A program made the position numbers and the translations under genes. Positions 1-64,000 of a DNA stretch of 64,000 nt are shown in pieces. The notes below the pieces were generated by a model. That model ran no database searches. It was not told the DNA's origin and saw nothing but the letters and a program-made list of their open reading frames with translations. Source of the DNA: an uncultured Acidobacteriaceae bacterium (GTDB lineage Bacteria; Acidobacteriota; Terriglobia; Terriglobales; Acidobacteriaceae); NCBI GenBank assembly GCA_964247595.1, contig CAXTUW010000016.1, forward strand, positions 614 to 64,613, written 5' to 3'. How positions within the stretch are numbered: the stretch's first letter is position 1; each line of letters begins with the position of its first letter.

Positions 1-1544
1 TTCTTTTCTAAGTACATGACCCCACGCATGCAATCCACGGTCAACGTGAAACGGTTCAGGATGCTCGGGCCGATGTTGCCGGCGTTCGAATTCGGACCAT
101 CCGGCTGTGTTTGGAGCCGAACCACAGGATTGGCTATCTCCAGCTCCCCGATACGCAGCGTATGAAGGCGAGCGAACCAGGCCTCCGGCGAAGGACCACC
201 CAAACCTTTGCCGTTGTAGCCCCTGAAGTGAGCTCCTAGAGTGGTGACGAGTTGATGTTCCTGAACAAAACTGGAATTGAGGAACAGACCGATCTGATTA
301 CCTGTATCCAATAGGAAGACACCGGAGATCCCGTCGGCCTCAGCTTGGATCTCTACACCATTGCTGTCCTTGTGCATAAGCAGAGGAACGGACGTTCCGC
401 TGCCGGTGTACTGAAACGAAGGACCGTCGAAGAAGGTGAGCCGGTTGTGTTCGAAATCAACCCGCACCGCAAAACGCCGCATGAGCTCCCAGCCGACGAT
501 TATCTCCGGATCGCCAGAATCGGAAGGAATGTCGAGCACGTAGAACACCTGATCGCGGACGATCAGATCACCGATGGCCAGCATATCGATATGCGCGGTG
601 TGGACCGTGATCGCGCCCCCAATCGCTCCGAAGTGCACCAGGAAGTTCTCGACCTTCAGCCCCAGCCGCTTGGCAAAGGCGGTGCTCACGATGTTTACGC
701 CGCCGGTGTCAAAGACGGTTGGATAGGGTCCCAGGCCGTTGATCTTCATTTGCATTGTAAGGCCCGCTTTGGCTGGAACGGTGACCTGGCCTGAAGCGGG
801 CATACTGTAATCGGAGTAGAAATGCGGCTGAAAATCAGCTTCGTTCACCGTGGCTGAGGTCGTCAGCTTTGTCGTGATGAGTACGGGCGCATCTGCGGTT
901 ATCCCAATCTGTTTTCGAAAAGGCAGGATGAGGCCATTTCCCATCCGGCGATAGTCGCTAAGATAGGTGGTTCTTTCGGAGTTGGCGATGCGTTCAATGT
1001 GATGAGTGGTTCGGCTGACCCAGAGCGTAAAACCACTGCCGCCGGATAGCTTGAACTGCAGCAGATCATAGGTGGTGTCTTCGGCCTTCACTGGCGACAG
1101 GACCGAGACGGAAGCCCCGCCGAAGTCAGGACGCCACCATCCATTGCTGCTGATGTAGAGATCATCTATATCGCTGGCACTCTTTCCCCCGGGTTTCAGT
1201 TCCACATTCCCAGATTGATCCTCTTCCCAGTCCTGGACCGGCCGGGTGGCATGACTCTCTTTGAAGCCCAGCGCAACTACCTGGGCCCGATCGACGTTGG
1301 CTCCCGTGAGAAGATCCTGCGTGTATTGGAAGCTGCCAAACTTACCTTGGAAGAGCAGAGTGCCTTCAGCATGGAGCTCGGCGATGTGGTTCCAAGCATC
1401 GCCGCCCGTGGCTTGGCGGACCTGAGCGAGAATCGAGGCTGGGGTCGGGGGTTGTTCCTGCAAAGAAGCGAAGGCTCGCTGTGATCCACAGAGGAGCGAC
1501 GCGGACATCAGGAGAGCTTGAGCGATGCGTACAACGCTGGGCAT
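1..1544 (-). CDS. Secreted aspartyl protease family protein with two retropepsin-like domains (3' end runs off window)
   Basis: Not in ORF track. Manual translation gives an open frame from ATG at 1544 (MPSVVRIAQALLMSASLLCGSQRAFA, signal-like) to position 1, with two D-T-G motifs: YPTVFDTGGVNIVS and VFLLDTGNQ. Confidence 0.85.
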   Translation of the reverse strand, partial: MPSVVRIAQALLMSASLLCGSQRAFASLQEQPPTPASILAQVRQATGGDAWNHIAELHAEGTLLFQGKFGSFQYTQDLLTGANVDRAQVVALGFKESHATRPVQDWEEDQSGNVELKPGGKSASDIDDLYISSNGWWRPDFGGASVSVLSPVKAEDTTYDLLQFKLSGGSGFTLWVSRTTHHIERIANSERTTYLSDYRRMGNGLILPFRKQIGITADAPVLITTKLTTSATVNEADFQPHFYSDYSMPASGQVTVPAKAGLTMQMKINGLGPYPTVFDTGGVNIVSTAFAKRLGLKVENFLVHFGAIGGAITVHTAHIDMLAIGDLIVRDQVFYVLDIPSDSGDPEIIVGWELMRRFAVRVDFEHNRLTFFDGPSFQYTGSGTSVPLLMHKDSNGVEIQAEADGISGVFLLDTGNQIGLFLNSSFVQEHQLVTTLGAHFRGYNGKGLGGPSPEAWFARLHTLRIGELEIANPVVRLQTQPDGPNSNAGNIGPSILNRFTLTVDCMRGVMYLEK

Positions 1545-1600
1545 GATGTACGCGAATATAACGTCTGTGACTGCGGAAATCGAACTCTCCTCAGCGCCGC

Positions 1601-2941
1601 TCAGCACCTCTCCAAGACGGCTGCGAAGAACCCATCACCCTGGAAGCCGGTACCTGGCAAAGTTCTTAGAAATTCACCTTGCACCAGCCCTTTCAGCCCC
1701 CCTGCATCCGTTTTGAAGAGTCCCGTCGCATTCATCTCTTGCAAGAGAGGGCTCACGGATTTCACAAGTACATCGCCCGCTGCCTCGTCTTTTTCCAGAA
1801 CGGCCCTTACAACCGCCGCATTCTCCTCCGGTTCCAGGGAACAAGTTGAATACACCAATCGGCCACCCCGTGCGAGCCGCTGCAGAGCCCCACGGAGAAT
1901 CTTCTCCTGCCGCTCCGCCTGCCTCGGCAGATCCTTGGCCTCTAACCGGTGTCGAATCTCGGGATTGCGAGCCAGAGTTCCAGTACCGCTGCACGGGACG
2001 TCGCAAAGGATGAGGTCAAATATCCCTGCATCCTCAGGCAGGCAGGTTGCGTCCGCCAGGCGCACCTCGTATCGGCCACCGGGCAGATCTCGGCCCAATC
2101 GCTGCTCCAGTCTCCGCAGCCGCGTCGGGTTTGCATCGGTGGCCAAGAGAGCCGCTGCAGGCAGTCGGCGACCCAACACCACCGTCTTACCCCCGGGAGC
2201 CGCGCAGCAGTCCCAAACATGTTGCGCGCCCGGCTGACTCGCCGCCGCCAGTTCTGCGACTAAGCGCGATCCGGCATCCATCATGGGCATAGGTAAGGGC
2301 ATGGGCATGGAGTCGCTGACATCGGCCTCGCCAAAAGGATCGCCAGACCTGGGCTCCTGCTGATCGAACGCGCAGATCCCCTCCGCCGCTGTCCGGCCAT
2401 AGGCCTTTACCCACCGCTGCACCAGCCACAATGGATGTCCCAACCGCTCCGCCATCGTCGCGACCGGCTCCACCAACGGTTTGCGGGGTGCCGGCGTCCG
2501 CAGCAGACTCCGCAGCACCGCGTTGACCATACCCGCGGCATGCGCATGTCCCGCCGCGCGTACCAGTTCCACACTCTCGTTCAAGGCCGCATGCGCCGGG
2601 ATCCGCTCTAAATACAAGAGCTGAAACGCTCCCATGCGCAACGCAAGCGCCACCGGCTCTGCCACCTGCAGATCAGGCCGGCTCAACAGCGGCTGCAAGC
2701 GGGCGTCCAAGGCAATCTGCCAACGCAGCACCCCAAGTACCAGCGTGGTCGTCAGATCCTTATCAGGCTGCGAGAGGCCCGCCAGCCCCGGCCCGTGCAG
2801 GAGGTCATCGCTGTGCGCCGAGGTCGCCCCAACGCGCTGCAAAATTTCGTATGCCGCCTTGCGTGCCGGGCTGATCGCTGCCAAAGCCCTGGGCTTTGGA
2901 ACAGCTGTTGTCTTGTGCGGTGGACGGAAGCGCTCAGCCAA
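1601..2941 (-). CDS. rsmB: 16S rRNA m5C methyltransferase RsmB/Sun (NusB-like N-terminus plus SAM-dependent MTase)
   Basis: Motifs DCCAAPGGKT, LCDVPCSGTG, LVYSTCSLEPEEN; def-fmt-rsmB synteny. Start placed at the TTG (2941) overlapping the fmt stop; the ORF track extends to 3106. Confidence 0.9.
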   Translation of the reverse strand: MAERFRPPHKTTAVPKPRALAAISPARKAAYEILQRVGATSAHSDDLLHGPGLAGLSQPDKDLTTTLVLGVLRWQIALDARLQPLLSRPDLQVAEPVALALRMGAFQLLYLERIPAHAALNESVELVRAAGHAHAAGMVNAVLRSLLRTPAPRKPLVEPVATMAERLGHPLWLVQRWVKAYGRTAAEGICAFDQQEPRSGDPFGEADVSDSMPMPLPMPMMDAGSRLVAELAAASQPGAQHVWDCCAAPGGKTVVLGRRLPAAALLATDANPTRLRRLEQRLGRDLPGGRYEVRLADATCLPEDAGIFDLILCDVPCSGTGTLARNPEIRHRLEAKDLPRQAERQEKILRGALQRLARGGRLVYSTCSLEPEENAAVVRAVLEKDEAAGDVLVKSVSPLLQEMNATGLFKTDAGGLKGLVQGEFLRTLPGTGFQGDGFFAAVLERC

Positions 2942-3908
2942 GCCGCTCCCCCGCCCGCAACTGGAAATCCCGTGCAAAGACAGCCCCGGCCATGCGGGGC
3001 TTGCCCTCCAGTTGCACGTCGAGGAGTTCAAGCACGCTGCCTTCAGCGGCTCCCGCCAAAAGGCGCCCTGCCTCCAGGCGCAGCTCACCCCGATCCAGTC
3101 CAACATCTTCGCCTAGCGGCAAAGGCCGCATCGCGTGCACCAGAAACCGCTTACCGCGAAACTCGTCCCAGGCCCCTGGCCACGGGTAAAACCCTCGCCA
3201 GCGATCGTAGGCCTGCTGCGCAGTGACTTCCCCAAGCCTCATCCGCCCATCCTCCCGTGTCAAAATGGGCGCGAGTGTCGCTTGGGAATGGTCTTGAGGC
3301 CGAGGAACGATCGTTCCGCTCTCCAGCCCCGCCAGCGTGCGTACCATGAGGCCAGCCCCAACCTCAGCCAGGCTCAGAAAAAGCTCCTGCGCCGTACCCT
3401 CGGGACGGATGATCATCGACTCTTTGAGCAGCACGTCACCCGTGTCCAGGCCGGCATCCAGCCGCATGGTGGTCACGCCCGTCTCGGTCTCGCCGTTTGC
3501 GACCGCCCATTGAAGTGGTGCCGCTCCTCTGTACTTCGGCAGCAACGATCCGTGCAGATTGATGTTTCCATACCGCGGCAAAGCCAGCATCCAGTCTGGA
3601 ATGATGCGGCCATAGGCCACGACAAGGATGGCATCCGGCCGCAAAGCTTCCAGCCGAGCGCGTAGTTCCTCGTTCCGCTTAATTTTTTCCGGTTGAAGCA
3701 CCGGCAACTGGCATTCGAGCGCCAGCACCTTTACCGGGGGCGCATGCAGCTCCATCTTGCGCCCGGCCGGCCGGTCCGGCTGCGTCAGTACCAGCCCAAC
3801 CTCGTGGCCGGCATGGAGCACGGCGCGCATGGTCGGTACCGCAAACTCCGGAGTTCCACAAAAAACCAGCTTCAATTTCTGGAGCCTCGCATGGCCGCTA
3901 CCACTCAC
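2934..3908 (-). CDS. fmt: Methionyl-tRNA formyltransferase
   Basis: LVFCGTPEFA, LTQPDRPAGR, VVAYGRII, NLHGSLLPKYRGAAP, DAGLDTGD motifs; true start may be TTG at 3875. Confidence 0.97.
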   Translation of the reverse strand: MSGSGHARLQKLKLVFCGTPEFAVPTMRAVLHAGHEVGLVLTQPDRPAGRKMELHAPPVKVLALECQLPVLQPEKIKRNEELRARLEALRPDAILVVAYGRIIPDWMLALPRYGNINLHGSLLPKYRGAAPLQWAVANGETETGVTTMRLDAGLDTGDVLLKESMIIRPEGTAQELFLSLAEVGAGLMVRTLAGLESGTIVPRPQDHSQATLAPILTREDGRMRLGEVTAQQAYDRWRGFYPWPGAWDEFRGKRFLVHAMRPLPLGEDVGLDRGELRLEAGRLLAGAAEGSVLELLDVQLEGKPRMAGAVFARDFQLRAGERLG

Positions 3909-4434
3909 CGTTCCGCTGCAGCTTGCGGATGCGGCGATGTACCAAATCCCGCTTCAGGCGGCTCAGGTGCTCAATAAACAGCACCCCGTGCAGATGATCG
4001 ATCTCGTGCTGCAGCGCGCGCGCCAACAGTTCTTCCCCTTCGACCTCGAAGAACTCGCCCCGGGCATCCTGCGCCCGCACCTTTACCCATGAAGACCGTT
4101 TCACCTTTTCGCGAATCTCCGGCAGGCTCAGGCAGCCTTCCTCCTCATACTGCTCACCCTTGCGATCCACGATCGTCGGGTTCACAAAAACCATCTTCTC
4201 TTCGGGATTTTTCTTGAAGCTTAGATCGATCACCGTGATCTGCTGCGAGACACCAATCTGCGGGGCGGCAAGCCCGATTCCCTGCGCCACATACATGCTC
4301 TCAAACATGTCCTCGACGAATTCAGCCAGCTGCGGCCCAAACTCCTCGACTCTGGCACTCTTACGCGCCAGCACCGGGTCGGGGTACTTGATCACCTCAT
4401 AGATGCGTCGCGGTGTCTCTAAAAGCGTTGCCAT
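3898..4434 (-). CDS. def: Peptide deformylase
   Basis: GIGLAAPQ, EGCLS and QHEIDHLHG motifs. Confidence 0.98.
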   Translation of the reverse strand: MATLLETPRRIYEVIKYPDPVLARKSARVEEFGPQLAEFVEDMFESMYVAQGIGLAAPQIGVSQQITVIDLSFKKNPEEKMVFVNPTIVDRKGEQYEEEGCLSLPEIREKVKRSSWVKVRAQDARGEFFEVEGEELLARALQHEIDHLHGVLFIEHLSRLKRDLVHRRIRKLQRNGEW

Positions 4435-4582
4435 CCGTCTTCTCTTCAGCCCCTATCGTTGCCGATTGTTGAATCTGCCACTCACGAATTCCAACTCGAG
4501 TCCGAAACCGTACGATCGTCCTTCAGGCAGCGTTGAGTAGGCCATGATCTGCGCCGCGCCTTCCCGAGCCCATGAGGCGAAG

Positions 4583-5902
4583 TCAATACGCCCGAATCTG
4601 CTCGCAGTACCCCACGAAATTTCTTTTCAGCTCCCGCAACGAATCCCCACCGAACTTCTCCAGTACCAGCCGCGCAACCGTCAGCGCCACCATGGCCTCT
4701 CCCGCCACACCGGCCGCCGGCACCACGCAAACATCCGAACGTTCATACGATGCCTTGGTCTCCTCCCGGGTGGCAAACGAAACGGAGGGGAGTGGCTTGC
4801 GCAGCGTAGAAATGGGCTTCAGATATCCCCGGACTACCACATCTTTCCCATTGGACATCCCGCCTTCAACCCCGCCGGCATTGTTGCGCTCGCGCTTGAA
4901 CCGGGTAAAGTTTCCATCTCCCCCGAGGCCACCTAGACTGGCCCCACCCATATCTGGCACGCTTAAATCTCGCGCCTCTACATCGTGACTTTCGTGGCCG
5001 TTTTCCTGCGAGGTTGGCTGTGTGACGAACTCGCCTCCACGTCCAACTGGAGTTGCCACTGCACTCGGGGCATAGCCGATCGCATCATGCACCGCTGACC
5101 CCGCCGAGCCGGCCGCTGTCACGCCCCGGCCCAACTCCACCGCCTTGACTGCCTGCAGGCTCATCAGGGCCTGCGCGAGCAATCCATCTAACCGCTCATC
5201 CCAATTCACATGCGTGCCGATTCCCGGCGGCAGCCCGTGCACGACCACCTCGAAGACCCCACCTACCGTATCGCCTGAACGCAGCGCCGCATCGACCTGC
5301 GCCTTCATGCGCGTTTCAGTCCCTTTATCGGCACAGGCCAGCAAAATTTCACTCCGCTGCCCGACAGCTGCGATTTCCGCCCAGCTCACGTCTCGATCCA
5401 GCTCGGCACTCCCGACCCGAATCACATGACTGGCCACCTCAACCCCCAACTGCCGCAGCAGCATCTTGGCAAATGCGCCACAGGCCACCCGCGCCGCCGA
5501 CTCCCGTGCACTTGCTCTTTCCAAAACATAGCGCGCATCTTTAAAGTCATACTTTAAGGCTCCGGCCAAATCCGCGTGCCCGGGCCGGGGGCTCGCCACC
5601 GCTTTATGCTTCTCTGCATCGCCCGCGCCCACGGGCAGCAGCTCCTCCCAGTTAGCCCAGTCGCGGTTGGCCAGCGTCATCGCAATCGGCGCACCGATGG
5701 TTGCGCCATGGCGTACGCCGGAAAGCACATGCGCCGTATCGCGCTCAATGCGCATACGCCCGCCGCGGCCATACCCCTGCTGCCGGCGCCAAAGCTCCCG
5801 GTCCAGAAACTCCTGATCGAACGGAATACCCGCAGGCAGCCCGGAGACCAGCGCCACCAGCGCCTCCCCATGACTTTCCCCTGCTGTCGAAAACCTCAAC
5901 AT
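4583..5902 (-). CDS. aroC: Chorismate synthase (with about 50-aa internal insertion)
   Basis: TAGESHG, RPGHAD, ERASARESAARVA, NNAGG.EGG.SNG, KPISTL and ERSD motifs. Confidence 0.98.
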   Translation of the reverse strand: MLRFSTAGESHGEALVALVSGLPAGIPFDQEFLDRELWRRQQGYGRGGRMRIERDTAHVLSGVRHGATIGAPIAMTLANRDWANWEELLPVGAGDAEKHKAVASPRPGHADLAGALKYDFKDARYVLERASARESAARVACGAFAKMLLRQLGVEVASHVIRVGSAELDRDVSWAEIAAVGQRSEILLACADKGTETRMKAQVDAALRSGDTVGGVFEVVVHGLPPGIGTHVNWDERLDGLLAQALMSLQAVKAVELGRGVTAAGSAGSAVHDAIGYAPSAVATPVGRGGEFVTQPTSQENGHESHDVEARDLSVPDMGGASLGGLGGDGNFTRFKRERNNAGGVEGGMSNGKDVVVRGYLKPISTLRKPLPSVSFATREETKASYERSDVCVVPAAGVAGEAMVALTVARLVLEKFGGDSLRELKRNFVGYCEQIRAY

Positions 5903-6076
5903 GATCTAGCGATCATAGCAAGCGCGGCCTACCTCGTAGCTTGCTGGACAGATCGAGTAAAGGGCGGCCTCACGCTAGCTCCGTAGTATGCGGCAGCAGC
6001 GCTGCATGTCCATAGAGCCTGCCATGCGCATCCTTCAGCTGCCACACGGTGGCGTCCTCTATGCAGAAGCGACGGC

Positions 6077-6499
6077 TTAACGCATCTCCTCAGTCCGTGG
6101 ATATCGTGCGGTCACCACCGTCGAGATCCCCCCACGCGGCCGGAAGTCACCCTTCACCTCGGCCCATATAGGATCGGCGGCCTTCACTACATCGTTCAGC
6201 ACCTGGTTGGCGATATTCTCTTGAAATATTCCCAGATTGCGGTAGCAGAACAGGTACTCCTTCAGCGATTTGAGTTCCAGGCATCGCTCCCGCGGCATGT
6301 AGCGGATGGTCATCACGCCGAAATCCGGCAGACTTGTCTTAGGGCAAACACTTGTGAATTCCGGATCGTCGATCAGAATCTCATACATCGGAAACTGGTT
6401 CCGAAAGGTTTCAATCGACGGGAAGTTATAGTCCAGTCCCGATTGCGCGTGATCGTCCGTGTAGCCGGTGGTGTAACTGCTCACGCTCGATGTCGTCAT
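6077..6499 (-). CDS. queF: NADPH-dependent 7-cyano-7-deazaguanine reductase (preQ1 synthase, type I)
   Basis: EFTSVCPKTSLPDFG, ELKSLKEYL, RNLGIFQE and PRGGI motifs; GGAGG RBS (6505-6509) before ATG 6499. Confidence 0.95.
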   Translation of the reverse strand: MTTSSVSSYTTGYTDDHAQSGLDYNFPSIETFRNQFPMYEILIDDPEFTSVCPKTSLPDFGVMTIRYMPRERCLELKSLKEYLFCYRNLGIFQENIANQVLNDVVKAADPIWAEVKGDFRPRGGISTVVTARYPRTEEMR

Positions 6500-6504
6500 A
6501 TCTA

Positions 6505-6580
6505 CCTCCATGCAGGCCCGGCTCATGGCCTGGGTGTTTGGGGTGTACCAGCGGGCATCGGCCCGCGATGACCCAGGTCA
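6505..6580 (-). promoter_or_regulatory. Candidate structured 5' leader of queF
   Basis: Stem 6526-6535/6571-6580, inner hairpin 6551-6566, and alternative pairings near the SD; no known riboswitch family recognised. Confidence 0.35.
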
Positions 6581-6581
6581 G

Positions 6582-6633
6582 AAGAAAGGGCTTTAGTCCC
6601 GGCTGAAACAGCCCAGGGCTAAAGCCCTTTCTT
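6582..6633. repeat. REP-like palindrome / possible terminator
   Basis: Perfect 15-bp inverted repeat AAGAAAGGGCTTTAG (6582-6596) / CTAAAGCCCTTTCTT (6619-6633) enclosing GGCTG-AAA-CAGCC. Confidence 0.65.
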
Positions 6634-6673
6634 ACTTACGTAGAGGCGGCCTGAGAAGCTACCTTTGCTTCAT

Positions 6674-7906
6674 TCAGTTACGCCGTCCCAAAGTCGGCCG
6701 ATCGTCCGATGAGGTCGAGGGATTGTTCGTACCGGTGGGGTTATTCGAGTCAGCCGTCCGCCGCAGCGTCGGCTTGTTTCCATTCTTCTTATCGTTCAAG
6801 CCACGCTTGTTTTGGATGCGAGCCAGCCGGGCTTTCACCGTGTCGAACTCCGAGGTCGTCACCATGTACTCCGGACGAGCGGGCAAAACGGTCGCAATCT
6901 CGTTCTCCACATTATCGATGCGATCGGGAGTGGCAGGATGATCGCTGAACGCCCGAGAGATCGCTCCTGGCTTGTGCTTCTGCAAAGCGTCAAGCTTTTC
7001 AAAGATGCTCACCATACCCTGCGGATCATAGCCAGCCTTATACATGTACTGCACACCGAGAAAGTCCGCCTCGGCCTCAAACTGTCGCGAGAACTGCAAA
7101 AAGCTTAATGGCACCGCCAGCTGCGCCGCCTCATAGATGCCGTAGCCGGTCCATGTACCCTGCGTGAAAATCATCAACGGCACAGACCCGATCTGCATGT
7201 AGTTCATGCGGGTCATCTCCCGCGCGGCGTGGTGGGCCGCGACGTGCGAGATCTCATGCGCCATCACGCCGGCCAACTCATCTTCGGAATCGCAGGCAAG
7301 AATCAGCCCGGAGTTGACGTAAAAAAAGCCGCCCGGCAGAGCCATGGCGTTGATCTCGTCCGTATCCAGCACCTTGATCGTGAACGGCACCTTTGAATCC
7401 GAGTTCCGCACGATATTCTGCCCGACCCGGTTCACATACTCCACCACCACGGGATCGGTGACCAGGTGCGAGCTCTTCTCGATCTCCATCGAGTATTGCT
7501 TACCGGTCCCAATCTCCCAATTGGTCGAGTACCAGTTGCCCATACCGCGGCCCCCGATGTTGCGCGTTCCTACAGCCTGCACATCGTCTTCACTGCCCTT
7601 TTTGATATGAGGATCAAGTGCCTCGCCGGGCGAAGGTATGGCATCGGCCTTCGCGGCCGCTGTGCTGTCACCAGCCGGCAACGGCTTCCGTCCTGACGGC
7701 GGAGGTGGTGTTGCAGACGGCACCGGATCTTGGCTGCCACCGGTCGTCGCGAGAACCGGAGCAGGCGTTGTCTGGGCCTGGGGGGTGCTTGCACCCGCGT
7801 TGGGCGTCGAGGCCGGAGGCTGCGCCGTGGTCGTGGAAGACGGCTGCTGCGCGGCGAGGGCACCCGCCGAAACAAGCAGCGAAGCGGCAATAAGTAGGTT
7901 GCGCAT
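6674..7906 (-). CDS. M48 family zinc metallopeptidase (BepA/Oma1-like), secreted
   Basis: Signal peptide MRNLLIAASLLVSAGALAAQQ; INAMALPGG, HEISH (HEXXH), FSRQFEAEAD and SDHPATPDRI motifs. Confidence 0.92.
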   Translation of the reverse strand: MRNLLIAASLLVSAGALAAQQPSSTTTAQPPASTPNAGASTPQAQTTPAPVLATTGGSQDPVPSATPPPPSGRKPLPAGDSTAAAKADAIPSPGEALDPHIKKGSEDDVQAVGTRNIGGRGMGNWYSTNWEIGTGKQYSMEIEKSSHLVTDPVVVEYVNRVGQNIVRNSDSKVPFTIKVLDTDEINAMALPGGFFYVNSGLILACDSEDELAGVMAHEISHVAAHHAAREMTRMNYMQIGSVPLMIFTQGTWTGYGIYEAAQLAVPLSFLQFSRQFEAEADFLGVQYMYKAGYDPQGMVSIFEKLDALQKHKPGAISRAFSDHPATPDRIDNVENEIATVLPARPEYMVTTSEFDTVKARLARIQNKRGLNDKKNGNKPTLRRTADSNNPTGTNNPSTSSDDRPTLGRRN

Positions 7907-8061
7907 GCGATTGGACCTCGGGCGAGTCGAGCTTGTGCGGCTGGGCGCGGCTCTCCGTACCATTTTAGACGCACGAAAGCCTGTTTGGACGCGCTTGCAT
8001 TCGCCCTCTGTTCTCCCGGCTGAACTTCACCGGTCAAACGCTTGCGACACTGCCAAAGCCA

Positions 8062-8556
8062 CTACCAATTGTTATAGGTTGTCCCGTCCGACGCCAAACC
8101 CTGCGAGCCGGAGTGTACATCCCCAATCCCGCCCTGGGTCTCCGTAATGCTCGTCATGTCCTCGCTTTGGGTCGTGTTCCAGGTATCGGATTTGTTCGTC
8201 ATCGGGTCGATCGGCAAGGACTTCAAGTACCCATTCTGGACCAGATCGTCGAGGCTCTGCGGCGCCTGTTCCTTGTCTACCGTGTAGCTGTCGATAGCCC
8301 CGCGCATGGTATGCAGATCTTCTCTCAGTACGGCTTCACGCGCCTTGCGCACCGAGTTCAGATAGCTCGGAATCGCAATCGCCGTCAACAGGCCGATGAT
8401 AGTCATTACGATGATCAATTCGATCAACGTGAAGCCATGCTCAGAGCTGCGACCGGCACGCCGGGACACGCCGAAACGCCGGTTACGGCTCGCGTAATCG
8501 CCTGGTCCCGTCCTGATCGTCTTGGCTGCCATCGTCCTTTTAACTGCCGCTTTCAT
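8062..8556 (-). CDS. Type II secretion/type IV pseudopilin (GspG-like)
   Basis: Prepilin cleavage motif G-FTLIELIIVMTII; LVQNGYLKSLPIDP. Confidence 0.88.
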   Translation of the reverse strand: MKAAVKRTMAAKTIRTGPGDYASRNRRFGVSRRAGRSSEHGFTLIELIIVMTIIGLLTAIAIPSYLNSVRKAREAVLREDLHTMRGAIDSYTVDKEQAPQSLDDLVQNGYLKSLPIDPMTNKSDTWNTTQSEDMTSITETQGGIGDVHSGSQGLASDGTTYNNW

Positions 8557-8571
8557 GCCGACCCTTATGCC

Positions 8572-9084
8572 TCACCATGTGTTGTACTTCGAGCCATTCA
8601 GGGCTGTGCCTGTGCTCTTCGAGTACACGTCAAAGACGTTCTGCCCGCCAAAGCTGTCCGAATCCGGTTCATCCTGGTTGGAACGCAGCCCCCAATCCTT
8701 GGACTTCGTCATGGGATCCAACGGTATCGCGCGCAGGAATCGCACATGCTTGTCCTGAATATCGACTCCGTTCACCAAGGTATCCAGATCCGGAGGATAG
8801 TTCATGGCGTCGGGCTTATTATTGGTCGCGCTCAGCCCGCCAAGATCGGCCGCGTCCTTGTAGGCATCGATCGCCCGCCGCATCGCCCAGAGGTCCGAGC
8901 GCAGCTCGCGCTCCTTGGTACGCTTCACCTGAAACTTCACCAGCGGCACCGCTGCGGAGGACAGGAGCGCCAGAACGGTTACCACGATGATGAGTTCCAC
9001 CAACGTGAGGCCGGCGTCGTCCGGCCAAGACTTCGAGCCCTGACCGGAGACCCTTTTGCACCGCCCTGTATCCAACACCGACAT
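8572..9084 (-). CDS. Type II secretion/type IV pseudopilin (GspG-like)
   Basis: G-LTLVELIIVVTVL prepilin motif; FLRAIPLDPMT. Confidence 0.88.
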   Translation of the reverse strand: MSVLDTGRCKRVSGQGSKSWPDDAGLTLVELIIVVTVLALLSSAAVPLVKFQVKRTKERELRSDLWAMRRAIDAYKDAADLGGLSATNNKPDAMNYPPDLDTLVNGVDIQDKHVRFLRAIPLDPMTKSKDWGLRSNQDEPDSDSFGGQNVFDVYSKSTGTALNGSKYNTW

Positions 9085-9106
9085 CCGGAACGTACCTTCG
9101 TCCTGG

Positions 9107-11584
9107 CTATTTGACGTGCACCACGCCCTGCGTACCCAGAGCCGGCAAATTCATACCCTTGCTATCTTTTGCTCCAATTTTGACCAGCGACAACGGCGAA
9201 TCGCCTGCTGCCAAGGCTTTGAAGGTCAGCGTGCAAACAATACCAGTCCCGTTCGCACCCGCGATCGCAGGTGGACGTGTGGCCGAGATCGTCACCGTCC
9301 CGTTACCTTCATCACGATGAACCATGGCGACTGGTTGGCTGCCTTGGGCCAGCAGATCTCCGGAGTCTACGTTGACCAATGAGAGCACCCTCGGATCAAA
9401 GCGGATTTGCATGGGCACCTCGGCCAGATCGTGAGCATTACCCGCCGTCACGGAAACCTGAAAGGTCGACCCTACCGCTGGGGCGATTGAAGAGGGTGAG
9501 ATACCCAGGTTCACAGGAGTGGCCGTCGAGTTCGCGGCAGCGACGTTGGACACAGGAGCGCCCGGCATGATTGCCGCCCCCGGCTGACCGGCGGGTGGCC
9601 GAGGCTGGCCAGCAGCGGCGATCTCGCCAATCATGGCATTCGCCGCCTGTGCGGCCGTAGTGTTTGGCTGAGGTGGCGTTATAGGTGAAGCTGCAGCCTT
9701 CGCCATTCCTGGAGTTGTACGGCGGATTAACTCTACAGAATTCCCTGTTCCGGTATAAATCGGTCGCGTATTCTCATCCGTAATCAGCGATTCACGCACA
9801 ATATGCGGGATCAGAAGGAATACGATCTCGTCAGAAATGGTCTCCTTGTTCTGACTCGAAAAGAAATATTTGAAGAATGGAAGTTCGCCAAGTCCCGGCG
9901 TACCGTTCACGCTACGCGTGTCTTGCTTTTGCAGCAAACCAGCTAAAATAGAGGGTTCCCCATCCTTAAGCTGTATTGTCTGTTCTGCAACACGTTGCGC
10001 GATGATTGGCTCAGAAACGCCTGAAATGACGACGGGGGCTAGTTCGCTCGAAATCTCGACTTTGAGCTTAAGCGAGACCTCACGATCAAAGTGCACTGTC
10101 GGTGTCATGTCGATGTTGACGCCTACATCTAGATACGTGAACTGCGTCTGAACGCCAAGAGAAGCAGTTGCCGACAAGGTTGAGCTATAAGAGCCTGTCG
10201 CAACAGGAATCTTCTGTCCGATCTTGAGTTGCGCACGCTGACCATCCGTGGCACGTATTCTTGGGTTTTGCAGCACCCTCGTATCGTTATCGGTCAGCAG
10301 AGCATTCACCTGAGCACCACTTACGGTCACTGCGAAGTTGGTGGCATTTAGGTTGCCAAGGGAGTTCAACGTTAGGTTTGCACTGTTTACGGGAGTCGTG
10401 GTCGCACCGGTGGTAGTGCCGGAACCTGCCGCGCTGGTGGACGTGCTAGCGGAGCTAGTGGTCGCTGTTGGCGTCAGACCAAAGCTCGTCGGTAGCGTGA
10501 TCCCCAGATTGCGCACCTTATCGCGGCTTACCTCGAGCACCGCCACATCCACCACCACCTCGGAACGTGTACGATCCAGATCATTGATCAGCTTCTCCGC
10601 CAGGACCAGCTGGTCCGGGGTAGCGCGCACCACAATGGCGTTCTGGCTGTTTACCAGATAAATCTTCACCGTCGGATCGAGCAGGTTGCGCAGTGCCACC
10701 ATGATCTCGTTGGCATCGTTCTGCTGCGAAACGTTGGTCAGATAGAAGGTCTGCACGGCTAAATCATCCAGGTCCGTGCGCTTGTTGCGGGTATTCTGCG
10801 CGACAAAGATCGTGTTCGTCGTCACCGGCTTCCAAAAGGTGCCGCTCAGCGTCTCCACCACGCGCAACGCGTCGTAAAGCGGCACGCTGGTCAGGTCCAC
10901 GGGGATGCGCTTGGAGGTGTACTCCGGGTCGAAGATCACGTTCAGTCCGGCCAGTTTGCCGATCGCCTGGTAAATATTTTTCGAGTCCTCGACCATGTGC
11001 AAGGTGATCGGGTCATTGCTTACGGGTTCCAACTGCACGGGAGCCGCCAGCGATGCGAGCTCCTGCTGCATCGCCGTCTGGTGAGGGGTCGCCTCGTCCA
11101 CACCGGGGATAAGCGTCTGGCCCGGTGCTGCACTGTTCTCAATGGCCCCAGTTTTGTTTGGAGCCACGGCAGCATTGGGTGGTCGTTCCGTAATCTGCAA
11201 TTCCTGTGCGGCAGACTCATTGCCTGGATCGATCTGCAGCGCACGGGCAAACTCGTTGATCGCGCCGGCCACATCACCGGACTGGCGCAGCACCCGCCCG
11301 CGATCCACATGGAGATTGGCCGCGGTGTAGCGCAAACGCTCATAACGCTCCCGGTACCGTATGTCTCCCGGGGTCTTCAGATGCGCTTGGCGATAGGCCT
11401 CAAAGGCGGCATCATAGTCTTCGCGGTTTTCAGCCGCTAAACCGCGCTTATTCCATGTACCGGCCGACTGCGCCTGTGCCGCCGTCACCAGCAGGCCAAA
11501 CAATAAAAGGGAGGCGCCGCTCAACCGCATGCATCGCATCCAGCGCAGATGTAAGCCTTTGTTTCCCGTCTGGCGATGCATCAT
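9107..11584 (-). CDS. gspD: Secretin (GspD-like) with N-terminal TPR region and C-terminal cohesin-like domain
   Basis: N-domain AGLNVIFD and QTFYL motifs, VVVDVAVLEV, QNPRIRATDG, YLDVGVNIDMTP, PGLGELPFFKYFF. C-terminal QIRFDPRVLSLVNV...GIVCTLTFKA resembles cohesin. Start uncertain (11530, 11584 or 11725). Confidence 0.88.
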   Translation of the reverse strand: MMHRQTGNKGLHLRWMRCMRLSGASLLLFGLLVTAAQAQSAGTWNKRGLAAENREDYDAAFEAYRQAHLKTPGDIRYRERYERLRYTAANLHVDRGRVLRQSGDVAGAINEFARALQIDPGNESAAQELQITERPPNAAVAPNKTGAIENSAAPGQTLIPGVDEATPHQTAMQQELASLAAPVQLEPVSNDPITLHMVEDSKNIYQAIGKLAGLNVIFDPEYTSKRIPVDLTSVPLYDALRVVETLSGTFWKPVTTNTIFVAQNTRNKRTDLDDLAVQTFYLTNVSQQNDANEIMVALRNLLDPTVKIYLVNSQNAIVVRATPDQLVLAEKLINDLDRTRSEVVVDVAVLEVSRDKVRNLGITLPTSFGLTPTATTSSASTSTSAAGSGTTTGATTTPVNSANLTLNSLGNLNATNFAVTVSGAQVNALLTDNDTRVLQNPRIRATDGQRAQLKIGQKIPVATGSYSSTLSATASLGVQTQFTYLDVGVNIDMTPTVHFDREVSLKLKVEISSELAPVVISGVSEPIIAQRVAEQTIQLKDGEPSILAGLLQKQDTRSVNGTPGLGELPFFKYFFSSQNKETISDEIVFLLIPHIVRESLITDENTRPIYTGTGNSVELIRRTTPGMAKAAASPITPPQPNTTAAQAANAMIGEIAAAGQPRPPAGQPGAAIMPGAPVSNVAAANSTATPVNLGISPSSIAPAVGSTFQVSVTAGNAHDLAEVPMQIRFDPRVLSLVNVDSGDLLAQGSQPVAMVHRDEGNGTVTISATRPPAIAGANGTGIVCTLTFKALAAGDSPLSLVKIGAKDSKGMNLPALGTQGVVHVK

Positions 11585-12060
11585 GCTCGCGACCCGTTCT
11601 CCCCTGTCCCGTGCTCCCCACTCCCACGCGGGCCGCACGAACACCGGCGCATGCCCAGAGGTTGGCGCCAGCTTGGCCAGTTTCGCGTCTCCGAGCAGTG
11701 GATCGGGCTTTCCAGATACTACCATTCGTGCCTTTGCGCTCCCTGCCCGGCGTGGCGTACCGGTGTCTTGGTTGAGACCTCCCGGGTGGTCAAGAACAAC
11801 AGGATTTATGTCGTCCGCTTGCTTTTATTGGACCAGCAACCGTGCCATCTGGAACATGCTGCTTGGACGGAACGGAACACCTATCGTTTCGTCGGGGTGC
11901 CTCATCTAGGCCCTACCACTTTCGTTCTCCCCGGCACCATCCGTTTGCGCAAAGGGACATCCCGTGCAGCGGGACTGGGTCTGCTAGCATCCGATACCGG
12001 AATGCTTCGCGTGAACTCCTTTTACAAAGGGGTCCGACAAGCGCCTGCAGCCCCAGCTTT

Positions 12061-12603
12061 ATGCCTCGTTCGCTATCCAACCCGACCGTTCCGACGCAAA
12101 CGCGGCCAGCGCCCGTCAAGGCCAAGGACCGCGACCCAATCGCCATGGGTTCGCGTGATGCCGCCTTCAATCGCTCGGCGAGCTTCAACTACTTTCTCGA
12201 AGACCGTTTCGAAGCCGGCGTCGCCCTGCGCGGCACGGAGGTCAAGAGCATTCGCGAGGGCAAGGCCAACCTCAAGGACGCCTACGGCCTGCTAAAGGAC
12301 GGTGAGTGCTTTCTGCTCAACGCCCACATCGGTGCCTTCACCCACGGCAATACCATGAATCATGAGGAACTACGCACCCGCAAACTCCTGCTGCACAAGC
12401 GCGAGATCGAAAAGCTGTTTGCCGCCACCAAGCAAAAGGGCTACACCCTTATCCCGGTGCGCCTTTACTTCCGCCACGGCCGGGTGAAGTGCGAAATCGC
12501 CCTCGCCAAGGGCAAACAGGATTGGGACAAACGCGCCACGGAACGCAAACGCGAGACCGACAAAGAGACCCGCGCCGCCATCGCCCGTTCCCAACGGCGC
12601 TGA
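12061..12603 (+). CDS. smpB: SsrA-binding protein
   Basis: FEAGVALRGTEVKSIR, RKLLLHKREI, LAKGKQDWDKR; start at ATG 12061 (ORF track extends upstream). Confidence 0.96.
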   Translation: MPRSLSNPTVPTQTRPAPVKAKDRDPIAMGSRDAAFNRSASFNYFLEDRFEAGVALRGTEVKSIREGKANLKDAYGLLKDGECFLLNAHIGAFTHGNTMNHEELRTRKLLLHKREIEKLFAATKQKGYTLIPVRLYFRHGRVKCEIALAKGKQDWDKRATERKRETDKETRAAIARSQRR

Positions 12604-12658
12604 GCGCCCATATGCAAATTTGCTTCTCACCCCATGGCTGCTTTGCCATGATGGGGAC

Positions 12659-12947
12659 ATGGACCGCGACCACGTCCTCGCCATTCTCCGCGCGCATAAA
12701 CCGGAGCTCCGCGCCGCCGGCGTAGAACACCTTCGCCTCTTTGGCTCCGTCGCCCGCGGCGACCAGACAACCGAATCTGACGTAGACGTTGCCCTTGAGC
12801 TCTACCCCGACGCAAAGCTGGGTTCGCTTTGGGCGGACTTCATGCGGACCTGAGTGACTGGTTGAGGGTGAAGGTCGACGTTCTTGTGCTTGGCCACCTT
12901 CGTCCAGCTACACGAACGCATTCAGAACGAGGGTATATGCCTTTTGA
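12659..12947 (+). pseudogene. Minimal nucleotidyltransferase (MNT) antitoxin, frameshifted
   Basis: LRLFGSVARGD..ESDVDV (GS/DxD) motif. The frame stops at 12853, but the homologous-looking sequence continues in another frame (GGLHADLSDWL..KVDV). A second shift occurs before the ATGCCTTTTGA overlap with the HEPN gene. Confidence 0.8.
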
Positions 12948-13309
12948 CGACTACCCTCAATATTTTCTCGATATCCTGACCTGCATCGCCAACATACGGG
13001 ATTTCTGGGCGGGGTTGATGATTACCCAGATACGCTTAGATCGCAAAACAGAAGCGGCCATCGAACGCGAACTTCAGATCATCACGGAAGCCGGCTGCTC
13101 GTTTGGGAACACAGGCATCGATTCTCTGCCCAGATGTGAATTGGCACGAGATTCAGGGTCTTGGTAACGTTCTGCGCCAGGCCTACGATCGCCTGAACCC
13201 GCAAGTTATGCACACAATTCTGGAACATGATTCACCTGCGCTTGAGCTACAGGCCAGCTCTGCGCTTGATCGTTTGGCGGACCAACATAGGGCTTCGCAT
13301 TTACCATAA
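12937..13309 (+). pseudogene. HEPN/DUF86 toxin, frameshifted
   Basis: MPFDDYPQYFLDIL...AAIERELQIITEA, shifts near 13092 into LCPDVNWHEIQGLGNVLRQAYDRLN. The usual His of this motif reads Gln. Confidence 0.78.
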
Positions 13310-13313
13310 CTTT

Positions 13314-14867
13314 GTGACCGCCAAGCTCCTCTTCCAAGACCCCGCAGCCTTCACCGCGCCGCTACTCGCCGTCTTTGCCGTCGACATCGCCTCCGGTACC
13401 GGCAATGATTCCTCTCCCGCCCTGCTCACCACCTCTGACGCCCTCGCCGACGCCGCGGCGCGCTGGCTCACGACGGGCGAGTTCAAAGCCTCACTCGGTG
13501 AAACACTTCTGCTGCACGGCCCAGGCAACACCGCCGCCGAACGCCTGGTCGTCATCGGTCTGGGCAAGGTCAAGTCGCTCACCCCGCACGAGGTCCGCAA
13601 GGGTGCCGGCACCGCCGTCCGCTTCGCCAAAGCGCGTGGCATCCGCGAGCTCGCCATTGCCTTTCCGGAGGACCGTGCCCTCGCCGACGAGCACCTCGAT
13701 ACCCTGCCCTGCGAACTGACCGCACGCGCCCTCGTGGAGGGTGCCTTGATCGCCGACTTCGACATCAACACCTACCGTTCGGATCGCAAGGACCAATCGA
13801 TCGCGAATCTCACCTTGCTGAGCACCGAGGCCGAACGGAAGAGTCAAATCGAGATGGGGCACGGCTTCGACGAGGGCCTCATCGTCGGCGAGGCCCAGAA
13901 CTTCGCCCGCTCCCTCGTCAACGAGCCCGGCAACGTCCTTACCCCGACCGAACTCGGCAAACGCTCCGCCGCCATGGCCGCCGAAGTCGGCCTCACCTGT
14001 GAGGTCGGCTCTACCGCAAAACTTCAGGAGCTCGGCATGGGGGCCTTCCTGGCCGTCGCCCAGGGATCCTCCGAACCACCCGCCCTCATCGTCCTTCGCT
14101 ATGAACCCGCAACCGCCCCCGACGCAGGCCGGCCTATCATCGGACTCGTCGGCAAGGGCATCACCTTCGACACCGGCGGCATCTCCATCAAGCCCGCCGA
14201 GAACATGGACAAGATGAAGTACGACATGGCCGGGGCCGCCGCCATGCTGGGGGCCATGCGCGCCATCGCCCAACTCAAGCCCGCCGTGCGCGTGCTCTGC
14301 ATCGTCTGCTCCGCCGAAAACATGCCCGACGCCCGCGCCTACAAGCCCGGCGACGTTCTCACCGCCATGTCCGGCAAAACCATCGAGGTCCTCAACACCG
14401 ACGCCGAAGGCCGCCTCGTGCTCGCCGACGGGCTCCACTACGCCCAGCGGCTCGGCGCCACCACCCTCATCGATGCCGCCACGCTCACCGGCGCCATCGG
14501 CGTCGCGCTCGGCCAGCTCAACGCTGGCCTCTTCTCCAACGACGACGCTACCGCCGCGCAGTACCTCGCCACCACGAGCATCACCGGCGAAAAATTCTGG
14601 CGCATGCCGTGCACCGACGACTACCGCGACCAGATCAAAAGCGCCATCGCCGATATCCAAAACACCGGCAACTCCCGCTACGGCGGCTCCATCACCGCCG
14701 CCATGTTCCTGAAAGAATTCGTCGGCGACACGCCCCTCATTCCCTGGATCCACCTCGACATCGCCAGCACCGCCTGGATCGACACCGACAAAGCCTGGCA
14801 ATCTAAAGGTCCCAGCGGGGTCGCCGTCCGCACGATTGCGGAGTGGGTGCGGAGCTACGCCCGATAG
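13314..14867 (+). CDS. pepA: Leucyl aminopeptidase (M17)
   Basis: LVGKGITFDTGGISIK, MKYDMAGAA and NTDAEGRLVLAD motifs; start placed at GTG 13314. Confidence 0.96.
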   Translation: MTAKLLFQDPAAFTAPLLAVFAVDIASGTGNDSSPALLTTSDALADAAARWLTTGEFKASLGETLLLHGPGNTAAERLVVIGLGKVKSLTPHEVRKGAGTAVRFAKARGIRELAIAFPEDRALADEHLDTLPCELTARALVEGALIADFDINTYRSDRKDQSIANLTLLSTEAERKSQIEMGHGFDEGLIVGEAQNFARSLVNEPGNVLTPTELGKRSAAMAAEVGLTCEVGSTAKLQELGMGAFLAVAQGSSEPPALIVLRYEPATAPDAGRPIIGLVGKGITFDTGGISIKPAENMDKMKYDMAGAAAMLGAMRAIAQLKPAVRVLCIVCSAENMPDARAYKPGDVLTAMSGKTIEVLNTDAEGRLVLADGLHYAQRLGATTLIDAATLTGAIGVALGQLNAGLFSNDDATAAQYLATTSITGEKFWRMPCTDDYRDQIKSAIADIQNTGNSRYGGSITAAMFLKEFVGDTPLIPWIHLDIASTAWIDTDKAWQSKGPSGVAVRTIAEWVRSYAR

Positions 14868-15053
14868 GTTGACATGCCAGGCTTGAGTAGTAGCTTTCAT
14901 AAAGGCAGGCATTTTCACTTTATGATGTAATAAGTTCCACTTCACTGACATTGAATCGATGATTACGGAAATTTCAAGACTTGTCTCTGCCCCAGATTAC
15001 CCACAGAGTACCAATCGCACAGAGTAGGATCTATCCCGCTCGGGATATTACAG

Positions 15054-15790
15054 CTACAGCCACAGCTTCGCGGGTGTTTGTGAATCAAAATTCACGTAGA
15101 TAGGAAGTGGCGACCAACCTTCCTTCAGATCAACTGCCGAGTTGCTCACTCCTTTACGCGAATCTCCGATTTCAAGAAAGACATCGTATATAGTTTTGCT
15201 AGCCTCGCCACCTTGTGCATCCATCACCGAAGATCTATAACGGAAAACATTTCCGTTCACATCTGTAATTTTTGACAGCCGGTAGTCTAACGAGATTGCA
15301 GTAATGCCTACCTGACTAAGGGTATAAAGCTCCTCAGGTTGGGACTGACCATCGTGATTGAGATCAACCCAAACCCGCAATTTGGGAAAGATCGCGTCAT
15401 CACTCGTTATCCAACCGTCGCCATTACCGCCTTCACCTGGCGTATCGTACACAGCGAGCGCGGCAAAGCCGTTTTTCTGCTTTCCTGACGGCGGTTGTGG
15501 CTGCACTGTTAGGTTTCCAAACAGTTCGCCAAAATCGTCGATCGTTCCATTCCCGTTTCGGTCTAGGGCAAGCCAGCCATTGTGGGCACCTTCGATAGGC
15601 CACGAAATTTGATATTGTTCCGCAATTCCGGGAAACAAACTAAACCAAACTCCATCTATCGGGCCGCTAAGATGAATCCCTGCCCTGTTGAGGCTATGAA
15701 ACTGCGTGCTGGGTCCTGTTCACACATGTTTCCATGTGGATGAGTGGGCTCTACGCTGTCGTAGGCCAGCGATAAGCGTAGCCGAACGAC
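15054..15790 (-). pseudogene. EF-hand-like calcium-binding (RTX/FrpC-type) protein, probably 5'-decayed
   Basis: WLALDRNGNGTIDDFGELFGN and WVDLNHDGQSQPEELYTL motifs in the 15054-15638 ORF. Upstream, TGQGF and HLSGPIDGVWF lie in different frames (shift near 15675) and stops occur in all frames beyond. The 5' boundary is approximate. Confidence 0.55.
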
Positions 15791-16136
15791 CTTGCTTGTT
15801 TTCTTCTACACTGCCAAAATGCTTGCTGGACAAGTAGACCTCACCGGGAAGCGGAATGTTTGTCTTTTCTAGAAGATCCTCTTGCTGTTGTAGAAGTTAT
15901 TGGGTGAACTGTTTGGATCAACACCGAAAAGCCTGGGAAAACAAAGCCAAACGGCATTGGCGTTCGCGCGAATCATGAGCGGGGCGAAGCTACGCAGAGT
16001 AGCTTTGGCAGAAAGGTCGGCCTAGCGCTCAAGGCGATCATTTACGCCCTAGGCTCATCAACCAACTTTGGAGAAACGGTCCAAAGATGCTCCATACCAA
16101 AAACCATCATTCGTCTCTTCAGACAAGGGACCGTAT

Positions 16137-16799
16137 CTATTTCTTTTCTGAGAATGGCTTGCGAAGAAGAGCATCTATCGCTGCGTCACAAAGCCATCTC
16201 TCCGCTTTGTCGTAATCCCAACCGTTCTCCACGTGTAGGGTGTAAAGCCCCCAGTAGCCGAAATAGAACCACAGCACATCGACTGCATGATTTTCACCAA
16301 TACCTTCAAGCAGCGCCTCCAGTTGCATCAATCGCTGGGCAACGGCACGGATGGAATTTCGATAGCGGGACGTGGCAAGACTGAGGCTCTCTGCGACGTC
16401 CTTGTCGTGCGGAGCCGTTGCAAGCATCAGGATGATGAGATCGCCGAAGTCTTCTCGAAGCTTACGGGCGGTACTCGCCACGACACGCATGATCTCCACG
16501 GGATCGTGCAATTCGAGCATGGTCTCGTAGCATGACTCAATGACGGGGGCCGTGCTGCATTCGTCGGTGAGCGTCCGCAGAAGGCCGACCTTACCCCCAG
16601 CCGCGACATAGACCGTGATCGGGGCTACTTTGGCCAGTTTGGCTATGTCGTCTACGGTAGTCGCAAAGTAGCCACGTTTACTGAACAACTCTCGTGCGGC
16701 CGACATGATGGCCTGTCGCGTTTGTTCGGCATACTGTTCTCTTCGACCTCCCCCCTGGCTAACTACCTTGCCTTTGGGTTTCTTTTTCTCTAATTGCAA
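16137..16799 (-). CDS. TetR/AcrR family transcriptional regulator
   Basis: TRQAIMSAARELFSKRGYFATTVDDIAKLAKVAPITVY helix-turn-helix. Confidence 0.93.
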   Translation of the reverse strand: MQLEKKKPKGKVVSQGGGRREQYAEQTRQAIMSAARELFSKRGYFATTVDDIAKLAKVAPITVYVAAGGKVGLLRTLTDECSTAPVIESCYETMLELHDPVEIMRVVASTARKLREDFGDLIILMLATAPHDKDVAESLSLATSRYRNSIRAVAQRLMQLEALLEGIGENHAVDVLWFYFGYWGLYTLHVENGWDYDKAERWLCDAAIDALLRKPFSEKK

Positions 16800-17265
16800 T
16801 GTGACCTCGGGTCTAACGCATCCTTCAACACGTGGTTGCTGACTTGGTGGAAAATGGCGTCCTCACAGTCGCCGGTGTTCGAAGGGCACCATAGCCTCTG
16901 CGCGCGCGTACTCACAATAGCGCAAACACATGTGGGTAGACCAGAACGTGCCGACACACGACAGGCCTGCGGCAATCTGTGGCGAGTCTATGGCGATCCT
17001 GGACGAGTGGTGGCCCTGAGACCCCACTCGACGGCTCTGCCGAGCGTAAATCCTGAAACAAACAAACACTTTGCTAAGTATAGTAATGCTATTATGAGCG
17101 TGGCCGAGGTTTGGAGACCTTGACTCGGTGCCGGCATCCCCCCTGCACCGAACAGCGACGTCGCAACTGCGCCTGGACACAAGATCGCAGTGAAACAGCA
17201 AAGCGCACCCGCAACCCTCGATGCAGCAGGCGAGGCTGTTCCGAACGCATAAGGAGAACTCCAGC

Positions 17266-19005
17266 ATGTCCCATCACATCTATAGCCGCACCTTGGTAGG
17301 CAGTGAAACGAGAGCAACATCCTCGAAGGAACTGCTGACCCGCTCCGCCGAGAGAACCTGGCGCATGGCCCCTGCCTGGCTACGGCTCTGTCTTCCCCCT
17401 GTCATGGCCACCGCAATGGCTCTGAATGCGTTAGCCCAAAGCGAGGGCAAGTTACCCGATCACTCCCCGGAGACGTGGACCGCTGACTCGTGGGGACATG
17501 AATGGTCCAGTGCCGGCAATGGGGCAACAGATAATCACTTCAACCCTTACGAGAGATTGCTGAATCCTCTCACAGTGAAAGGTCTTACCCCTCGCTGGAT
17601 TTTCTCAGCTGCCGGGGAGGTCCAGGGTACGCCGACGGTTGAAGAGCACAGCGTCTACGCCTCTGATAACGGCGGATCGGTGTGGCGGATTGATGCGACT
17701 TCCGGCAAAGCAATTTGGCAAACGAAGTTGCCTAGCATCACGGGGAACCCCGCATCGTACTCCCGTGTCAGCCCCGCCCTCGACGATGATCTCGTGGTGG
17801 TCGGCGATCAAGCGTCCGCTGCCTTGATCGCCCTCTCGAAGGAAACGGGTGCACTCGTTTGGAAGACGACAGTCGCCACAAATCCCTATGCCTTCATCAC
17901 ATCCTCCCCGGTGATTGTGCATGGTCGGGTGTACGTTGGCGTCTCTTCCAACCAAGAGTACGCGGCCACGGTCGTGCCCGGATTCAAGGTGGATTTTCGC
18001 GGCTCGGTCGCCGCTCTTGGCGGACACGACGGTAAACTTCTCTGGCAAACGTATACCGTCCCGAATGGGTATACGGGCGGTTCAGTATGGTCAAGCAATC
18101 TGGCGGTCGATTCGCGCCGGGAGGCAGTGTACGTGGACACCGGCAACAACTACTCCGTGCCGAGCTCCGTCGCCGCGTGCCAAAGTGACGCAACCACGGA
18201 TGCGCAGCTGGATGCATGTCTCGATCCGAACGATCACATCGACAGCATTCTTTCGCTCAATAGCGAGACCGGCACGGTGAAGTGGGCAAAACGGTTCACG
18301 GTATTGGACACTGCGATCGATACGTGTGTGAACGTGATCCAGAATCCGGCGAATCCGTGCCCCACACCGAGCGGCAAGGACTACGATTTCGGTTCCGCAC
18401 CCAACCTGTTTACGGCAGGTACGAAAACATCTAAAGAAGATTTAGTCGGCGCGGGACAGAAGAACGGCGTGTACTGGGCGCTGGATCGCGATTCAGGAAA
18501 GATTGTCTGGTCGACGCAGGTCGGTCCGGGTGGGCGATACGGCGGTATCGAATACGGTACGGCCACCGATGGCAAGAGAATCTACGTTCCCGAAGGAAAC
18601 TACAACTACGTAGAAACAACGCTCGTCTCAGGGCAACAGACCAACGGCGGCTATTGGTCCGCACTCGACCCAGCAACGGGAAAGATCCAGTGGCAGACAC
18701 CAACACCCGCTTTGGCGGTGAATGATTCACTCTTCGCCAAAACAATTCTCGCTCCTCCTCCGGGCGCTTACGCGGGTACCCCTGGCTCGGTGAGTGTCGC
18801 AAATGGTGTCATGTACGGAGAAGATCAGGCTGGGAACTTTCTTGCTCTGGATGCAGCCAGCGGTGAGATTCTGCGGATCTTTCCCAGTGGAGGCACATCG
18901 ATCTCGGCTCCCGCAATCGTCGATGGGACCCTCTACTGGAGTTCCGGTTACCAACTACTCGGCGCAACGAATAACAAAATCTACGCTCTGAGCTTCACGC
19001 CGTAG
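17266..19005 (+). CDS. PQQ-binding beta-propeller, polyvinyl-alcohol-dehydrogenase-like (no cytochrome c domain)
   Basis: Repeated Trp-docking motifs (ATSGKAIWQ, ETGALVWK, DSGKIVWS), SSPVIVHGRVYVG, GGSVWS, DYDFGSAPNL, GQKNG; AAGGAG RBS before ATG 17266; no CxxCH. Confidence 0.8.
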   Translation: MSHHIYSRTLVGSETRATSSKELLTRSAERTWRMAPAWLRLCLPPVMATAMALNALAQSEGKLPDHSPETWTADSWGHEWSSAGNGATDNHFNPYERLLNPLTVKGLTPRWIFSAAGEVQGTPTVEEHSVYASDNGGSVWRIDATSGKAIWQTKLPSITGNPASYSRVSPALDDDLVVVGDQASAALIALSKETGALVWKTTVATNPYAFITSSPVIVHGRVYVGVSSNQEYAATVVPGFKVDFRGSVAALGGHDGKLLWQTYTVPNGYTGGSVWSSNLAVDSRREAVYVDTGNNYSVPSSVAACQSDATTDAQLDACLDPNDHIDSILSLNSETGTVKWAKRFTVLDTAIDTCVNVIQNPANPCPTPSGKDYDFGSAPNLFTAGTKTSKEDLVGAGQKNGVYWALDRDSGKIVWSTQVGPGGRYGGIEYGTATDGKRIYVPEGNYNYVETTLVSGQQTNGGYWSALDPATGKIQWQTPTPALAVNDSLFAKTILAPPPGAYAGTPGSVSVANGVMYGEDQAGNFLALDAASGEILRIFPSGGTSISAPAIVDGTLYWSSGYQLLGATNNKIYALSFTP

Positions 19006-19193
19006 ACCCAAAGCGTCGGCCGCCTGGCCCCTCTCAATGTGCACGACAACCTCGTGCCTTTGGGTGGGGCTGTCGCGATATTAGAGGTACAGAGCAGCAC
19101 ATGAAAGAGGAAAATTGCCCAAGGAGCCCCTCTCAGCGCTAGCGGCCAACCAAGCCCTTCTAGAAGACGAAGACGGTACCACCAACTCGCTTC

Positions 19194-19772
19194 TTACTGT
19201 TCGGAGGTCCACTTCAGCGAGGCGAGCCAAAGGTCGTGTGCGCGGTGCATGAAATTACTACCGAACTGCGGAGCCTTGATGTCGTTGGGGCCAATGCCAG
19301 ACTCTTCCGTAATCACACGACAGCCCGTGGGTTCCGGAACAAAATGCCAGGTGTGATAGTGCGATGGTTTGGCCTCATCGAGGCCCTGCGGAATCCAGCT
19401 TAGGCGAGAATCAGGATCAAATTCGTCGATCCGGGTGGTGATCGGCGTGCCAAAGATCTTTAATTGCAGCACGGTGCCGTGCTGGATTGCCTTTCCGGGT
19501 GTCTCCATCTTGACATCCTTGGTAAGGACGAACCAGTTAGGCCAGTCGGTGACGTCGGTGAAGCGTGTCCAGACATGGTGGCAATCGGCGTGAATCAGAA
19601 GCTCGTTGTGGGAAAAAACAGGGGCAATCTTCGGATCTGAAGCTACCGGCCAATGTATGGACTTATCGCGATGAGAGAGATCGTCCGCAGCCGCAGCAGA
19701 TTGTGCCGCGGCTGTGCCGAGAGCGCAGTTTAGGGCAACAACAATAGAAATGATTCTCGGTAAACGGGCCAT
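19194..19772 (-). CDS. Secreted SRPBCC/START (polyketide cyclase-like) domain protein
   Basis: Signal peptide; HVWTRFTDVTDWPNWF, RIDEFDPDSRLSW, HTWHFVPEPTGCRVITEE pattern. Confidence 0.72.
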   Translation of the reverse strand: MARLPRIISIVVALNCALGTAAAQSAAAADDLSHRDKSIHWPVASDPKIAPVFSHNELLIHADCHHVWTRFTDVTDWPNWFVLTKDVKMETPGKAIQHGTVLQLKIFGTPITTRIDEFDPDSRLSWIPQGLDEAKPSHYHTWHFVPEPTGCRVITEESGIGPNDIKAPQFGSNFMHRAHDLWLASLKWTSEQ

Positions 19773-19920
19773 ACCCTTGATTCCTCTCAGACAATAGTTC
19801 CCGGCGCATCGTTCCCCGGCCTAACTGGCTAGAAGCATAGCAAGCCTTCTTACAGCGGGCTCCATCGTTCGTAGGGCTCCGCGTCGAAGCACGGCGAAGA
19901 CCAACCTCGGCAACGGCCGT

Positions 19921-21936
19921 TTACATTGCACTTGGCACAGCGATCCCCAGCCATGCCAACACCCGCACCAACTCCCGCCGTGCTACCGCCGCCGTCGCCA
20001 GCAACAACGCCCGCCGCGTCGCATCGGTCTCCTTTAAGATGTTGTGCCGGTGATAGAAATTGTTGAAGCTCTGCGCTAGCGTGAAGGCATACCTTGCCAA
20101 GATTGCCGGCTCGGCAGCAGCAATCCCACCCTCCAGCACCAGCGTGAGCCGCGAAACCAGCAGCCAAAGCTCCCAAATATCATTCTCACCCGCGAGCAGG
20201 GCGGATAAGTCCAGGTCCGCCACAGCCGCGAGTGCGTCGGCTTCCGTTACACCAGCCTTGCGGAAGATATTGGCCGCACGCACCGCAGCGTACTGCACAT
20301 AGGGCCCGGTCTCGCCCTCAAAGCTGAGCGCATCGCGATAGTCAAAGGCAATCACGGTGTTGCGCGTGAACCGCAGCATAAAGAATCGCAGCGCCCCGAT
20401 GCCGATGGCCTCAGCGATGCTCCCCCGCTCCTCTTCGCTGAGCTCCGGATGGCGGCTATCGACTTCACCGCGGGCGCCCTCGATCATGCGGTCGATGAGG
20501 TCATCGGCCTTCACGCCAAAGCCCTTGCGGCCCGAGACCTCGATGTACGCCCGCCCCTGGTCCTCCTCGCTCAGCGTGTAGCCAAGCTCCTGAGCGCAGC
20601 GCGGCGTCAGCGCCACCATCGCGTAGTTTAGGTGCGTGTAGTGCTCGCTTTCCGCGACGAACCCCAGCGCCCGTAGCGCTTCCTTCACCTGCGTCTGCGG
20701 ATCGTCCTGGCGCGAATCGATCACGTTGTACACCGCATCCGCATGTCCAAAACTGGGGTGATCCATATCCCCCTGCATGGCCGAGATCCAGCAGATGCGG
20801 TCTGGGTATTGGTGAAATCGCGCATAGCCGAAGTCCAGCCCCAGCAGCCCAAACTTCCACAGGTGGTACGCGATGTCCTTACCCACGTAGGTCACCGTGC
20901 CGTTGGAGCGGATGATGATCTTGGCATCCTCATCGACCTCGCCCGGCGCGAGCGGCGCGGCAACCCCGGCAGCCGAATGGGCAGCCCGGCGCATGACCCA
21001 GCAGCCCGCATTCTTGCCCTGCGTTTCGTGGTAGAGCACGCCCTTATCGACCATCAACTGCCGCGCCGCCTCCCAGAAATGAAGGTGCAGGATCTCACTC
21101 TCACGCGGCAGGAAGTCGTACTCGATGCCCAACCGCTGCATCGTCTCCAAATGCCGGCGCAGCACCCCAGTGGCGATTAGGTCGCCAATCTCAGCGGTGT
21201 CGTTGTCCCCGGCCTCGATCTTGTGCAGCGTATCCAGCCGGATCTGTTTACGTGCCGCAGCCTGCCCCGGATCGGTCTCGTACCACTGCGACACCTGCGC
21301 GTACAAATCCCAGCAAAGATAGTCGAGCCGTTCATTGGTTTCAAGCAGCTCGGTCATCCACTCCCGCACCTGCGCCAGCGTCATGCCTTTAAGCTCTGTG
21401 ATGGCAACGACGATATCGGCCACCTGCACGCCGGTGTTGTCGATGTAGTTCTGCACACCGAGGTCGTAACCCCGCTTCCATGCAGCCTCGGTGCCCTCGC
21501 CCGGCCGCAGCATGCGGGCAAAGCTGTCGCCCAGAACGGCGTTGCGCAGATGTCCCACATGCGCGGCCTTATTGGGGTTAATGCTGGTGTGCTCCAGCAG
21601 CCGGAAACCCGGCCCACCCACATGCGCATGCTCGTCCGCGGCGATGCGCCGCACGGTATCCATACGATCGAGCTTCACGTTCAGGTAGCCCGCGCCGGCG
21701 ATCTCGACTGCGGCGACACCGGGCGTCTCCGCCAAGGCCGGTTGCAGCTCGGTTGCGATTGCGCGCGGTGCCTTCTTCAAGCGCTTGGCCAGCTCAAAGG
21801 CAATCGGCAACGCCATTTCGCCAAGTTCGATTTTGGGGGGCAGCTCTACCGGAAAGCTGGCAAGCTCCAGATCGTAGCGTTCCTTGAGCACAGCGGCAAC
21901 GCGCCGTTGCAGCTGTTCTTGCAGGGTCTTATACAT
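19921..21936 (-). CDS. argS: Arginine--tRNA ligase
   Basis: HTSINPNKAAHVGHLRN (HIGH), IIRSNGTVTYVGKDIAYH, SGRKG, FEGETGPYVQYA. Confidence 0.97.
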   Translation of the reverse strand: MYKTLQEQLQRRVAAVLKERYDLELASFPVELPPKIELGEMALPIAFELAKRLKKAPRAIATELQPALAETPGVAAVEIAGAGYLNVKLDRMDTVRRIAADEHAHVGGPGFRLLEHTSINPNKAAHVGHLRNAVLGDSFARMLRPGEGTEAAWKRGYDLGVQNYIDNTGVQVADIVVAITELKGMTLAQVREWMTELLETNERLDYLCWDLYAQVSQWYETDPGQAAARKQIRLDTLHKIEAGDNDTAEIGDLIATGVLRRHLETMQRLGIEYDFLPRESEILHLHFWEAARQLMVDKGVLYHETQGKNAGCWVMRRAAHSAAGVAAPLAPGEVDEDAKIIIRSNGTVTYVGKDIAYHLWKFGLLGLDFGYARFHQYPDRICWISAMQGDMDHPSFGHADAVYNVIDSRQDDPQTQVKEALRALGFVAESEHYTHLNYAMVALTPRCAQELGYTLSEEDQGRAYIEVSGRKGFGVKADDLIDRMIEGARGEVDSRHPELSEEERGSIAEAIGIGALRFFMLRFTRNTVIAFDYRDALSFEGETGPYVQYAAVRAANIFRKAGVTEADALAAVADLDLSALLAGENDIWELWLLVSRLTLVLEGGIAAAEPAILARYAFTLAQSFNNFYHRHNILKETDATRRALLLATAAVARRELVRVLAWLGIAVPSAM

Positions 21937-21955
21937 ACGATGGCCGTCCTTACGT

Positions 21956-23020
21956 CTAGGGCAACTGAGCCGGTAATGATTCCAGTTCCTGCGTCAGCGG
22001 CAGGCGTCGTGACTGGTGCAAGCGGTGTGCCAGGAACCAGATCCCCCCCACACTCGTAATTGCAAGAATTAAGTAGAGATGCATGACTAAACCATAGAGT
22101 CCACTCGCTGCCGGGCTGGCCCCGTGACGGACCAGGGCATCCTTGCAGGCAAGCTCGAACGGACCGATGCCGCCAGGAGAACTGGGGATGAGAAAGGAGA
22201 GGTTGGCCTCCGCGGCAGCCTGCCATGGTCCGATCGCATCCGTGGTTAACCCAACCGTCTTGGCTAAGGACACGTACAGCATCCCTTCACACGCCCATGC
22301 GACAAAGCTGTAAACGATCAACAGAAGCGTGCCGAGGATGCCGATGTCGCTGATGCAGGCCAGTGCCAGCATCAGCCAGTGCTCCAGCTTTCGCATGCTT
22401 TGATTCTTCGCCCGATGAAAGAAACTTTGTAATGGTACCTGCAAAGTTTTTGCCCCGAAGACCATCACCAATAATCCGGTGGTCGATACAAGCATGCCGA
22501 TCTCGGCTACCGTCCGCAGATGTGGCGAGACCACCAGACCGAATTGTGTGGTGATCGTGAATAGGACGCCAAGCGAGAAGACATCCAGCAACTTTTCAAG
22601 AATGACTGTGCTTAGGACTACGGATGGTGTGGTGTTTACATCACGCGCATAGGTGAAAATACGCATAACATCGCCAATACGCAAAGGCAGGATATTGTTC
22701 GCCGCCAATGACGTCATAAAGATCCGCGCACAGGCTGAGAAGCGCGCTCCGACACTGCGCAACATGGCGTATGCACGATAACAACGCATACCGTATCCGG
22801 AGATGCTGAAAACGACAATTCCCAGGATCCACAAAGGCGAGACGATGTGCAGCCTGTGAAAGGCCGCGGGGTCAAAACCGCGTTTGCCGTTCGGCCCCAA
22901 ACGCACATACGTCCACCAAAGGAAAAATGCGCTGATCGCAAATCCCGGCAGGGTCTTCAGCAGCTTAAGACGGCCATTCCCTGAATCTTTTGTTTCCTGT
23001 TCCATGCTCCCCTGTGACAC
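21956..23020 (-). CDS. Lysylphosphatidylglycerol-synthase TM / UPF0104 flippase-like membrane protein
   Basis: AANNILPLRIGDVMR, TVILEKLLDV and IPSSPGGIGPFE motifs; multiple TM segments. Confidence 0.88.
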   Translation of the reverse strand: MSQGSMEQETKDSGNGRLKLLKTLPGFAISAFFLWWTYVRLGPNGKRGFDPAAFHRLHIVSPLWILGIVVFSISGYGMRCYRAYAMLRSVGARFSACARIFMTSLAANNILPLRIGDVMRIFTYARDVNTTPSVVLSTVILEKLLDVFSLGVLFTITTQFGLVVSPHLRTVAEIGMLVSTTGLLVMVFGAKTLQVPLQSFFHRAKNQSMRKLEHWLMLALACISDIGILGTLLLIVYSFVAWACEGMLYVSLAKTVGLTTDAIGPWQAAAEANLSFLIPSSPGGIGPFELACKDALVRHGASPAASGLYGLVMHLYLILAITSVGGIWFLAHRLHQSRRLPLTQELESLPAQLP

Positions 23021-23056
23021 ACCCCGTCCACGCTCGCGGTACAGTCAAACAGTCGC

Positions 23057-24688
23057 ATGGAGATGTCCCCCCATTGTACCGTTTCACCACCACACAGCCG
23101 ATTCCGTCTGCTTCCATTGCTTCCCCTGACCTTTGGCGTCTTGCTGGTCCATGGCTATCATCCCTGGGCCGAGGACGGCGGCCTGTATGTTGCGGGCATC
23201 GAACATCTGCTGAACCCTGCGCTGTTTCCCAAAGACACCGCCTTTGTTACAGAGCACCTCAGGTACTCGGTATTCGCTCCCCTGCTCGCAGCCGCGGTTC
23301 GCTTCACTCACCTGTCCCTCGCGGCTGTGTTGTTCTCGACCTATCTTCTAAGCATCGCGCTAATGCTCTTTGCAGCCCTGCGCCTGGCCGAGCGCTGCAT
23401 CGCTACGCGGGCGGGCCAGTGGATCGCCGTCGCCCTGCTTGCGGCCTGGTGGACGCTGCCCGTTGCTGGTACCTCTCTGCTGCTGATGGACCCCTATGTC
23501 ACGGCGCGGAGCCTGTCGACACCGCTTTCCCTGCTCGCGGTAGGCGCGGCGCTCGACTCCTGGCCTTGGTCTTGGTTCAGATCGGAACCCAAAACCACGA
23601 TCAACGTCCAGCGACAATCCCGTTCGCCGCAGCAGGAGGGCAGCGTCCCTTCTGCCCTCCTTTGCATTTTGGCGCTTACCGGGGCCGCGCTTTTTCACCC
23701 CTTGATGGCCGGCTATGCCGTGGGCTTGGTTCTGTTCCTTCGTTTGGAGCGCAGCCAATCGCCAGCACGCCTGTACGTGCTTCTAACAGCCGTGGTTTTG
23801 GTGGGCGCAGGGACCTTACAGGCAATCAGCCGGCCCGACTCCGCGCCTTCCGCAGCAGCTGCCTACTCTCGCTACTACTGGTTCCTATCGCAATGGCAAT
23901 GGTATGAGTGGCTCGGTTTACTCGGCCCCGTTCTGATCTTCGCTACTTTTTTGCTGTGGAAACCTGCTTCCTTGAATGACATCGTGATCACGGTGTGCCG
24001 TGCGGCCCTTCGCCTGGCAGCCCTGTCCGTACTCGTGGCGGTTTGCCTCTCGCACGAGCACTTTGGGTCGCATGTTGTTGCAAGCCTGCAGCCCCTGCGT
24101 GCGTTTCTTCTGCTGTATACCGTGATGATTCTGCTTCTCGGTGGAGCGCTCGCCGCCTGCGCCAGCAGGCCCGCACCTCAGGCGCGGCAACTATGGTTAG
24201 TGCGTGTGCTTGCAGCCGTGCCCATATTGTTCGTCGGTGCCATGGCGATCACGATGTATGGCGTGCAGCGTGCCGCCTTCCCCGCCTCCATCCATGGGGA
24301 GATCCCAGGGCGCGTCAACCCCAACGATTGGGTGCAGGCTTTCCTGTGGGCGCGGGCGCATACGCGCCAGGATGCGCTGTTTGCGCTCGATGCCCGCTAT
24401 GTGAACACAGAGGGCGAAGATGCGCAGACCTTCCGCGCCATTGCCGAGCGCAGCGCCATCCCGGATTTCTCAAAGGACGGCGGCGAGGCGGCCATCGCTC
24501 CGGCGCTCGCCCCCACATGGCTGCATGCATCAGCGGCCACTCGCCACTTGAGCGAACTTCGGGACCCGGAGCGCGATGCCCTGCTGCAGCCCTTTGGCGT
24601 GCAATGGATGGTGCTTCACGCCTCGGCTGCAACAGCGCACCCTTGCCCTTACCGCAACCCGACCGTCAAAGTTTGCATTCTGCTTTAG
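23057..24688 (+). CDS. Polytopic membrane protein of unknown function, GT-C-like topology
   Basis: Many hydrophobic segments, acidic motif GYHPWAEDGGLY after the first TM, soluble C-terminal domain (DALFALDARY...DFSKDGG). Confidence 0.7.
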   Translation: MEMSPHCTVSPPHSRFRLLPLLPLTFGVLLVHGYHPWAEDGGLYVAGIEHLLNPALFPKDTAFVTEHLRYSVFAPLLAAAVRFTHLSLAAVLFSTYLLSIALMLFAALRLAERCIATRAGQWIAVALLAAWWTLPVAGTSLLLMDPYVTARSLSTPLSLLAVGAALDSWPWSWFRSEPKTTINVQRQSRSPQQEGSVPSALLCILALTGAALFHPLMAGYAVGLVLFLRLERSQSPARLYVLLTAVVLVGAGTLQAISRPDSAPSAAAAYSRYYWFLSQWQWYEWLGLLGPVLIFATFLLWKPASLNDIVITVCRAALRLAALSVLVAVCLSHEHFGSHVVASLQPLRAFLLLYTVMILLLGGALAACASRPAPQARQLWLVRVLAAVPILFVGAMAITMYGVQRAAFPASIHGEIPGRVNPNDWVQAFLWARAHTRQDALFALDARYVNTEGEDAQTFRAIAERSAIPDFSKDGGEAAIAPALAPTWLHASAATRHLSELRDPERDALLQPFGVQWMVLHASAATAHPCPYRNPTVKVCILL

Positions 24689-24726
24689 GAAGCCTGATAG
24701 AGTCGCTTCCGTGAAAGGGTGTGGCT

Positions 24727-27327
24727 TTATTCACAATGCTCCAATCGCTGCCGCGCGTGCCGGCGCAGCATGGAACGGAGCAGAGCGGCGTTGAGCATGC
24801 AAAGCACGGCCACGGCGAGAAAAAGCAACCACGGTGCCCTGGTCACAAGCGCGTCCAATTGCCTCCAATGCCTCGCTGCCGTGCTCGTGGCTGCTCCAGC
24901 GATTTGCCGTTCCCTCATCTCGAGCGGTTCCGCAACCTGTTCAGGCACAACAGCGGACGCGAGGGCATCCGATGGCGCTACGGCCGGCGCACGGCCACCC
25001 GCAACGAACGTGACTCCACGAGATTCTTCGGCCTGCGCAAGAGCCCGTACATTCCCGAATGAGCCAAGCCACGCAAATAGGAAAAGTAGTGGCACCACGG
25101 CTCGGTACCGTGTGCGCGAGCGCTGCCGGCACAGCTTCACGAGGCTGCGCACCGTGCCGGCAAAGCCATGAGCCGCAAGCTGCAGAATGCGCCAAAAACT
25201 TAACAGCGGGTGATCATCCTCCAGCGTATCGTTCCATCCCAGCCAGGTATCGGCACGGGAGTAAAGCACCATGGTCAGCGCCTCCTCCTCCTGCAACGTG
25301 AGCTCATCGAAGTGCGCGCGTAGAACGTTCCCTTCCACGCCGATGAGCGTGGCCGGCAGCGTCGCCTCACCATCCAGCACCGGAAAGGTTAGGCTCACTG
25401 GGTCGCCCGGGTTGGCTTCAACCAGCCGCTCCGCCCGAATCATCACACCGCCGCTGGAGACATCCGCGGTCGCTCCCTCCAGCTGTGTGCCGTCGGAGAA
25501 CGTAACGTTTGCCGGCACGGTCATCGAAACACGAACGGTCTCTCGCCGCTGCTGACTCTCGCGCGCCACGGCTGTGGCGACACTCAGGATGGTCAAGTTG
25601 AACACAGTCCACACGACGTTCATCCAGATCGCGCCGGGATGCCCGCCGTCATACATGTTCGCGGGTACGTTGAACAGCACGCCGAGAATGGGCGTTGACG
25701 TCATCACATGAGGGATTGCAAAGAAGCGTGGGATCGCGCAAAGCAGCCCCAGTAGATTGAGCGAAAGCAGAAGCAGAAATGGTGTGGCAATGCGCTTGTC
25801 GAAGAAGCTGCTACGGATCACGCCGCCTTTGGCGGTTACGCTGAAGCGGCCCATGCGTGGATGAATCAGCGCCAGCATGGTCGGAAGAAAGATGTAGGGC
25901 GCGAGCACGGTCTCATAGATCTCGTTCCAGAACGAGTGCCGGTGATGGCCCTGAATGCGCGCGTTGGCGATCTTTGCCAGAAGCAGGTGCGGCACGGCGT
26001 AGGCCACAATGGCCGCCCAGTACCCCGGCAGATTTGTGTGGCCAAACACCAGGTAAATCAAAGGTGCCGTAAGAAAAATCAAGCGTGGCAGCGCATAAAG
26101 AAAATGCGACATGGCGTTAAAGTAGCAAAGCCGCTGCGCCGCCGTGAGTCCGCGGGCGAGCAGTGGATTGTCAAGGCGCAGTACCTGCACCATGCCGCGC
26201 GCCCATCGGATACGCTGGCGCACGTGGCCGCTTAGCCGCTCGGTAGCCAGACCGGCCGCCTGTGGGATGTTGATGTACGCCGTGTTCCAGCCTTTCATCT
26301 GCATGCGCAGACTGGTGTGCGCGTCCTCAGTGACGGTCTCGATGGCGATCCCGCCGACCTCATCAAGAGCCGACCTTCGCATTACCGCGCATGAACCGCA
26401 GAAGAAGGTCGCGTTCCAGAAGTCGTTCCCATCCTGGATGACGCCGTAGAACAGCTCACCCTCATTCGGCACCACGCGAAACTGATCGAGATTGCGCTCA
26501 AACGGATCGGGCGAGTAGAGGTGATGGGGTGTTTGCAGCATGCCTAGCTTGGGATCTCGGCCGAACCAGCCCATCGTGATCTGCAGAAAGGAGCGCGTCG
26601 GCACATGATCCGAATCGAAGAGGGCTACAAACGGAGCATTCAGCTGCTCTAGAGCCTGGTTGATATTGCCGGCTTTGGCGAAACGGTTCGTTCTTCGCGT
26701 CACGTAGCCGATGCCCGCCTCCTCACAAAAGACGCGGAACTCCTCCCGGCGTCCATCATCGAGGATGTGCACATGCAAACGATCGGCTGGCCAGTCGATA
26801 TTCAACGCGGCCAGAGCGGTGTATTTGACGACGCTCAGCGGCTCATTGAAGGTCGGAATGAGGAGGTCGACCTCGGGCCAAAGATCCATATTTTCCGGCA
26901 ACGGGACCGGCGTTCTTTGCAGCGGCCACAGCGTCTGCAGGTAGCCCAGGAATAGGTTCAGAAAAGCATAGCCTTCGGCCAACAGCAGCAAACTGACGAA
27001 GAAGGCATCAAGGGCCGTCCAACCGGTGCCCGGAACACGAAAGAACCGATGCACGGCGGCAACTCGCCAGAGCCCATAGCGCAGCGTCGAAAAACAGGAC
27101 AGCAGCGTAAGGGTCAACGTAATCAGATAGGAATTGGAAGCGCGATCTGCGATGCCACCCAGCAAAAGCATGAGCGCCCCCACGATCGCCTGCTGTGGCC
27201 AGGGCAGTTGCAAACCCGCTGCGCCGCACAACAGACACAATCCCAAGATCAGCAGCAGCGCGCGCAGAAGCCGCAGCGAAGCGGGTCCCTTCATAGAGCG
27301 GTCGCGTCCTGGCGAGCGAAGGGTCAT
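24727..27327 (-). CDS. bcsA: Cellulose synthase catalytic subunit BcsA (GT2 plus PilZ) fused to a short BcsB-like tail
   Basis: IPTFNEP, LDDG, AKAGN, FDSDH, FFCGS, TED, QRIRW; PilZ QQRRETVR and DVSSGG. ATG 27327 overlaps the bcsQ stop (ATGA). Confidence 0.95.
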   Translation of the reverse strand: MTLRSPGRDRSMKGPASLRLLRALLLILGLCLLCGAAGLQLPWPQQAIVGALMLLLGGIADRASNSYLITLTLTLLSCFSTLRYGLWRVAAVHRFFRVPGTGWTALDAFFVSLLLLAEGYAFLNLFLGYLQTLWPLQRTPVPLPENMDLWPEVDLLIPTFNEPLSVVKYTALAALNIDWPADRLHVHILDDGRREEFRVFCEEAGIGYVTRRTNRFAKAGNINQALEQLNAPFVALFDSDHVPTRSFLQITMGWFGRDPKLGMLQTPHHLYSPDPFERNLDQFRVVPNEGELFYGVIQDGNDFWNATFFCGSCAVMRRSALDEVGGIAIETVTEDAHTSLRMQMKGWNTAYINIPQAAGLATERLSGHVRQRIRWARGMVQVLRLDNPLLARGLTAAQRLCYFNAMSHFLYALPRLIFLTAPLIYLVFGHTNLPGYWAAIVAYAVPHLLLAKIANARIQGHHRHSFWNEIYETVLAPYIFLPTMLALIHPRMGRFSVTAKGGVIRSSFFDKRIATPFLLLLSLNLLGLLCAIPRFFAIPHVMTSTPILGVLFNVPANMYDGGHPGAIWMNVVWTVFNLTILSVATAVARESQQRRETVRVSMTVPANVTFSDGTQLEGATADVSSGGVMIRAERLVEANPGDPVSLTFPVLDGEATLPATLIGVEGNVLRAHFDELTLQEEEALTMVLYSRADTWLGWNDTLEDDHPLLSFWRILQLAAHGFAGTVRSLVKLCRQRSRTRYRAVVPLLFLFAWLGSFGNVRALAQAEESRGVTFVAGGRAPAVAPSDALASAVVPEQVAEPLEMRERQIAGAATSTAARHWRQLDALVTRAPWLLFLAVAVLCMLNAALLRSMLRRHARQRLEHCE

Positions 27328-29231
27328 GGCTCGCTCCAATGAGCGCCTCGGGGCTGGCCGGGAGCCGCTTTGCTCATCGTGCGAGCCCACTGCGCCAGAC
27401 TGCCATAGTCGCTCGCCACACCGGCTTCAGGTGCATAGTCGATGACCGTCATTCCTTCCGCCAGAGCATCGGAGACGTCCTGAGAGCGACGGATAACAAA
27501 GGGTAAAAGCCGGTCGCCCAGCCTTTGCCGCATCACCTCACGCACATCCAGATGGAGTGCGAAAGACGTGTCGAATTGGGTCAAAATGTAATGTGGCTGC
27601 ACCGGCCGGCCCGCGCTGTCGGCCATCTCCGCAAAAAATCGTTCGGTCGAGCTCAAACTTAGGACTGTGTTCATGTCCGGGGTCACTGGCACGAGGACAG
27701 CGGCATCCAATCGCGCGAGTTGCCGCATGGCAGCCACGGCGGTAGGGCTCAGATCGATAACAAGATGCTCGAAGCGATCACGTGCGCTCGAGAGCTGCTC
27801 GAGCAATACGCTCTGCGGCCCATTGCCGGAAGCGTCTGGGCTTTGCAGGTCACAGCTGACCAGCGTGATCGGTGCATCGCTACTGCCGGCCGGAGGGGCA
27901 AAGGTGCGCACGGCACCTGGGCGCAGATCCTTGGCTCCGAAGTAGAACGGCAGGATGCCCTGGGTCGTCACGTCAGCCAGCAGCACACTTCCCCCCATGG
28001 CGGAAAGCGACCGGCCGAGGGAGGCCGTCAGGCTGGTTTTGCCGACACCGCCCGCCAGCGAGAAAACCGCCAGCATTGCCGACCCCACCTCCCGAGTCCG
28101 CGCCTGGATCGGTTCCATGTCGGGCGTGGTGGGATCGAACACCCCGCGCAGCGCGTACCAGCGTGATGCCACACGTTCGCGCGACTGCTGCAGGGTATCG
28201 CCGTGTGCTCCCTGGCTGACCCGGCGCGGTGATGCAATCGGCGATCCGACCCTTGTCTCATTCGCGGCTGCATCCGTAGATTCGTTCTCGATCCATGCGG
28301 GAAACAGTGGTCCGGATGCGGCATCCGCTGCAGGCTCCGCAGCGTTCCCTTGCTCGCCGATCCCTGCTGCCGTTCTGTCGGAGTTGGAGAGGGCCGAACC
28401 CGTCTCTGTATGCGTCTCTGCTGAGTCCTCAGGAGGAGATCCTGGCCGTGCCATTGTTTCTGCACGCAGGAGACGCGTCCGTGCGGCTTGCCCTTGCAGC
28501 GGTCCGAGCGCACTCAGGGGAGTGTCGGTTTTGCTCAGGGACTGCCCCTGCGGGACTACCGCGAGCGGGCTGCGCCGCTGCGGAAAGCGCTGCGGCTGCA
28601 TCTCGCCCTCAAGCCAGGGCTGGGCGCTCCCGGCCCGGGCCGGAGCGTCCCAAACATTCGCCGGGTAGAGAACAGCCCCAGAGGGCACCTGCGCAGGGGC
28701 TAATGAATCTGCTTGCAGGATGACGCCGGTGTAGCGCTGCGCCTGCCGCTCGGCTGAGAGATGGGCCTCGACTGCCTCCTGCGCCGCCCGTCGTGCCGCG
28801 AGAGCTGCGACGTGCTCTGCCAAGGCAAGGCGAGCTGCTTCTAAGCGTTCCTGTGCGGCCAGCCGGCCTAACTCCTCGGCATGTTGCAGGGCCTTTTCCC
28901 GCGCGGTCTGCTCGAAAGCGAGTTCGCCACGATGCTCCCCGGTTGCGCGCCGTATCTGAGCCTGGTGAAATCGTGCTGCCGCGGCGGCCTCCCTGGCGGC
29001 AAGCTCCGTCTCGCTTGCCGCTTTCTCGGCCCGTTCCTTTGCCTCTGCCTGTGTCTCGCGCTCGACCTGGGCTGCGCGTGCCCGCTGTTGCGCCCGGACC
29101 TCACGCCGTGCTGCGGAGAAGTCACGATAGCGGGCCCCTTTAAGATTGGCCCACGCGTACAGGGCTGCCACGTCCTCCGGAACCTCGAGCCGCGACGTCT
29201 CTGTCTCTACCCCCGTCACATGCCCTTTCAT
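27324..29231 (-). CDS. bcsQ: BcsQ/YhjQ ParA-MinD-like ATPase with long N-terminal extension carrying BcsR-like motifs
   Basis: FSLAGGVGKTSL Walker A, DALAEG, directly upstream of bcsA. N-terminal EDVAALYAWANL...YRDFS. Start placed at ATG 29231. Confidence 0.85.
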   Translation of the reverse strand: MKGHVTGVETETSRLEVPEDVAALYAWANLKGARYRDFSAARREVRAQQRARAAQVERETQAEAKERAEKAASETELAAREAAAAARFHQAQIRRATGEHRGELAFEQTAREKALQHAEELGRLAAQERLEAARLALAEHVAALAARRAAQEAVEAHLSAERQAQRYTGVILQADSLAPAQVPSGAVLYPANVWDAPARAGSAQPWLEGEMQPQRFPQRRSPLAVVPQGQSLSKTDTPLSALGPLQGQAARTRLLRAETMARPGSPPEDSAETHTETGSALSNSDRTAAGIGEQGNAAEPAADAASGPLFPAWIENESTDAAANETRVGSPIASPRRVSQGAHGDTLQQSRERVASRWYALRGVFDPTTPDMEPIQARTREVGSAMLAVFSLAGGVGKTSLTASLGRSLSAMGGSVLLADVTTQGILPFYFGAKDLRPGAVRTFAPPAGSSDAPITLVSCDLQSPDASGNGPQSVLLEQLSSARDRFEHLVIDLSPTAVAAMRQLARLDAAVLVPVTPDMNTVLSLSSTERFFAEMADSAGRPVQPHYILTQFDTSFALHLDVREVMRQRLGDRLLPFVIRRSQDVSDALAEGMTVIDYAPEAGVASDYGSLAQWARTMSKAAPGQPRGAHWSEP

Positions 29232-29479
29232 CCGCGCTCCTGCCCCCACTACCAGCCCAGGGTCACAGAAGACGAAAGCTCCCAGTCCTGCTGCCCGATC
29301 TTGCCCAAGGCTACTTGGCAGGCAGTGGAAGAACAATGCAACGGACGTAACAACCCAAAGGCGGAGGAGGCACCGGAGAACCCCTTTGGTAACACCCAAT
29401 TCGTACTTTTTGTCCCGTGAACGGACATCCTCGAACGTGGCATGTGGCCGGAGTTCGCTGTGCTACGCTATCGAAGAGC

Positions 29480-29555
29480 GAGCGGGTAGCTCAGTCGGTA
29501 GAGCATCGCCCTTTTAAGGCGTTGGTCCTGGGTTCGAACCCCAGCCCGCTCACCA
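29480..29555 (+). tRNA. tRNA-Lys (anticodon TTT)
   Basis: Cloverleaf: GAGCGGG/CCCGCTC acceptor, GCTC/GAGC D-arm, CT-TTT-AA anticodon loop, TTCGAAC T-loop, encoded CCA; 76 nt. Confidence 0.97.
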
Positions 29556-29837
29556 AATCAAAACAATAGGCATAACGGGCACTCCGCCGAGTGGTACCGA
29601 TGTCATTCCTGCAAGGAACCGCCAGCACACGAAGTACAGGTCGCTGCCTCGTGCTTCCATCTTTACCCCTCTCTGTAAGGATTCGCTGCCTTCCAGCCAA
29701 GGTTAGAATCTATGACGATCATGGCCCAATGAGCATGATCGAGTAGCCCTTTTAGTTTAGAGTCTGCTACCGGTTCAGGGCAGCTCACCATAAATTCAGC
29801 TCTCAACTAACACCTTTGTCCGGCACCGACCCATCGC

Positions 29838-32465
29838 GTGCTAGGTTCTGTATCCCATGTTTCAGCGCAGGATAGTCCAGTAGCTGGTCAACATGACAGC
29901 AACCATCTTTCTGCAGATGTGGACAGCCCTCCCGTGCAATCTTCCAGGAACGACGAACGCTCGATCGGGACAGCACCTTTCCTTTCGTCAGTTTGGAATA
30001 GGCTCCGCTCGCGTGCGAAGCCTGGGTATTTTTGCCTGTTCCTACTTGCTTTGTTGCCCGCTCTTCTATTAAGCGGCTGCACGGCCAATGAATTAAGAGT
30101 TGCGCCTGCGGCCCAGACCGCCAGGCTGCCCGGATCCGTACACGGCGGGCAGCAGCCGGTCACTGGAGCCACCATCCAGCTCTATGCCGTAGGCACCTCC
30201 GGCGAGGGCTCTGCAGCAACGCCTCTGCTCAAAACTCAGGTGCTGACGAACAGTATCGGTGACTTCGATACCGGGGCCTACACCTGCCCATCGGCGTCAT
30301 CCCAGGTATACCTGACCTCCACGGGCGGCAACCCCGGCCTGGCTTCCGGCACCGCCAATGCGCAGATCGTCGAGATCGTGGCTTTGGGTTCGTGCGAAGC
30401 AACGCTGACTATGGCATTCGTGCAGGTCAACGAAGTAACAACCGTTGCTGCCGTGTATGCACTGGCTCCGTACATGAAATCCTTAGAAGCTATCGGTTCA
30501 GGAGCGGCAGACGCGCCGCAGTTGGCCGAAGCCTTCCTCACAGCAGCTGAACTGGCAGATGCCTCGACCGGACGCAGCCCCGGGACCAATGTACCGGCTG
30601 GCCAAATAGTCCCGAGCGCAAAGGTGAACGCGCTGGCGAACGCGGTCGCAGCCTGCGTGAACTCCGCCGGGGGTAGAGCCGGGGATTCCTCGCCCTGCGG
30701 ATTGCTCTTCGCCTACACTGCAAGTTTTCCTCAGAGCGCTCCCTTAGACACCGCCGGCGCTTTGCTCAGGCTTGCCCAGGCACCGGCAGTCAACGTCCTT
30801 CCCATCTATCTGCTTATCCCGCCGAATGGGCCTTTTCAGCCTGCCTTGTCCTCCGCACCGAGCGACTGGAGTCTGTTCATCACCTCACCAACGCCTTACC
30901 CTGTGTTCTCGCCCGCTCCCGGCTCTTACACGGGTTCGGTAACCGTGACCTTATCGGGTCCGGGCTCGGCAGCCGCACTGCATTACACCCTCGACGGCAG
31001 CACACCTACCTCGCTTTCGGCCCTCTATACGGGCCCAATCACGATCTCGAGCAACACCACCGTGCGGGCCATCGCGGTGTCATCCGGGGTGAGCAGTCTT
31101 ATCGATTCCGGAATGTATCAAGTAACAGCCATGCCGGCACAGCGACTTACATTTACCAATGCGCCAAGCCCGGTTGGCATCGGCAGCAAGGTTCCTGGAA
31201 CACTTCTCATAAGCTCGCCCTCCGCAACCCCGATCAGCGTCGCACTTCTAAGCTCTTCCCCGGCTGTCGTGCAGGTAGCGCCCTCGATGATCGTTGTGCC
31301 TGCCGGTCAAACCTCTGTGCCCTTCACTATCAGTGGAATCGGGCCTGGAACTTCAACGCTGTCCGCAGCGGCTCTAGGCTATGTTGCCGCCAGCACGCCG
31401 ATCACCACTGTGCCCGCCTTGACGACGCTTCGCCAAGTCGCGACACAACGCGGCTTCTTGATGGGCGCGGCGGTCGACGCGAATGAATTCGGGTACTTCG
31501 ATCCGCTCACTGGAGATCCTAAGTATGCCGCTACTCTCGGCACGCAGTACAACATGCTCGAGGGCGAAAATGCCATGAAGTGGATCGTTACGCGGCCCGG
31601 ACAAACCACCTATAACTTCGAGCCCGGCGATCAACTTATCACCTTCGCCCAAGCGCATGGAATGAAGGTACGCGGGCATAACCTGGCTTGGAATCTCTTT
31701 AACCCCAACTGGCTGAACACGCTTGCGGCAACGGCGTCTCCAGCCACCATGTCGCAAATACTGCAACAGCACATCACCACGGAGGTCGGCCATTATCAAG
31801 GAAAGGTGTTTGCCTGGGATGTAGTCAACGAAGCCATCGATGATAACGCCACCGGGGTTGGAACACAGATGAAGAACTCCATCTGGTATAACCAGCCCGG
31901 TATCGGCCTCCCCGGCACGGGTTATGTTGAGCAGGCATTTCGCTGGGCTCACGCTGTCGACCCCGGCGCTCTGTTGTTTTACAACGACTACCTCATCATT
32001 ACGCCCGGTCCAAAGTTTCAGGCCGCGTTGAACATGATGAAGGACTTTGTGCAGCGCGGTGTTCCGATCAACGGCATAGGCCTGCAGGTACACACCGATA
32101 CCAATGGATGGCCTGATTCAGCAGGTCTAGCCCAGGTGATTCAAGCATTCACGCAACTCGGCTTGCAGGTCCACCTCTCGGAGGTTGATGTGGCGATCCC
32201 GGTGAATACACCGACGACCGCCGGCACCTCAACAGCTGCCTATTTACAGGCTCAAGCGGCGACCTACCGGCGCGTTCTAACAGTCTGCCTGCAGAATCCC
32301 GGCTGCACGGCTTTTCAGACTTGGGGTTTTACTGACAATTATTCCTGGGTTCCGGCCAATAATCCTGGCCTTGGAGCAGCGTTGCCCTTCGACCAGAACT
32401 ACAACCCAGTGCCAGCCTTTGACACACTCTTCAACGCGCTTCAAACAGTTGTTCCGGCCCAATAG
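29838..32465 (+). CDS. Multidomain putative lipoprotein with C-terminal GH10 (endo-1,4-beta-xylanase-like) domain
   Basis: LLLSGC lipobox; GSVHGGQQPVTGATIQLYAVG domain; PVFSPAPGSY..LHYTLDGSTPT (chitobiase C-terminal/Fn3-associated); GH10 ENAMKW, RGHNLAW, WDVVNEA, LFYNDY, GIGLQVH, LSEVDV, WGFTD. Start uncertain. Confidence 0.88.
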   Translation: MLGSVSHVSAQDSPVAGQHDSNHLSADVDSPPVQSSRNDERSIGTAPFLSSVWNRLRSRAKPGYFCLFLLALLPALLLSGCTANELRVAPAAQTARLPGSVHGGQQPVTGATIQLYAVGTSGEGSAATPLLKTQVLTNSIGDFDTGAYTCPSASSQVYLTSTGGNPGLASGTANAQIVEIVALGSCEATLTMAFVQVNEVTTVAAVYALAPYMKSLEAIGSGAADAPQLAEAFLTAAELADASTGRSPGTNVPAGQIVPSAKVNALANAVAACVNSAGGRAGDSSPCGLLFAYTASFPQSAPLDTAGALLRLAQAPAVNVLPIYLLIPPNGPFQPALSSAPSDWSLFITSPTPYPVFSPAPGSYTGSVTVTLSGPGSAAALHYTLDGSTPTSLSALYTGPITISSNTTVRAIAVSSGVSSLIDSGMYQVTAMPAQRLTFTNAPSPVGIGSKVPGTLLISSPSATPISVALLSSSPAVVQVAPSMIVVPAGQTSVPFTISGIGPGTSTLSAAALGYVAASTPITTVPALTTLRQVATQRGFLMGAAVDANEFGYFDPLTGDPKYAATLGTQYNMLEGENAMKWIVTRPGQTTYNFEPGDQLITFAQAHGMKVRGHNLAWNLFNPNWLNTLAATASPATMSQILQQHITTEVGHYQGKVFAWDVVNEAIDDNATGVGTQMKNSIWYNQPGIGLPGTGYVEQAFRWAHAVDPGALLFYNDYLIITPGPKFQAALNMMKDFVQRGVPINGIGLQVHTDTNGWPDSAGLAQVIQAFTQLGLQVHLSEVDVAIPVNTPTTAGTSTAAYLQAQAATYRRVLTVCLQNPGCTAFQTWGFTDNYSWVPANNPGLGAALPFDQNYNPVPAFDTLFNALQTVVPAQ

Positions 32466-32611
32466 CATGCATAAGGCAGTAAGCTGACGGCTGACCGCCA
32501 CATACGACATCTGGGTCCGCTTCTTAATTCTCTGTAGTCCAAAAGCGACAGCCGGAAGGTATAGGGCGAATTGTATTGACGGGTCTTGCTATACCGAAGA
32601 CCATACCTTGC

Positions 32612-33705
32612 ATGTCCAGCAGCGATGCCCATCAGGTGCAAGAGTACATCACAAGAGAACTTCCAAAAGAGGCTACGCCCAGCCAGTTCTCGCTCCCCTG
32701 GCACCCGCTACTGGTGGGCATATCGGTATTGAGTCTAGTGTGCTTGCTCGTCATTTTTCGGCACCATCTTCCCTTTACCCTCGACCCTTCGTGCACCAGC
32801 TTCGCTCTATCTCGCCACTCGATCTTATGCTCGCGGTTCTAGCAATCCAGAGCAGTGTTGCTTTGCGGGCGCAAAGGTGGTCGATCCTACTTGCGCCTGT
32901 TCGGAGAGTTTCGGCTGGAAAGTTACTGGTTCCTCAATGGATCGGCTTCGCCGCGGTGGCCATCTTTGGGCGGCTGGCCGACCTGACACGTCCCTATCTC
33001 ATCGCGCGCCGCACCGCGACCCCCATCGCCACGCAGCTCGCCATCTACTCCATCGAGCGCGCATTCGATCTGGCGGCCGCGGCCACCCTATTCTCGGCAA
33101 CTCTAGCTTTGGCTCCGAAGCAGATGGCCCACCATGAGGCGTTCGCACGCGCGGGACTGGTTTCCCTTGCGGGCATGGTACTGCTGGCTGTGATTTCGCT
33201 GGCTGTCCGATTCACCGGAGAACGGCTTGCGCTCTTGTCGGAACGCCTCCTGCAGCCCCTGTCTGAAAAGTTGGCCCAATCCGTGTCGGTCCGCATTCTG
33301 GAGGGCCGGCAAGGCTTCCGTACAGTTGTCTCCTTCAAACAACTGCTTGTAACCATGCTGCTTTCCCTGGTGATTTGGATGGGAATCGCCGTTGGCTTCT
33401 GGGAGTCGGCTCGCTGCTTTCGCGCATCCCCGGAGTTATCGGTAATGAGCTTCGCCGGAATTATGCTTCTCGTGGCCACCAGCCTGGGAGCTTCGCTGCT
33501 GCAGTTGCCGGTCGTGGGCTGGTTTACCCAAATTGCGGTGCTGGCGGCAGCGTTCCACGGCTTCTATGGTGTTCCTCTAGAAACAGCATCGGCCTGTGCT
33601 ACAGTCACACTTTTCGTTATTTCACTCAGTCTTATACCCGGTGGCCTTATTGCCGCGCAAATGCAGGGCATCAACCTGCGTGAGGCCAGTCGCACTCAAA
33701 CCTAA
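32612..33705 (+). pseudogene. Second LPG-synthase TM / UPF0104 flippase-like gene with a frameshift near 32780
   Basis: First TM (LLVGISVLSLVCLLVIFRHHLPF) is in the 32576 frame, while the rest (FVHQLRSI...FGRLADLTRPYL...IERAFD...LPVVGWF) is in the 32608 frame. Could also be a sequencing error. Confidence 0.7.
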
Positions 33706-33727
33706 TCAGTTCTGCACAAGGATCTTG

Positions 33728-34807
33728 TTAGTCTGGCACCCGTCTCGAAGCTAGTCGGCGGTAGAGTGTCACATATTGGTGACCAATGGTTTCGGGGTCG
33801 CACACTTTTTGTAGGCTTTCAAAAAAACGTATGCCGTCCTGACGAATCATGAGCGGATTCGCCAGCCAACGGCGGAGGGCCTGATATAGGGCTTCGGCAT
33901 CACCGAACGGCAACGCGTTGGGGAGGCACAGCTCGCTTGGAAGCGTGTCTCTTGATCCATCCACATCGGTAACCAGGGTCGGGAGCGCTTTCGAAGCTGC
34001 TTCGACAACAGAGTTCGGAAATCCTTCACGCTCGCTGACCAGCACATTGAACGCGTAGTCGCCCATGCGCTCTGGGATGTTATCGGCAAATCCCCGCAAT
34101 CGCACGTTGGACTGTAGCCCGTTCGTGAGAATTAACGTTTCGAGTGAAGTCCGTAGAGGCCCTTCCCCATAGATATCAAGCTCAACATTGATTCCATCCT
34201 GCTTGAGCCGGGCCCAGGCTCGGATAAGACTTTCATGCGCCTTCACCGGTTCCAGGCGACCGACCGATAGAACACGCAACGGTCTGTTCCAAGCTGCGTC
34301 GAGACCAGCGACATCGAACTCATACGGGTTGTAGATCAAGCTCACATCGCGGGCTCTAGTGCACTGTTGGATGTAGCGCACCACCGATGGGCTCACGCCG
34401 GTTGCTGCATTGGGGCTGAACCAGCGAAACCACAATGCCGGAGCGAAGGTGAGATGACCTGTAAAGAGCACGGGAACCCCGGTGAAGGGGCGCAATAAAA
34501 AGGCGAGCACCGCGAGTCTTCTATGGTGAACGTGTAGCAAGTCGCATTGCGTACTCCGCAACCATCGCGCAAACACGAACATAGCGCCGAATAATCCTGG
34601 CCCCTTCGCCATAAGGCCAAAGGTTCGGCTATGGCTTTGCGGAACCAGCTGGGTCTCTTCGACGAGCATCGCTGCATCTTTCAGAGACGCACAACCGGCG
34701 ACGTACACTTCGATATTCTTGAAACTGTCCGTTTGCAGCAATCGCTGGATGACCTTCGTAATGCCGCTGCCGCGATAAAAGTTGTCGTTCAGAATGCAGA
34801 CCCGCAA
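33728..34807 (-). CDS. Glycosyltransferase family 4
   Basis: VGRLEPVKAHESL, IYGEGPLR, SEREGFPNSVVEA (EX7E), TDVDG. Confidence 0.92.
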   Translation of the reverse strand: MRVCILNDNFYRGSGITKVIQRLLQTDSFKNIEVYVAGCASLKDAAMLVEETQLVPQSHSRTFGLMAKGPGLFGAMFVFARWLRSTQCDLLHVHHRRLAVLAFLLRPFTGVPVLFTGHLTFAPALWFRWFSPNAATGVSPSVVRYIQQCTRARDVSLIYNPYEFDVAGLDAAWNRPLRVLSVGRLEPVKAHESLIRAWARLKQDGINVELDIYGEGPLRTSLETLILTNGLQSNVRLRGFADNIPERMGDYAFNVLVSEREGFPNSVVEAASKALPTLVTDVDGSRDTLPSELCLPNALPFGDAEALYQALRRWLANPLMIRQDGIRFFESLQKVCDPETIGHQYVTLYRRLASRRVPD

Positions 34808-34924
34808 GAGACTCCTTCAAGAAGACGAGATCGTGGTGCCCTTCTTGATTGATCTATCATAACGAAGTCATACGACGAAATACTTCTAAGTGGTGACAAG
34901 CTCCGTAACCGAGGATTCATTTCT

Positions 34925-36517
34925 GTGCCAATAACCCTGTCAAAAGTCGTGCTTGCCTGCTGTTTGCTGCCACTGCTGTTTCTTCTATCACCTGTGAGTC
35001 TGGCTTTTCCATCTGCTAAGGAACAACTCCCAGCGGCTGGCTCGCAGTCGGCGGATGTGGACAATGCACATGCAAGCCTTTGCCGAGACAATGCGGGTCG
35101 CGGCCTATTTGAGCCGCAGTGTTTTGTGAGTACGGGCAGCGGCGACAGCCTGATTAGCGAATGGGATGCAGCTTATAACGCGGCCGCCGGCTTTCTTACC
35201 AACCGTAACCTGAATCGCCTGGGTACCGGGGCCACGGTTCGTTGGGATGGGCAGTACAGGATCTGCAACGCACAGCAAGGCATTGTGCTACCGCAAAATG
35301 GCTCAGAACAGGGTGGTCCCGGCATAAATCTGGTCGGCGGCGGTCCTGGGGCGCAGCTATCGTTAAGCTGTCGGATCAATCGCAAAACCCTGCCGCCCGG
35401 CGCCGCGGCCGGCAGTCCTATATCGAACGCCGCGATCTGGATGCCGGTCCAGGCTTCGCCACGCTACACGATGTACAACTGGCACGATTTCACGTTGTAT
35501 GCCAACGGCCAGAGTGCGGGCTGCATGGATATGGCCGGGCTGATCCATGTGTCACAATTTACGAATATCGTGCTGGGAGGAGCCGGCGGAGATGGAACTC
35601 CCATGTCGAACTGCATGCGCTGGGGTAATTCGAAGTATGAGCAAGCTACAGCTAATCAAGTCGAGTTGCACAACATATCCATTACACCCGGCGGGAATGG
35701 AGGCGGATCTGATTTTGTGGCGAGCACTATGGTAAGCGGCGGCATTCCTATTGTTCACGTTATCAATGGGGGTCATGACTATAGTCGCAATGTGTATTTA
35801 TATCTGGTCGGCCCTCCAAGCGTCATTGATCCTCAAACCGGTGTGACGGCACCATGCACCACCATGGGATCCATCAAGGAAACTGTTACCTCGGGCAGCA
35901 TTTCCGCCCCTGTACTGCACGGCTTTTCAGGCTGCAGCACAGGGACAATGGTGCGCGCGTTCGACCCCGTATTCCCCGTGAACTATGGGGTTTGGTTCGA
36001 TTCGTTTACAGACAGTCAATACATTCAGCTCAATCCGCAGACCGGTCGATTGGCTGCTGTCTATGCTGGATCGAGGACCGGTAACAATCATTATCAGGCA
36101 GTGCACACATGCTGTTTCATGCCCACAGGTTTTGTCGAGCTGGGTCAAGGGGATTCATTTGTGGCTTTCTATGCCGATGGAGTCGGGCAACGGGCGATGT
36201 CTTTTGGACGCGGTGCCTCAGCAAGCCTGCAACAGTCAAAATTGTATTGGAATGCCACGGCGAAAATGACCTTCGCGCAAGCAGGCGGCTATTCCTTCGG
36301 TGAAGGGGTAGGACCAGTGACGATTTCGGGTGGGACGTGCAATGTCACAGGGCTGCAGAACAACGGTGGGTACGCGCATATCGTGTCGCAGCTCGGAGCT
36401 AACATCTTCCCGTCAAATCTGGTTCTCGTAGCGGACGCGGATTGCAGTACGAATCAACAGGTCACAAACCTGCATGTATCGCCTTGGAAGGCAATAACCC
36501 ATTCTCATAGGAGATAG
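34925..36517 (+). CDS. Secreted hypothetical protein, possible parallel beta-helix
   Basis: 530-aa ORF with signal peptide; Asn/Gly/Ser-rich alternating beta-strand pattern; no family motif recognised with certainty. Confidence 0.7.
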   Translation: MPITLSKVVLACCLLPLLFLLSPVSLAFPSAKEQLPAAGSQSADVDNAHASLCRDNAGRGLFEPQCFVSTGSGDSLISEWDAAYNAAAGFLTNRNLNRLGTGATVRWDGQYRICNAQQGIVLPQNGSEQGGPGINLVGGGPGAQLSLSCRINRKTLPPGAAAGSPISNAAIWMPVQASPRYTMYNWHDFTLYANGQSAGCMDMAGLIHVSQFTNIVLGGAGGDGTPMSNCMRWGNSKYEQATANQVELHNISITPGGNGGGSDFVASTMVSGGIPIVHVINGGHDYSRNVYLYLVGPPSVIDPQTGVTAPCTTMGSIKETVTSGSISAPVLHGFSGCSTGTMVRAFDPVFPVNYGVWFDSFTDSQYIQLNPQTGRLAAVYAGSRTGNNHYQAVHTCCFMPTGFVELGQGDSFVAFYADGVGQRAMSFGRGASASLQQSKLYWNATAKMTFAQAGGYSFGEGVGPVTISGGTCNVTGLQNNGGYAHIVSQLGANIFPSNLVLVADADCSTNQQVTNLHVSPWKAITHSHRR

Positions 36518-36587
36518 TTTTCTTTCCTTATCGAGAAGTGGCTATCGACTGCGTGCGGTCTCGCGGGAGAAGTGAAATCATCAGCCT

Positions 36588-37574
36588 TTAGAACAGTTTT
36601 GAGATGTAACTTCCATTTCGATCAGAATTTGTATATGCTTTTCTCGTAACGTTTCTGAGCAAAGGTCTCAATTGCAACAAACTCATTAGGAAGAAGAACC
36701 ATGAAGTCGCTGTGGGCGTTCCTATGACGCGGAACTCACGCAGCAGCGTTCGCAGCATGGGTAGTGAGAAACCCTCCTCTGCCCTCGCTCGATCTAAAAT
36801 GTAGATTGCTACAAAGAAGGAGTAGGTCTCCCGACTGAAATCCGCTCGTCTCCTTTGCAGCCATTCAAGACTCGACGTCCAACGTGTCCGCGCGCTGATG
36901 CTGCCGGCGGGGTTATGTACCTGATATTGAACAAGAGCCTCCTGCACAGCAACGAGGCGCACTCCACCTGCTTCCAGATCCAGAAGCCAATCCCAGTCCT
37001 GGTGCTGCCGCAAATGGTGATTCATGGGTATTTCCAGCATCAATTTTGTTGGAAGAAACATGCAGGAAGTTTGTAAGAACGGACGTCGTGCTGGCCAGTT
37101 TCTGGCAAACAGGTAATCGGACCAGCGCTCACCCGGTTTAGGAAAGCGTCTCGGCCATTTCTCGCGTCGGCCTTCCCACTCGACAAGCGCTGACGAAATG
37201 ATGACGAATCGATTGTCAAGCTGCCTGCTTGCGAGACTAAGGTCGGAAACAAGCTTCGTGGGTAGAAACAGATCGTCATCGTCCAGCAAAGCAATATATT
37301 GTCCCCTTGCCTGCGAGGCACCGAAATTTCTTGCCGCCGAAGCACCTTGGGGAGGGTTCTGCGTCAATACTCGAATTCTCGTGTCCGACAGTTCTAAGAT
37401 GGCCGCCTTGGTCACCTCATCCACACCGTCCTGTACAACGATGATTTCCAGTGCCGCAATGGCCTGCCTTTGAACGCTTTCTATAGCGGCGAACACAGAA
37501 GGACGGCCCGTCGTTGGGATAATGACACTGACCGCAGTAATCTGTTTTTGGCCCAAAGTCTTGCCCCTGCTCAT
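36588..37574 (-). CDS. Glycosyltransferase family 2
   Basis: VSVIIPTTGR, IIVVQDG, GASAARNFG, IALLDDDD, HQDWDW; start placed at ATG 37574. Confidence 0.92.
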   Translation of the reverse strand: MSRGKTLGQKQITAVSVIIPTTGRPSVFAAIESVQRQAIAALEIIVVQDGVDEVTKAAILELSDTRIRVLTQNPPQGASAARNFGASQARGQYIALLDDDDLFLPTKLVSDLSLASRQLDNRFVIISSALVEWEGRREKWPRRFPKPGERWSDYLFARNWPARRPFLQTSCMFLPTKLMLEIPMNHHLRQHQDWDWLLDLEAGGVRLVAVQEALVQYQVHNPAGSISARTRWTSSLEWLQRRRADFSRETYSFFVAIYILDRARAEEGFSLPMLRTLLREFRVIGTPTATSWFFFLMSLLQLRPLLRNVTRKAYTNSDRNGSYISKLF

Positions 37575-37575
37575 A

Positions 37576-38823
37576 TTACAAAAGCTGCTCCCCCTGTGTC
37601 TGCTGAAGGCTCTCTTTATGTTTGTGTTTTGAAGATACCGCCAACGCCGTAACCATAGAAACCGCCAGGCATGTCTCTGTGGCCACACTCGACCAAGCTG
37701 CTCCGTGCCAGGAATACTTGGGGATAAGGTATACGTTTAGCGATATGTTGAACACTGCCGCCCCAAGCTGAACTGTCGTTCTGGACCACTGGGCTCCGAG
37801 AGCCGTTAACGCGTTTCCTGCGCCGTAGTGCACACAGCGGATCAAGGGTATAAAGCATAAATATCGCAGCACCTGTCCAGCGGCACCGTACTCTTTGCCA
37901 AGCAGTGTCGTAGCGGTACCATGAAAGATAAGAATGACCCAACCGCATACGAACGAGTAGAGGACCGAAGGAGCCAACACGCGCAGCATGACGGCCCGAA
38001 CACCCTGGATGCCGTTTGCACGAGCAGTAAAGAATCGCGGCAGGGCCGCGGTGTTTAAAGCTCGCAAGGGAGCGGTCATCACCTCGATCAAACGATAAGC
38101 GGCACCATAAAATCCGGCTTCGGCGACGAACCCGTCCGCGACTAGGAAAGTTTTATCAATGTCGTTGTAGATGTAGAAAGAAGCTCCAGAAACAGCATAA
38201 GACAAGCCTTCCCAGAGTGAACCTTTCTTGAAATAGCTGTCTTTAGCCCTTCCCAAGCTATGCCGTACGGCAAGCAGCGCTACCCCACAGACACATACCG
38301 ACGCAGCGGCATACCAAAGCCCCCAGCCCAGAGCGCTAAGTCTCGATTTCTGGAGGCTTATTTGTACAGCAGCGCAGGAAACGGCAACGAATTTAGCCAA
38401 GTTGGGCAGGATGCTAATCTGGCTTGCCGCGCGGAACCTGGCGTTCGCCTGAAAGGCTTGGGATGCAAGCTCAACTGTCTTATTACAGACCAAGTCGGAG
38501 AGCACGATGATCGGTAAAAGACGAAACAATGCCGCCTGATGAAGGAGACGCCACCCAACAAGCAGCGCAACCAGTGCCGTCACGATGCAGCCCAAAAACG
38601 CCGTACGCAATGTAGGTCCCCACGCATTTAGGAAAGTCTCAGATGTCTGAGACAGCTGCCGAATCAGCACCGTGCCCTGTCCAAGCGTAGCGAACTGGGC
38701 AAGAATAGCGACAAAGGCGCTCGCCCCAATGAAAAGCCCATATTGATATGTGTCTAGGATCCTCACCAGGATCAGGAAAAAGGCGGTCTGGAGCATGATG
38801 GCCGTGATCTGCCCCGCAATCAT
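37576..38823 (-). CDS. Wzx-type polysaccharide flippase
   Basis: About 12 TM; YNDIDKTFL, AGFYGAAYRL, NISLNVYLIPKYSWHGAAWSS. The frame stays open upstream to a CTG behind GGAG (about 38859). Confidence 0.88.
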   Translation of the reverse strand: MIAGQITAIMLQTAFFLILVRILDTYQYGLFIGASAFVAILAQFATLGQGTVLIRQLSQTSETFLNAWGPTLRTAFLGCIVTALVALLVGWRLLHQAALFRLLPIIVLSDLVCNKTVELASQAFQANARFRAASQISILPNLAKFVAVSCAAVQISLQKSRLSALGWGLWYAAASVCVCGVALLAVRHSLGRAKDSYFKKGSLWEGLSYAVSGASFYIYNDIDKTFLVADGFVAEAGFYGAAYRLIEVMTAPLRALNTAALPRFFTARANGIQGVRAVMLRVLAPSVLYSFVCGWVILIFHGTATTLLGKEYGAAGQVLRYLCFIPLIRCVHYGAGNALTALGAQWSRTTVQLGAAVFNISLNVYLIPKYSWHGAAWSSVATETCLAVSMVTALAVSSKHKHKESLQQTQGEQLL

Positions 38824-38973
38824 CCAAAGCGCATCTTTCTTTAAAGATTGCTGTGCCAGTATTGTTCTCCAAACCCGTGCATTGTGACAGGGTTATACGA
38901 TCCATAGTGTAATTCTGTTCAGGCATGGGGAACGCTGCATCATTACCTCTAAAGCCCAGATGCAGTGCTGTAC

Positions 38974-40086
38974 TTAGGAAGTTCTCCTGGACCGAAGCGC
39001 TTTATTGTATGTGTTGAAGGTACTTTGAGCGATGCCTTCCCATGCCAGCTGTATCTTTCCATACTCGTAGGCCTGTCTGCGAATATGGCCTTGCCTGTCG
39101 GGCTCTTGCAGAAGAGCGAGGAGCGAGGCAGCCAATGATTGTGCGTCTCTTGGAGGTACCAGGACCCCGGTCTCTCCCTCGACGATCAACTCCGCCAATC
39201 CACCTACGCGAGAGGCGACTACAACCGTTCCCAAGGTAAACCCAATGGCAGATACACCGCTCTGTGAAGCCTCGATGTAGGGCAGAACGACAATGCTGCT
39301 CTTCTGGAACAGTCCGGCAACTTGCTGTTCCGGAATAAATTCGTCCATCACTTCCACGTCCCGCAATGAGGCAAGCAGGCCGGCATTTGCTTGAAGATCC
39401 CCACCACGGCCAGCAATGACCAACTTTACCTCAGGCAGATCGCGTTTCAGGATTGCAAATGCTTGCAAAAGATAACGAAGACCTTTATACGCCCAGATCC
39501 TGCCAAAAAATAGGAGTGTAAAGGGCTCACGCTGAACGGGGGACACATCAGCCCGCTCAGCTAGGGTGAGATAGAGCGACCCTAACTCCCCGTGAGGGAT
39601 GACGTCGATTCGCTCCGGTGCGATCCGGTAACGTGCGGACAACTGGCTACGCATGCCGTCCGTATGGGCAATCAGTCGCTGCGAGCGCCAAAAGCTGATT
39701 GCCTTTGTATACTGCAAGCCGGGAGCGGCATGTCCATCTCCAGGATGAGGCACAACGTCGTGGACGGTCGTTACCAGAACAGGAAACCGGTTAAACAGGC
39801 TGTAGAGATCGTAACCATAGTCAAAAGTTTCCTGAACGTGCACAACCTCAGGCTTGCTCTCGCGAATAAGTTCCAATGCATGCTGCATGGCCCATAGATT
39901 GCCGATTTCACGTCTTCGTAAAGGCTTGGCGAAGCTCCACAATTGTACGGTCGGCAGGGCAAGCGTTCGGCAAGTTGCCGAAAGTCCTTCAGGATGAATT
40001 ACTGTAACTTCGGCGATGTCAGCCAACGCATTGGCCAACCCCATCACATATTCCGGAAAACCCATGTGAAATAACGTGACACGCAA
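38974..40086 (-). CDS. Glycosyltransferase family 4
   Basis: TVHDVVPH, FFGRIWAYKGL, LPYIEASQSGV, SRVGGLAE. Confidence 0.93.
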   Translation of the reverse strand: MRVTLFHMGFPEYVMGLANALADIAEVTVIHPEGLSATCRTLALPTVQLWSFAKPLRRREIGNLWAMQHALELIRESKPEVVHVQETFDYGYDLYSLFNRFPVLVTTVHDVVPHPGDGHAAPGLQYTKAISFWRSQRLIAHTDGMRSQLSARYRIAPERIDVIPHGELGSLYLTLAERADVSPVQREPFTLLFFGRIWAYKGLRYLLQAFAILKRDLPEVKLVIAGRGGDLQANAGLLASLRDVEVMDEFIPEQQVAGLFQKSSIVVLPYIEASQSGVSAIGFTLGTVVVASRVGGLAELIVEGETGVLVPPRDAQSLAASLLALLQEPDRQGHIRRQAYEYGKIQLAWEGIAQSTFNTYNKALRSRRTS

Positions 40087-40169
40087 AACTTATCTTCTCC
40101 AAGATGGGGCATTTCGGATTGCTACTGCTTGCCTAGAACGATTGAACTGCTCTTGCTGTATTGAATCGT

Positions 40170-41645
40170 CTACGGACCGACGCTGCGCAACAGGTGATCC
40201 GCATAGAGAATACCGCCATACAGCCCACCGGCACCCACTACCGTAACCGCTTTGGTAACGAATGTAGACCGAAGTTCATGCGCCATGACGCCTCTTCCAA
40301 TAACAAACGATTTGAACACCACCGAAAAGATCAGGTTCGTAGCGATTCCAGCATAAAGCACGCCGGCTATGCTGTACTGGTGCACAAAGAAAAGACCCAG
40401 GACAACATAGGTACAGGCTTCCAAAATAGGTAGGTAATAGCCTGTGCTGTAGGTTCCGGTCGTGTCGATCCAGATGTCGTCGTTAATTTTTATGATGTTG
40501 AGGAGCAAGAGTGTTGCAAATAGGCCTACGACCCTCTGCGAAACACTGCCGCTATGGTAGAGCAGTGCAATCGCCGGCTTGGCAAGAAAGAAAAATCCAA
40601 GGCTGCAGGCGGTTGCGGCAGCCGCGATCGAAAGTGACGTAGAACGGTAGAAATGAGGGTAAGCTGCCTTGCCAATCGTCAGCTGACGCCGGGCAGTTCT
40701 GGCGGTCATCGTACCCCCTGCCGTTAGCGAAAAACTGAGCAGCCCAGCATACATGTATTGGTATTGGGCGTAGTATCCCAGCAACGCCAGGGAGGAAGAC
40801 AACAAAAGGATGATGTAGTCCGACTGATAGAAGAAAAGATAACCGATTCGATGAAAGAGAACAAACTTGGCCCGCTCTCGAATTGCTTTTTGGGCGTCGG
40901 CCAGTTCGGCAACAGACAAGTCTGTGTCCGTCAAGGTACGTATCACCAGCGCACGCTGCACAAGCAATTCTAGGATGCTGATCAGCGCCGTCCCCAGCGG
41001 CAAGCCGATAAAGCTGCGAAGATCTTGGGCAAGCAGAACGCCGAGGCAAACCTTCAATACAAACCCGCAACCCAGGATCATATTGCGCAACGGAACACGA
41101 TCCGATGCATTGAAGTGGCTCTGGAAAGGCAGGGCCAAGAAGGTGGAAAATGCGGAGATACAGGTTAAAAGGATCGAGGAGGCCAGAACTGCGACAGGGA
41201 TCTGTGACTTTAGCCAGAGCGACAAGAGCGCACTCGCGACACACGACGCCGGTCCCAACCAGTACATAATGCTACGCACGTTGCGCTGCAGCGCCTGGAT
41301 GAGGGCTTTTACGCGTCTTGTATCGTCACTATGAACAGGCTCGAACAGCAAAGACGTGGTTGCAGCCGCGAGACCGAGCTCCGCAAGCAAGATATAAAAA
41401 GTAATTTGGTTAAGGAGGACAATGAGTCCACCATAGCTGCTGCCGAAGCGATGCTCCGTAAAACGGAGTTGATAGATGACCACGATCGCCCTAGAAGCAA
41501 AAAGAAAAGCTGAGGAACCGATACTCCAGAAGAGAATGTTGATTCGGGATGGCGATTTGCGTTGAGGTTCAGGCATTGATTTCTTTAGGCGATCTGTTGA
41601 AAAAATCGCAGTGTAAGTTCCTGGTGTATAGACATTTCCTTTCAT
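40170..41645 (-). CDS. Second Wzx-like flippase (different subtype)
   Basis: LLNQITFYILLAELGLAAATTSLLF, FHRIG....YQSDYIILL, LGYYAQY; multi-TM. Start placed at ATG 41645 behind GGGAG. Confidence 0.8.
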   Translation of the reverse strand: MKGNVYTPGTYTAIFSTDRLKKSMPEPQRKSPSRINILFWSIGSSAFLFASRAIVVIYQLRFTEHRFGSSYGGLIVLLNQITFYILLAELGLAAATTSLLFEPVHSDDTRRVKALIQALQRNVRSIMYWLGPASCVASALLSLWLKSQIPVAVLASSILLTCISAFSTFLALPFQSHFNASDRVPLRNMILGCGFVLKVCLGVLLAQDLRSFIGLPLGTALISILELLVQRALVIRTLTDTDLSVAELADAQKAIRERAKFVLFHRIGYLFFYQSDYIILLLSSSLALLGYYAQYQYMYAGLLSFSLTAGGTMTARTARRQLTIGKAAYPHFYRSTSLSIAAAATACSLGFFFLAKPAIALLYHSGSVSQRVVGLFATLLLLNIIKINDDIWIDTTGTYSTGYYLPILEACTYVVLGLFFVHQYSIAGVLYAGIATNLIFSVVFKSFVIGRGVMAHELRSTFVTKAVTVVGAGGLYGGILYADHLLRSVGP

Positions 41646-41656
41646 CGAGCTCCCTT

Positions 41657-42964
41657 TCAATACGCTCGGTTCATGGCGGAACCTGTCGGGAACGCAGCTC
41701 GTTCGAGCGAGCTCAGAGCGCTCTTCGAGACCGTGCTGGCCTTTACCGCGCGATTGCATTCGAGGGCGAGCGATGTGGAAGTCGCGACGAATAGAAGGTA
41801 GCTTAGGCCTTCCCTCTCCACGAGAGAGGCTTCCGCGGTGGCGTGAATAAGAAAGTACAAAAGAAAGGCGAAGGGCCAAAAGCCATCGGCTTTTCTCAAG
41901 TTGCGCAGATACATAGCCGCATTGCTTCCGGCTTGTAACACGCAGATGAGAAGCAGGCCCATACCGATGATTCCAAGACCGAGCAGCCCTTCGAGATAAC
42001 CATTATGCGCATGGGGGACAAGCCACTGTACCCGAGCCACAATTTGCAGAGACTCCCCTTTCAAGCCTTGCCAAAAAGCATCATAGCCGTAACCCAACAG
42101 GGGTCTTCGACCAATACTGGCCAGGGCGCCGGCCCAGATCTCGGCGCGGCCAGTAAGGGTGCTGTCCTTCCCAAGCAGGTCCAAAACTGAACCGGAGAAG
42201 CGAGAGAGTGCAAGGCCGACAAGCGAGACTAAGGCAGCTCCCAGAACCGCGAGAGGCACGACTTGTTTTTGGGTAAAGCGTACAATCGCTAAGCTGGGAA
42301 GTAACAATAAGGTGATTGTCAATGCTAGAAGCGAGGTTCCTGAACGGGACGCCAACAACAAGCTTGCTGCCAATATCACGGCACCTACTTGTGCGAGACC
42401 CCACCTGACGCGAAACCTGTAGGTTAACGCTACCAACAGGAAAATTCCCATGTATTCGCCAAACCGGTTCTTGTGCTCAGTGATCCCCCGAAATGCTCCG
42501 TTGTGGTAAGTGTCGATGGCATAGTTGGGTGCGATACAAAGCAGAACCAGACTCGCTGCCACCATGAACAGGAAAAATTGCAAGAGCAGTGTTTGTAAAT
42601 TGTGAACCGTAAGCCTGCCGCCCAGATAAATGCCAAAGATGGTTGTGCTGAGCAGAACAAGGCTGCGCCGCAACGTGGTTCCAGGATCCACACTCCATGC
42701 CGTCGATACGATCGCCAGCATAGCCACCATAAGAAACGGCCAGGCAACACGTGCGGCCAATGCGGTTTGCCTATACCTGAACACAACCAACGTGGCCGCA
42801 CCGGCATAGATCAGAGTCTCGCTTATGCGACCACCGAGAGTTGAGATCGAGCCTTCGGCAACACTTCGCTCGTGTAGACCCGCACCGATAAACAATACCG
42901 TGAGCACTCCGATGACCATCAGGAGAAATGAAAAAGTAACGATTCGCTCGTATAATTTGTACAA
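41657..42964 (-). CDS. Wzy/O-antigen ligase family polymerase (ExoQ-like)
   Basis: FRGITEHKNRFG, SRSGTS, LGKDSTLTGRAEIW, PLLGYGY..FW, HAHNGYLE. Confidence 0.9.
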   Translation of the reverse strand: MYKLYERIVTFSFLLMVIGVLTVLFIGAGLHERSVAEGSISTLGGRISETLIYAGAATLVVFRYRQTALAARVAWPFLMVAMLAIVSTAWSVDPGTTLRRSLVLLSTTIFGIYLGGRLTVHNLQTLLLQFFLFMVAASLVLLCIAPNYAIDTYHNGAFRGITEHKNRFGEYMGIFLLVALTYRFRVRWGLAQVGAVILAASLLLASRSGTSLLALTITLLLLPSLAIVRFTQKQVVPLAVLGAALVSLVGLALSRFSGSVLDLLGKDSTLTGRAEIWAGALASIGRRPLLGYGYDAFWQGLKGESLQIVARVQWLVPHAHNGYLEGLLGLGIIGMGLLLICVLQAGSNAAMYLRNLRKADGFWPFAFLLYFLIHATAEASLVEREGLSYLLFVATSTSLALECNRAVKASTVSKSALSSLERAAFPTGSAMNRAY

Positions 42965-43016
42965 GACTTCATGCTTCCTTCCCCTGATCTGGTGGTGTTT
43001 CGATGGTGGCGACGTC

Positions 43017-44303
43017 CTATGGTACGCGTATAAAGCGAGGTTGGAGTTGCGTCTGCCCTACCTCTTCTTTACCGCGACGTCGGTCTAGATACACAGCAAG
43101 ACTGGCTCCGGCCAAGATCATCAAAAGATAATCGTAAGGGAGGCGATACCGTATTCGGGTAAAGAAGACGGCATATGCAGCGGCAGAGACGAGGTACTGC
43201 GCGGACACAAATACGATGACGTGGCGCCTGTGAGGCAGCAAGAAGGGCGAACATATAGCTAAGACGAGCATGGGGTAAAAGACCAGGGCAATGACCATCT
43301 CATACGCGCTGCTATGGCTCGCGGTGGTCTTAAGATTGGTTTGGCAATTGAACCAATTGAGTATTTTTTCGGCATACAGAATAGCCGCGCGCCGAGGGTG
43401 GACGCGCATCCAAGCCACCGCAGCCTGCTTGTATCCAGCCTCCTGCGCTACCTCATCTTTCTGGGCAAACGCGGCCGGGGCCAAGAGCCAGATGGGTACC
43501 TGGGGACCCGTGTTTGCGCCTGTGGCGGCGGAGTTGCCGTAAAACAGCATTTCCCCAGAGTTATCGGAGATAAAAAAGCCGTGGAGAACGTTGCGGTTGC
43601 GGGACGACCAACCGGCGAAGGTAGCCGCAACCAGGATGGCGATGCATGCGGCCTGCCGAAAGCGATGCGTGCGGTATAGCAGCCAACCCAGGTAAAGGAG
43701 CAGGTTCACAAGAAAGACTGGGACCGTAAGGATCAATGCGGACCAAAGGATTCCTTGCAACCATGCTGCCCTGGTCGTCTGCGCGTAGATCCAAACAAAC
43801 TCAACCCATAACGAAGAAAGTAAAAGGAAGGACGCGAACGCCTGTGGATACAGAGTGCCTGCAGTATAGAGTTCGACCACGTACACCAGGCTTAGGGCAA
43901 GCGAAAGCGAGGCGGCGCGCTGGCCAAACAGTCGTCGCGCAACACCGACCAGAAGCATGGCGCACATGGGCCAAAGTAGGAGATCAACTGTCTTAGCAAA
44001 ACGTACATTTTCAGAGACGGTTTGTATCGCAGCCAGCAGCCAGGGATAGCCAGGAGGCCGGATTGCAGTTGCATGGAAACCATCGAGCGAAAATGCTGAA
44101 AGGTGTCGCAGGTTGAATGCGAGACGGTAATAGATAGATTCGTCGACAAAGATGAAGGTTGAACGCAGATGAAACGCATAAAGAAGAGTTGCCAGGAAAA
44201 TCAACGTGAGCAGCCACAGTTGAGTCTGGTTCCAAAGAGGCAACAGACGGCGCTCCCCTGCCCTTTCAGCGACCTCGCTCGATCCTGCTCTAGGAAAGTT
44301 CAT
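43017..44303 (-). CDS. ArnT/PMT-like GT-C glycosyltransferase
   Basis: DESIYYRLA..L, IRPPGYPWLL, LYPQ, WSSRN, NSGEMLFYGN, RYRLP; multi-TM. Confidence 0.78.
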   Translation of the reverse strand: MNFPRAGSSEVAERAGERRLLPLWNQTQLWLLTLIFLATLLYAFHLRSTFIFVDESIYYRLAFNLRHLSAFSLDGFHATAIRPPGYPWLLAAIQTVSENVRFAKTVDLLLWPMCAMLLVGVARRLFGQRAASLSLALSLVYVVELYTAGTLYPQAFASFLLLSSLWVEFVWIYAQTTRAAWLQGILWSALILTVPVFLVNLLLYLGWLLYRTHRFRQAACIAILVAATFAGWSSRNRNVLHGFFISDNSGEMLFYGNSAATGANTGPQVPIWLLAPAAFAQKDEVAQEAGYKQAAVAWMRVHPRRAAILYAEKILNWFNCQTNLKTTASHSSAYEMVIALVFYPMLVLAICSPFLLPHRRHVIVFVSAQYLVSAAAYAVFFTRIRYRLPYDYLLMILAGASLAVYLDRRRGKEEVGQTQLQPRFIRVP

Positions 44304-44350
44304 CTTGCTGTTCCTTACGAGTGCATGCGACAGAATAAGTCAACGAGATG

Positions 44351-45370
44351 TTAGCGGTTTACCGAATAGATCGCCGCACCGGCTAGTGTTCCAAGAATCG
44401 CAGGAGCGTTGACGATAAAGTCTCGGGCTGTGCTCCCTGGCACGTAGAGGATATCGTTAGCCTGTAACGACAAGTCTGCGATCCTACCTTTGAACATGTT
44501 GTGCAAAGGTACATTGTCGGTGTTGTACCCGGAGCTACTACGCCGTATCAGCTTCGTGTTATTTTCTCCGGCAACCCGTGTCGTGCCTCCGGCGTAAGCG
44601 ATGGCCTGCAACACGGTAAGCGTACCGTTCACCTGCATGATGTAGGCTCCAGGTCGGGTCACCTCACCGAGGATATAAACCATCTTGGCGCGTTCGATCA
44701 CGATGCGATCTCCGGGACTGACAGAGACATCGTTTTGCAACGTGAGAACACCGTTATCCACCGGCAGGATGATCGTTGCTTTGGCGAAAGACCCATCCTG
44801 CCGCTTGATGGTGACGTGCGTGTCCGCGGCAGGGGTCAGACCTCCGGCCAAAGCGATGATATCGACCAGCGATCGTGGGCCAGGGACGGGATAGATGTTG
44901 GGATGAGCGATCTCTCCGACGATGGACACGCCCTTGGAGGCGAACTCACGAATGATGATGGAGCTTTGTGGATGTAACAGAAAATGCCCGTTCACGTACG
45001 CTTCATCGATGCGGTGGGCGGCCTCCGGCTCCGTCAATCCGGCCACGGGCACATTCTGCAGCAAGGGAAGATTGATCATTCCATCCTCCGAGACACGAAC
45101 GTCCCGCGACAACTCGGGTACGTCAAACACGGTCAGGCTCACAAGATCCCCTGACGCGATCTTGATCGGTGCAGAGCCGCTGTCCTGTTGCTGGCTTGTG
45201 TTTGAAGCCTGAGCCGGCCTATCCACAATTTGCGCGCGAGGTTGCATGCACGCCGCGAAGACGCCCGCGAGTAAGAAACTGATTGAACGACAACGAGAAT
45301 GGCGCTTTCTGTGTTGCCGTTCTGTCATTGGCGGATTGAGCACCCCTTGCAGCAGGGACAGTGTTGTCAT
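44351..45370 (-). CDS. wza: Polysaccharide export protein (Poly_export plus SLBB; Wza-like)
   Basis: IASGDLVSLTVFDVPEL, DGMINLPLL...VAGLT, VGEIAHP, GEVTRPG, LQANDILYVP. Confidence 0.9.
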   Translation of the reverse strand: MTTLSLLQGVLNPPMTERQHRKRHSRCRSISFLLAGVFAACMQPRAQIVDRPAQASNTSQQQDSGSAPIKIASGDLVSLTVFDVPELSRDVRVSEDGMINLPLLQNVPVAGLTEPEAAHRIDEAYVNGHFLLHPQSSIIIREFASKGVSIVGEIAHPNIYPVPGPRSLVDIIALAGGLTPAADTHVTIKRQDGSFAKATIILPVDNGVLTLQNDVSVSPGDRIVIERAKMVYILGEVTRPGAYIMQVNGTLTVLQAIAYAGGTTRVAGENNTKLIRRSSSGYNTDNVPLHNMFKGRIADLSLQANDILYVPGSTARDFIVNAPAILGTLAGAAIYSVNR

Positions 45371-47595
45371 GATGGATAATTTTTCTGACGAGCGAAGCCG
45401 AGCTGATCGGAGGCGTTGGAGGTAACAGCGTTGTACACCAACCCGGCTAATGGTGCCTGCACGCTATGCAGCAGCTGGAGGGCGCTCAAAAGAGATTTTT
45501 TGACTGTCAACCGATCGCGAACGACAAGCAAACTGCAATCTGTCAGGACGGCGAGTCTCACCGCATCGGCGGAATCTAAAACAGGCGCAGTCGTGAGTAG
45601 CACATAGTCGTAGCTAGTTTTCCAGGTTGAGAGAGCCTGCTGCATGCTTGCTGAACCAAGCAGATCCGCAGATAAGGGCTGTTGTATGCCAGACGCGAGA
45701 AAGTCCAGGCTGCTGGTCACCGCATGCGGTGTGACGTCTGCTAGTGATGAGTGGCCTCTGAGCACATCGGCGAGTCCGGGCTTGCCCGTCAATCCGAGAT
45801 GCCGAGTCAGAGTGCCTCGGCGAAGGTCCGCATCGACCACAAGCACCCGGCTGTTCTGTTCAGCGAGCACCGCCGCCAGATTCATCGTGACAACCCCCTT
45901 CCCCTCATTGTGCAGCGGACTGAGGACAAGAATGACCTTTGCCCCCCGAAGCGCGGGCGAGAGCTGAAATCTGGCGCGAAGGAAACGGAAGGATTCGGTG
46001 AACGAGCTCTCAGGCGCAAGAACCGACAGCTTGTAGAGCCCGCCATTTGTGTCGGTGGTGGGCATGTCTGATTCGCTGTTCACATGCGGCAGCAAGGTGC
46101 GCTGCTTCAGCTCCCGCGAGGTTACCCAAGGGACAGAAGCCAGGAGAGGCAGTCCGCTGAAGCGCTGCATCGACTCCAGGCTAAAGAGCGTCGGATCCAG
46201 GCTGTCGCGAAGCAGCACGGCACAGATTCCGAGGATCAGGCCGATGGCAGTTGCCGCAAGCAAAGTAATCGCGATTCCCGGTGTAGCGGAGGCACTGACA
46301 TGCGCAGGATCGACGATCACCAGATCGTTGGCGTTTAAGCCCGCAACTACCCCAAGCTCCTTGGATCGTTCCAGCAATCGCTCATACAGATCCCTGGTCG
46401 ATGTCGCTTCGCGATTGGCGATGACGTACCGGATGGAAGCGTTATTAGACTGATTGGCCAGAACCTTCTGCTCTTGGACCTGTTGCTGCAAAGAACGTTC
46501 CTGGTCAGCAGCAGCACGATAGTCATTGTTGGCCCGTTGTGTCAGCCGCCTCGTTTCAGCCGCAATGGAGCTTCGTATATCGGAAAGCTGCCGTTGAACC
46601 TCCCCGACCCGCGGGTAGGCCGGACCAAACCTGGTGGAAAGATCCGCCAACTGACCCGACAAGCTAGCCTCCTGTTGGCGCAGCGTTTGGATGAGAGCCA
46701 GAGAATTTACGGAACCCGGCGTTGTGGACTGCCCTGCCGCGCTCGAAAGATTGGAGATCGCCTCCGGATCACCGGTCTGCACAACGTGCAGAATGGCTCC
46801 CTTCACGATGCGATTCTGCTCGGCATTGATAAGTTCTTGCTGCAGTGCCTCCAGCCGCGAAAGCACCAGATTGTGCTCCCCGTCTGTGCCGTAGATGCCT
46901 GTATCGCGCTGAGCCTTTGCTGCTGCCTCCTCAGCGTTTTGCACCTGAGACTTCAGCTCCCCGAGCTGCCCCCCAAGCCATGATTCGGTGCGCTCCGAAG
47001 CGCTGTAGCCCACGCCAACGTTGTAAGCGATAAAATCCTGAACTAACTGATTGAGGACGCGCTTGGCATTGGCAGGGTCCGCCGCTTGGAAGTCGATTGT
47101 CAGCAGCTTCGATCCTGCCCCGGCACTCACGGAAAGATCCCGTTCGAACCGTTGCAGCACCGCTTCCCGACGATGCGGAGCGTTCTCTAATGGCGCGTTC
47201 TCTTCCCCTGCTCTAGATTTGAAATGAAACTCCGGCGTCTGTTCGAGGTTGAGCTCTCGGACGACCTGCAAGGCCAGGCGCTCGGAGGTGAGCAGGCCGA
47301 CATAGGTCTGCATCGTGATGCCGAGCTGCAAGGCACTTGTGTCCGCTCCGGTGTCGGCGAGATCAGAGATGTTGGCGGACGAATGGGCACTGAGCACTTC
47401 AAGAGCCGCCTCCGCCTTATAACGGCGCTTCGCGACGAGAAGGAACAGGCACGCCAGCAACAGAGATCCGGCAATGCACCAGAAAAACAATACGCGGCGA
47501 CGCTGAAAAACTTTGACAATCTCGGCAATGTCTAAATCCGGCTCGGGGCTGGATGGCGGCATTGCGGCGAACTCACTGGCGGGTCGATCGATCAT
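45367..47595 (-). CDS. wzc: Wzc/GumC polysaccharide co-polymerase with degenerate tyrosine-kinase domain
   Basis: Two TMs flanking a coiled-coil periplasmic domain, FTESFRFLR, VDADLRR. Walker A reads EGKG and Walker B reads VLLTTAP. Confidence 0.88.
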   Translation of the reverse strand: MIDRPASEFAAMPPSSPEPDLDIAEIVKVFQRRRVLFFWCIAGSLLLACLFLLVAKRRYKAEAALEVLSAHSSANISDLADTGADTSALQLGITMQTYVGLLTSERLALQVVRELNLEQTPEFHFKSRAGEENAPLENAPHRREAVLQRFERDLSVSAGAGSKLLTIDFQAADPANAKRVLNQLVQDFIAYNVGVGYSASERTESWLGGQLGELKSQVQNAEEAAAKAQRDTGIYGTDGEHNLVLSRLEALQQELINAEQNRIVKGAILHVVQTGDPEAISNLSSAAGQSTTPGSVNSLALIQTLRQQEASLSGQLADLSTRFGPAYPRVGEVQRQLSDIRSSIAAETRRLTQRANNDYRAAADQERSLQQQVQEQKVLANQSNNASIRYVIANREATSTRDLYERLLERSKELGVVAGLNANDLVIVDPAHVSASATPGIAITLLAATAIGLILGICAVLLRDSLDPTLFSLESMQRFSGLPLLASVPWVTSRELKQRTLLPHVNSESDMPTTDTNGGLYKLSVLAPESSFTESFRFLRARFQLSPALRGAKVILVLSPLHNEGKGVVTMNLAAVLAEQNSRVLVVDADLRRGTLTRHLGLTGKPGLADVLRGHSSLADVTPHAVTSSLDFLASGIQQPLSADLLGSASMQQALSTWKTSYDYVLLTTAPVLDSADAVRLAVLTDCSLLVVRDRLTVKKSLLSALQLLHSVQAPLAGLVYNAVTSNASDQLGFARQKNYPS

Positions 47596-47703
47596 TCAGG
47601 TACGGAGTTCCTAAGGGAGTCAGCGGGGCAGCATGCGCACACCCCCAATGAAGATGGGATCTTTGATTGGCTTTTCGCAGAGCCCATTCGCAAATTTTTA
47701 ATT

Positions 47704-47732
47704 TTTGTATTTTGAGAGTTTACACGCTTCAA
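47704..47732 (-). promoter_or_regulatory. Putative sigma70-like promoter upstream of wzc
   Basis: TTGAAG-17 bp-TACAAA on the minus strand in an AT-rich intergenic gap. Confidence 0.3.
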
Positions 47733-47882
47733 AGATCGAACGTTCGGGGTGAACCCTTCCTTGCCCTTCACTGCCTCCAGTGCAAATTTCCCACAAGGAG
47801 TCCATCTTCTGCGATCTCAGCGATAGACGACATAGCTCTTTTAGGGCAGAGGCACCGGAACAGACTTGAAAGCTCGAGGGAC

Positions 47883-48773
47883 TCAGGGACGGATCGGCGG
47901 TTGGGGCATTCTGCCCCAACGTACACTTCGGCCAAATTGTTGAGCGCGGCTTTGCAGAACACTGACCAAGATCAGCCAAGGCTCCGCCAAGTAGCGGAAC
48001 GCCAATCGGCGCGGCTCATTGGCCAGCCGGTAGGCCCACTCCAGACCTGCCTGTCCCATCCAATCCGGCGGTTTCGGAAGAGCACCTGCGAAGTAATCTA
48101 ACGTAGCCCCGGAGGACACAATCACATTCGCCTTAATGGCTTCGAAGTTCTCCTCGATCCAGTTCTCCTGGACGGGCATACCCATGCCCACGAACAGGAT
48201 GTGCGGACGAAAGGAAGCGATACGGGCCAGCATGGCCTGGTTTTCAGCGCCACCCTGGACTTTAGAGAAATACCCGTGTTGCGTCTCGAGAACAAGGTTC
48301 GGAAACGCGCGACGCAGGGCATCACCACCCGCGGCCGCTACCGACTCCGAGGAACCCAGATAAAAGATGCGCCAGCCGTTCTTCTCCGCCAAACCAAGGA
48401 GTTGTGGCAGGGTTTGGTTATAAGCGATGCGATGCTTGCGCTGCACCGCAAAACCATGAAGCCGAGCCAGCAGCACCATAGACATTCCATCCATCAAGGT
48501 AAGGTGGGCGCGCTCATAGTAACGATGTAACGGGCCGTGACAGTTGGCCTTCATCTCCATATGCCACAGATATAAGCTATGCAGATTGTGATGGGCCGTC
48601 AGGCATTTGCCATCCCTGGCGATCACCTCGGAGATGGTGTTGTGAAAGGCCTCAGCCTCCATGGGATGGACATGAATGCCAAGAAAGTTCACCTCAGGTC
48701 TGCCCGGGTCGGCTAGCACAATTGCCCGGGTATCGCCGAGGAGAGCATCCGGGTTTGTGCCGATTGAGGTCAT
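47883..48773 (-). CDS. WecB/TagA/CpsF family glycosyltransferase
   Basis: AHHNLHS, DGMSMV, IFYLGSS, HGYF, FVGMGMPVQENWI, GATLDYFAG, GLEWAYRLANEPRRL. Confidence 0.93.
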   Translation of the reverse strand: MTSIGTNPDALLGDTRAIVLADPGRPEVNFLGIHVHPMEAEAFHNTISEVIARDGKCLTAHHNLHSLYLWHMEMKANCHGPLHRYYERAHLTLMDGMSMVLLARLHGFAVQRKHRIAYNQTLPQLLGLAEKNGWRIFYLGSSESVAAAGGDALRRAFPNLVLETQHGYFSKVQGGAENQAMLARIASFRPHILFVGMGMPVQENWIEENFEAIKANVIVSSGATLDYFAGALPKPPDWMGQAGLEWAYRLANEPRRLAFRYLAEPWLILVSVLQSRAQQFGRSVRWGRMPQPPIRP

Positions 48774-48809
48774 AGTTCATCTCCAGATTTTTTCAACTGC
48801 TAATGCCTA

Positions 48810-48865
48810 AAACAGTGGCGGCAACTTCACGGTGAAGTGTCTCGTACCACTGTTTATGCCGCTAC
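48810..48865 (-). promoter_or_regulatory. Candidate structured leader upstream of the EPS cluster
   Basis: Overlapping complementary segments 48810-48818/48847-48855 and 48815-48823/48857-48865, plus hairpin 48824-48838. Confidence 0.3.
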
Positions 48866-49051
48866 ACCTGCCAGATCTATGTCGTGAAGCTCATCCCTCT
48901 GGCACAAACCGATTCCCAACATAACTCTGCTTTTCCATGGCGGTGCGTTCCGATGGGCCAGCCTACCGAGACTGAACCCTGCTCCATGGAGGGCTGACTT
49001 ACTAGCTGAGCCCAACTTCTAATCGCGGACCGCATTCCTTTTTACCTTCAG

Positions 49052-49465
49052 TTACTTTGCCTGTACCGAATGAAGGCTGAAAACACGGCCAAAGATACGC
49101 GGGATCTGAAATCTTCCAAGCAGCCCACCTTTGAAACCGGGATGACGTAGGTCTTGCAGCGACAGCATTGGACTACACTCTTCAAAACCCAATCTCGAAA
49201 GGTCCTCGACGGACATATGCAAGTGATGCAGGACGGTTTCGCCTCGCGAAAGCCGGGCATCGGCTACCCCAAGGCTCAGGGCGTCTAATAAGCAGGCTTG
49301 CTCCATGTGCCGGGAATAGGTCAACCAACTCGCCTGTGGGCTTACCATGACCTTCTTGCCTGGGCCAGAAAGCAGCGTGGCTCGAAGAGTTACCTCAAAT
49401 AACGGGTGCCCCTGTGCCGGTCGTATCTCGACCGCAAAAGCCACGGATGGTAGGTTTTGTTGCAT
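49052..49465 (-). CDS. Hypothetical protein
   Basis: 137-aa ATG-started ORF in an otherwise empty gap, globular-looking composition; no motif recognised. Confidence 0.45.
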   Translation of the reverse strand: MQQNLPSVAFAVEIRPAQGHPLFEVTLRATLLSGPGKKVMVSPQASWLTYSRHMEQACLLDALSLGVADARLSRGETVLHHLHMSVEDLSRLGFEECSPMLSLQDLRHPGFKGGLLGRFQIPRIFGRVFSLHSVQAK

Positions 49466-50228
49466 ATGTGGCAGTCTCTCTACAACTAAGGTGGTAGGTG
49501 CAGATTAACCTATGAATGAGGTTCTGCAAGCCACAAAAAGGTTTACACGATAGTCACTACTCGCAGGGTCCAAAGGGCAGCGCACGAGAGGTTGGCCTGG
49601 CTGGATTACAGTGAGGCTGGGCTATTGATTTGTCAGAAGGAGCGCGTCTTGGTCCTTTGCGCCTCTGAAACGTCAGCGGTCGCTACGGCCGGTTGAGGAT
49701 TGGCAGCTGTGGAGGATCGGAGAGTAATCCACCTCGCAGAGCCCAAGTCCAATCCATTAAGGACGATGCCCGCGCTCTGGAAGCACACATCGAAAGACGT
49801 TCTCGTCCCCCCGTGCTGTGGGGACTTCGATTCGTCCCGAATGACCGCGATGCCCAATCCCTATTCTTAGTCTTCGGATCTGTTGGACCGGAGTGTCGAA
49901 AAGCAACGCTTGATTGGTAGCGCTTCCTGAGGCCAAGATCTCCAAATCGAGATGAGTCCTTCGCGTCATGCCAAACCGGAGCACAATGCTGCCGAAATCT
50001 TTCGATCCCGTAGTCAGCCGCCCGTAACGCGTCCACATGAGCTGGAGAGATCTACCCAGCCTTTTCGTAGTTTAATGAGGACGCCATGGGTGCTTTATCG
50101 TCTCTGCAAGAGAAAGATGACAATGCAAGGCTGTGATTCCTGATTTAAATATAGTTTAATCGCTACACAGTGGGTGAGCTGGGTGTTGGCAACGCCGACC
50201 GTTAAGTCACCTCGAATAACAGCTCGTC

Positions 50229-51407
50229 TTACTTTGAAAGGCTGAGGCCGCGGGGGTCGGTAAAGCGCATCATGAGTCCCCAGCCGTATCTGGTGCGGGG
50301 ACGCAGGTCGTCATGAACGGAGGCGTAATAAGCGACAGCAATCTCGTTCTTCCCTATTTGTAGTGGGATATTAAATGAGCCGTTCTCCAGAGAAAGCCGG
50401 CCGTCAGGGTCACGGCGCTCTGATTCGGGGTAATAGAAGTTCTTGCCCCTCGTGACCAATTTCCCGTTGACGAAAACCGAGGTTTCGCCCACCCATCCAA
50501 GCGAAACATGTTTCATCTCCGCCCGGGCAGCTTGGACGGTAAAACGCATCCAGCCAAGAGCTGGTGGGTCGTCCGAGGCCATGTATTGACGGTTGAGATT
50601 CAGCAAGCCATCTCGCTCGGCGTTGGCATCCTTCCACTCATTCGCGGTTACCGGCATCTCGGCATACGTCGGCGTCCCCAGTTTGCGCCAGGGCGCGAGG
50701 GTCGATACTTGCCAGTGCCGGACTATGCCGGGATCCTTGGCAGTGGGATCGAGTGCCGGCTGGTCCGAAAGGTGATCTACAGCCTCCGGCGTAATCACCA
50801 AATTGGCAAAGACGGCAGGGCCACGCAATTTAATGGAGCCCTCTGCGGAGCCACTTTCAAGATTACCGACTGTAAGTACGGGGACTGGCAGACAGTTGAC
50901 GTACACGTTGAGGCGATGCGCGGACACAACGAGACGAACATGATTCCATCCCTCGAGCACGAAGGCATGGTTTTGGTACTGCGGATAGATATTCCACAGC
51001 ATGAAGCCGTTGATCATAGGGGCGTACTGAACGCAGTCGTTCGAAGCGCGACACTCGCCGAACATGCGTAGATAGACCTCTTCGCCGTTCTGTCTGCCCT
51101 CAGGCCCCTGATCGCGGAACTGGATGCCGGGCATGTCAGCGGCAAGCGGCTTGAAGTCGTACTCAATGGTGCCGGTGCGGAACGTAAGGCCGAGGAGCTC
51201 GCTAGTGCCGGCTTTGGCCATCAGTAAACCTTGCGGGAAGCCCTCCTTCTTGAGGAATTCAACTTCGGCCTTGGGTCCCATGCTGTCTGCCCCGAGAGGA
51301 CGCCAGAAATCGGACGTCATTGATATCTTTACCGGTCCGGCTGCATTGGCGTTAAAGGTCAGAATGAAGACAATGCAGCAGTAAGCCTGACGCACGTGCG
51401 TTAACAA
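50229..51407 (-). CDS. Secreted hypothetical protein with ConA/LamG-like (DUF1080-like) beta-sandwich
   Basis: Signal peptide; GTIEYDF, GWNHVRLVV...LNVYVN pattern; second jelly-roll-like domain (SVFVNGKLV). Confidence 0.7.
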   Translation of the reverse strand: MLTHVRQAYCCIVFILTFNANAAGPVKISMTSDFWRPLGADSMGPKAEVEFLKKEGFPQGLLMAKAGTSELLGLTFRTGTIEYDFKPLAADMPGIQFRDQGPEGRQNGEEVYLRMFGECRASNDCVQYAPMINGFMLWNIYPQYQNHAFVLEGWNHVRLVVSAHRLNVYVNCLPVPVLTVGNLESGSAEGSIKLRGPAVFANLVITPEAVDHLSDQPALDPTAKDPGIVRHWQVSTLAPWRKLGTPTYAEMPVTANEWKDANAERDGLLNLNRQYMASDDPPALGWMRFTVQAARAEMKHVSLGWVGETSVFVNGKLVTRGKNFYYPESERRDPDGRLSLENGSFNIPLQIGKNEIAVAYYASVHDDLRPRTRYGWGLMMRFTDPRGLSLSK

Positions 51408-51872
51408 CGAGGAACTCCTTCAAGTCGACAATCGCTTCTCAAACTAGAACCACTTCAGAATACGACGGATGCGGCAGGGGTATGCGACATGACGGAGTTC
51501 AGCGATCGTGAGAAGTAGAAACTCGCAGCCAGCATCGGATGCAGTTCCATGCCATTCCGCGAATCTGACTTACTCAGATCATTTCCTGGCTCCCCTTGCG
51601 ATGTATTCATGGTTTCAGGTCTGGCGAGCGTACCGCGCTTTGCTCGCGGGCACGGGACGCACCCTAGGCCATCACCTGATGCGATGGGTAGACTCGGCTA
51701 TATAGCAGATCTGCTCCTTGGCTCAGACTGCCTCCATCGTCATCATCTTCTCGCGTTGCCTGCGTGGTTTGACTTTGGCATGCATGCCGAACGCTGGACA
51801 GGGTTCCCCTGTGTACCTTAGAGTCCTGCGATAGCCCATCCAGGGCAGTGACGCGCGCGAAAGTGAGACGCC

Positions 51873-53228
51873 ATCCGAAGCTTAAATCGCAGATCCTTCC
51901 TTCAATCGGCCGGTAAGACGGCTCTTGTTGCTTCTATGGCAACCCGCCTCGAACCCATATTCGCTCATGCCTCGGCACCGGCTCGGCGGTCGCCGAACGA
52001 CAGCATTCAACTGGCCCTGATCGGTGCCGGCATTCAAGGGCAGAGCGATACCCGATTTGCGTTGCAGGTACCTGGCGTCAAGCTGGTGGCCGTCGCGGAT
52101 TGCTATGACGGCCGCCTGGCCCACGCGAAAGAACTATGGGGCGCGGACGTGTTCACCACGCGTGACTACCGGGAGATTCTTGCGCGTAAAGACATCGATG
52201 CCGTGCTAATTGCCACGCCGGACCACTGGCACAAGCAGGCAGCGGTGGACGCCATGCAAGCAGGCAAGGATGTCTATCTCGAGAAGCCGATGATTCACAT
52301 CTATCCCGATGGTCCGGAGATCATCGAAACCGCTCACGCGACCAATCGCATTCTGCAGGCGGGCAGCCAGCGCGTCAGCTCGATGGTGTACGCGAAAGCC
52401 AAGGAACTGCTGGCCTCCGGGGCTATCGGCAAGCTCAACATGGTCAGTGCCCGCTGGGATCGCAACTCGTCGATCGGTGCGTGGAATTATTCCATTCCTC
52501 TGGATGCTTCAACGCAGACGTGCGATTGGCCAAGGTTCGAGGGCACTGCGCCGAAGATGGACTTTTCCGCGGAGCGCTTCTTCCAGTGGCGCAAATGGAA
52601 GGACTATGGCTCGGGTGTGGCGGGCGACCTGTTTGTGCACCTATTCAGCGGTACGCACTTCATCACCGGTGCACACGGCCCCACACGCGCCATGGCGACT
52701 GGCGGCCTGCGCTACTGGAAGGACGGACGCGATGCCAATGACGTCCTGCTGGCGTTGTTTGACTACCCTGAGGGCTTTAACCTGAGCCTGCGCGTGAACT
52801 TCGTCGATGGCGGCGAGGAGAGTGAAGGATTTCTCTTCACCGGCTCGGAGGGACAGATGGAGATCGTGGGCAAAACCAACACGGTGACCGTGACGCGCGT
52901 ACCGCCGGCCAAGGATCCGGGGTATACCGTGTCCACCTTCGCCGATGCGATGCAGAAGCAGATGATCGGTGCCCATCGTGAAAAGTATCCGGTAGAACAT
53001 CCCAGCGGGCCACCTTCGCAGGACGTCCAGAGCTTCGCAGCACCGGATGGCTACTCAGACAGCTATGACCATTTCCATAACTTCTTCAACGCCGTTCGCA
53101 GCCGAAGGCCGGTGGCGGAAGATGCCACCTTCGGCTTCCGCGCTGCAGGTGCGGCACTGCTGAGCAATCTCAGCGTCGAGCGCGACAGCATCGTGCACTG
53201 GAACCCTGAGGCGATGAAGGTGGTCTAA
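51873..53228 (+). CDS. Gfo/Idh/MocA family oxidoreductase with Tat signal
   Basis: IGAGIQG, DAVLIATPDHWH, DVYLEKPM, GDLFVH. In-frame LNRRSFLQ Tat motif upstream of ATG 51936; the 5' end shown is an ATC. Confidence 0.92.
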   Translation: MRSLNRRSFLQSAGKTALVASMATRLEPIFAHASAPARRSPNDSIQLALIGAGIQGQSDTRFALQVPGVKLVAVADCYDGRLAHAKELWGADVFTTRDYREILARKDIDAVLIATPDHWHKQAAVDAMQAGKDVYLEKPMIHIYPDGPEIIETAHATNRILQAGSQRVSSMVYAKAKELLASGAIGKLNMVSARWDRNSSIGAWNYSIPLDASTQTCDWPRFEGTAPKMDFSAERFFQWRKWKDYGSGVAGDLFVHLFSGTHFITGAHGPTRAMATGGLRYWKDGRDANDVLLALFDYPEGFNLSLRVNFVDGGEESEGFLFTGSEGQMEIVGKTNTVTVTRVPPAKDPGYTVSTFADAMQKQMIGAHREKYPVEHPSGPPSQDVQSFAAPDGYSDSYDHFHNFFNAVRSRRPVAEDATFGFRAAGAALLSNLSVERDSIVHWNPEAMKVV

Positions 53229-53256
53229 AATCCGGCGTGGAGGTCGCTCATTCATC

Positions 53257-53341
53257 TCGTTCTGAGCGAAGTGTAGGACGTATTTCGTGTAAAGCGTAGT
53301 GGCGCTTGAAGCAAGCAGGTCTTTCGCTTCGCCCAGGATGA
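53257..53341. repeat. REP-like long hairpin (TCGTTCTGAGCGAAG...CTTCGCCCAGGATGA)
   Basis: 23-nt arms 53257-53279 and 53319-53341 pair with two mismatches and G-T wobbles on the plus strand, just after the Gfo stop. Confidence 0.6.
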
Positions 53342-53490
53342 CAATTCCAAAGCAGAAAGCCGGACAGTTTCGAGATGAGAAATCTCCACAGCAGCAGTTC
53401 TGAGATACAAGCAATCTCTAAGTCAAGCAATCTATGAGTTCCGAGTAGAGCTGAACGTGAATTAGCGATCCTGAAGGAGTCAAGCAGGCC

Positions 53491-54897
53491 ATGTTACGCA
53501 AACACCTCGCGCTTCCTTTGCTCTTGTCTTCACTAGTAGGCCTGCCGATCCATGCTCAAGACCCCGAGCATGCCAAAGAATTCCGCATGCAATACCCCGG
53601 AAACGGCCCAGGGGGCGAGCCGCGTATCGCTTTCCTGTCGCATCGTCTCGGGACGGATCATGCTGAGGGCATTTCCCTGCTCGATATGAACGGCGATGGA
53701 TTTCAGGATCTGCTAAGTGGGGCGTATTGGTATGAGAATCCGGGTGCAAAAGGTGGTGAGTGGAAGCAGCACCAGTTTCGCTCGGTCGGCATCCACAATG
53801 AATTTGTAAGCGACTGCGGTGAGTGGATCGTGGATGTCGATCACGATGGATTGCCGGATCTGGTGACCGCAGGCTGGATCACAAATGGCCTGTGGTGGTA
53901 TCGCAATCCTGGGCCCAAGGCCATTGCAGCCGGTGCCATGTGGACGGGTGAAAAGATCACGGACAGCTTCGACACCGAAGGCGGTGCCTTCGCCGACATC
54001 AATGGAGACGGCAAGCCTGATCTCGCGCTTGCGCACTATAACCGAGCCGGCGTGCTGTGGGTGGACTTCAGCCAGGCCAAGCCCATGGTGCATCATCTTG
54101 GCGGCCGCGCGGAGGATGGACACGGCATCGGGATCGCTGACATCGACGGTGATGGGAAGGCTGATGTGCTGACAACGCACGGCTGGTTTCGGCAGATTGA
54201 CGCCAAGGGGGACAAGTGGGAGTGGCATGGCGACTGGGACATTGGGGATGCCGGCTTTCCCATTCTCGGCTATGACGTGAACGGCGACGGCAAGCTCGAT
54301 CTGATGTACGGCCAGGGCCACGGATATGGGCTTTACTGGCTCGAACAGGCAGGTACGACGGATCATCGCATCTGGATTCGGCACACAATCGATGAGTCCT
54401 TTTCACAGTCGCACGCGCTGGCCCTGGTCGACATCGATGGGGATGGCGTGCCGGAGTTGATCACCGGCAAGCGTTATCGTGGCCACTCCGGCAACGATCC
54501 GGGATCGTACGATCCAGTCGTTGTGTATGCCTATAAGCTGCCGGGGAAAGCACAGTTTGCTTCGCTGGGAGGCAAGGACGGCCAGCCCTCCGCAGGTGCT
54601 GCGAGCAGCATGGTTGTCGCCGAGCCGTCGGCTGACCCGGTCTTCACACGCATAACGCTGTCTGAGAACGGAACGGCGAGTGCCGGGACGCAGTTTGTGG
54701 TTGCCGATCTGGATCATGACGGTGATCTCGACATCGCCAGCGCCGGCAAACTGGGCGTGCACGTGCTCGAAAACCTCAAGAACAACACCGTGCCCAAGCC
54801 CGTGCGTGAAGAGACACAGCCTATCAATCGCGCCTGGCCGTTCCCAGGGGAGGGCAAAGACGTGCAGCAGGAAGAAGGCCCAAGTCCGCAGAACTAA
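53491..54897 (+). CDS. Secreted FG-GAP/VCBS repeat beta-propeller protein
   Basis: Signal peptide; repeated DxNGDGxxDL (DMNGDGFQDL, DINGDGKPDL, DIDGDGKADV, DVNGDGKLDL, DLDHDGDLDI). Confidence 0.9.
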   Translation: MLRKHLALPLLLSSLVGLPIHAQDPEHAKEFRMQYPGNGPGGEPRIAFLSHRLGTDHAEGISLLDMNGDGFQDLLSGAYWYENPGAKGGEWKQHQFRSVGIHNEFVSDCGEWIVDVDHDGLPDLVTAGWITNGLWWYRNPGPKAIAAGAMWTGEKITDSFDTEGGAFADINGDGKPDLALAHYNRAGVLWVDFSQAKPMVHHLGGRAEDGHGIGIADIDGDGKADVLTTHGWFRQIDAKGDKWEWHGDWDIGDAGFPILGYDVNGDGKLDLMYGQGHGYGLYWLEQAGTTDHRIWIRHTIDESFSQSHALALVDIDGDGVPELITGKRYRGHSGNDPGSYDPVVVYAYKLPGKAQFASLGGKDGQPSAGAASSMVVAEPSADPVFTRITLSENGTASAGTQFVVADLDHDGDLDIASAGKLGVHVLENLKNNTVPKPVREETQPINRAWPFPGEGKDVQQEEGPSPQN

Positions 54898-54898
54898 G

Positions 54899-54971
54899 GT
54901 GACAAGTAAGCTCGTTTCGCGTGACTTGTCACAGGTGCGAGGTTTTATTTGTCATCTTATAGGGATGACAA
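54899..54971. terminator. Two hairpins between convergent genes (terminator/REP-like)
   Basis: GTGACAAGT/ACTTGTCAC (54899-54932) and TTGTCATC/GATGACAA (54949-54971). Confidence 0.5.
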
Positions 54972-55020
54972 GACAGAGTTCGATGACAGATGAAGCTACT
55001 CCTACACATGCAAGGAGTCA

Positions 55021-56544
55021 TCAGCTAGAGAACGGATCGCTTGGAAGGAAGAGGCTAAACACCGTCCCGCTTCTCTCCGAACCGACTCGCGACCGTACAC
55101 GTAGCGAACCCCGGTGTTTATCGACAATTCCCTTCGCGATCCAGAGGCCCAGGCCCGTGCCGTTGATTCCCTTTGTTGTAAAGAACGCTTCGAAGATGCG
55201 AGCGAAAGCATGCGGTTCAATGCCATACCCGGTATCGGCAACCGTGATGCGCACGCCGCTCAAACCCGTCTCCCAGGAATGCGCGCTTGTAGTCCGGATA
55301 TAAAGCTTCCCGCCCAGCTTCATCGATTCGATGGCATTGCCGACAAGGTTGTTGAGCACCTGCCGGATTTCGCCCTCGTAGCACGTAACCCGATCGACGC
55401 TGCCATACTGTAGAACCAACTCGATGTTCGCATTGCTGAGTCTGCCGGCGAACATCCCCAACGCGGGGGTCAGAAGCTCTTGCGCCGAGATGGCTCGCGG
55501 CTTGGTGGACTGCCGATGAAAGCGGAGGGTGTGGCTTACGATCTGCGACACGCGCGCGAGTTCATGATCTGCGGTTTCGAGAAAATCCTTTACATCTTCC
55601 GGCAAGCCATCGCTTTGGCGAGCCAGGAAAAGCAGATTGGTAATCGCTTCCAAGGGATTGTTGATTTCGTGAGAGATCGATGCCGCCAGCCTGCCGACCG
55701 CGGCCAGTTTTTCACTCTGAATCAGCGCCGACTCCGCCCGTTTCTGCTGATCGATATCGGAGAGCGCAACCACTCCCCCGGTTACTTGCCCGAACTCATT
55801 GAGGACCGGTGCTGCCGCGAGACTGACCCAGGCAAGCGTGCCGTCGCCTCGTTGATACAGGTATTCTTCTGGAGGCAACGAGCGTCCGCTCCTGATGGCG
55901 CGGGCCAGGGGAAACTCATCCCCGGCCACCCTTCTGCCATCCTCGTGGAACGCGATCCACTGCCCATGGCTTTCGATATCTGCACTCGGAATCATGGGGT
56001 GACGGACGATGGTTTCCAGACGCCGATTGGCTCGGACAATCTCTCCTGACGCCTTGGCAAACACGACGCCTACCGGCAGGCTGTCGAGCATGGCCTCCAG
56101 GAGCTCTCGCTCTTCCTTCAGTTCAGCCACTGCATCTCTGATTTGGTATTGCCGGGCTCGCGCTCGGAGCGCCGCTTGCACGCTGCTGACAAGCGTAGCC
56201 GTTCGAATCGGGCGTTCTAAAAGAATCGGCGAGCCGAGCGGAATTCTTTCAGCCTGGAGCCGGGAGGTGCGCGACGTCTCGCGTCCACTGGCCGTGATGA
56301 TCAGGACTGGGAGATCGGACCAGGAGGGCTGATGCTGCAGGTGATAGCTCAACTGTTCGATGTGGACTGAGGTGAGCGCCTCCTCGGCGATCAACAGAGG
56401 GCCAAACAACGCATCGTTGTGCAGGTCCCGGAGAACACTGTCTAAGGTACTCGCCAATGCAGGAATTTCATGCTGTTGCAGCACGGCGACGATGAGTTCC
56501 GAATCGCGTCCCGTGGGCGCAATCACACGGACGTGCAAGCTCAC
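55021..56544 (-). CDS. Sensor histidine kinase: pseudo-receiver-like N-terminus, PAS/PAC, HisKA, HATPase
   Basis: GRLAASISHEINNPL, QVLNNLVGNA, VADTGYG, FFTTKGINGTGLGL; GTG 56544 directly after the kaiC-like stop. Confidence 0.93.
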   Translation of the reverse strand: MSLHVRVIAPTGRDSELIVAVLQQHEIPALASTLDSVLRDLHNDALFGPLLIAEEALTSVHIEQLSYHLQHQPSWSDLPVLIITASGRETSRTSRLQAERIPLGSPILLERPIRTATLVSSVQAALRARARQYQIRDAVAELKEERELLEAMLDSLPVGVVFAKASGEIVRANRRLETIVRHPMIPSADIESHGQWIAFHEDGRRVAGDEFPLARAIRSGRSLPPEEYLYQRGDGTLAWVSLAAAPVLNEFGQVTGGVVALSDIDQQKRAESALIQSEKLAAVGRLAASISHEINNPLEAITNLLFLARQSDGLPEDVKDFLETADHELARVSQIVSHTLRFHRQSTKPRAISAQELLTPALGMFAGRLSNANIELVLQYGSVDRVTCYEGEIRQVLNNLVGNAIESMKLGGKLYIRTTSAHSWETGLSGVRITVADTGYGIEPHAFARIFEAFFTTKGINGTGLGLWIAKGIVDKHRGSLRVRSRVGSERSGTVFSLFLPSDPFSS

Positions 56545-56545
56545 G

Positions 56546-58033
56546 TTAGGCCTCGTTCTTGGTCGTCTCTGGGCTAGCGACGGTATCTGGAATGCCCGTA
56601 AGGATGCCACGGAAGTTCCTCAAAGGCTCACCCACCGAGATGCCGGCCTCGTCCAAATGAAACTCGCGCAGAGTACGTTCGTGCCGTCCCACCCTTTGCT
56701 TGAGCACCGAAATCACCTGTCGGATCTCCCCTTCCGCTTCGAAATACCGCAGCAGAAGAACGGTATCCGCTAGATAGCTGACATCGAGCTCGGCATGCAT
56801 CGTGCCGACCAAGCCATGCTGGGTGAGGATAAGAAAGGTGATTACGCCTTTTTGGTTCAAGAAGGCGATAAGTTCATGCAGTTGAAGGATGAGATCCTTC
56901 TCGCCGGGCATCGCGTTGAGAAACCCGTTAAGGCTGTCGATCACAACGATGCGCGTGTCTTTGTCTTCAACATCCTGGCGAATCTGCCAGGTGAACTCGC
57001 CTGGGGAGAGTTCGGCAGGATCGACCTGCGACATGGCAAGTGTTCCCCTATCGATCTCCGCTCGAACATGAATGCCGAGCGCCTCCGCTCTTTCGATGGC
57101 TGTACGCAGCACTTCATCAAACGAATAGACGATGGCGCGCTCTCCACGCGCCGCGGACGCGTGAGCATACTGCATGGCCATCGTCGACTTACCGGCACCC
57201 GAAGGCCCAATAAGAAGCGTGGATGACCCCCGGTTGATACCACCGCCAAACATCTGGTCCAATGCCGCGATCCCGCTCTTGATACGTTCGTCCTTAAAGG
57301 TGCTCTCGTGCTCATTGGCGATCAGGCGAGGGTAGATTTTGATCCCGCCGGTTTCAATCGTGTAGTCGTGGAACCCTTCACGGAACGAGCTGCCACGGAG
57401 CTTAAGAATTTCGATCTGACGCCGGTTCACCCCATAGCTGCGGGGCACCTTGTCGAGACGGATCACGCCATGGGCGATACTCTGCAGCTGCATATCGCTG
57501 CCCTCGGCGGAGCGGTCGTCGAGAAGTAATACCGTCGTGTCACGGCCAGCAAAAAACTGTTTCAGGGCCAGAAGCTGACGCCGGTAACGCATCGTGTCCG
57601 CAGCGAGGAGCCGAAGCTCGGAGAGCGAGTCGATCACCAGGCGGGTGGGCTTCACCGTCTCGATAAGCTCCGTGAGTTCATTGATCGTACTCGCCAGCTC
57701 GACTTCACTGGGATGGAACACTGTGTATTGCTGTTCCGGGCTGAGGCTGGCCTCCTCAGGCACGAACTCGGCGATGGCGAGATCTTCTGTGCGCCAACCA
57801 TGGGAACCGGCAGAGGCTTCCAGCTCCCGCTTCGACTCGGACAGAGTGATGTAGAGAGCCGGCTCGCCAGCCAGAATGGCCGTACGTATAAATTGGAGGG
57901 CCATGGTGGTCTTGCCGGTACCGGGTATGCCTTCAAGCAGGTACATCTGGCCTGCTGGGAGTCCTCCGGATAGGATGTCGTTAAATCCGCTTATACCGGT
58001 GTCGATCCGGCCGGGTGGTACCGTATTGCGCAT
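56546..58033 (-). CDS. KaiC-like double RecA-domain ATPase
   Basis: TGISGFNDILSGG, GIPGTGKT, VIDSLSE, KLRGS; second domain GPSGAGKS, VIDSLNG, SYLADTV, VLKQR. Confidence 0.92.
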   Translation of the reverse strand: MRNTVPPGRIDTGISGFNDILSGGLPAGQMYLLEGIPGTGKTTMALQFIRTAILAGEPALYITLSESKRELEASAGSHGWRTEDLAIAEFVPEEASLSPEQQYTVFHPSEVELASTINELTELIETVKPTRLVIDSLSELRLLAADTMRYRRQLLALKQFFAGRDTTVLLLDDRSAEGSDMQLQSIAHGVIRLDKVPRSYGVNRRQIEILKLRGSSFREGFHDYTIETGGIKIYPRLIANEHESTFKDERIKSGIAALDQMFGGGINRGSSTLLIGPSGAGKSTMAMQYAHASAARGERAIVYSFDEVLRTAIERAEALGIHVRAEIDRGTLAMSQVDPAELSPGEFTWQIRQDVEDKDTRIVVIDSLNGFLNAMPGEKDLILQLHELIAFLNQKGVITFLILTQHGLVGTMHAELDVSYLADTVLLLRYFEAEGEIRQVISVLKQRVGRHERTLREFHLDEAGISVGEPLRNFRGILTGIPDTVASPETTKNEA

Positions 58034-58164
58034 AGCCTCTAAGCATATCTTCTTTGGCTAATCAGCAAAAGTGTTCTGCGACGTGGAGACGGCCTCCGAG
58101 CGCGACTAAGGAACCTTGATCAGGCTTGCCTTAACCGACACCCTGCCCCATGCAGAACTAATGG

Positions 58165-58749
58165 CTAATAGGTCCGGGAGAAACGAAGCGCCACCCCGGC
58201 TCCGATGAGGTAGTTGTTCTGGTGCTGGTTGGCCGCATTGGGGAAGTCGGTGAGGTAATAGTCCACCTGAAGCAGGCGCACAGCCAGCTTGTAGCTGAGC
58301 GGCACGTCGATACCGCCGCCCAAACGGGCAGCCGTTGCATACTTGCCATCGCCCGCACCGGCGATGCCGCCGCCGGCATGCGCCATGCCCACGAGCACCT
58401 GCCCAAAGGGCTGCGCCCAGGGGACCCGCGACTGCGAGACGTAGTAGCGGGCACCGGCCAGGTACGACACCAGCGTGAGAGAGTTCCCCGTGCCCGGCCC
58501 GTTCTTCGCCGTCGCCGCGCTGATATCGACCACGCCCGCGGTGTGGTCGGTGATCATAATGCGCGACATGGAAAAGTCGGCGCCGGTGATGCTGAAGCAA
58601 CCGCACTGCCCCGGCTGCGTGTTGGAGTGGATGTACTGGTACGTCAGGGCGGCGTCTCCGCCGCGCGCCCCGCCGGCGGAGATGGCCTGCCCCAGAACCG
58701 CTGGAGCCGCACCGAGGATAAAGCTTGCTACAAGTGCAATAAAGCGCAC
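58165..58749 (-). CDS. Outer-membrane beta-barrel protein
   Basis: Signal peptide; YLAGARY, PFGQVLVG, GGGID, LLQVDY, GAGVALRF amphipathic strands. Confidence 0.85.
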   Translation of the reverse strand: MRFIALVASFILGAAPAVLGQAISAGGARGGDAALTYQYIHSNTQPGQCGCFSITGADFSMSRIMITDHTAGVVDISAATAKNGPGTGNSLTLVSYLAGARYYVSQSRVPWAQPFGQVLVGMAHAGGGIAGAGDGKYATAARLGGGIDVPLSYKLAVRLLQVDYYLTDFPNAANQHQNNYLIGAGVALRFSRTY

Positions 58750-58777
58750 TGAAGTACCTCACATTCTTGGTCTTGCA

Positions 58778-61700
58778 CTAGGGAGCGGTGACTGCGGCTG
58801 AGATGTTGGTAACCACAGTGCGCTCATACGAGCCGCCTGTAGACGAGGTGACGTAGAGATAAGCGACCGGTGGCACGTTCACCTGTCCGGAGAAGATCTG
58901 GTTGCCATCCATCGTGGCCGTCATGAAGCCGTTATGAATCGTGACAGTGTAGGCGTGGCTGATCGACTGGCCAGGGGTCGCAAGCGCAGGGATGTTGGTG
59001 TTGACATTGGTATATGGGTTCTCCCAAAGAGCTGTTTCGCCGCGGCCGATGCCGACATACGGAATCTGCGGGTCACCGGAATTCGCGTAGTCGTCGAAGG
59101 CCAGCACAAGACCCGGAATCCCCTCCGCTCCGAGCCCCTGCCCATTGGCGCCGGTGCTGGTCAACGTTGCGCCGAGAGAGGGATCGCCCAGGACGACGGC
59201 GAACCCATCTGCGGGAGGATTACTTGTATCGCTGAGCGTCACGGTAAAGTTGAGCTGGATATCGCCGGTAGAGATTAGCGAGGGCCAGACAATGTCTCCT
59301 TCCGTGAAGTTGGCCGGCGGCACGATCTGGTAACCGCCCGTCACCGCCTGTGCACTACCTACGGTGTTCCATGTGCCGTTCGCCGGGATATCGGCCAGCG
59401 GACCCACAAATAACGAGGCGCTGTTGCTTTGGGCGGACGAGCTGCTGTTGCTGACCACCGCATAGAACACCGAACCTGTCTGCGATCCCGTGGTGGAGGC
59501 GATGGTGTACGTCGGACTTGTGGCACCGGAGATGGCCGCGAAGGTCGAGCTTCCCGGCGCGGCTCCGTACCACTGGTACGTGAGCGGCGACGGCGAGAGT
59601 GAGGTTGCCGTGACGTTATACGTCGCCGGGCTGCCCACGCTCGTGTACACCGATTGCGGCTGGCCGGTGATCAGGATGCCGTTGCCGACAGCGAGCTTAC
59701 CGGATTGGGACACCGCGCTTCCGTACGAATTGGTCACCACGGCGTAGTAGGAATCGCCCGAGTTCGCCGCAGTGGTTGAGGAGGCCGGCAGGGTGTAGCT
59801 GGCCGAGGTGGCGCCGCTGACGGCGGTCCCCGCGACCTTGCCCGCCGGGATGACGTACCACTGATACGTCAGCGTCGGCGTACCGGTAGCGGTGACGCTG
59901 AAGGTTGGGGTCGCCCCGACCGCCACATCCTGACTCTGCGGCTGGCCGGTGATAGTCGGCGGCGCATTCGAGCTCAGCACGGTCAAGGTAGCCGTCGTGC
60001 TTTGCAGTGCGTTGCCACAGGTGTCCGTGGCAATCGCGTAGTAGCGCGTGCCGTTATTCGAGGCAGCCAAGGTGGGTGTCGTATAGACGTTGCTGGTCGC
60101 TCCCGCGATCGCCGTACCTGTCGTCGAGGATGAACCCGGCGCGATCGAGTACCACTGGTAGGTAAAGCTGTTGCTGCCCGTAGCCTCGGTCGAGAAGGTC
60201 GCGGTCTGGGAGGCATCCGCGGTCACGCTCACAGGGTTTTTGACGATCGATGCAACCACGATCGTGGCTACGTTCGAAGTCGTTGTGCCTGCCGGATTCG
60301 TGACCTGGACTGTGTAATTGCCGGAGTCACGAGAGGCCTGCGCTCCGCTGATGTTGTACGTTGCGCCGGTAGCACCGGAGATTGCGGTTGTGCCTAGGTA
60401 CCACTGGTACGTCACAGCGTAGTTCGCCGTGACAGAGAGCGAGAAGCTCCCGTTGGCGCAGACATTGCTGCCTGTGGGCTGCTGCGTGATTACCGGCTTG
60501 CTCACTGTGACCGTCGTAGACGCCGACTTCGTCGAGTCCTCCACGCTGGTGGCGGTGATGGTGTAGCTGCCTGCCGTGTTCGGCGAGGTCCAGACGTTGC
60601 CGTTGAAGCTGCCGGCGCTTGCGCTCCAGGTGACAGCATTGGTAAGGCCGCCCTGGACGGTCGCCGTGTAGGTGACGGTGCCCGGGGCCACCGTCGCGTT
60701 CGCCGGACTGATGTTCGAGACAGTCACGTTCTGCGCGACGTTGAAACTGGCCGTTGCGGAGTTCGTGCCGAAGTTGCCCGACGTGGCCTGTGTCGCCTTG
60801 AGCACCACGGTACCGGCACCCGTAAGCGTGACCGTGTTGCCGGAGATTGTCGCGTTGCCGCTGACCACCGAGTAGGTGATGGCACCGGGTGAGTTGGAGG
60901 TGGCATTCACAGTAAACGGAGCGTCGCCATAGGTATGGTTCGGCACCACGAAGGTGATCGTGGGCGTTTCCGTCGCCACCGTGAAGTTCGCGTTCGCAGA
61001 ACCGGCAGCGAAGTTACCGGCCGCGGCCTGTGTCGCGCTCAGCTGCACGGGACCTGTGCCTGTCAGCGTCACCGTATTGCCGGAGATCGTCGCGTTGCCG
61101 CTGACCACCGCATACGTGAAGCTGCCCGTGGAGTTGGAGGTGGCCGCCACCGTGAAGGGAGCGTCCCCGTAGGTGTGGTTGGGAATGTTGAACACGATGG
61201 TCGGCGAAGCTCCGGCTACCGTGAAGTTGGCGTTGGCCGAAGCCGCCGCGTAGTTGGTGGTGGCCGCCTGGGTGGCCTTGAGCACGACAGCGCCAGAGCC
61301 GGTCAGCGTGACCGTGCTGCCCGAGACCGTCGCCGGGCCGCTGACCACACTGTAGGTGTAGGCCCCGGTCGAGGCTGAGCTCGCGCTCACCGTGAAGGGT
61401 GCGTCGCCAAAGGTATGGTTCGGCACGTTGAAGGTGATGGCCGGGGTTGCCGGAGCGACCGTGAAGGTAGCCGAGGTGGTCGCCGCGGTGTAGTTGCCGT
61501 TGGCTGCCTGGCTCACGCCGAGCACCACTGTGCCCGCCCCGGTGAGCGTGACGGTATTGCCGGAGACCGTGGCCGGCCCACTGGTGACCGTGTAGGTGAT
61601 CGCACCTGTTGAGGGTGAGGTGGCATTCACCTGGAAGGCCGCGTCGCCGAAGGTATGGTTGGGTACCGTGAGGCTGAGCGCCGGAGCCTCTGCCGCCACG

Positions 61701-64000
61701 GTAAAGTTCGCCGTGGTGGAGCCCGCAGTGTAGTTACCGTTGGCTGCCTGGCTCACGCCGAGCACCACTGTGCCCGCCCCGGTGAGCGTGACGGTATTGC
61801 CGGAGACCGTAGCCGGTCCACTGGTGACCGTATAGGTGATCGCACCCGCCGAGTTGGAGGTGGCGTTCACCGGGAAGGCCGCGTCCCCGTAGGTGTGATT
61901 CGGCACGCTCAGGCTGAGCGTCGGAGCCACGGCATTGACCGTGAAGGTCGCCGAGCCGGTAACGGCGGTGTAGTTGCCGTTGGCCGCCTGGCTTACGCCG
62001 AGGACCACCGTGCCTACCCCGGTAACCGTGACCGTGTTGCCGGAGATCGTCGCCGGTCCGCTGGTGACGGTGTAGGTGAAGGCACCCGCGGAGTTTGAGG
62101 TCGCATTGACCGGGAACGCCGCTGCGCCGTAGTTCTGGTTGGAAACGCTGAACTTGATCGTCGGTGTTGCCGCCGCGACCGAGAAGTTCGTGCTGGCGTT
62201 GGCTGCCGCGTAGTTGCCCGCTGCCGCCTGGGTGGCTGCAAGTACGACCGGTCCTGTGCCGGTGATCGTGACCGTATTACCGGAGATCGTCGCATTGCCG
62301 CTGGTTACGGCGTACGTCACCGCGCCGGAAGAAGCCGAGGTCGCGCTCACCGTAAACGGAGCGTCACCGTAGGTATGATTGCCGATCGGGGCGAAGCTCA
62401 GCGTGGGCGTTGCGGCTCCGACGCTGAAGTTGGTCGTAGCTTGCGCCGCCGCGGCGTAGTTGCCGGAGGCCGCCTGGTTCGCGGTCAGCATAACGGTTCC
62501 CGTGCCGGTCAGCGTAACCGTGTTGCCGGAGATCGTCGCCGGACCACTCTGCACGGCATACACCACCGGACCGGAAGAAGCCGAGGTCGCGCTCACCGTA
62601 AACGAAGCGTCACCGTAGGTATGATTGCCGATCGGGGCGAAGCTCAGCGTGGGCGTTGCGGCTCCGACGCTGAAGTTGGTCGTAGCCTGAGCCGCCGCAG
62701 CGTAGTTACCGGAAGCAGCCTGGTTGGCGGTCAGCACAACGGTTCCCGTGCCGGTCAGCGTGACCGTGTTGCCGGAGATCGTTGCGGGACCACTCTGCAC
62801 GGTATAGACCACCGGCCCGGAAGAGGCCGAAGAGGCGCTCACCGTGAACGATGCTTCGCCGTAGGTGTGGTTCGCCACCGGAGCGAAGGTCAGTGTTGGT
62901 GTCGCGCTGCCGACCGTGAAGTTGGTCGTAGCCTGAGCCGCCGCGCTGTAGTTTCCGGAGGCAGCCTGGTTGGCTGTCAGCACAACGGTTCCCGTGCCGG
63001 TCAGCGTGACAGTATTGCCGGAGATCGTCGCCGGACCACTCTGCACGGCATACACCACCGGCCCGGAAGAAGCCGAGGTTGCGCTCACCGTAAACGGTGC
63101 ATCACCGTAGGTGTGGTTCGGGATTGGTGTGAAGGCCAGCGTTGGTGTCGCGCTGCCGACCGTGAAGTTGGTCGTAGCTTGCGCCGCCGCGGCGTAGTTG
63201 CCGGAGGCCGCCTGGTTCGCGGTCAGCATAACGGTTCCCGTGCCGGTCAGCGTAACCGTGTTGCCGGAGATCGTCGCCGGACCACTCTGCACGGCATACA
63301 CCACCGGACCGGAAGAAGCCGAGGTCGCGCTCACCGTAAACGAAGCGTCACCGTAGGTATGATTGCCGATCGGGGCGAAGCTCAGCGTGGGCGTTGCGGC
63401 TCCGACGCTGAAGTTGGTCGTAGCCTGCGCCGCCGCGGCGTAGTTGCCGGAGGCCGCCTGGTTCGCGGTCAGCACGACGGTTCCCGTGCCGGTCAGCATG
63501 ACAGTATTGCCGGAGATCGTCGCCGGGCCGCTCTGCACGGCATACACCACCGGCCCGGAAGAGGCCGAGGAGGCGCTCACCGTGAACGATGCATCGCCGT
63601 AGGTGTGGTTCGGGATTGGTGTGAAGGCCAGCGTTGGTGTCGCGCTGCCGACCGTGAAGTTGGTCGTAGCTTGCGCCGCCGCGGCGTAGTTGCCGGAGGC
63701 CGCCTGGTTCGCGGTCAGCATAACGGTTCCCGTGCCGGTCAGCGTAACCGTGTTGCCGGAGATCGTCGCCGGACCACTCTGCACGGCATACACCACCGGA
63801 CCGGAAGAAGCCGAGGTCGCGCTCACCGTGAACGGAGCATCACCGTAGGTATGGTTCGGCACCGGTGTGAAGGTCAGCGTCGGGGTGGCATTCCCGACCG
63901 TCACACTCGTTGAAGCGGACGCGCCGCCATAGCTTGGGGCCGGTGCCTGATTGGCGTTCAGCACCACGGTGCCCGTACCGGTGAGCGTGACCGTGTTGCC
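58778..64000 (-). CDS. Giant surface adhesin (5' end beyond window): at least 13 Ig-like repeats, four YQWY-type Ig domains, C-terminal L-type lectin-like domain
   Basis: Repeats NHTYGDAPFTVSATS...YAVQSGPATISGNTVTLTGTG; ITQQP...YQWY domains; ADGFAVVL...GLVLAFDDY lectin-like motifs. Confidence 0.92.
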   Translation of the reverse strand, partial: GNTVTLTGTGTVVLNANQAPAPSYGGASASTSVTVGNATPTLTFTPVPNHTYGDAPFTVSATSASSGPVVYAVQSGPATISGNTVTLTGTGTVMLTANQAASGNYAAAAQATTNFTVGSATPTLAFTPIPNHTYGDASFTVSASSASSGPVVYAVQSGPATISGNTVMLTGTGTVVLTANQAASGNYAAAAQATTNFSVGAATPTLSFAPIGNHTYGDASFTVSATSASSGPVVYAVQSGPATISGNTVTLTGTGTVMLTANQAASGNYAAAAQATTNFTVGSATPTLAFTPIPNHTYGDAPFTVSATSASSGPVVYAVQSGPATISGNTVTLTGTGTVVLTANQAASGNYSAAAQATTNFTVGSATPTLTFAPVANHTYGEASFTVSASSASSGPVVYTVQSGPATISGNTVTLTGTGTVVLTANQAASGNYAAAAQATTNFSVGAATPTLSFAPIGNHTYGDASFTVSATSASSGPVVYAVQSGPATISGNTVTLTGTGTVMLTANQAASGNYAAAAQATTNFSVGAATPTLSFAPIGNHTYGDAPFTVSATSASSGAVTYAVTSGNATISGNTVTITGTGPVVLAATQAAAGNYAAANASTNFSVAAATPTIKFSVSNQNYGAAAFPVNATSNSAGAFTYTVTSGPATISGNTVTVTGVGTVVLGVSQAANGNYTAVTGSATFTVNAVAPTLSLSVPNHTYGDAAFPVNATSNSAGAITYTVTSGPATVSGNTVTLTGAGTVVLGVSQAANGNYTAGSTTANFTVAAEAPALSLTVPNHTFGDAAFQVNATSPSTGAITYTVTSGPATVSGNTVTLTGAGTVVLGVSQAANGNYTAATTSATFTVAPATPAITFNVPNHTFGDAPFTVSASSASTGAYTYSVVSGPATVSGSTVTLTGSGAVVLKATQAATTNYAAASANANFTVAGASPTIVFNIPNHTYGDAPFTVAATSNSTGSFTYAVVSGNATISGNTVTLTGTGPVQLSATQAAAGNFAAGSANANFTVATETPTITFVVPNHTYGDAPFTVNATSNSPGAITYSVVSGNATISGNTVTLTGAGTVVLKATQATSGNFGTNSATASFNVAQNVTVSNISPANATVAPGTVTYTATVQGGLTNAVTWSASAGSFNGNVWTSPNTAGSYTITATSVEDSTKSASTTVTVSKPVITQQPTGSNVCANGSFSLSVTANYAVTYQWYLGTTAISGATGATYNISGAQASRDSGNYTVQVTNPAGTTTSNVATIVVASIVKNPVSVTADASQTATFSTEATGSNSFTYQWYSIAPGSSSTTGTAIAGATSNVYTTPTLAASNNGTRYYAIATDTCGNALQSTTATLTVLSSNAPPTITGQPQSQDVAVGATPTFSVTATGTPTLTYQWYVIPAGKVAGTAVSGATSASYTLPASSTTAANSGDSYYAVVTNSYGSAVSQSGKLAVGNGILITGQPQSVYTSVGSPATYNVTATSLSPSPLTYQWYGAAPGSSTFAAISGATSPTYTIASTTGSQTGSVFYAVVSNSSSSAQSNSASLFVGPLADIPANGTWNTVGSAQAVTGGYQIVPPANFTEGDIVWPSLISTGDIQLNFTVTLSDTSNPPADGFAVVLGDPSLGATLTSTGANGQGLGAEGIPGLVLAFDDYANSGDPQIPYVGIGRGETALWENPYTNVNTNIPALATPGQSISHAYTVTIHNGFMTATMDGNQIFSGQVNVPPVAYLYVTSSTGGSYERTVVTNISAAVTAP
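60700..63900 (-). repeat. Intragenic tandem repeats: seven 246-bp units followed by six 240-bp units
   Basis: NHTYG/NQNYG anchors at 63847, 63601, 63355, 63109, 62863, 62617, 62371 (246-bp period) and 62131, 61891, 61651, 61411, 61171, 60931 (240-bp period). Confidence 0.93.

Follow-up and report, generated by a model that had tools for sequence, protein, structure and literature searches.

The window, a stretch of 64,000 nucleotides of contig CAXTUW010000016.1 from an uncultured Acidobacteriaceae bacterium (assembly GCA_964247595.1), carries on its minus strand a bcs locus in which a bcsQ-like ATPase gene is translationally coupled to bcsA (Table 1), the former lying upstream of bcsA in every short and full-length locus. 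The 887-aa open reading frame (ORF) of bcsA comprises a complete BcsA followed by a junction helix, a linker, an amphipathic stretch, a transmembrane (TM) segment and a basic tail. Its true start is probably the ATG at 27327 (M22), which overlaps the bcsQ stop as ATGA, an overlap also found in relatives, and gives the 866 aa of the database gene call. Positions 24727-25110 hold the codons for residues 761-887 plus the stop, and all the tail elements that the earlier note described there are present; the operon also ends at bcsA, as that note had read it, with a convergent gene for a 543-aa protein that ends 38 bp short of the bcsA stop. At a distance of 6-20 kb from bcsA there is an EPS cluster of Wzx/Wzy type, which includes a Wzc-like kinase.

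Table 1. Features of the bcs locus, with residues numbered on the 887-aa form.
Feature	Residues	Positions	Strand	Remarks
bcsQ-like ATPase gene, long N-terminal extension	442-674 of its own product (domain match)	27324..29399	-	PF06564, E 4.5e-18; TIGR03371, E 1e-40
bcsA::mini-bcsB ORF		24727..27390	-	887 aa from GTG 27390; 866 aa if ATG 27327
GT2 catalytic domain	172-466	25993..26877	-	PF13641, PF00535, PF13632
PilZ c-di-GMP-binding domain	614-708	25267..25551	-	PF07238, E 4e-12
BcsA C-terminal interface helix	728-756	25123..25209	-	AlphaFold2 helix, pLDDT about 75
Junction TM, ex-BcsB signal peptide	764-785	25036..25101	-	AVVPLLFLFAWLGSFGNVRALA; colinear with full-length fusion junction
Ala-rich linker part	786-833	24892..25035	-	presumably periplasmic, disordered
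Amphipathic stretch ahead of anchor	834-852	24835..24891	-	remnant of BcsB amphipathic helix
BcsB C-terminal TM anchor	853-871	24778..24834	-	PWLLFLAVAVLCMLNAALL; homology to congener BcsAB and E. coli BcsB
Basic cytoplasmic tail	872-887	24730..24777	-	RSMLRRHARQRLEHCE

Over residues 38-751, the protein scores 783 bits against the TIGR03030 (CelA) model, above the cut-off of 699 and sufficient for BcsA membership, and it reaches 826 bits against the E. coli-type model NF008558, under the cut-off of 992, so that it does not belong to the enterobacterial subtype. All GT2 motifs are present (DDG 211-213, DSD 259-261, FFCGS 329-333, TED 354-356 and QRIRW 392-396), as are the gating loop, FSVTAKGG at 516-523 (FxVTxK pattern), and the PilZ motifs RETVR 616-620 (RxxxR) and DVSSGG 643-648 (DxSxxG). 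The GT2 motifs and the gating loop fall within invariant alignment columns, the PilZ residues R616, R620, D643, S645 and G648 are themselves invariant, and the window protein shows no change at any of the 173 columns invariant among 35 relatives (173/173 kept), in line with the earlier claim that the catalytic and c-di-GMP motifs are intact. The best Foldseek matches of the AlphaFold2 model of the 887-aa protein are the BcsA subunits of E. coli and R. sphaeroides (E 7e-49 to 3e-31), and the interface helix can be aligned both to congener BcsAB and to the E. coli BcsA model.

Beyond this core, a basic stretch, CRQRSRTRYR, precedes the junction segment, an AXA-like site (A-L-A followed by Q, 783-786) comes after it, at which a signal peptidase cut (785/786), if it occurs, would leave a 102-aa tail-anchored mini-BcsB, and AlphaFold2 predicts the junction helix at 765-779. 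The linker (residues 786-850) has the 65 aa or so given in the earlier note; it proved to be Ala-rich rather than Ala/Pro-rich, with 15 Ala and 4 Pro. Alignment to the N-terminus of mature BcsB persists over its first ~30 aa, pLDDT is <50 across 778-838, and the linker dN/dS is 0.82 against G253, an assembly with a related locus. The amphipathic stretch has a hydrophobic moment of 0.54 over 18 residues and 0.63 over 11; in the E. coli BcsB amphipathic helix the highest value over 11 residues is 0.56. The stretch can be aligned to E. coli BcsB and to WxR...PW in full-length forms, and AlphaFold2 places a low-confidence helix at 825-851. The anchor helix is modelled confidently (pLDDT 86-91), the LRRxARxRL motif of the basic tail is kept in 36/36 aligned proteins with R882 invariant, and the N-out/C-in topology of the anchor agrees with the positive-inside rule. 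The combination of an amphipathic helix with a single TM anchor that is a feature of BcsB is present in the window protein, its amphipathic part only partly retained, with homology from about W842.

The BcsB identity of this tail, previously a matter of pattern only, is now supported by alignment to acidobacterial BcsAB fusions. In BLASTP comparisons, residues 25-815 match residues 3-800 of the BcsAB of the congener G021 at 67% identity, and residues 844-887 align at 54-59% identity with the very C-terminal end of congener BcsAB (E 2e-10; residues 1489-1529 of 1532 and 1497-1540 of 1540 in two fusions). The in-frame gap relative to these fusions, of ~690 aa, amounts to the entire periplasmic BcsB: PF03170 spans residues 816-1433 of the G021 fusion, exactly the part absent from the window protein, in which a Pfam search did not find PF03170, so that the BcsB domains D1-D4, two carbohydrate-binding jellyrolls and two flavodoxin-like modules, are lacking. 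The tails of short and full-length forms align in hhalign with 99.1% probability (E 1.3e-18); a joint profile of both has a sole match in the PDB, the C-terminus of E. coli BcsB (713-776 of 779, E 5e-8), and the full-length fusion aligns with E. coli BcsB as far as residue 776 of 779. A profile built from short forms alone has no PDB match up to E 10, so that the link to solved BcsB structures is transitive, via the full-length congeners.

It could be argued that BcsA has here merely gained a C-terminal extension unrelated to BcsB, a generic TM segment with basic residues, which would agree with this missing PDB match and with a search of residues 745-887 against 5.8 billion proteins that returned only the window's own protein; given its colinearity with the last 41-44 residues of congener BcsAB, the hhalign result, intermediate forms that keep a BcsB D1 fragment (PF03170 positions 2-137 in G011) between junction and anchor, and a tree in which the short forms nest within the fusions, we consider this very improbable. 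A scan of a database of genome contigs with back-translated tail patterns confirmed no relative. As judged from sequence comparison, the window protein is a Granulicella BcsAB fusion that has lost the four periplasmic BcsB domains in frame.

The bcs system of the window genome consists of bcsQ and the bcsA::B-tail only. The earlier note had reported no bcsZ or bcsC in the locus, and neither they nor bcsB were found there or elsewhere in the 97.9%-complete assembly when searched as PF03170, BCSC_C and GH8; tblastn of the genome with congener BcsC and BcsZ was also negative. Two of the grounds on which the earlier note's reading would have failed, a tail that does not align to the BcsB C-terminus and a full bcsB/C/Z elsewhere, thus do not apply. 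The genome consequently does not meet the definition of Bcs types I-III, in which BcsC or BcsK and BcsZ are encoded with bcsAB. Among the 21 genomes with a short-type locus (17 intact and 4 frameshifted), BCSC_C is absent from all (21/21) and a full BcsB from 20, the exception, G242, carrying a second, full-length copy on another contig; both are present in 5/5 full-form control genomes. A search confined to the loci themselves, that of the window and 17 related ones, showed no HlyD-like, BcsW or TolC gene next to bcsA, and so not the linkage that defines the cyanobacterial type IV (BcsB-less) system.

Short forms of 880-1082 aa occur in 17 Granulicella species, where they form one clade (SH-aLRT 99) nested among full-length Granulicella fusions, with the window protein inside the Granulicella BcsAB clade. 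About 43 further metagenomic protein clusters of 828-1062 aa lack PF03170 as well, one of them representing a complete 828-aa ORF in the same synteny. Linker length ranges in the relatives between 14 and about 250 aa, and two deletions flank the anchor, yet the helix-plus-anchor module is never lost. The core evolves at a dN/dS of 0.05-0.2 in the short clade versus 0.01-0.23 in full forms, with a dS of 0.4-1.7 in many of the pairs used; within the short clade, dN/dS is 0.05-0.3 for the anchor and 0.22-0.8 for the linker. The dS of the window gene against its only close partner is 1.2, near saturation. The reduced bcsA::B-tail is held under purifying selection, in core and anchor, across the whole clade, which answers the earlier proposal to examine dN/dS on bcsA.

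Bacterial cellulose synthase is considered to require BcsB as its co-catalytic partner, and, to our knowledge, the sufficiency of its membrane tail for polymerisation has been shown only by in vitro truncations. This tail, anchor plus amphipathic helix, is all of BcsB that polymerisation in vitro requires; it is described as indispensable for that process and as seated between TM1-3 of BcsA (PMC8892547, citing Omadjela 2013 and Morgan 2013). Like the BcsB truncations engineered in R. sphaeroides and E. coli (Omadjela et al. 2013, as reported in the same source), the window protein retains the helix and anchor found indispensable in vitro; unlike them, it is natural, evolutionarily stable and fused in cis to BcsA, its helix is only partly homologous and its activity is only inferred. 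Its nearest counterparts are the fused BcsAB proteins of acidobacterial bcsQ-bcsAB-bcsZ-bcsC loci (Acidisarcina, Granulicella and Terriglobus; PMC9693552), with which it shares 64-70% identity over BcsA, the junction helix, the C-terminal anchor, an upstream bcsQ with a 4-bp overlap and the argS-LPG_synthase_TM-543 aa neighbourhood, and whose defining traits (one frame, a TM or signal-like junction, and phylogeny) it displays; it differs from them in lacking ~690 aa of BcsB (PF03170), and bcsZ and bcsC in both locus and genome. With the solved BcsA-BcsB complexes of E. coli and R. sphaeroides (PDB 9b8v, 9fnn, 4p00 and 4hg6) it has in common the BcsA fold and a tail homologous to E. coli BcsB 713-776, but it is a single polypeptide without D1-D4, so that the nascent chain meets neither a BcsB crown nor a guide. 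The cyanobacterial 'type IV' BcsA/XcsA (PMC12430437) likewise combine a PilZ-bearing BcsA with the absence of a canonical periplasmic BcsB; they have no BcsB anchor and are linked to HlyD-like, TolC or BcsW genes, whereas the window form keeps the anchor, has no linked partner and derives from a type-I/II-like bcsQABZC operon through recent reduction.

We favour the interpretation, with a probability of roughly 0.7, that the locus encodes a natural minimal synthase that is active and gated by c-di-GMP and whose product lacks an outer-membrane exit of its own; both its activity and the fate of the product are inferred. The junction helix would carry the polypeptide chain out of the cytoplasm, to be followed by the disordered linker, part of the BcsB amphipathic helix, the anchor and the basic cytoplasmic tail. 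By analogy with the BcsB tail of the solved complexes, the anchor, now in cis, would be expected to occupy the BcsA groove formed between TM1-3. In the absence of enzyme data, we infer that the protein would still be a processive beta-1,4-glucan synthase and inner-membrane translocase under c-di-GMP control. Since a periplasmic BcsB guide, BcsZ and the BcsC porin are all missing, the glucan would be released into the periplasm, where it may stay, free or cell-bound, unless it leaves by a route outside the locus. In E. coli, as in other bacteria, BcsZ and BcsC are of importance in vivo, and the route by which the polymer of short forms could exit is therefore unexplained. The earlier note had offered a naturally minimal synthase and an in-frame deletion from a BcsAB fusion as alternatives; with activity and glucan fate still inferred, both hold, because the protein descends by in-frame loss of BcsB and was then kept under purifying selection.

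Short proteins of this kind were set aside as 'incomplete, presumably pseudogenes' in a published analysis (PMC9693552), which names G. aggregans M8UP14 as a carrier of an 'incomplete' BcsAB, and the window protein might accordingly be a relic heading for loss, its export genes deleted and its synthase useless, with a frame still open, no polymer made and a tail conserved only through too little time. The bcs locus is indeed labile in this lineage: bcsA is absent in 48/101 genomes of the genus, the closest relatives by argS (86-88% identity) have no bcsA and retain only scraps of bcsQ or bcsC beside the same neighbour gene, G011 and G259, two early-branching short forms on long branches, deviate at 26 and 10 positions that are otherwise invariant, and four short-type loci (G226, G232, G228 and G231) are frameshifted. 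In three of these four, however, flanking housekeeping or neighbour genes such as argS and bcsQ also carry frameshifts, a pattern suggestive of assembly error, and these loci decide neither for nor against decay. A relic would be difficult to reconcile with 17 intact species-level copies and about 43 metagenomic clusters, a core dN/dS that is low over considerable dS and the same as in full forms, a linker that is near-neutral next to an anchor that is not, and the unchanged invariant positions of the window protein. We regard decay as unlikely; the gene looks like a natural minimal synthase rather than the dead gene for which such proteins had been taken.

An assembly or binning artefact, in which a collapsed or chimeric contig joins BcsA to a bcsB end, is conceivable in a 63-contig draft, yet hardly tenable here: the single ORF is unbroken and runs through a diverged linker without a sharp junction, in the independent assembly G253 (67% identical) an 880-aa form of this architecture lies in the same synteny, and 15 more species and an unrelated farmland-soil contig share the arrangement, misassembly being judged from independent assemblies only. 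There remains the possibility of an active synthase whose glucan reaches the surface through an exporter encoded elsewhere that replaces BcsC, for instance of OPX/Wza or TolC type. The cyanobacterial synthases without BcsB are proposed to work with HlyD-like and TolC partners (PMC12430437), and the Wzx/Wzy cluster and its Wzc-like kinase, 6-20 kb away, could be taken in the same sense; against this, no HlyD-, TolC- or porin-like gene is linked to a short-form locus in any genome examined, and neither the neighbouring EPS cluster nor the GH10 gene is conserved beside other short forms. Surface export by such a route seems to us improbable.

With the natural minimal synthase as the preferred reading, this soil acidobacterial clade is the natural counterpart of the truncation experiment: the clade discarded periplasmic BcsB, BcsZ and BcsC and kept helix, anchor and basic tail under selection. 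If the protein is active, two roles of BcsB are separable in vivo, the completion of the BcsA channel and the guidance of the chain to BcsC; a compact single-chain cellulose synthase of about 830-870 aa becomes available for structural work and engineering; a non-secreted glucan is indicated in abundant peat and tundra bacteria; and the habit of discarding such genes as pseudogenes in genome and metagenome bcs counts is corrected. A precedent for non-secreted cellulose is Synechococcus PCC 7002, where a cellulose layer lies between peptidoglycan and outer membrane (PMC12430437). More tentatively, and at somewhat under even odds, we propose that bcsQ and bcsA::B-tail constitute a distinct, evolutionarily stable cellulose system, a single-polypeptide, c-di-GMP-gated synthase in which only the membrane-tail function of BcsB is kept in vivo and whose product, in Granulicella of peat and tundra, is a periplasmic or cell-bound glucan that does something other than form a secreted biofilm matrix. 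Were this so, the periplasmic domains of BcsB would exist to hand the chain to BcsC and not to make it, and the glucan might form a layer of the envelope or shield the cell from desiccation, acid or freezing.

The convergent 543-aa membrane protein was considered as a BcsZ or BcsC substitute, or as a specific partner of the synthase, and rejected. Its AlphaFold2 model is poor (pLDDT 62), and Foldseek gives only non-significant matches to the GT-C enzymes DPY19, AftA and AftD. The rejection rests on the argS-LPG_synthase_TM-543 aa backbone, which is conserved irrespective of bcs state in Granulicella, Edaphobacter and Tunturibacter, with bcs absent, full-length or short.

By every sequence criterion, the window protein is a BcsA: the TIGR03030 model for the cellulose synthase catalytic subunit covers residues 38-751 with 783 bits (cut-off 699), and Pfam adds a GT2 domain and, at 614-708, a PilZ domain. 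It does not qualify as a BcsB as Pfam defines that family. Its AlphaFold2 model (pLDDT 70.5, with the anchor helix among the confident parts at 86-91 and the linker below 50) is BcsA-like when compared by Foldseek with E. coli and R. sphaeroides BcsA (E-values of 7e-49 to 3e-31). The earlier note's description of its tail proved accurate, 24727-25110 corresponding to residues 761-887, and the E. coli BcsB amphipathic helix, with which the amphipathic stretch can be compared, reaches a hydrophobic moment of 0.56 in its best window. Translation probably begins at the ATG at 27327 (M22), 21 codons past the annotated GTG at 27390, giving a protein of 866 aa; at 27324-27327, this ATG and the stop of the bcsQ-like gene share ATGA, the same 4-bp overlap is found in relatives, and the database gene call is likewise of 866 aa.

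Coordinates of the features discussed (window positions or residues of the 887-aa version, unless a locus or contig is named)
Feature	Position	Strand	Remark
bcsA::mini-bcsB ORF, 887 aa	24727-27390	minus	ORF call
Interface helix	residues 728-756		after PilZ
Moderately hydrophobic segment	residues 764-785		AVVPLLFLFAWLGSFGNVRALA; preceded by a basic stretch
Linker	65 residues		Ala-rich (15 Ala, 4 Pro), predicted disordered
Amphipathic stretch	residues 834-852		hydrophobic moment 0.54-0.63
TM helix	residues 853-871		then basic tail RSMLRRHARQRLEHCE
bcsQ-like gene	27324-29399	minus	
Polytopic membrane protein gene, 543 aa	23057-24688	plus	
EPS cluster	32608-48800		Wzx/Wzy-type
Reduced bcs loci	L026 7800-9100; L027 7950-8320; L033 7970-8340; L092 7660-8400		
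Divergent short form, G011	L007 6479-9541		
Divergent short form, G259	L019 7063-10059		
Second BcsAB, G242	G242:C303:616-2439		full-length

In Granulicella congeners, BcsB lies within open frames of 1450-1600 aa that are BcsA-BcsB fusions, in operons arranged bcsQ-bcsAB-bcsZ-bcsC, as already described for Acidobacteriales (PMC9693552). One of them, in G021, shares the flank of the window locus, with argS-LPG_synthase_TM adjoining. In BLASTP, window residues 25-815 match residues 3-800 of the G021 fusion at 67% identity, and residues 844-887 match the very ends of fusions (1489-1529 of 1532 and 1497-1540 of 1540) at 54-59% (E-value 2e-10). Given this colinearity and the extent of PF03170 in the G021 fusion (816-1433), the missing block of ~690 aa is the entire periplasmic BcsB.

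The earlier note had assigned the tail to BcsB by pattern only, an assignment that now rests on homology. E. coli BcsB can be aligned to the full fusion up to residue 776 of 779, and when the C-terminal 70 residues of 36 proteins, short and full, were combined into a profile, its sole PDB matches were BcsB chains, at the C-terminal end (713-776 of 779, E-value 5e-8). A profile built from the tails of the short forms alone, that is, of fusions without most or all of the periplasmic BcsB, found no match in the PDB; against the full-form tail profile it scored 99.1% probability (E-value 1.3e-18). On these profile comparisons, the window tail is established as BcsB, transitively.

Both bcsZ and bcsC, noted earlier as missing from the locus, are absent genome-wide, as is bcsB: in an assembly of 3.93 Mb in 63 contigs that is 97.9% complete, we found neither PF03170 (BcsB), PF05420 (BcsC C-terminus) nor PF01270 (GH8 BcsZ), and tblastn with BcsB, BcsZ and BcsC from three congeners returned no match. 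That the operon ends with bcsA also holds, as the stop codons of bcsA and of the convergent downstream gene for the 543-aa membrane protein lie 38 bp apart, so that the operon comprises bcsQ-bcsA only.

BcsA occurs in 53 of 101 species genomes of the genus, about 20 with full fusions and 17 with intact short forms. Besides the window protein, the latter include that of G253 (880 aa, 67% identical, same synteny), twelve of 980-1082 aa with a low-complexity A/P/K/T/S linker of ~200 aa in place of BcsB, and those of G242, G259 and G011, which retain a fragment of BcsB domain D1. In the BcsA-core tree all 17 form a single clade (SH-aLRT 99) nested inside the full-length Granulicella fusions, so that one change of state suffices. 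The anchor has the lost BcsB domains on one side and the lost bcsZ-bcsC on the other, which requires no fewer than two deletions; the ~45-aa piece separating them was retained every time. The module FY..V.P.W.R......YPW-TM-LRRRARERLLGHI is near-invariant across short forms. The protein database holds ~43 further clusters of 828-1062 aa without PF03170; the linker between junction and amphipathic helices shrinks to as little as 14 residues, in an ORF of 828 aa that is complete and has the same neighbours. P0068, a database BcsA homologue of 767 aa, ends a few residues past the junction helix without any anchor; its gene call may be truncated, or it may represent a still more reduced form. BcsC is absent from all 21 genomes with short-type loci (17 intact, 4 frameshifted) and full BcsB from 20, while both are present in 5/5 full-form controls. 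The exception, G242, carries on another contig a BcsAB 47% identical to the window protein, which is either an "outcast paralog" of the type described in PMC9693552 or a contaminant in the MAG, which has 480 contigs.

In Granulicella aggregans M8UP14 and Candidatus Sulfotelmatomonas gaucii, short proteins have been dismissed as "incomplete and, presumably, pseudogenes" (PMC9693552). The bcs locus is labile in this lineage: bcsA is absent from half of the genus, and in the argS-nearest relatives (85-89% identity) the locus beside the 543-aa gene is reduced to fragments, three retaining bcsQ fragments without bcsA and one just an N-terminal piece of BcsC. Some short forms look degenerate. Those of G011 and G259, divergent, on long branches and in a different genomic context, break 26 and 10, respectively, of the 173 columns invariant in other sequences, and may be inactive or repurposed; in the DxD motif of G011, Asn replaces the first Asp. 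The window protein matches the other 35 sequences at every one of the 173 columns that are invariant among them. Pairwise Nei-Gojobori estimates of dN/dS are 0.05-0.2 for the BcsA core within the short clade (full fusions, 0.01-0.23), 0.05-0.3 in most pairs for the last 45 residues, the anchor (0.00-0.42), and 0.22-0.5 for the linker, which has no counterpart in full fusions (full BcsB domains, 0.02-0.32); between the window protein and that of G253 they are 0.15, 0.20 and 0.82 for core, anchor and linker, at a near-saturated dS of 1.2. Four short-type loci are frameshifted; in three of these, neighbouring housekeeping genes are frameshifted as well, which makes assembly error likely.

Polymerisation cannot proceed without the amphipathic helix and TM anchor at the BcsB C-terminus; the anchor occupies a groove between BcsA TM1-3, while the periplasmic domains are thought to steer the chain towards BcsC (PMC8892547). 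The window protein is most likely an active c-di-GMP-gated synthase and translocase, although activity, product and localisation are each an inference. The anchor would be supplied to BcsA in cis, with the junction helix leading the chain out and the anchor returning it so that the basic tail lies inside; speculatively, signal-peptidase cleavage at an AXA-like site (ALA/QA, 783-786) could yield BcsA and a 102-aa mini-BcsB. With the BcsB domains, BcsZ and BcsC absent, the glucan would lack a dedicated exit, and a periplasmic or cell-bound polymer is a plausible, inferred product; a cellulose layer beneath the outer membrane has been reported in Synechococcus PCC 7002 (PMC12430437). That an exporter encoded away from the locus handles the glucan cannot be excluded. 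The absence of BcsC and BcsZ excludes the system from Bcs types I-III, and it differs from cyanobacterial BcsB-less systems in that the anchor is retained and no HlyD/TolC partner is linked. In the open-access literature, we found no BcsA with only a BcsB tail described as a functional class. The earlier note's observation is confirmed and its interpretation supported, and the finding, which can be tested directly, holds real interest for work on cellulose synthases.

Several neighbouring features were also recorded. The bcsQ-like product has a ~440-aa N-terminal extension rich in Ala, Glu and Arg, which is found across Acidobacteriaceae at highly variable length (BcsQ 430-890 aa). The 543-aa polytopic protein is very strongly conserved, with the motifs HGYHPxAEDGGLY, MDPYVTARSxSTPLSL and GEDAQTFRAIAxRSxxPDFSKDGGEAAI; DUF6798 is its sole, weak domain match, and Foldseek on a poor model gave non-significant GT-C hints (DPY19, AftA, AftD). 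Together with argS and LPG_synthase_TM, its gene forms a bcs-independent backbone in Granulicella, Edaphobacter and Tunturibacter. The separate EPS cluster encodes a second LPG_synthase_TM, GT4 and GT2 transferases, a Wzx-like flippase, a Wzy_C polymerase, a Wzc-like chain-length/tyrosine-kinase protein and several ORFs without a Pfam match.
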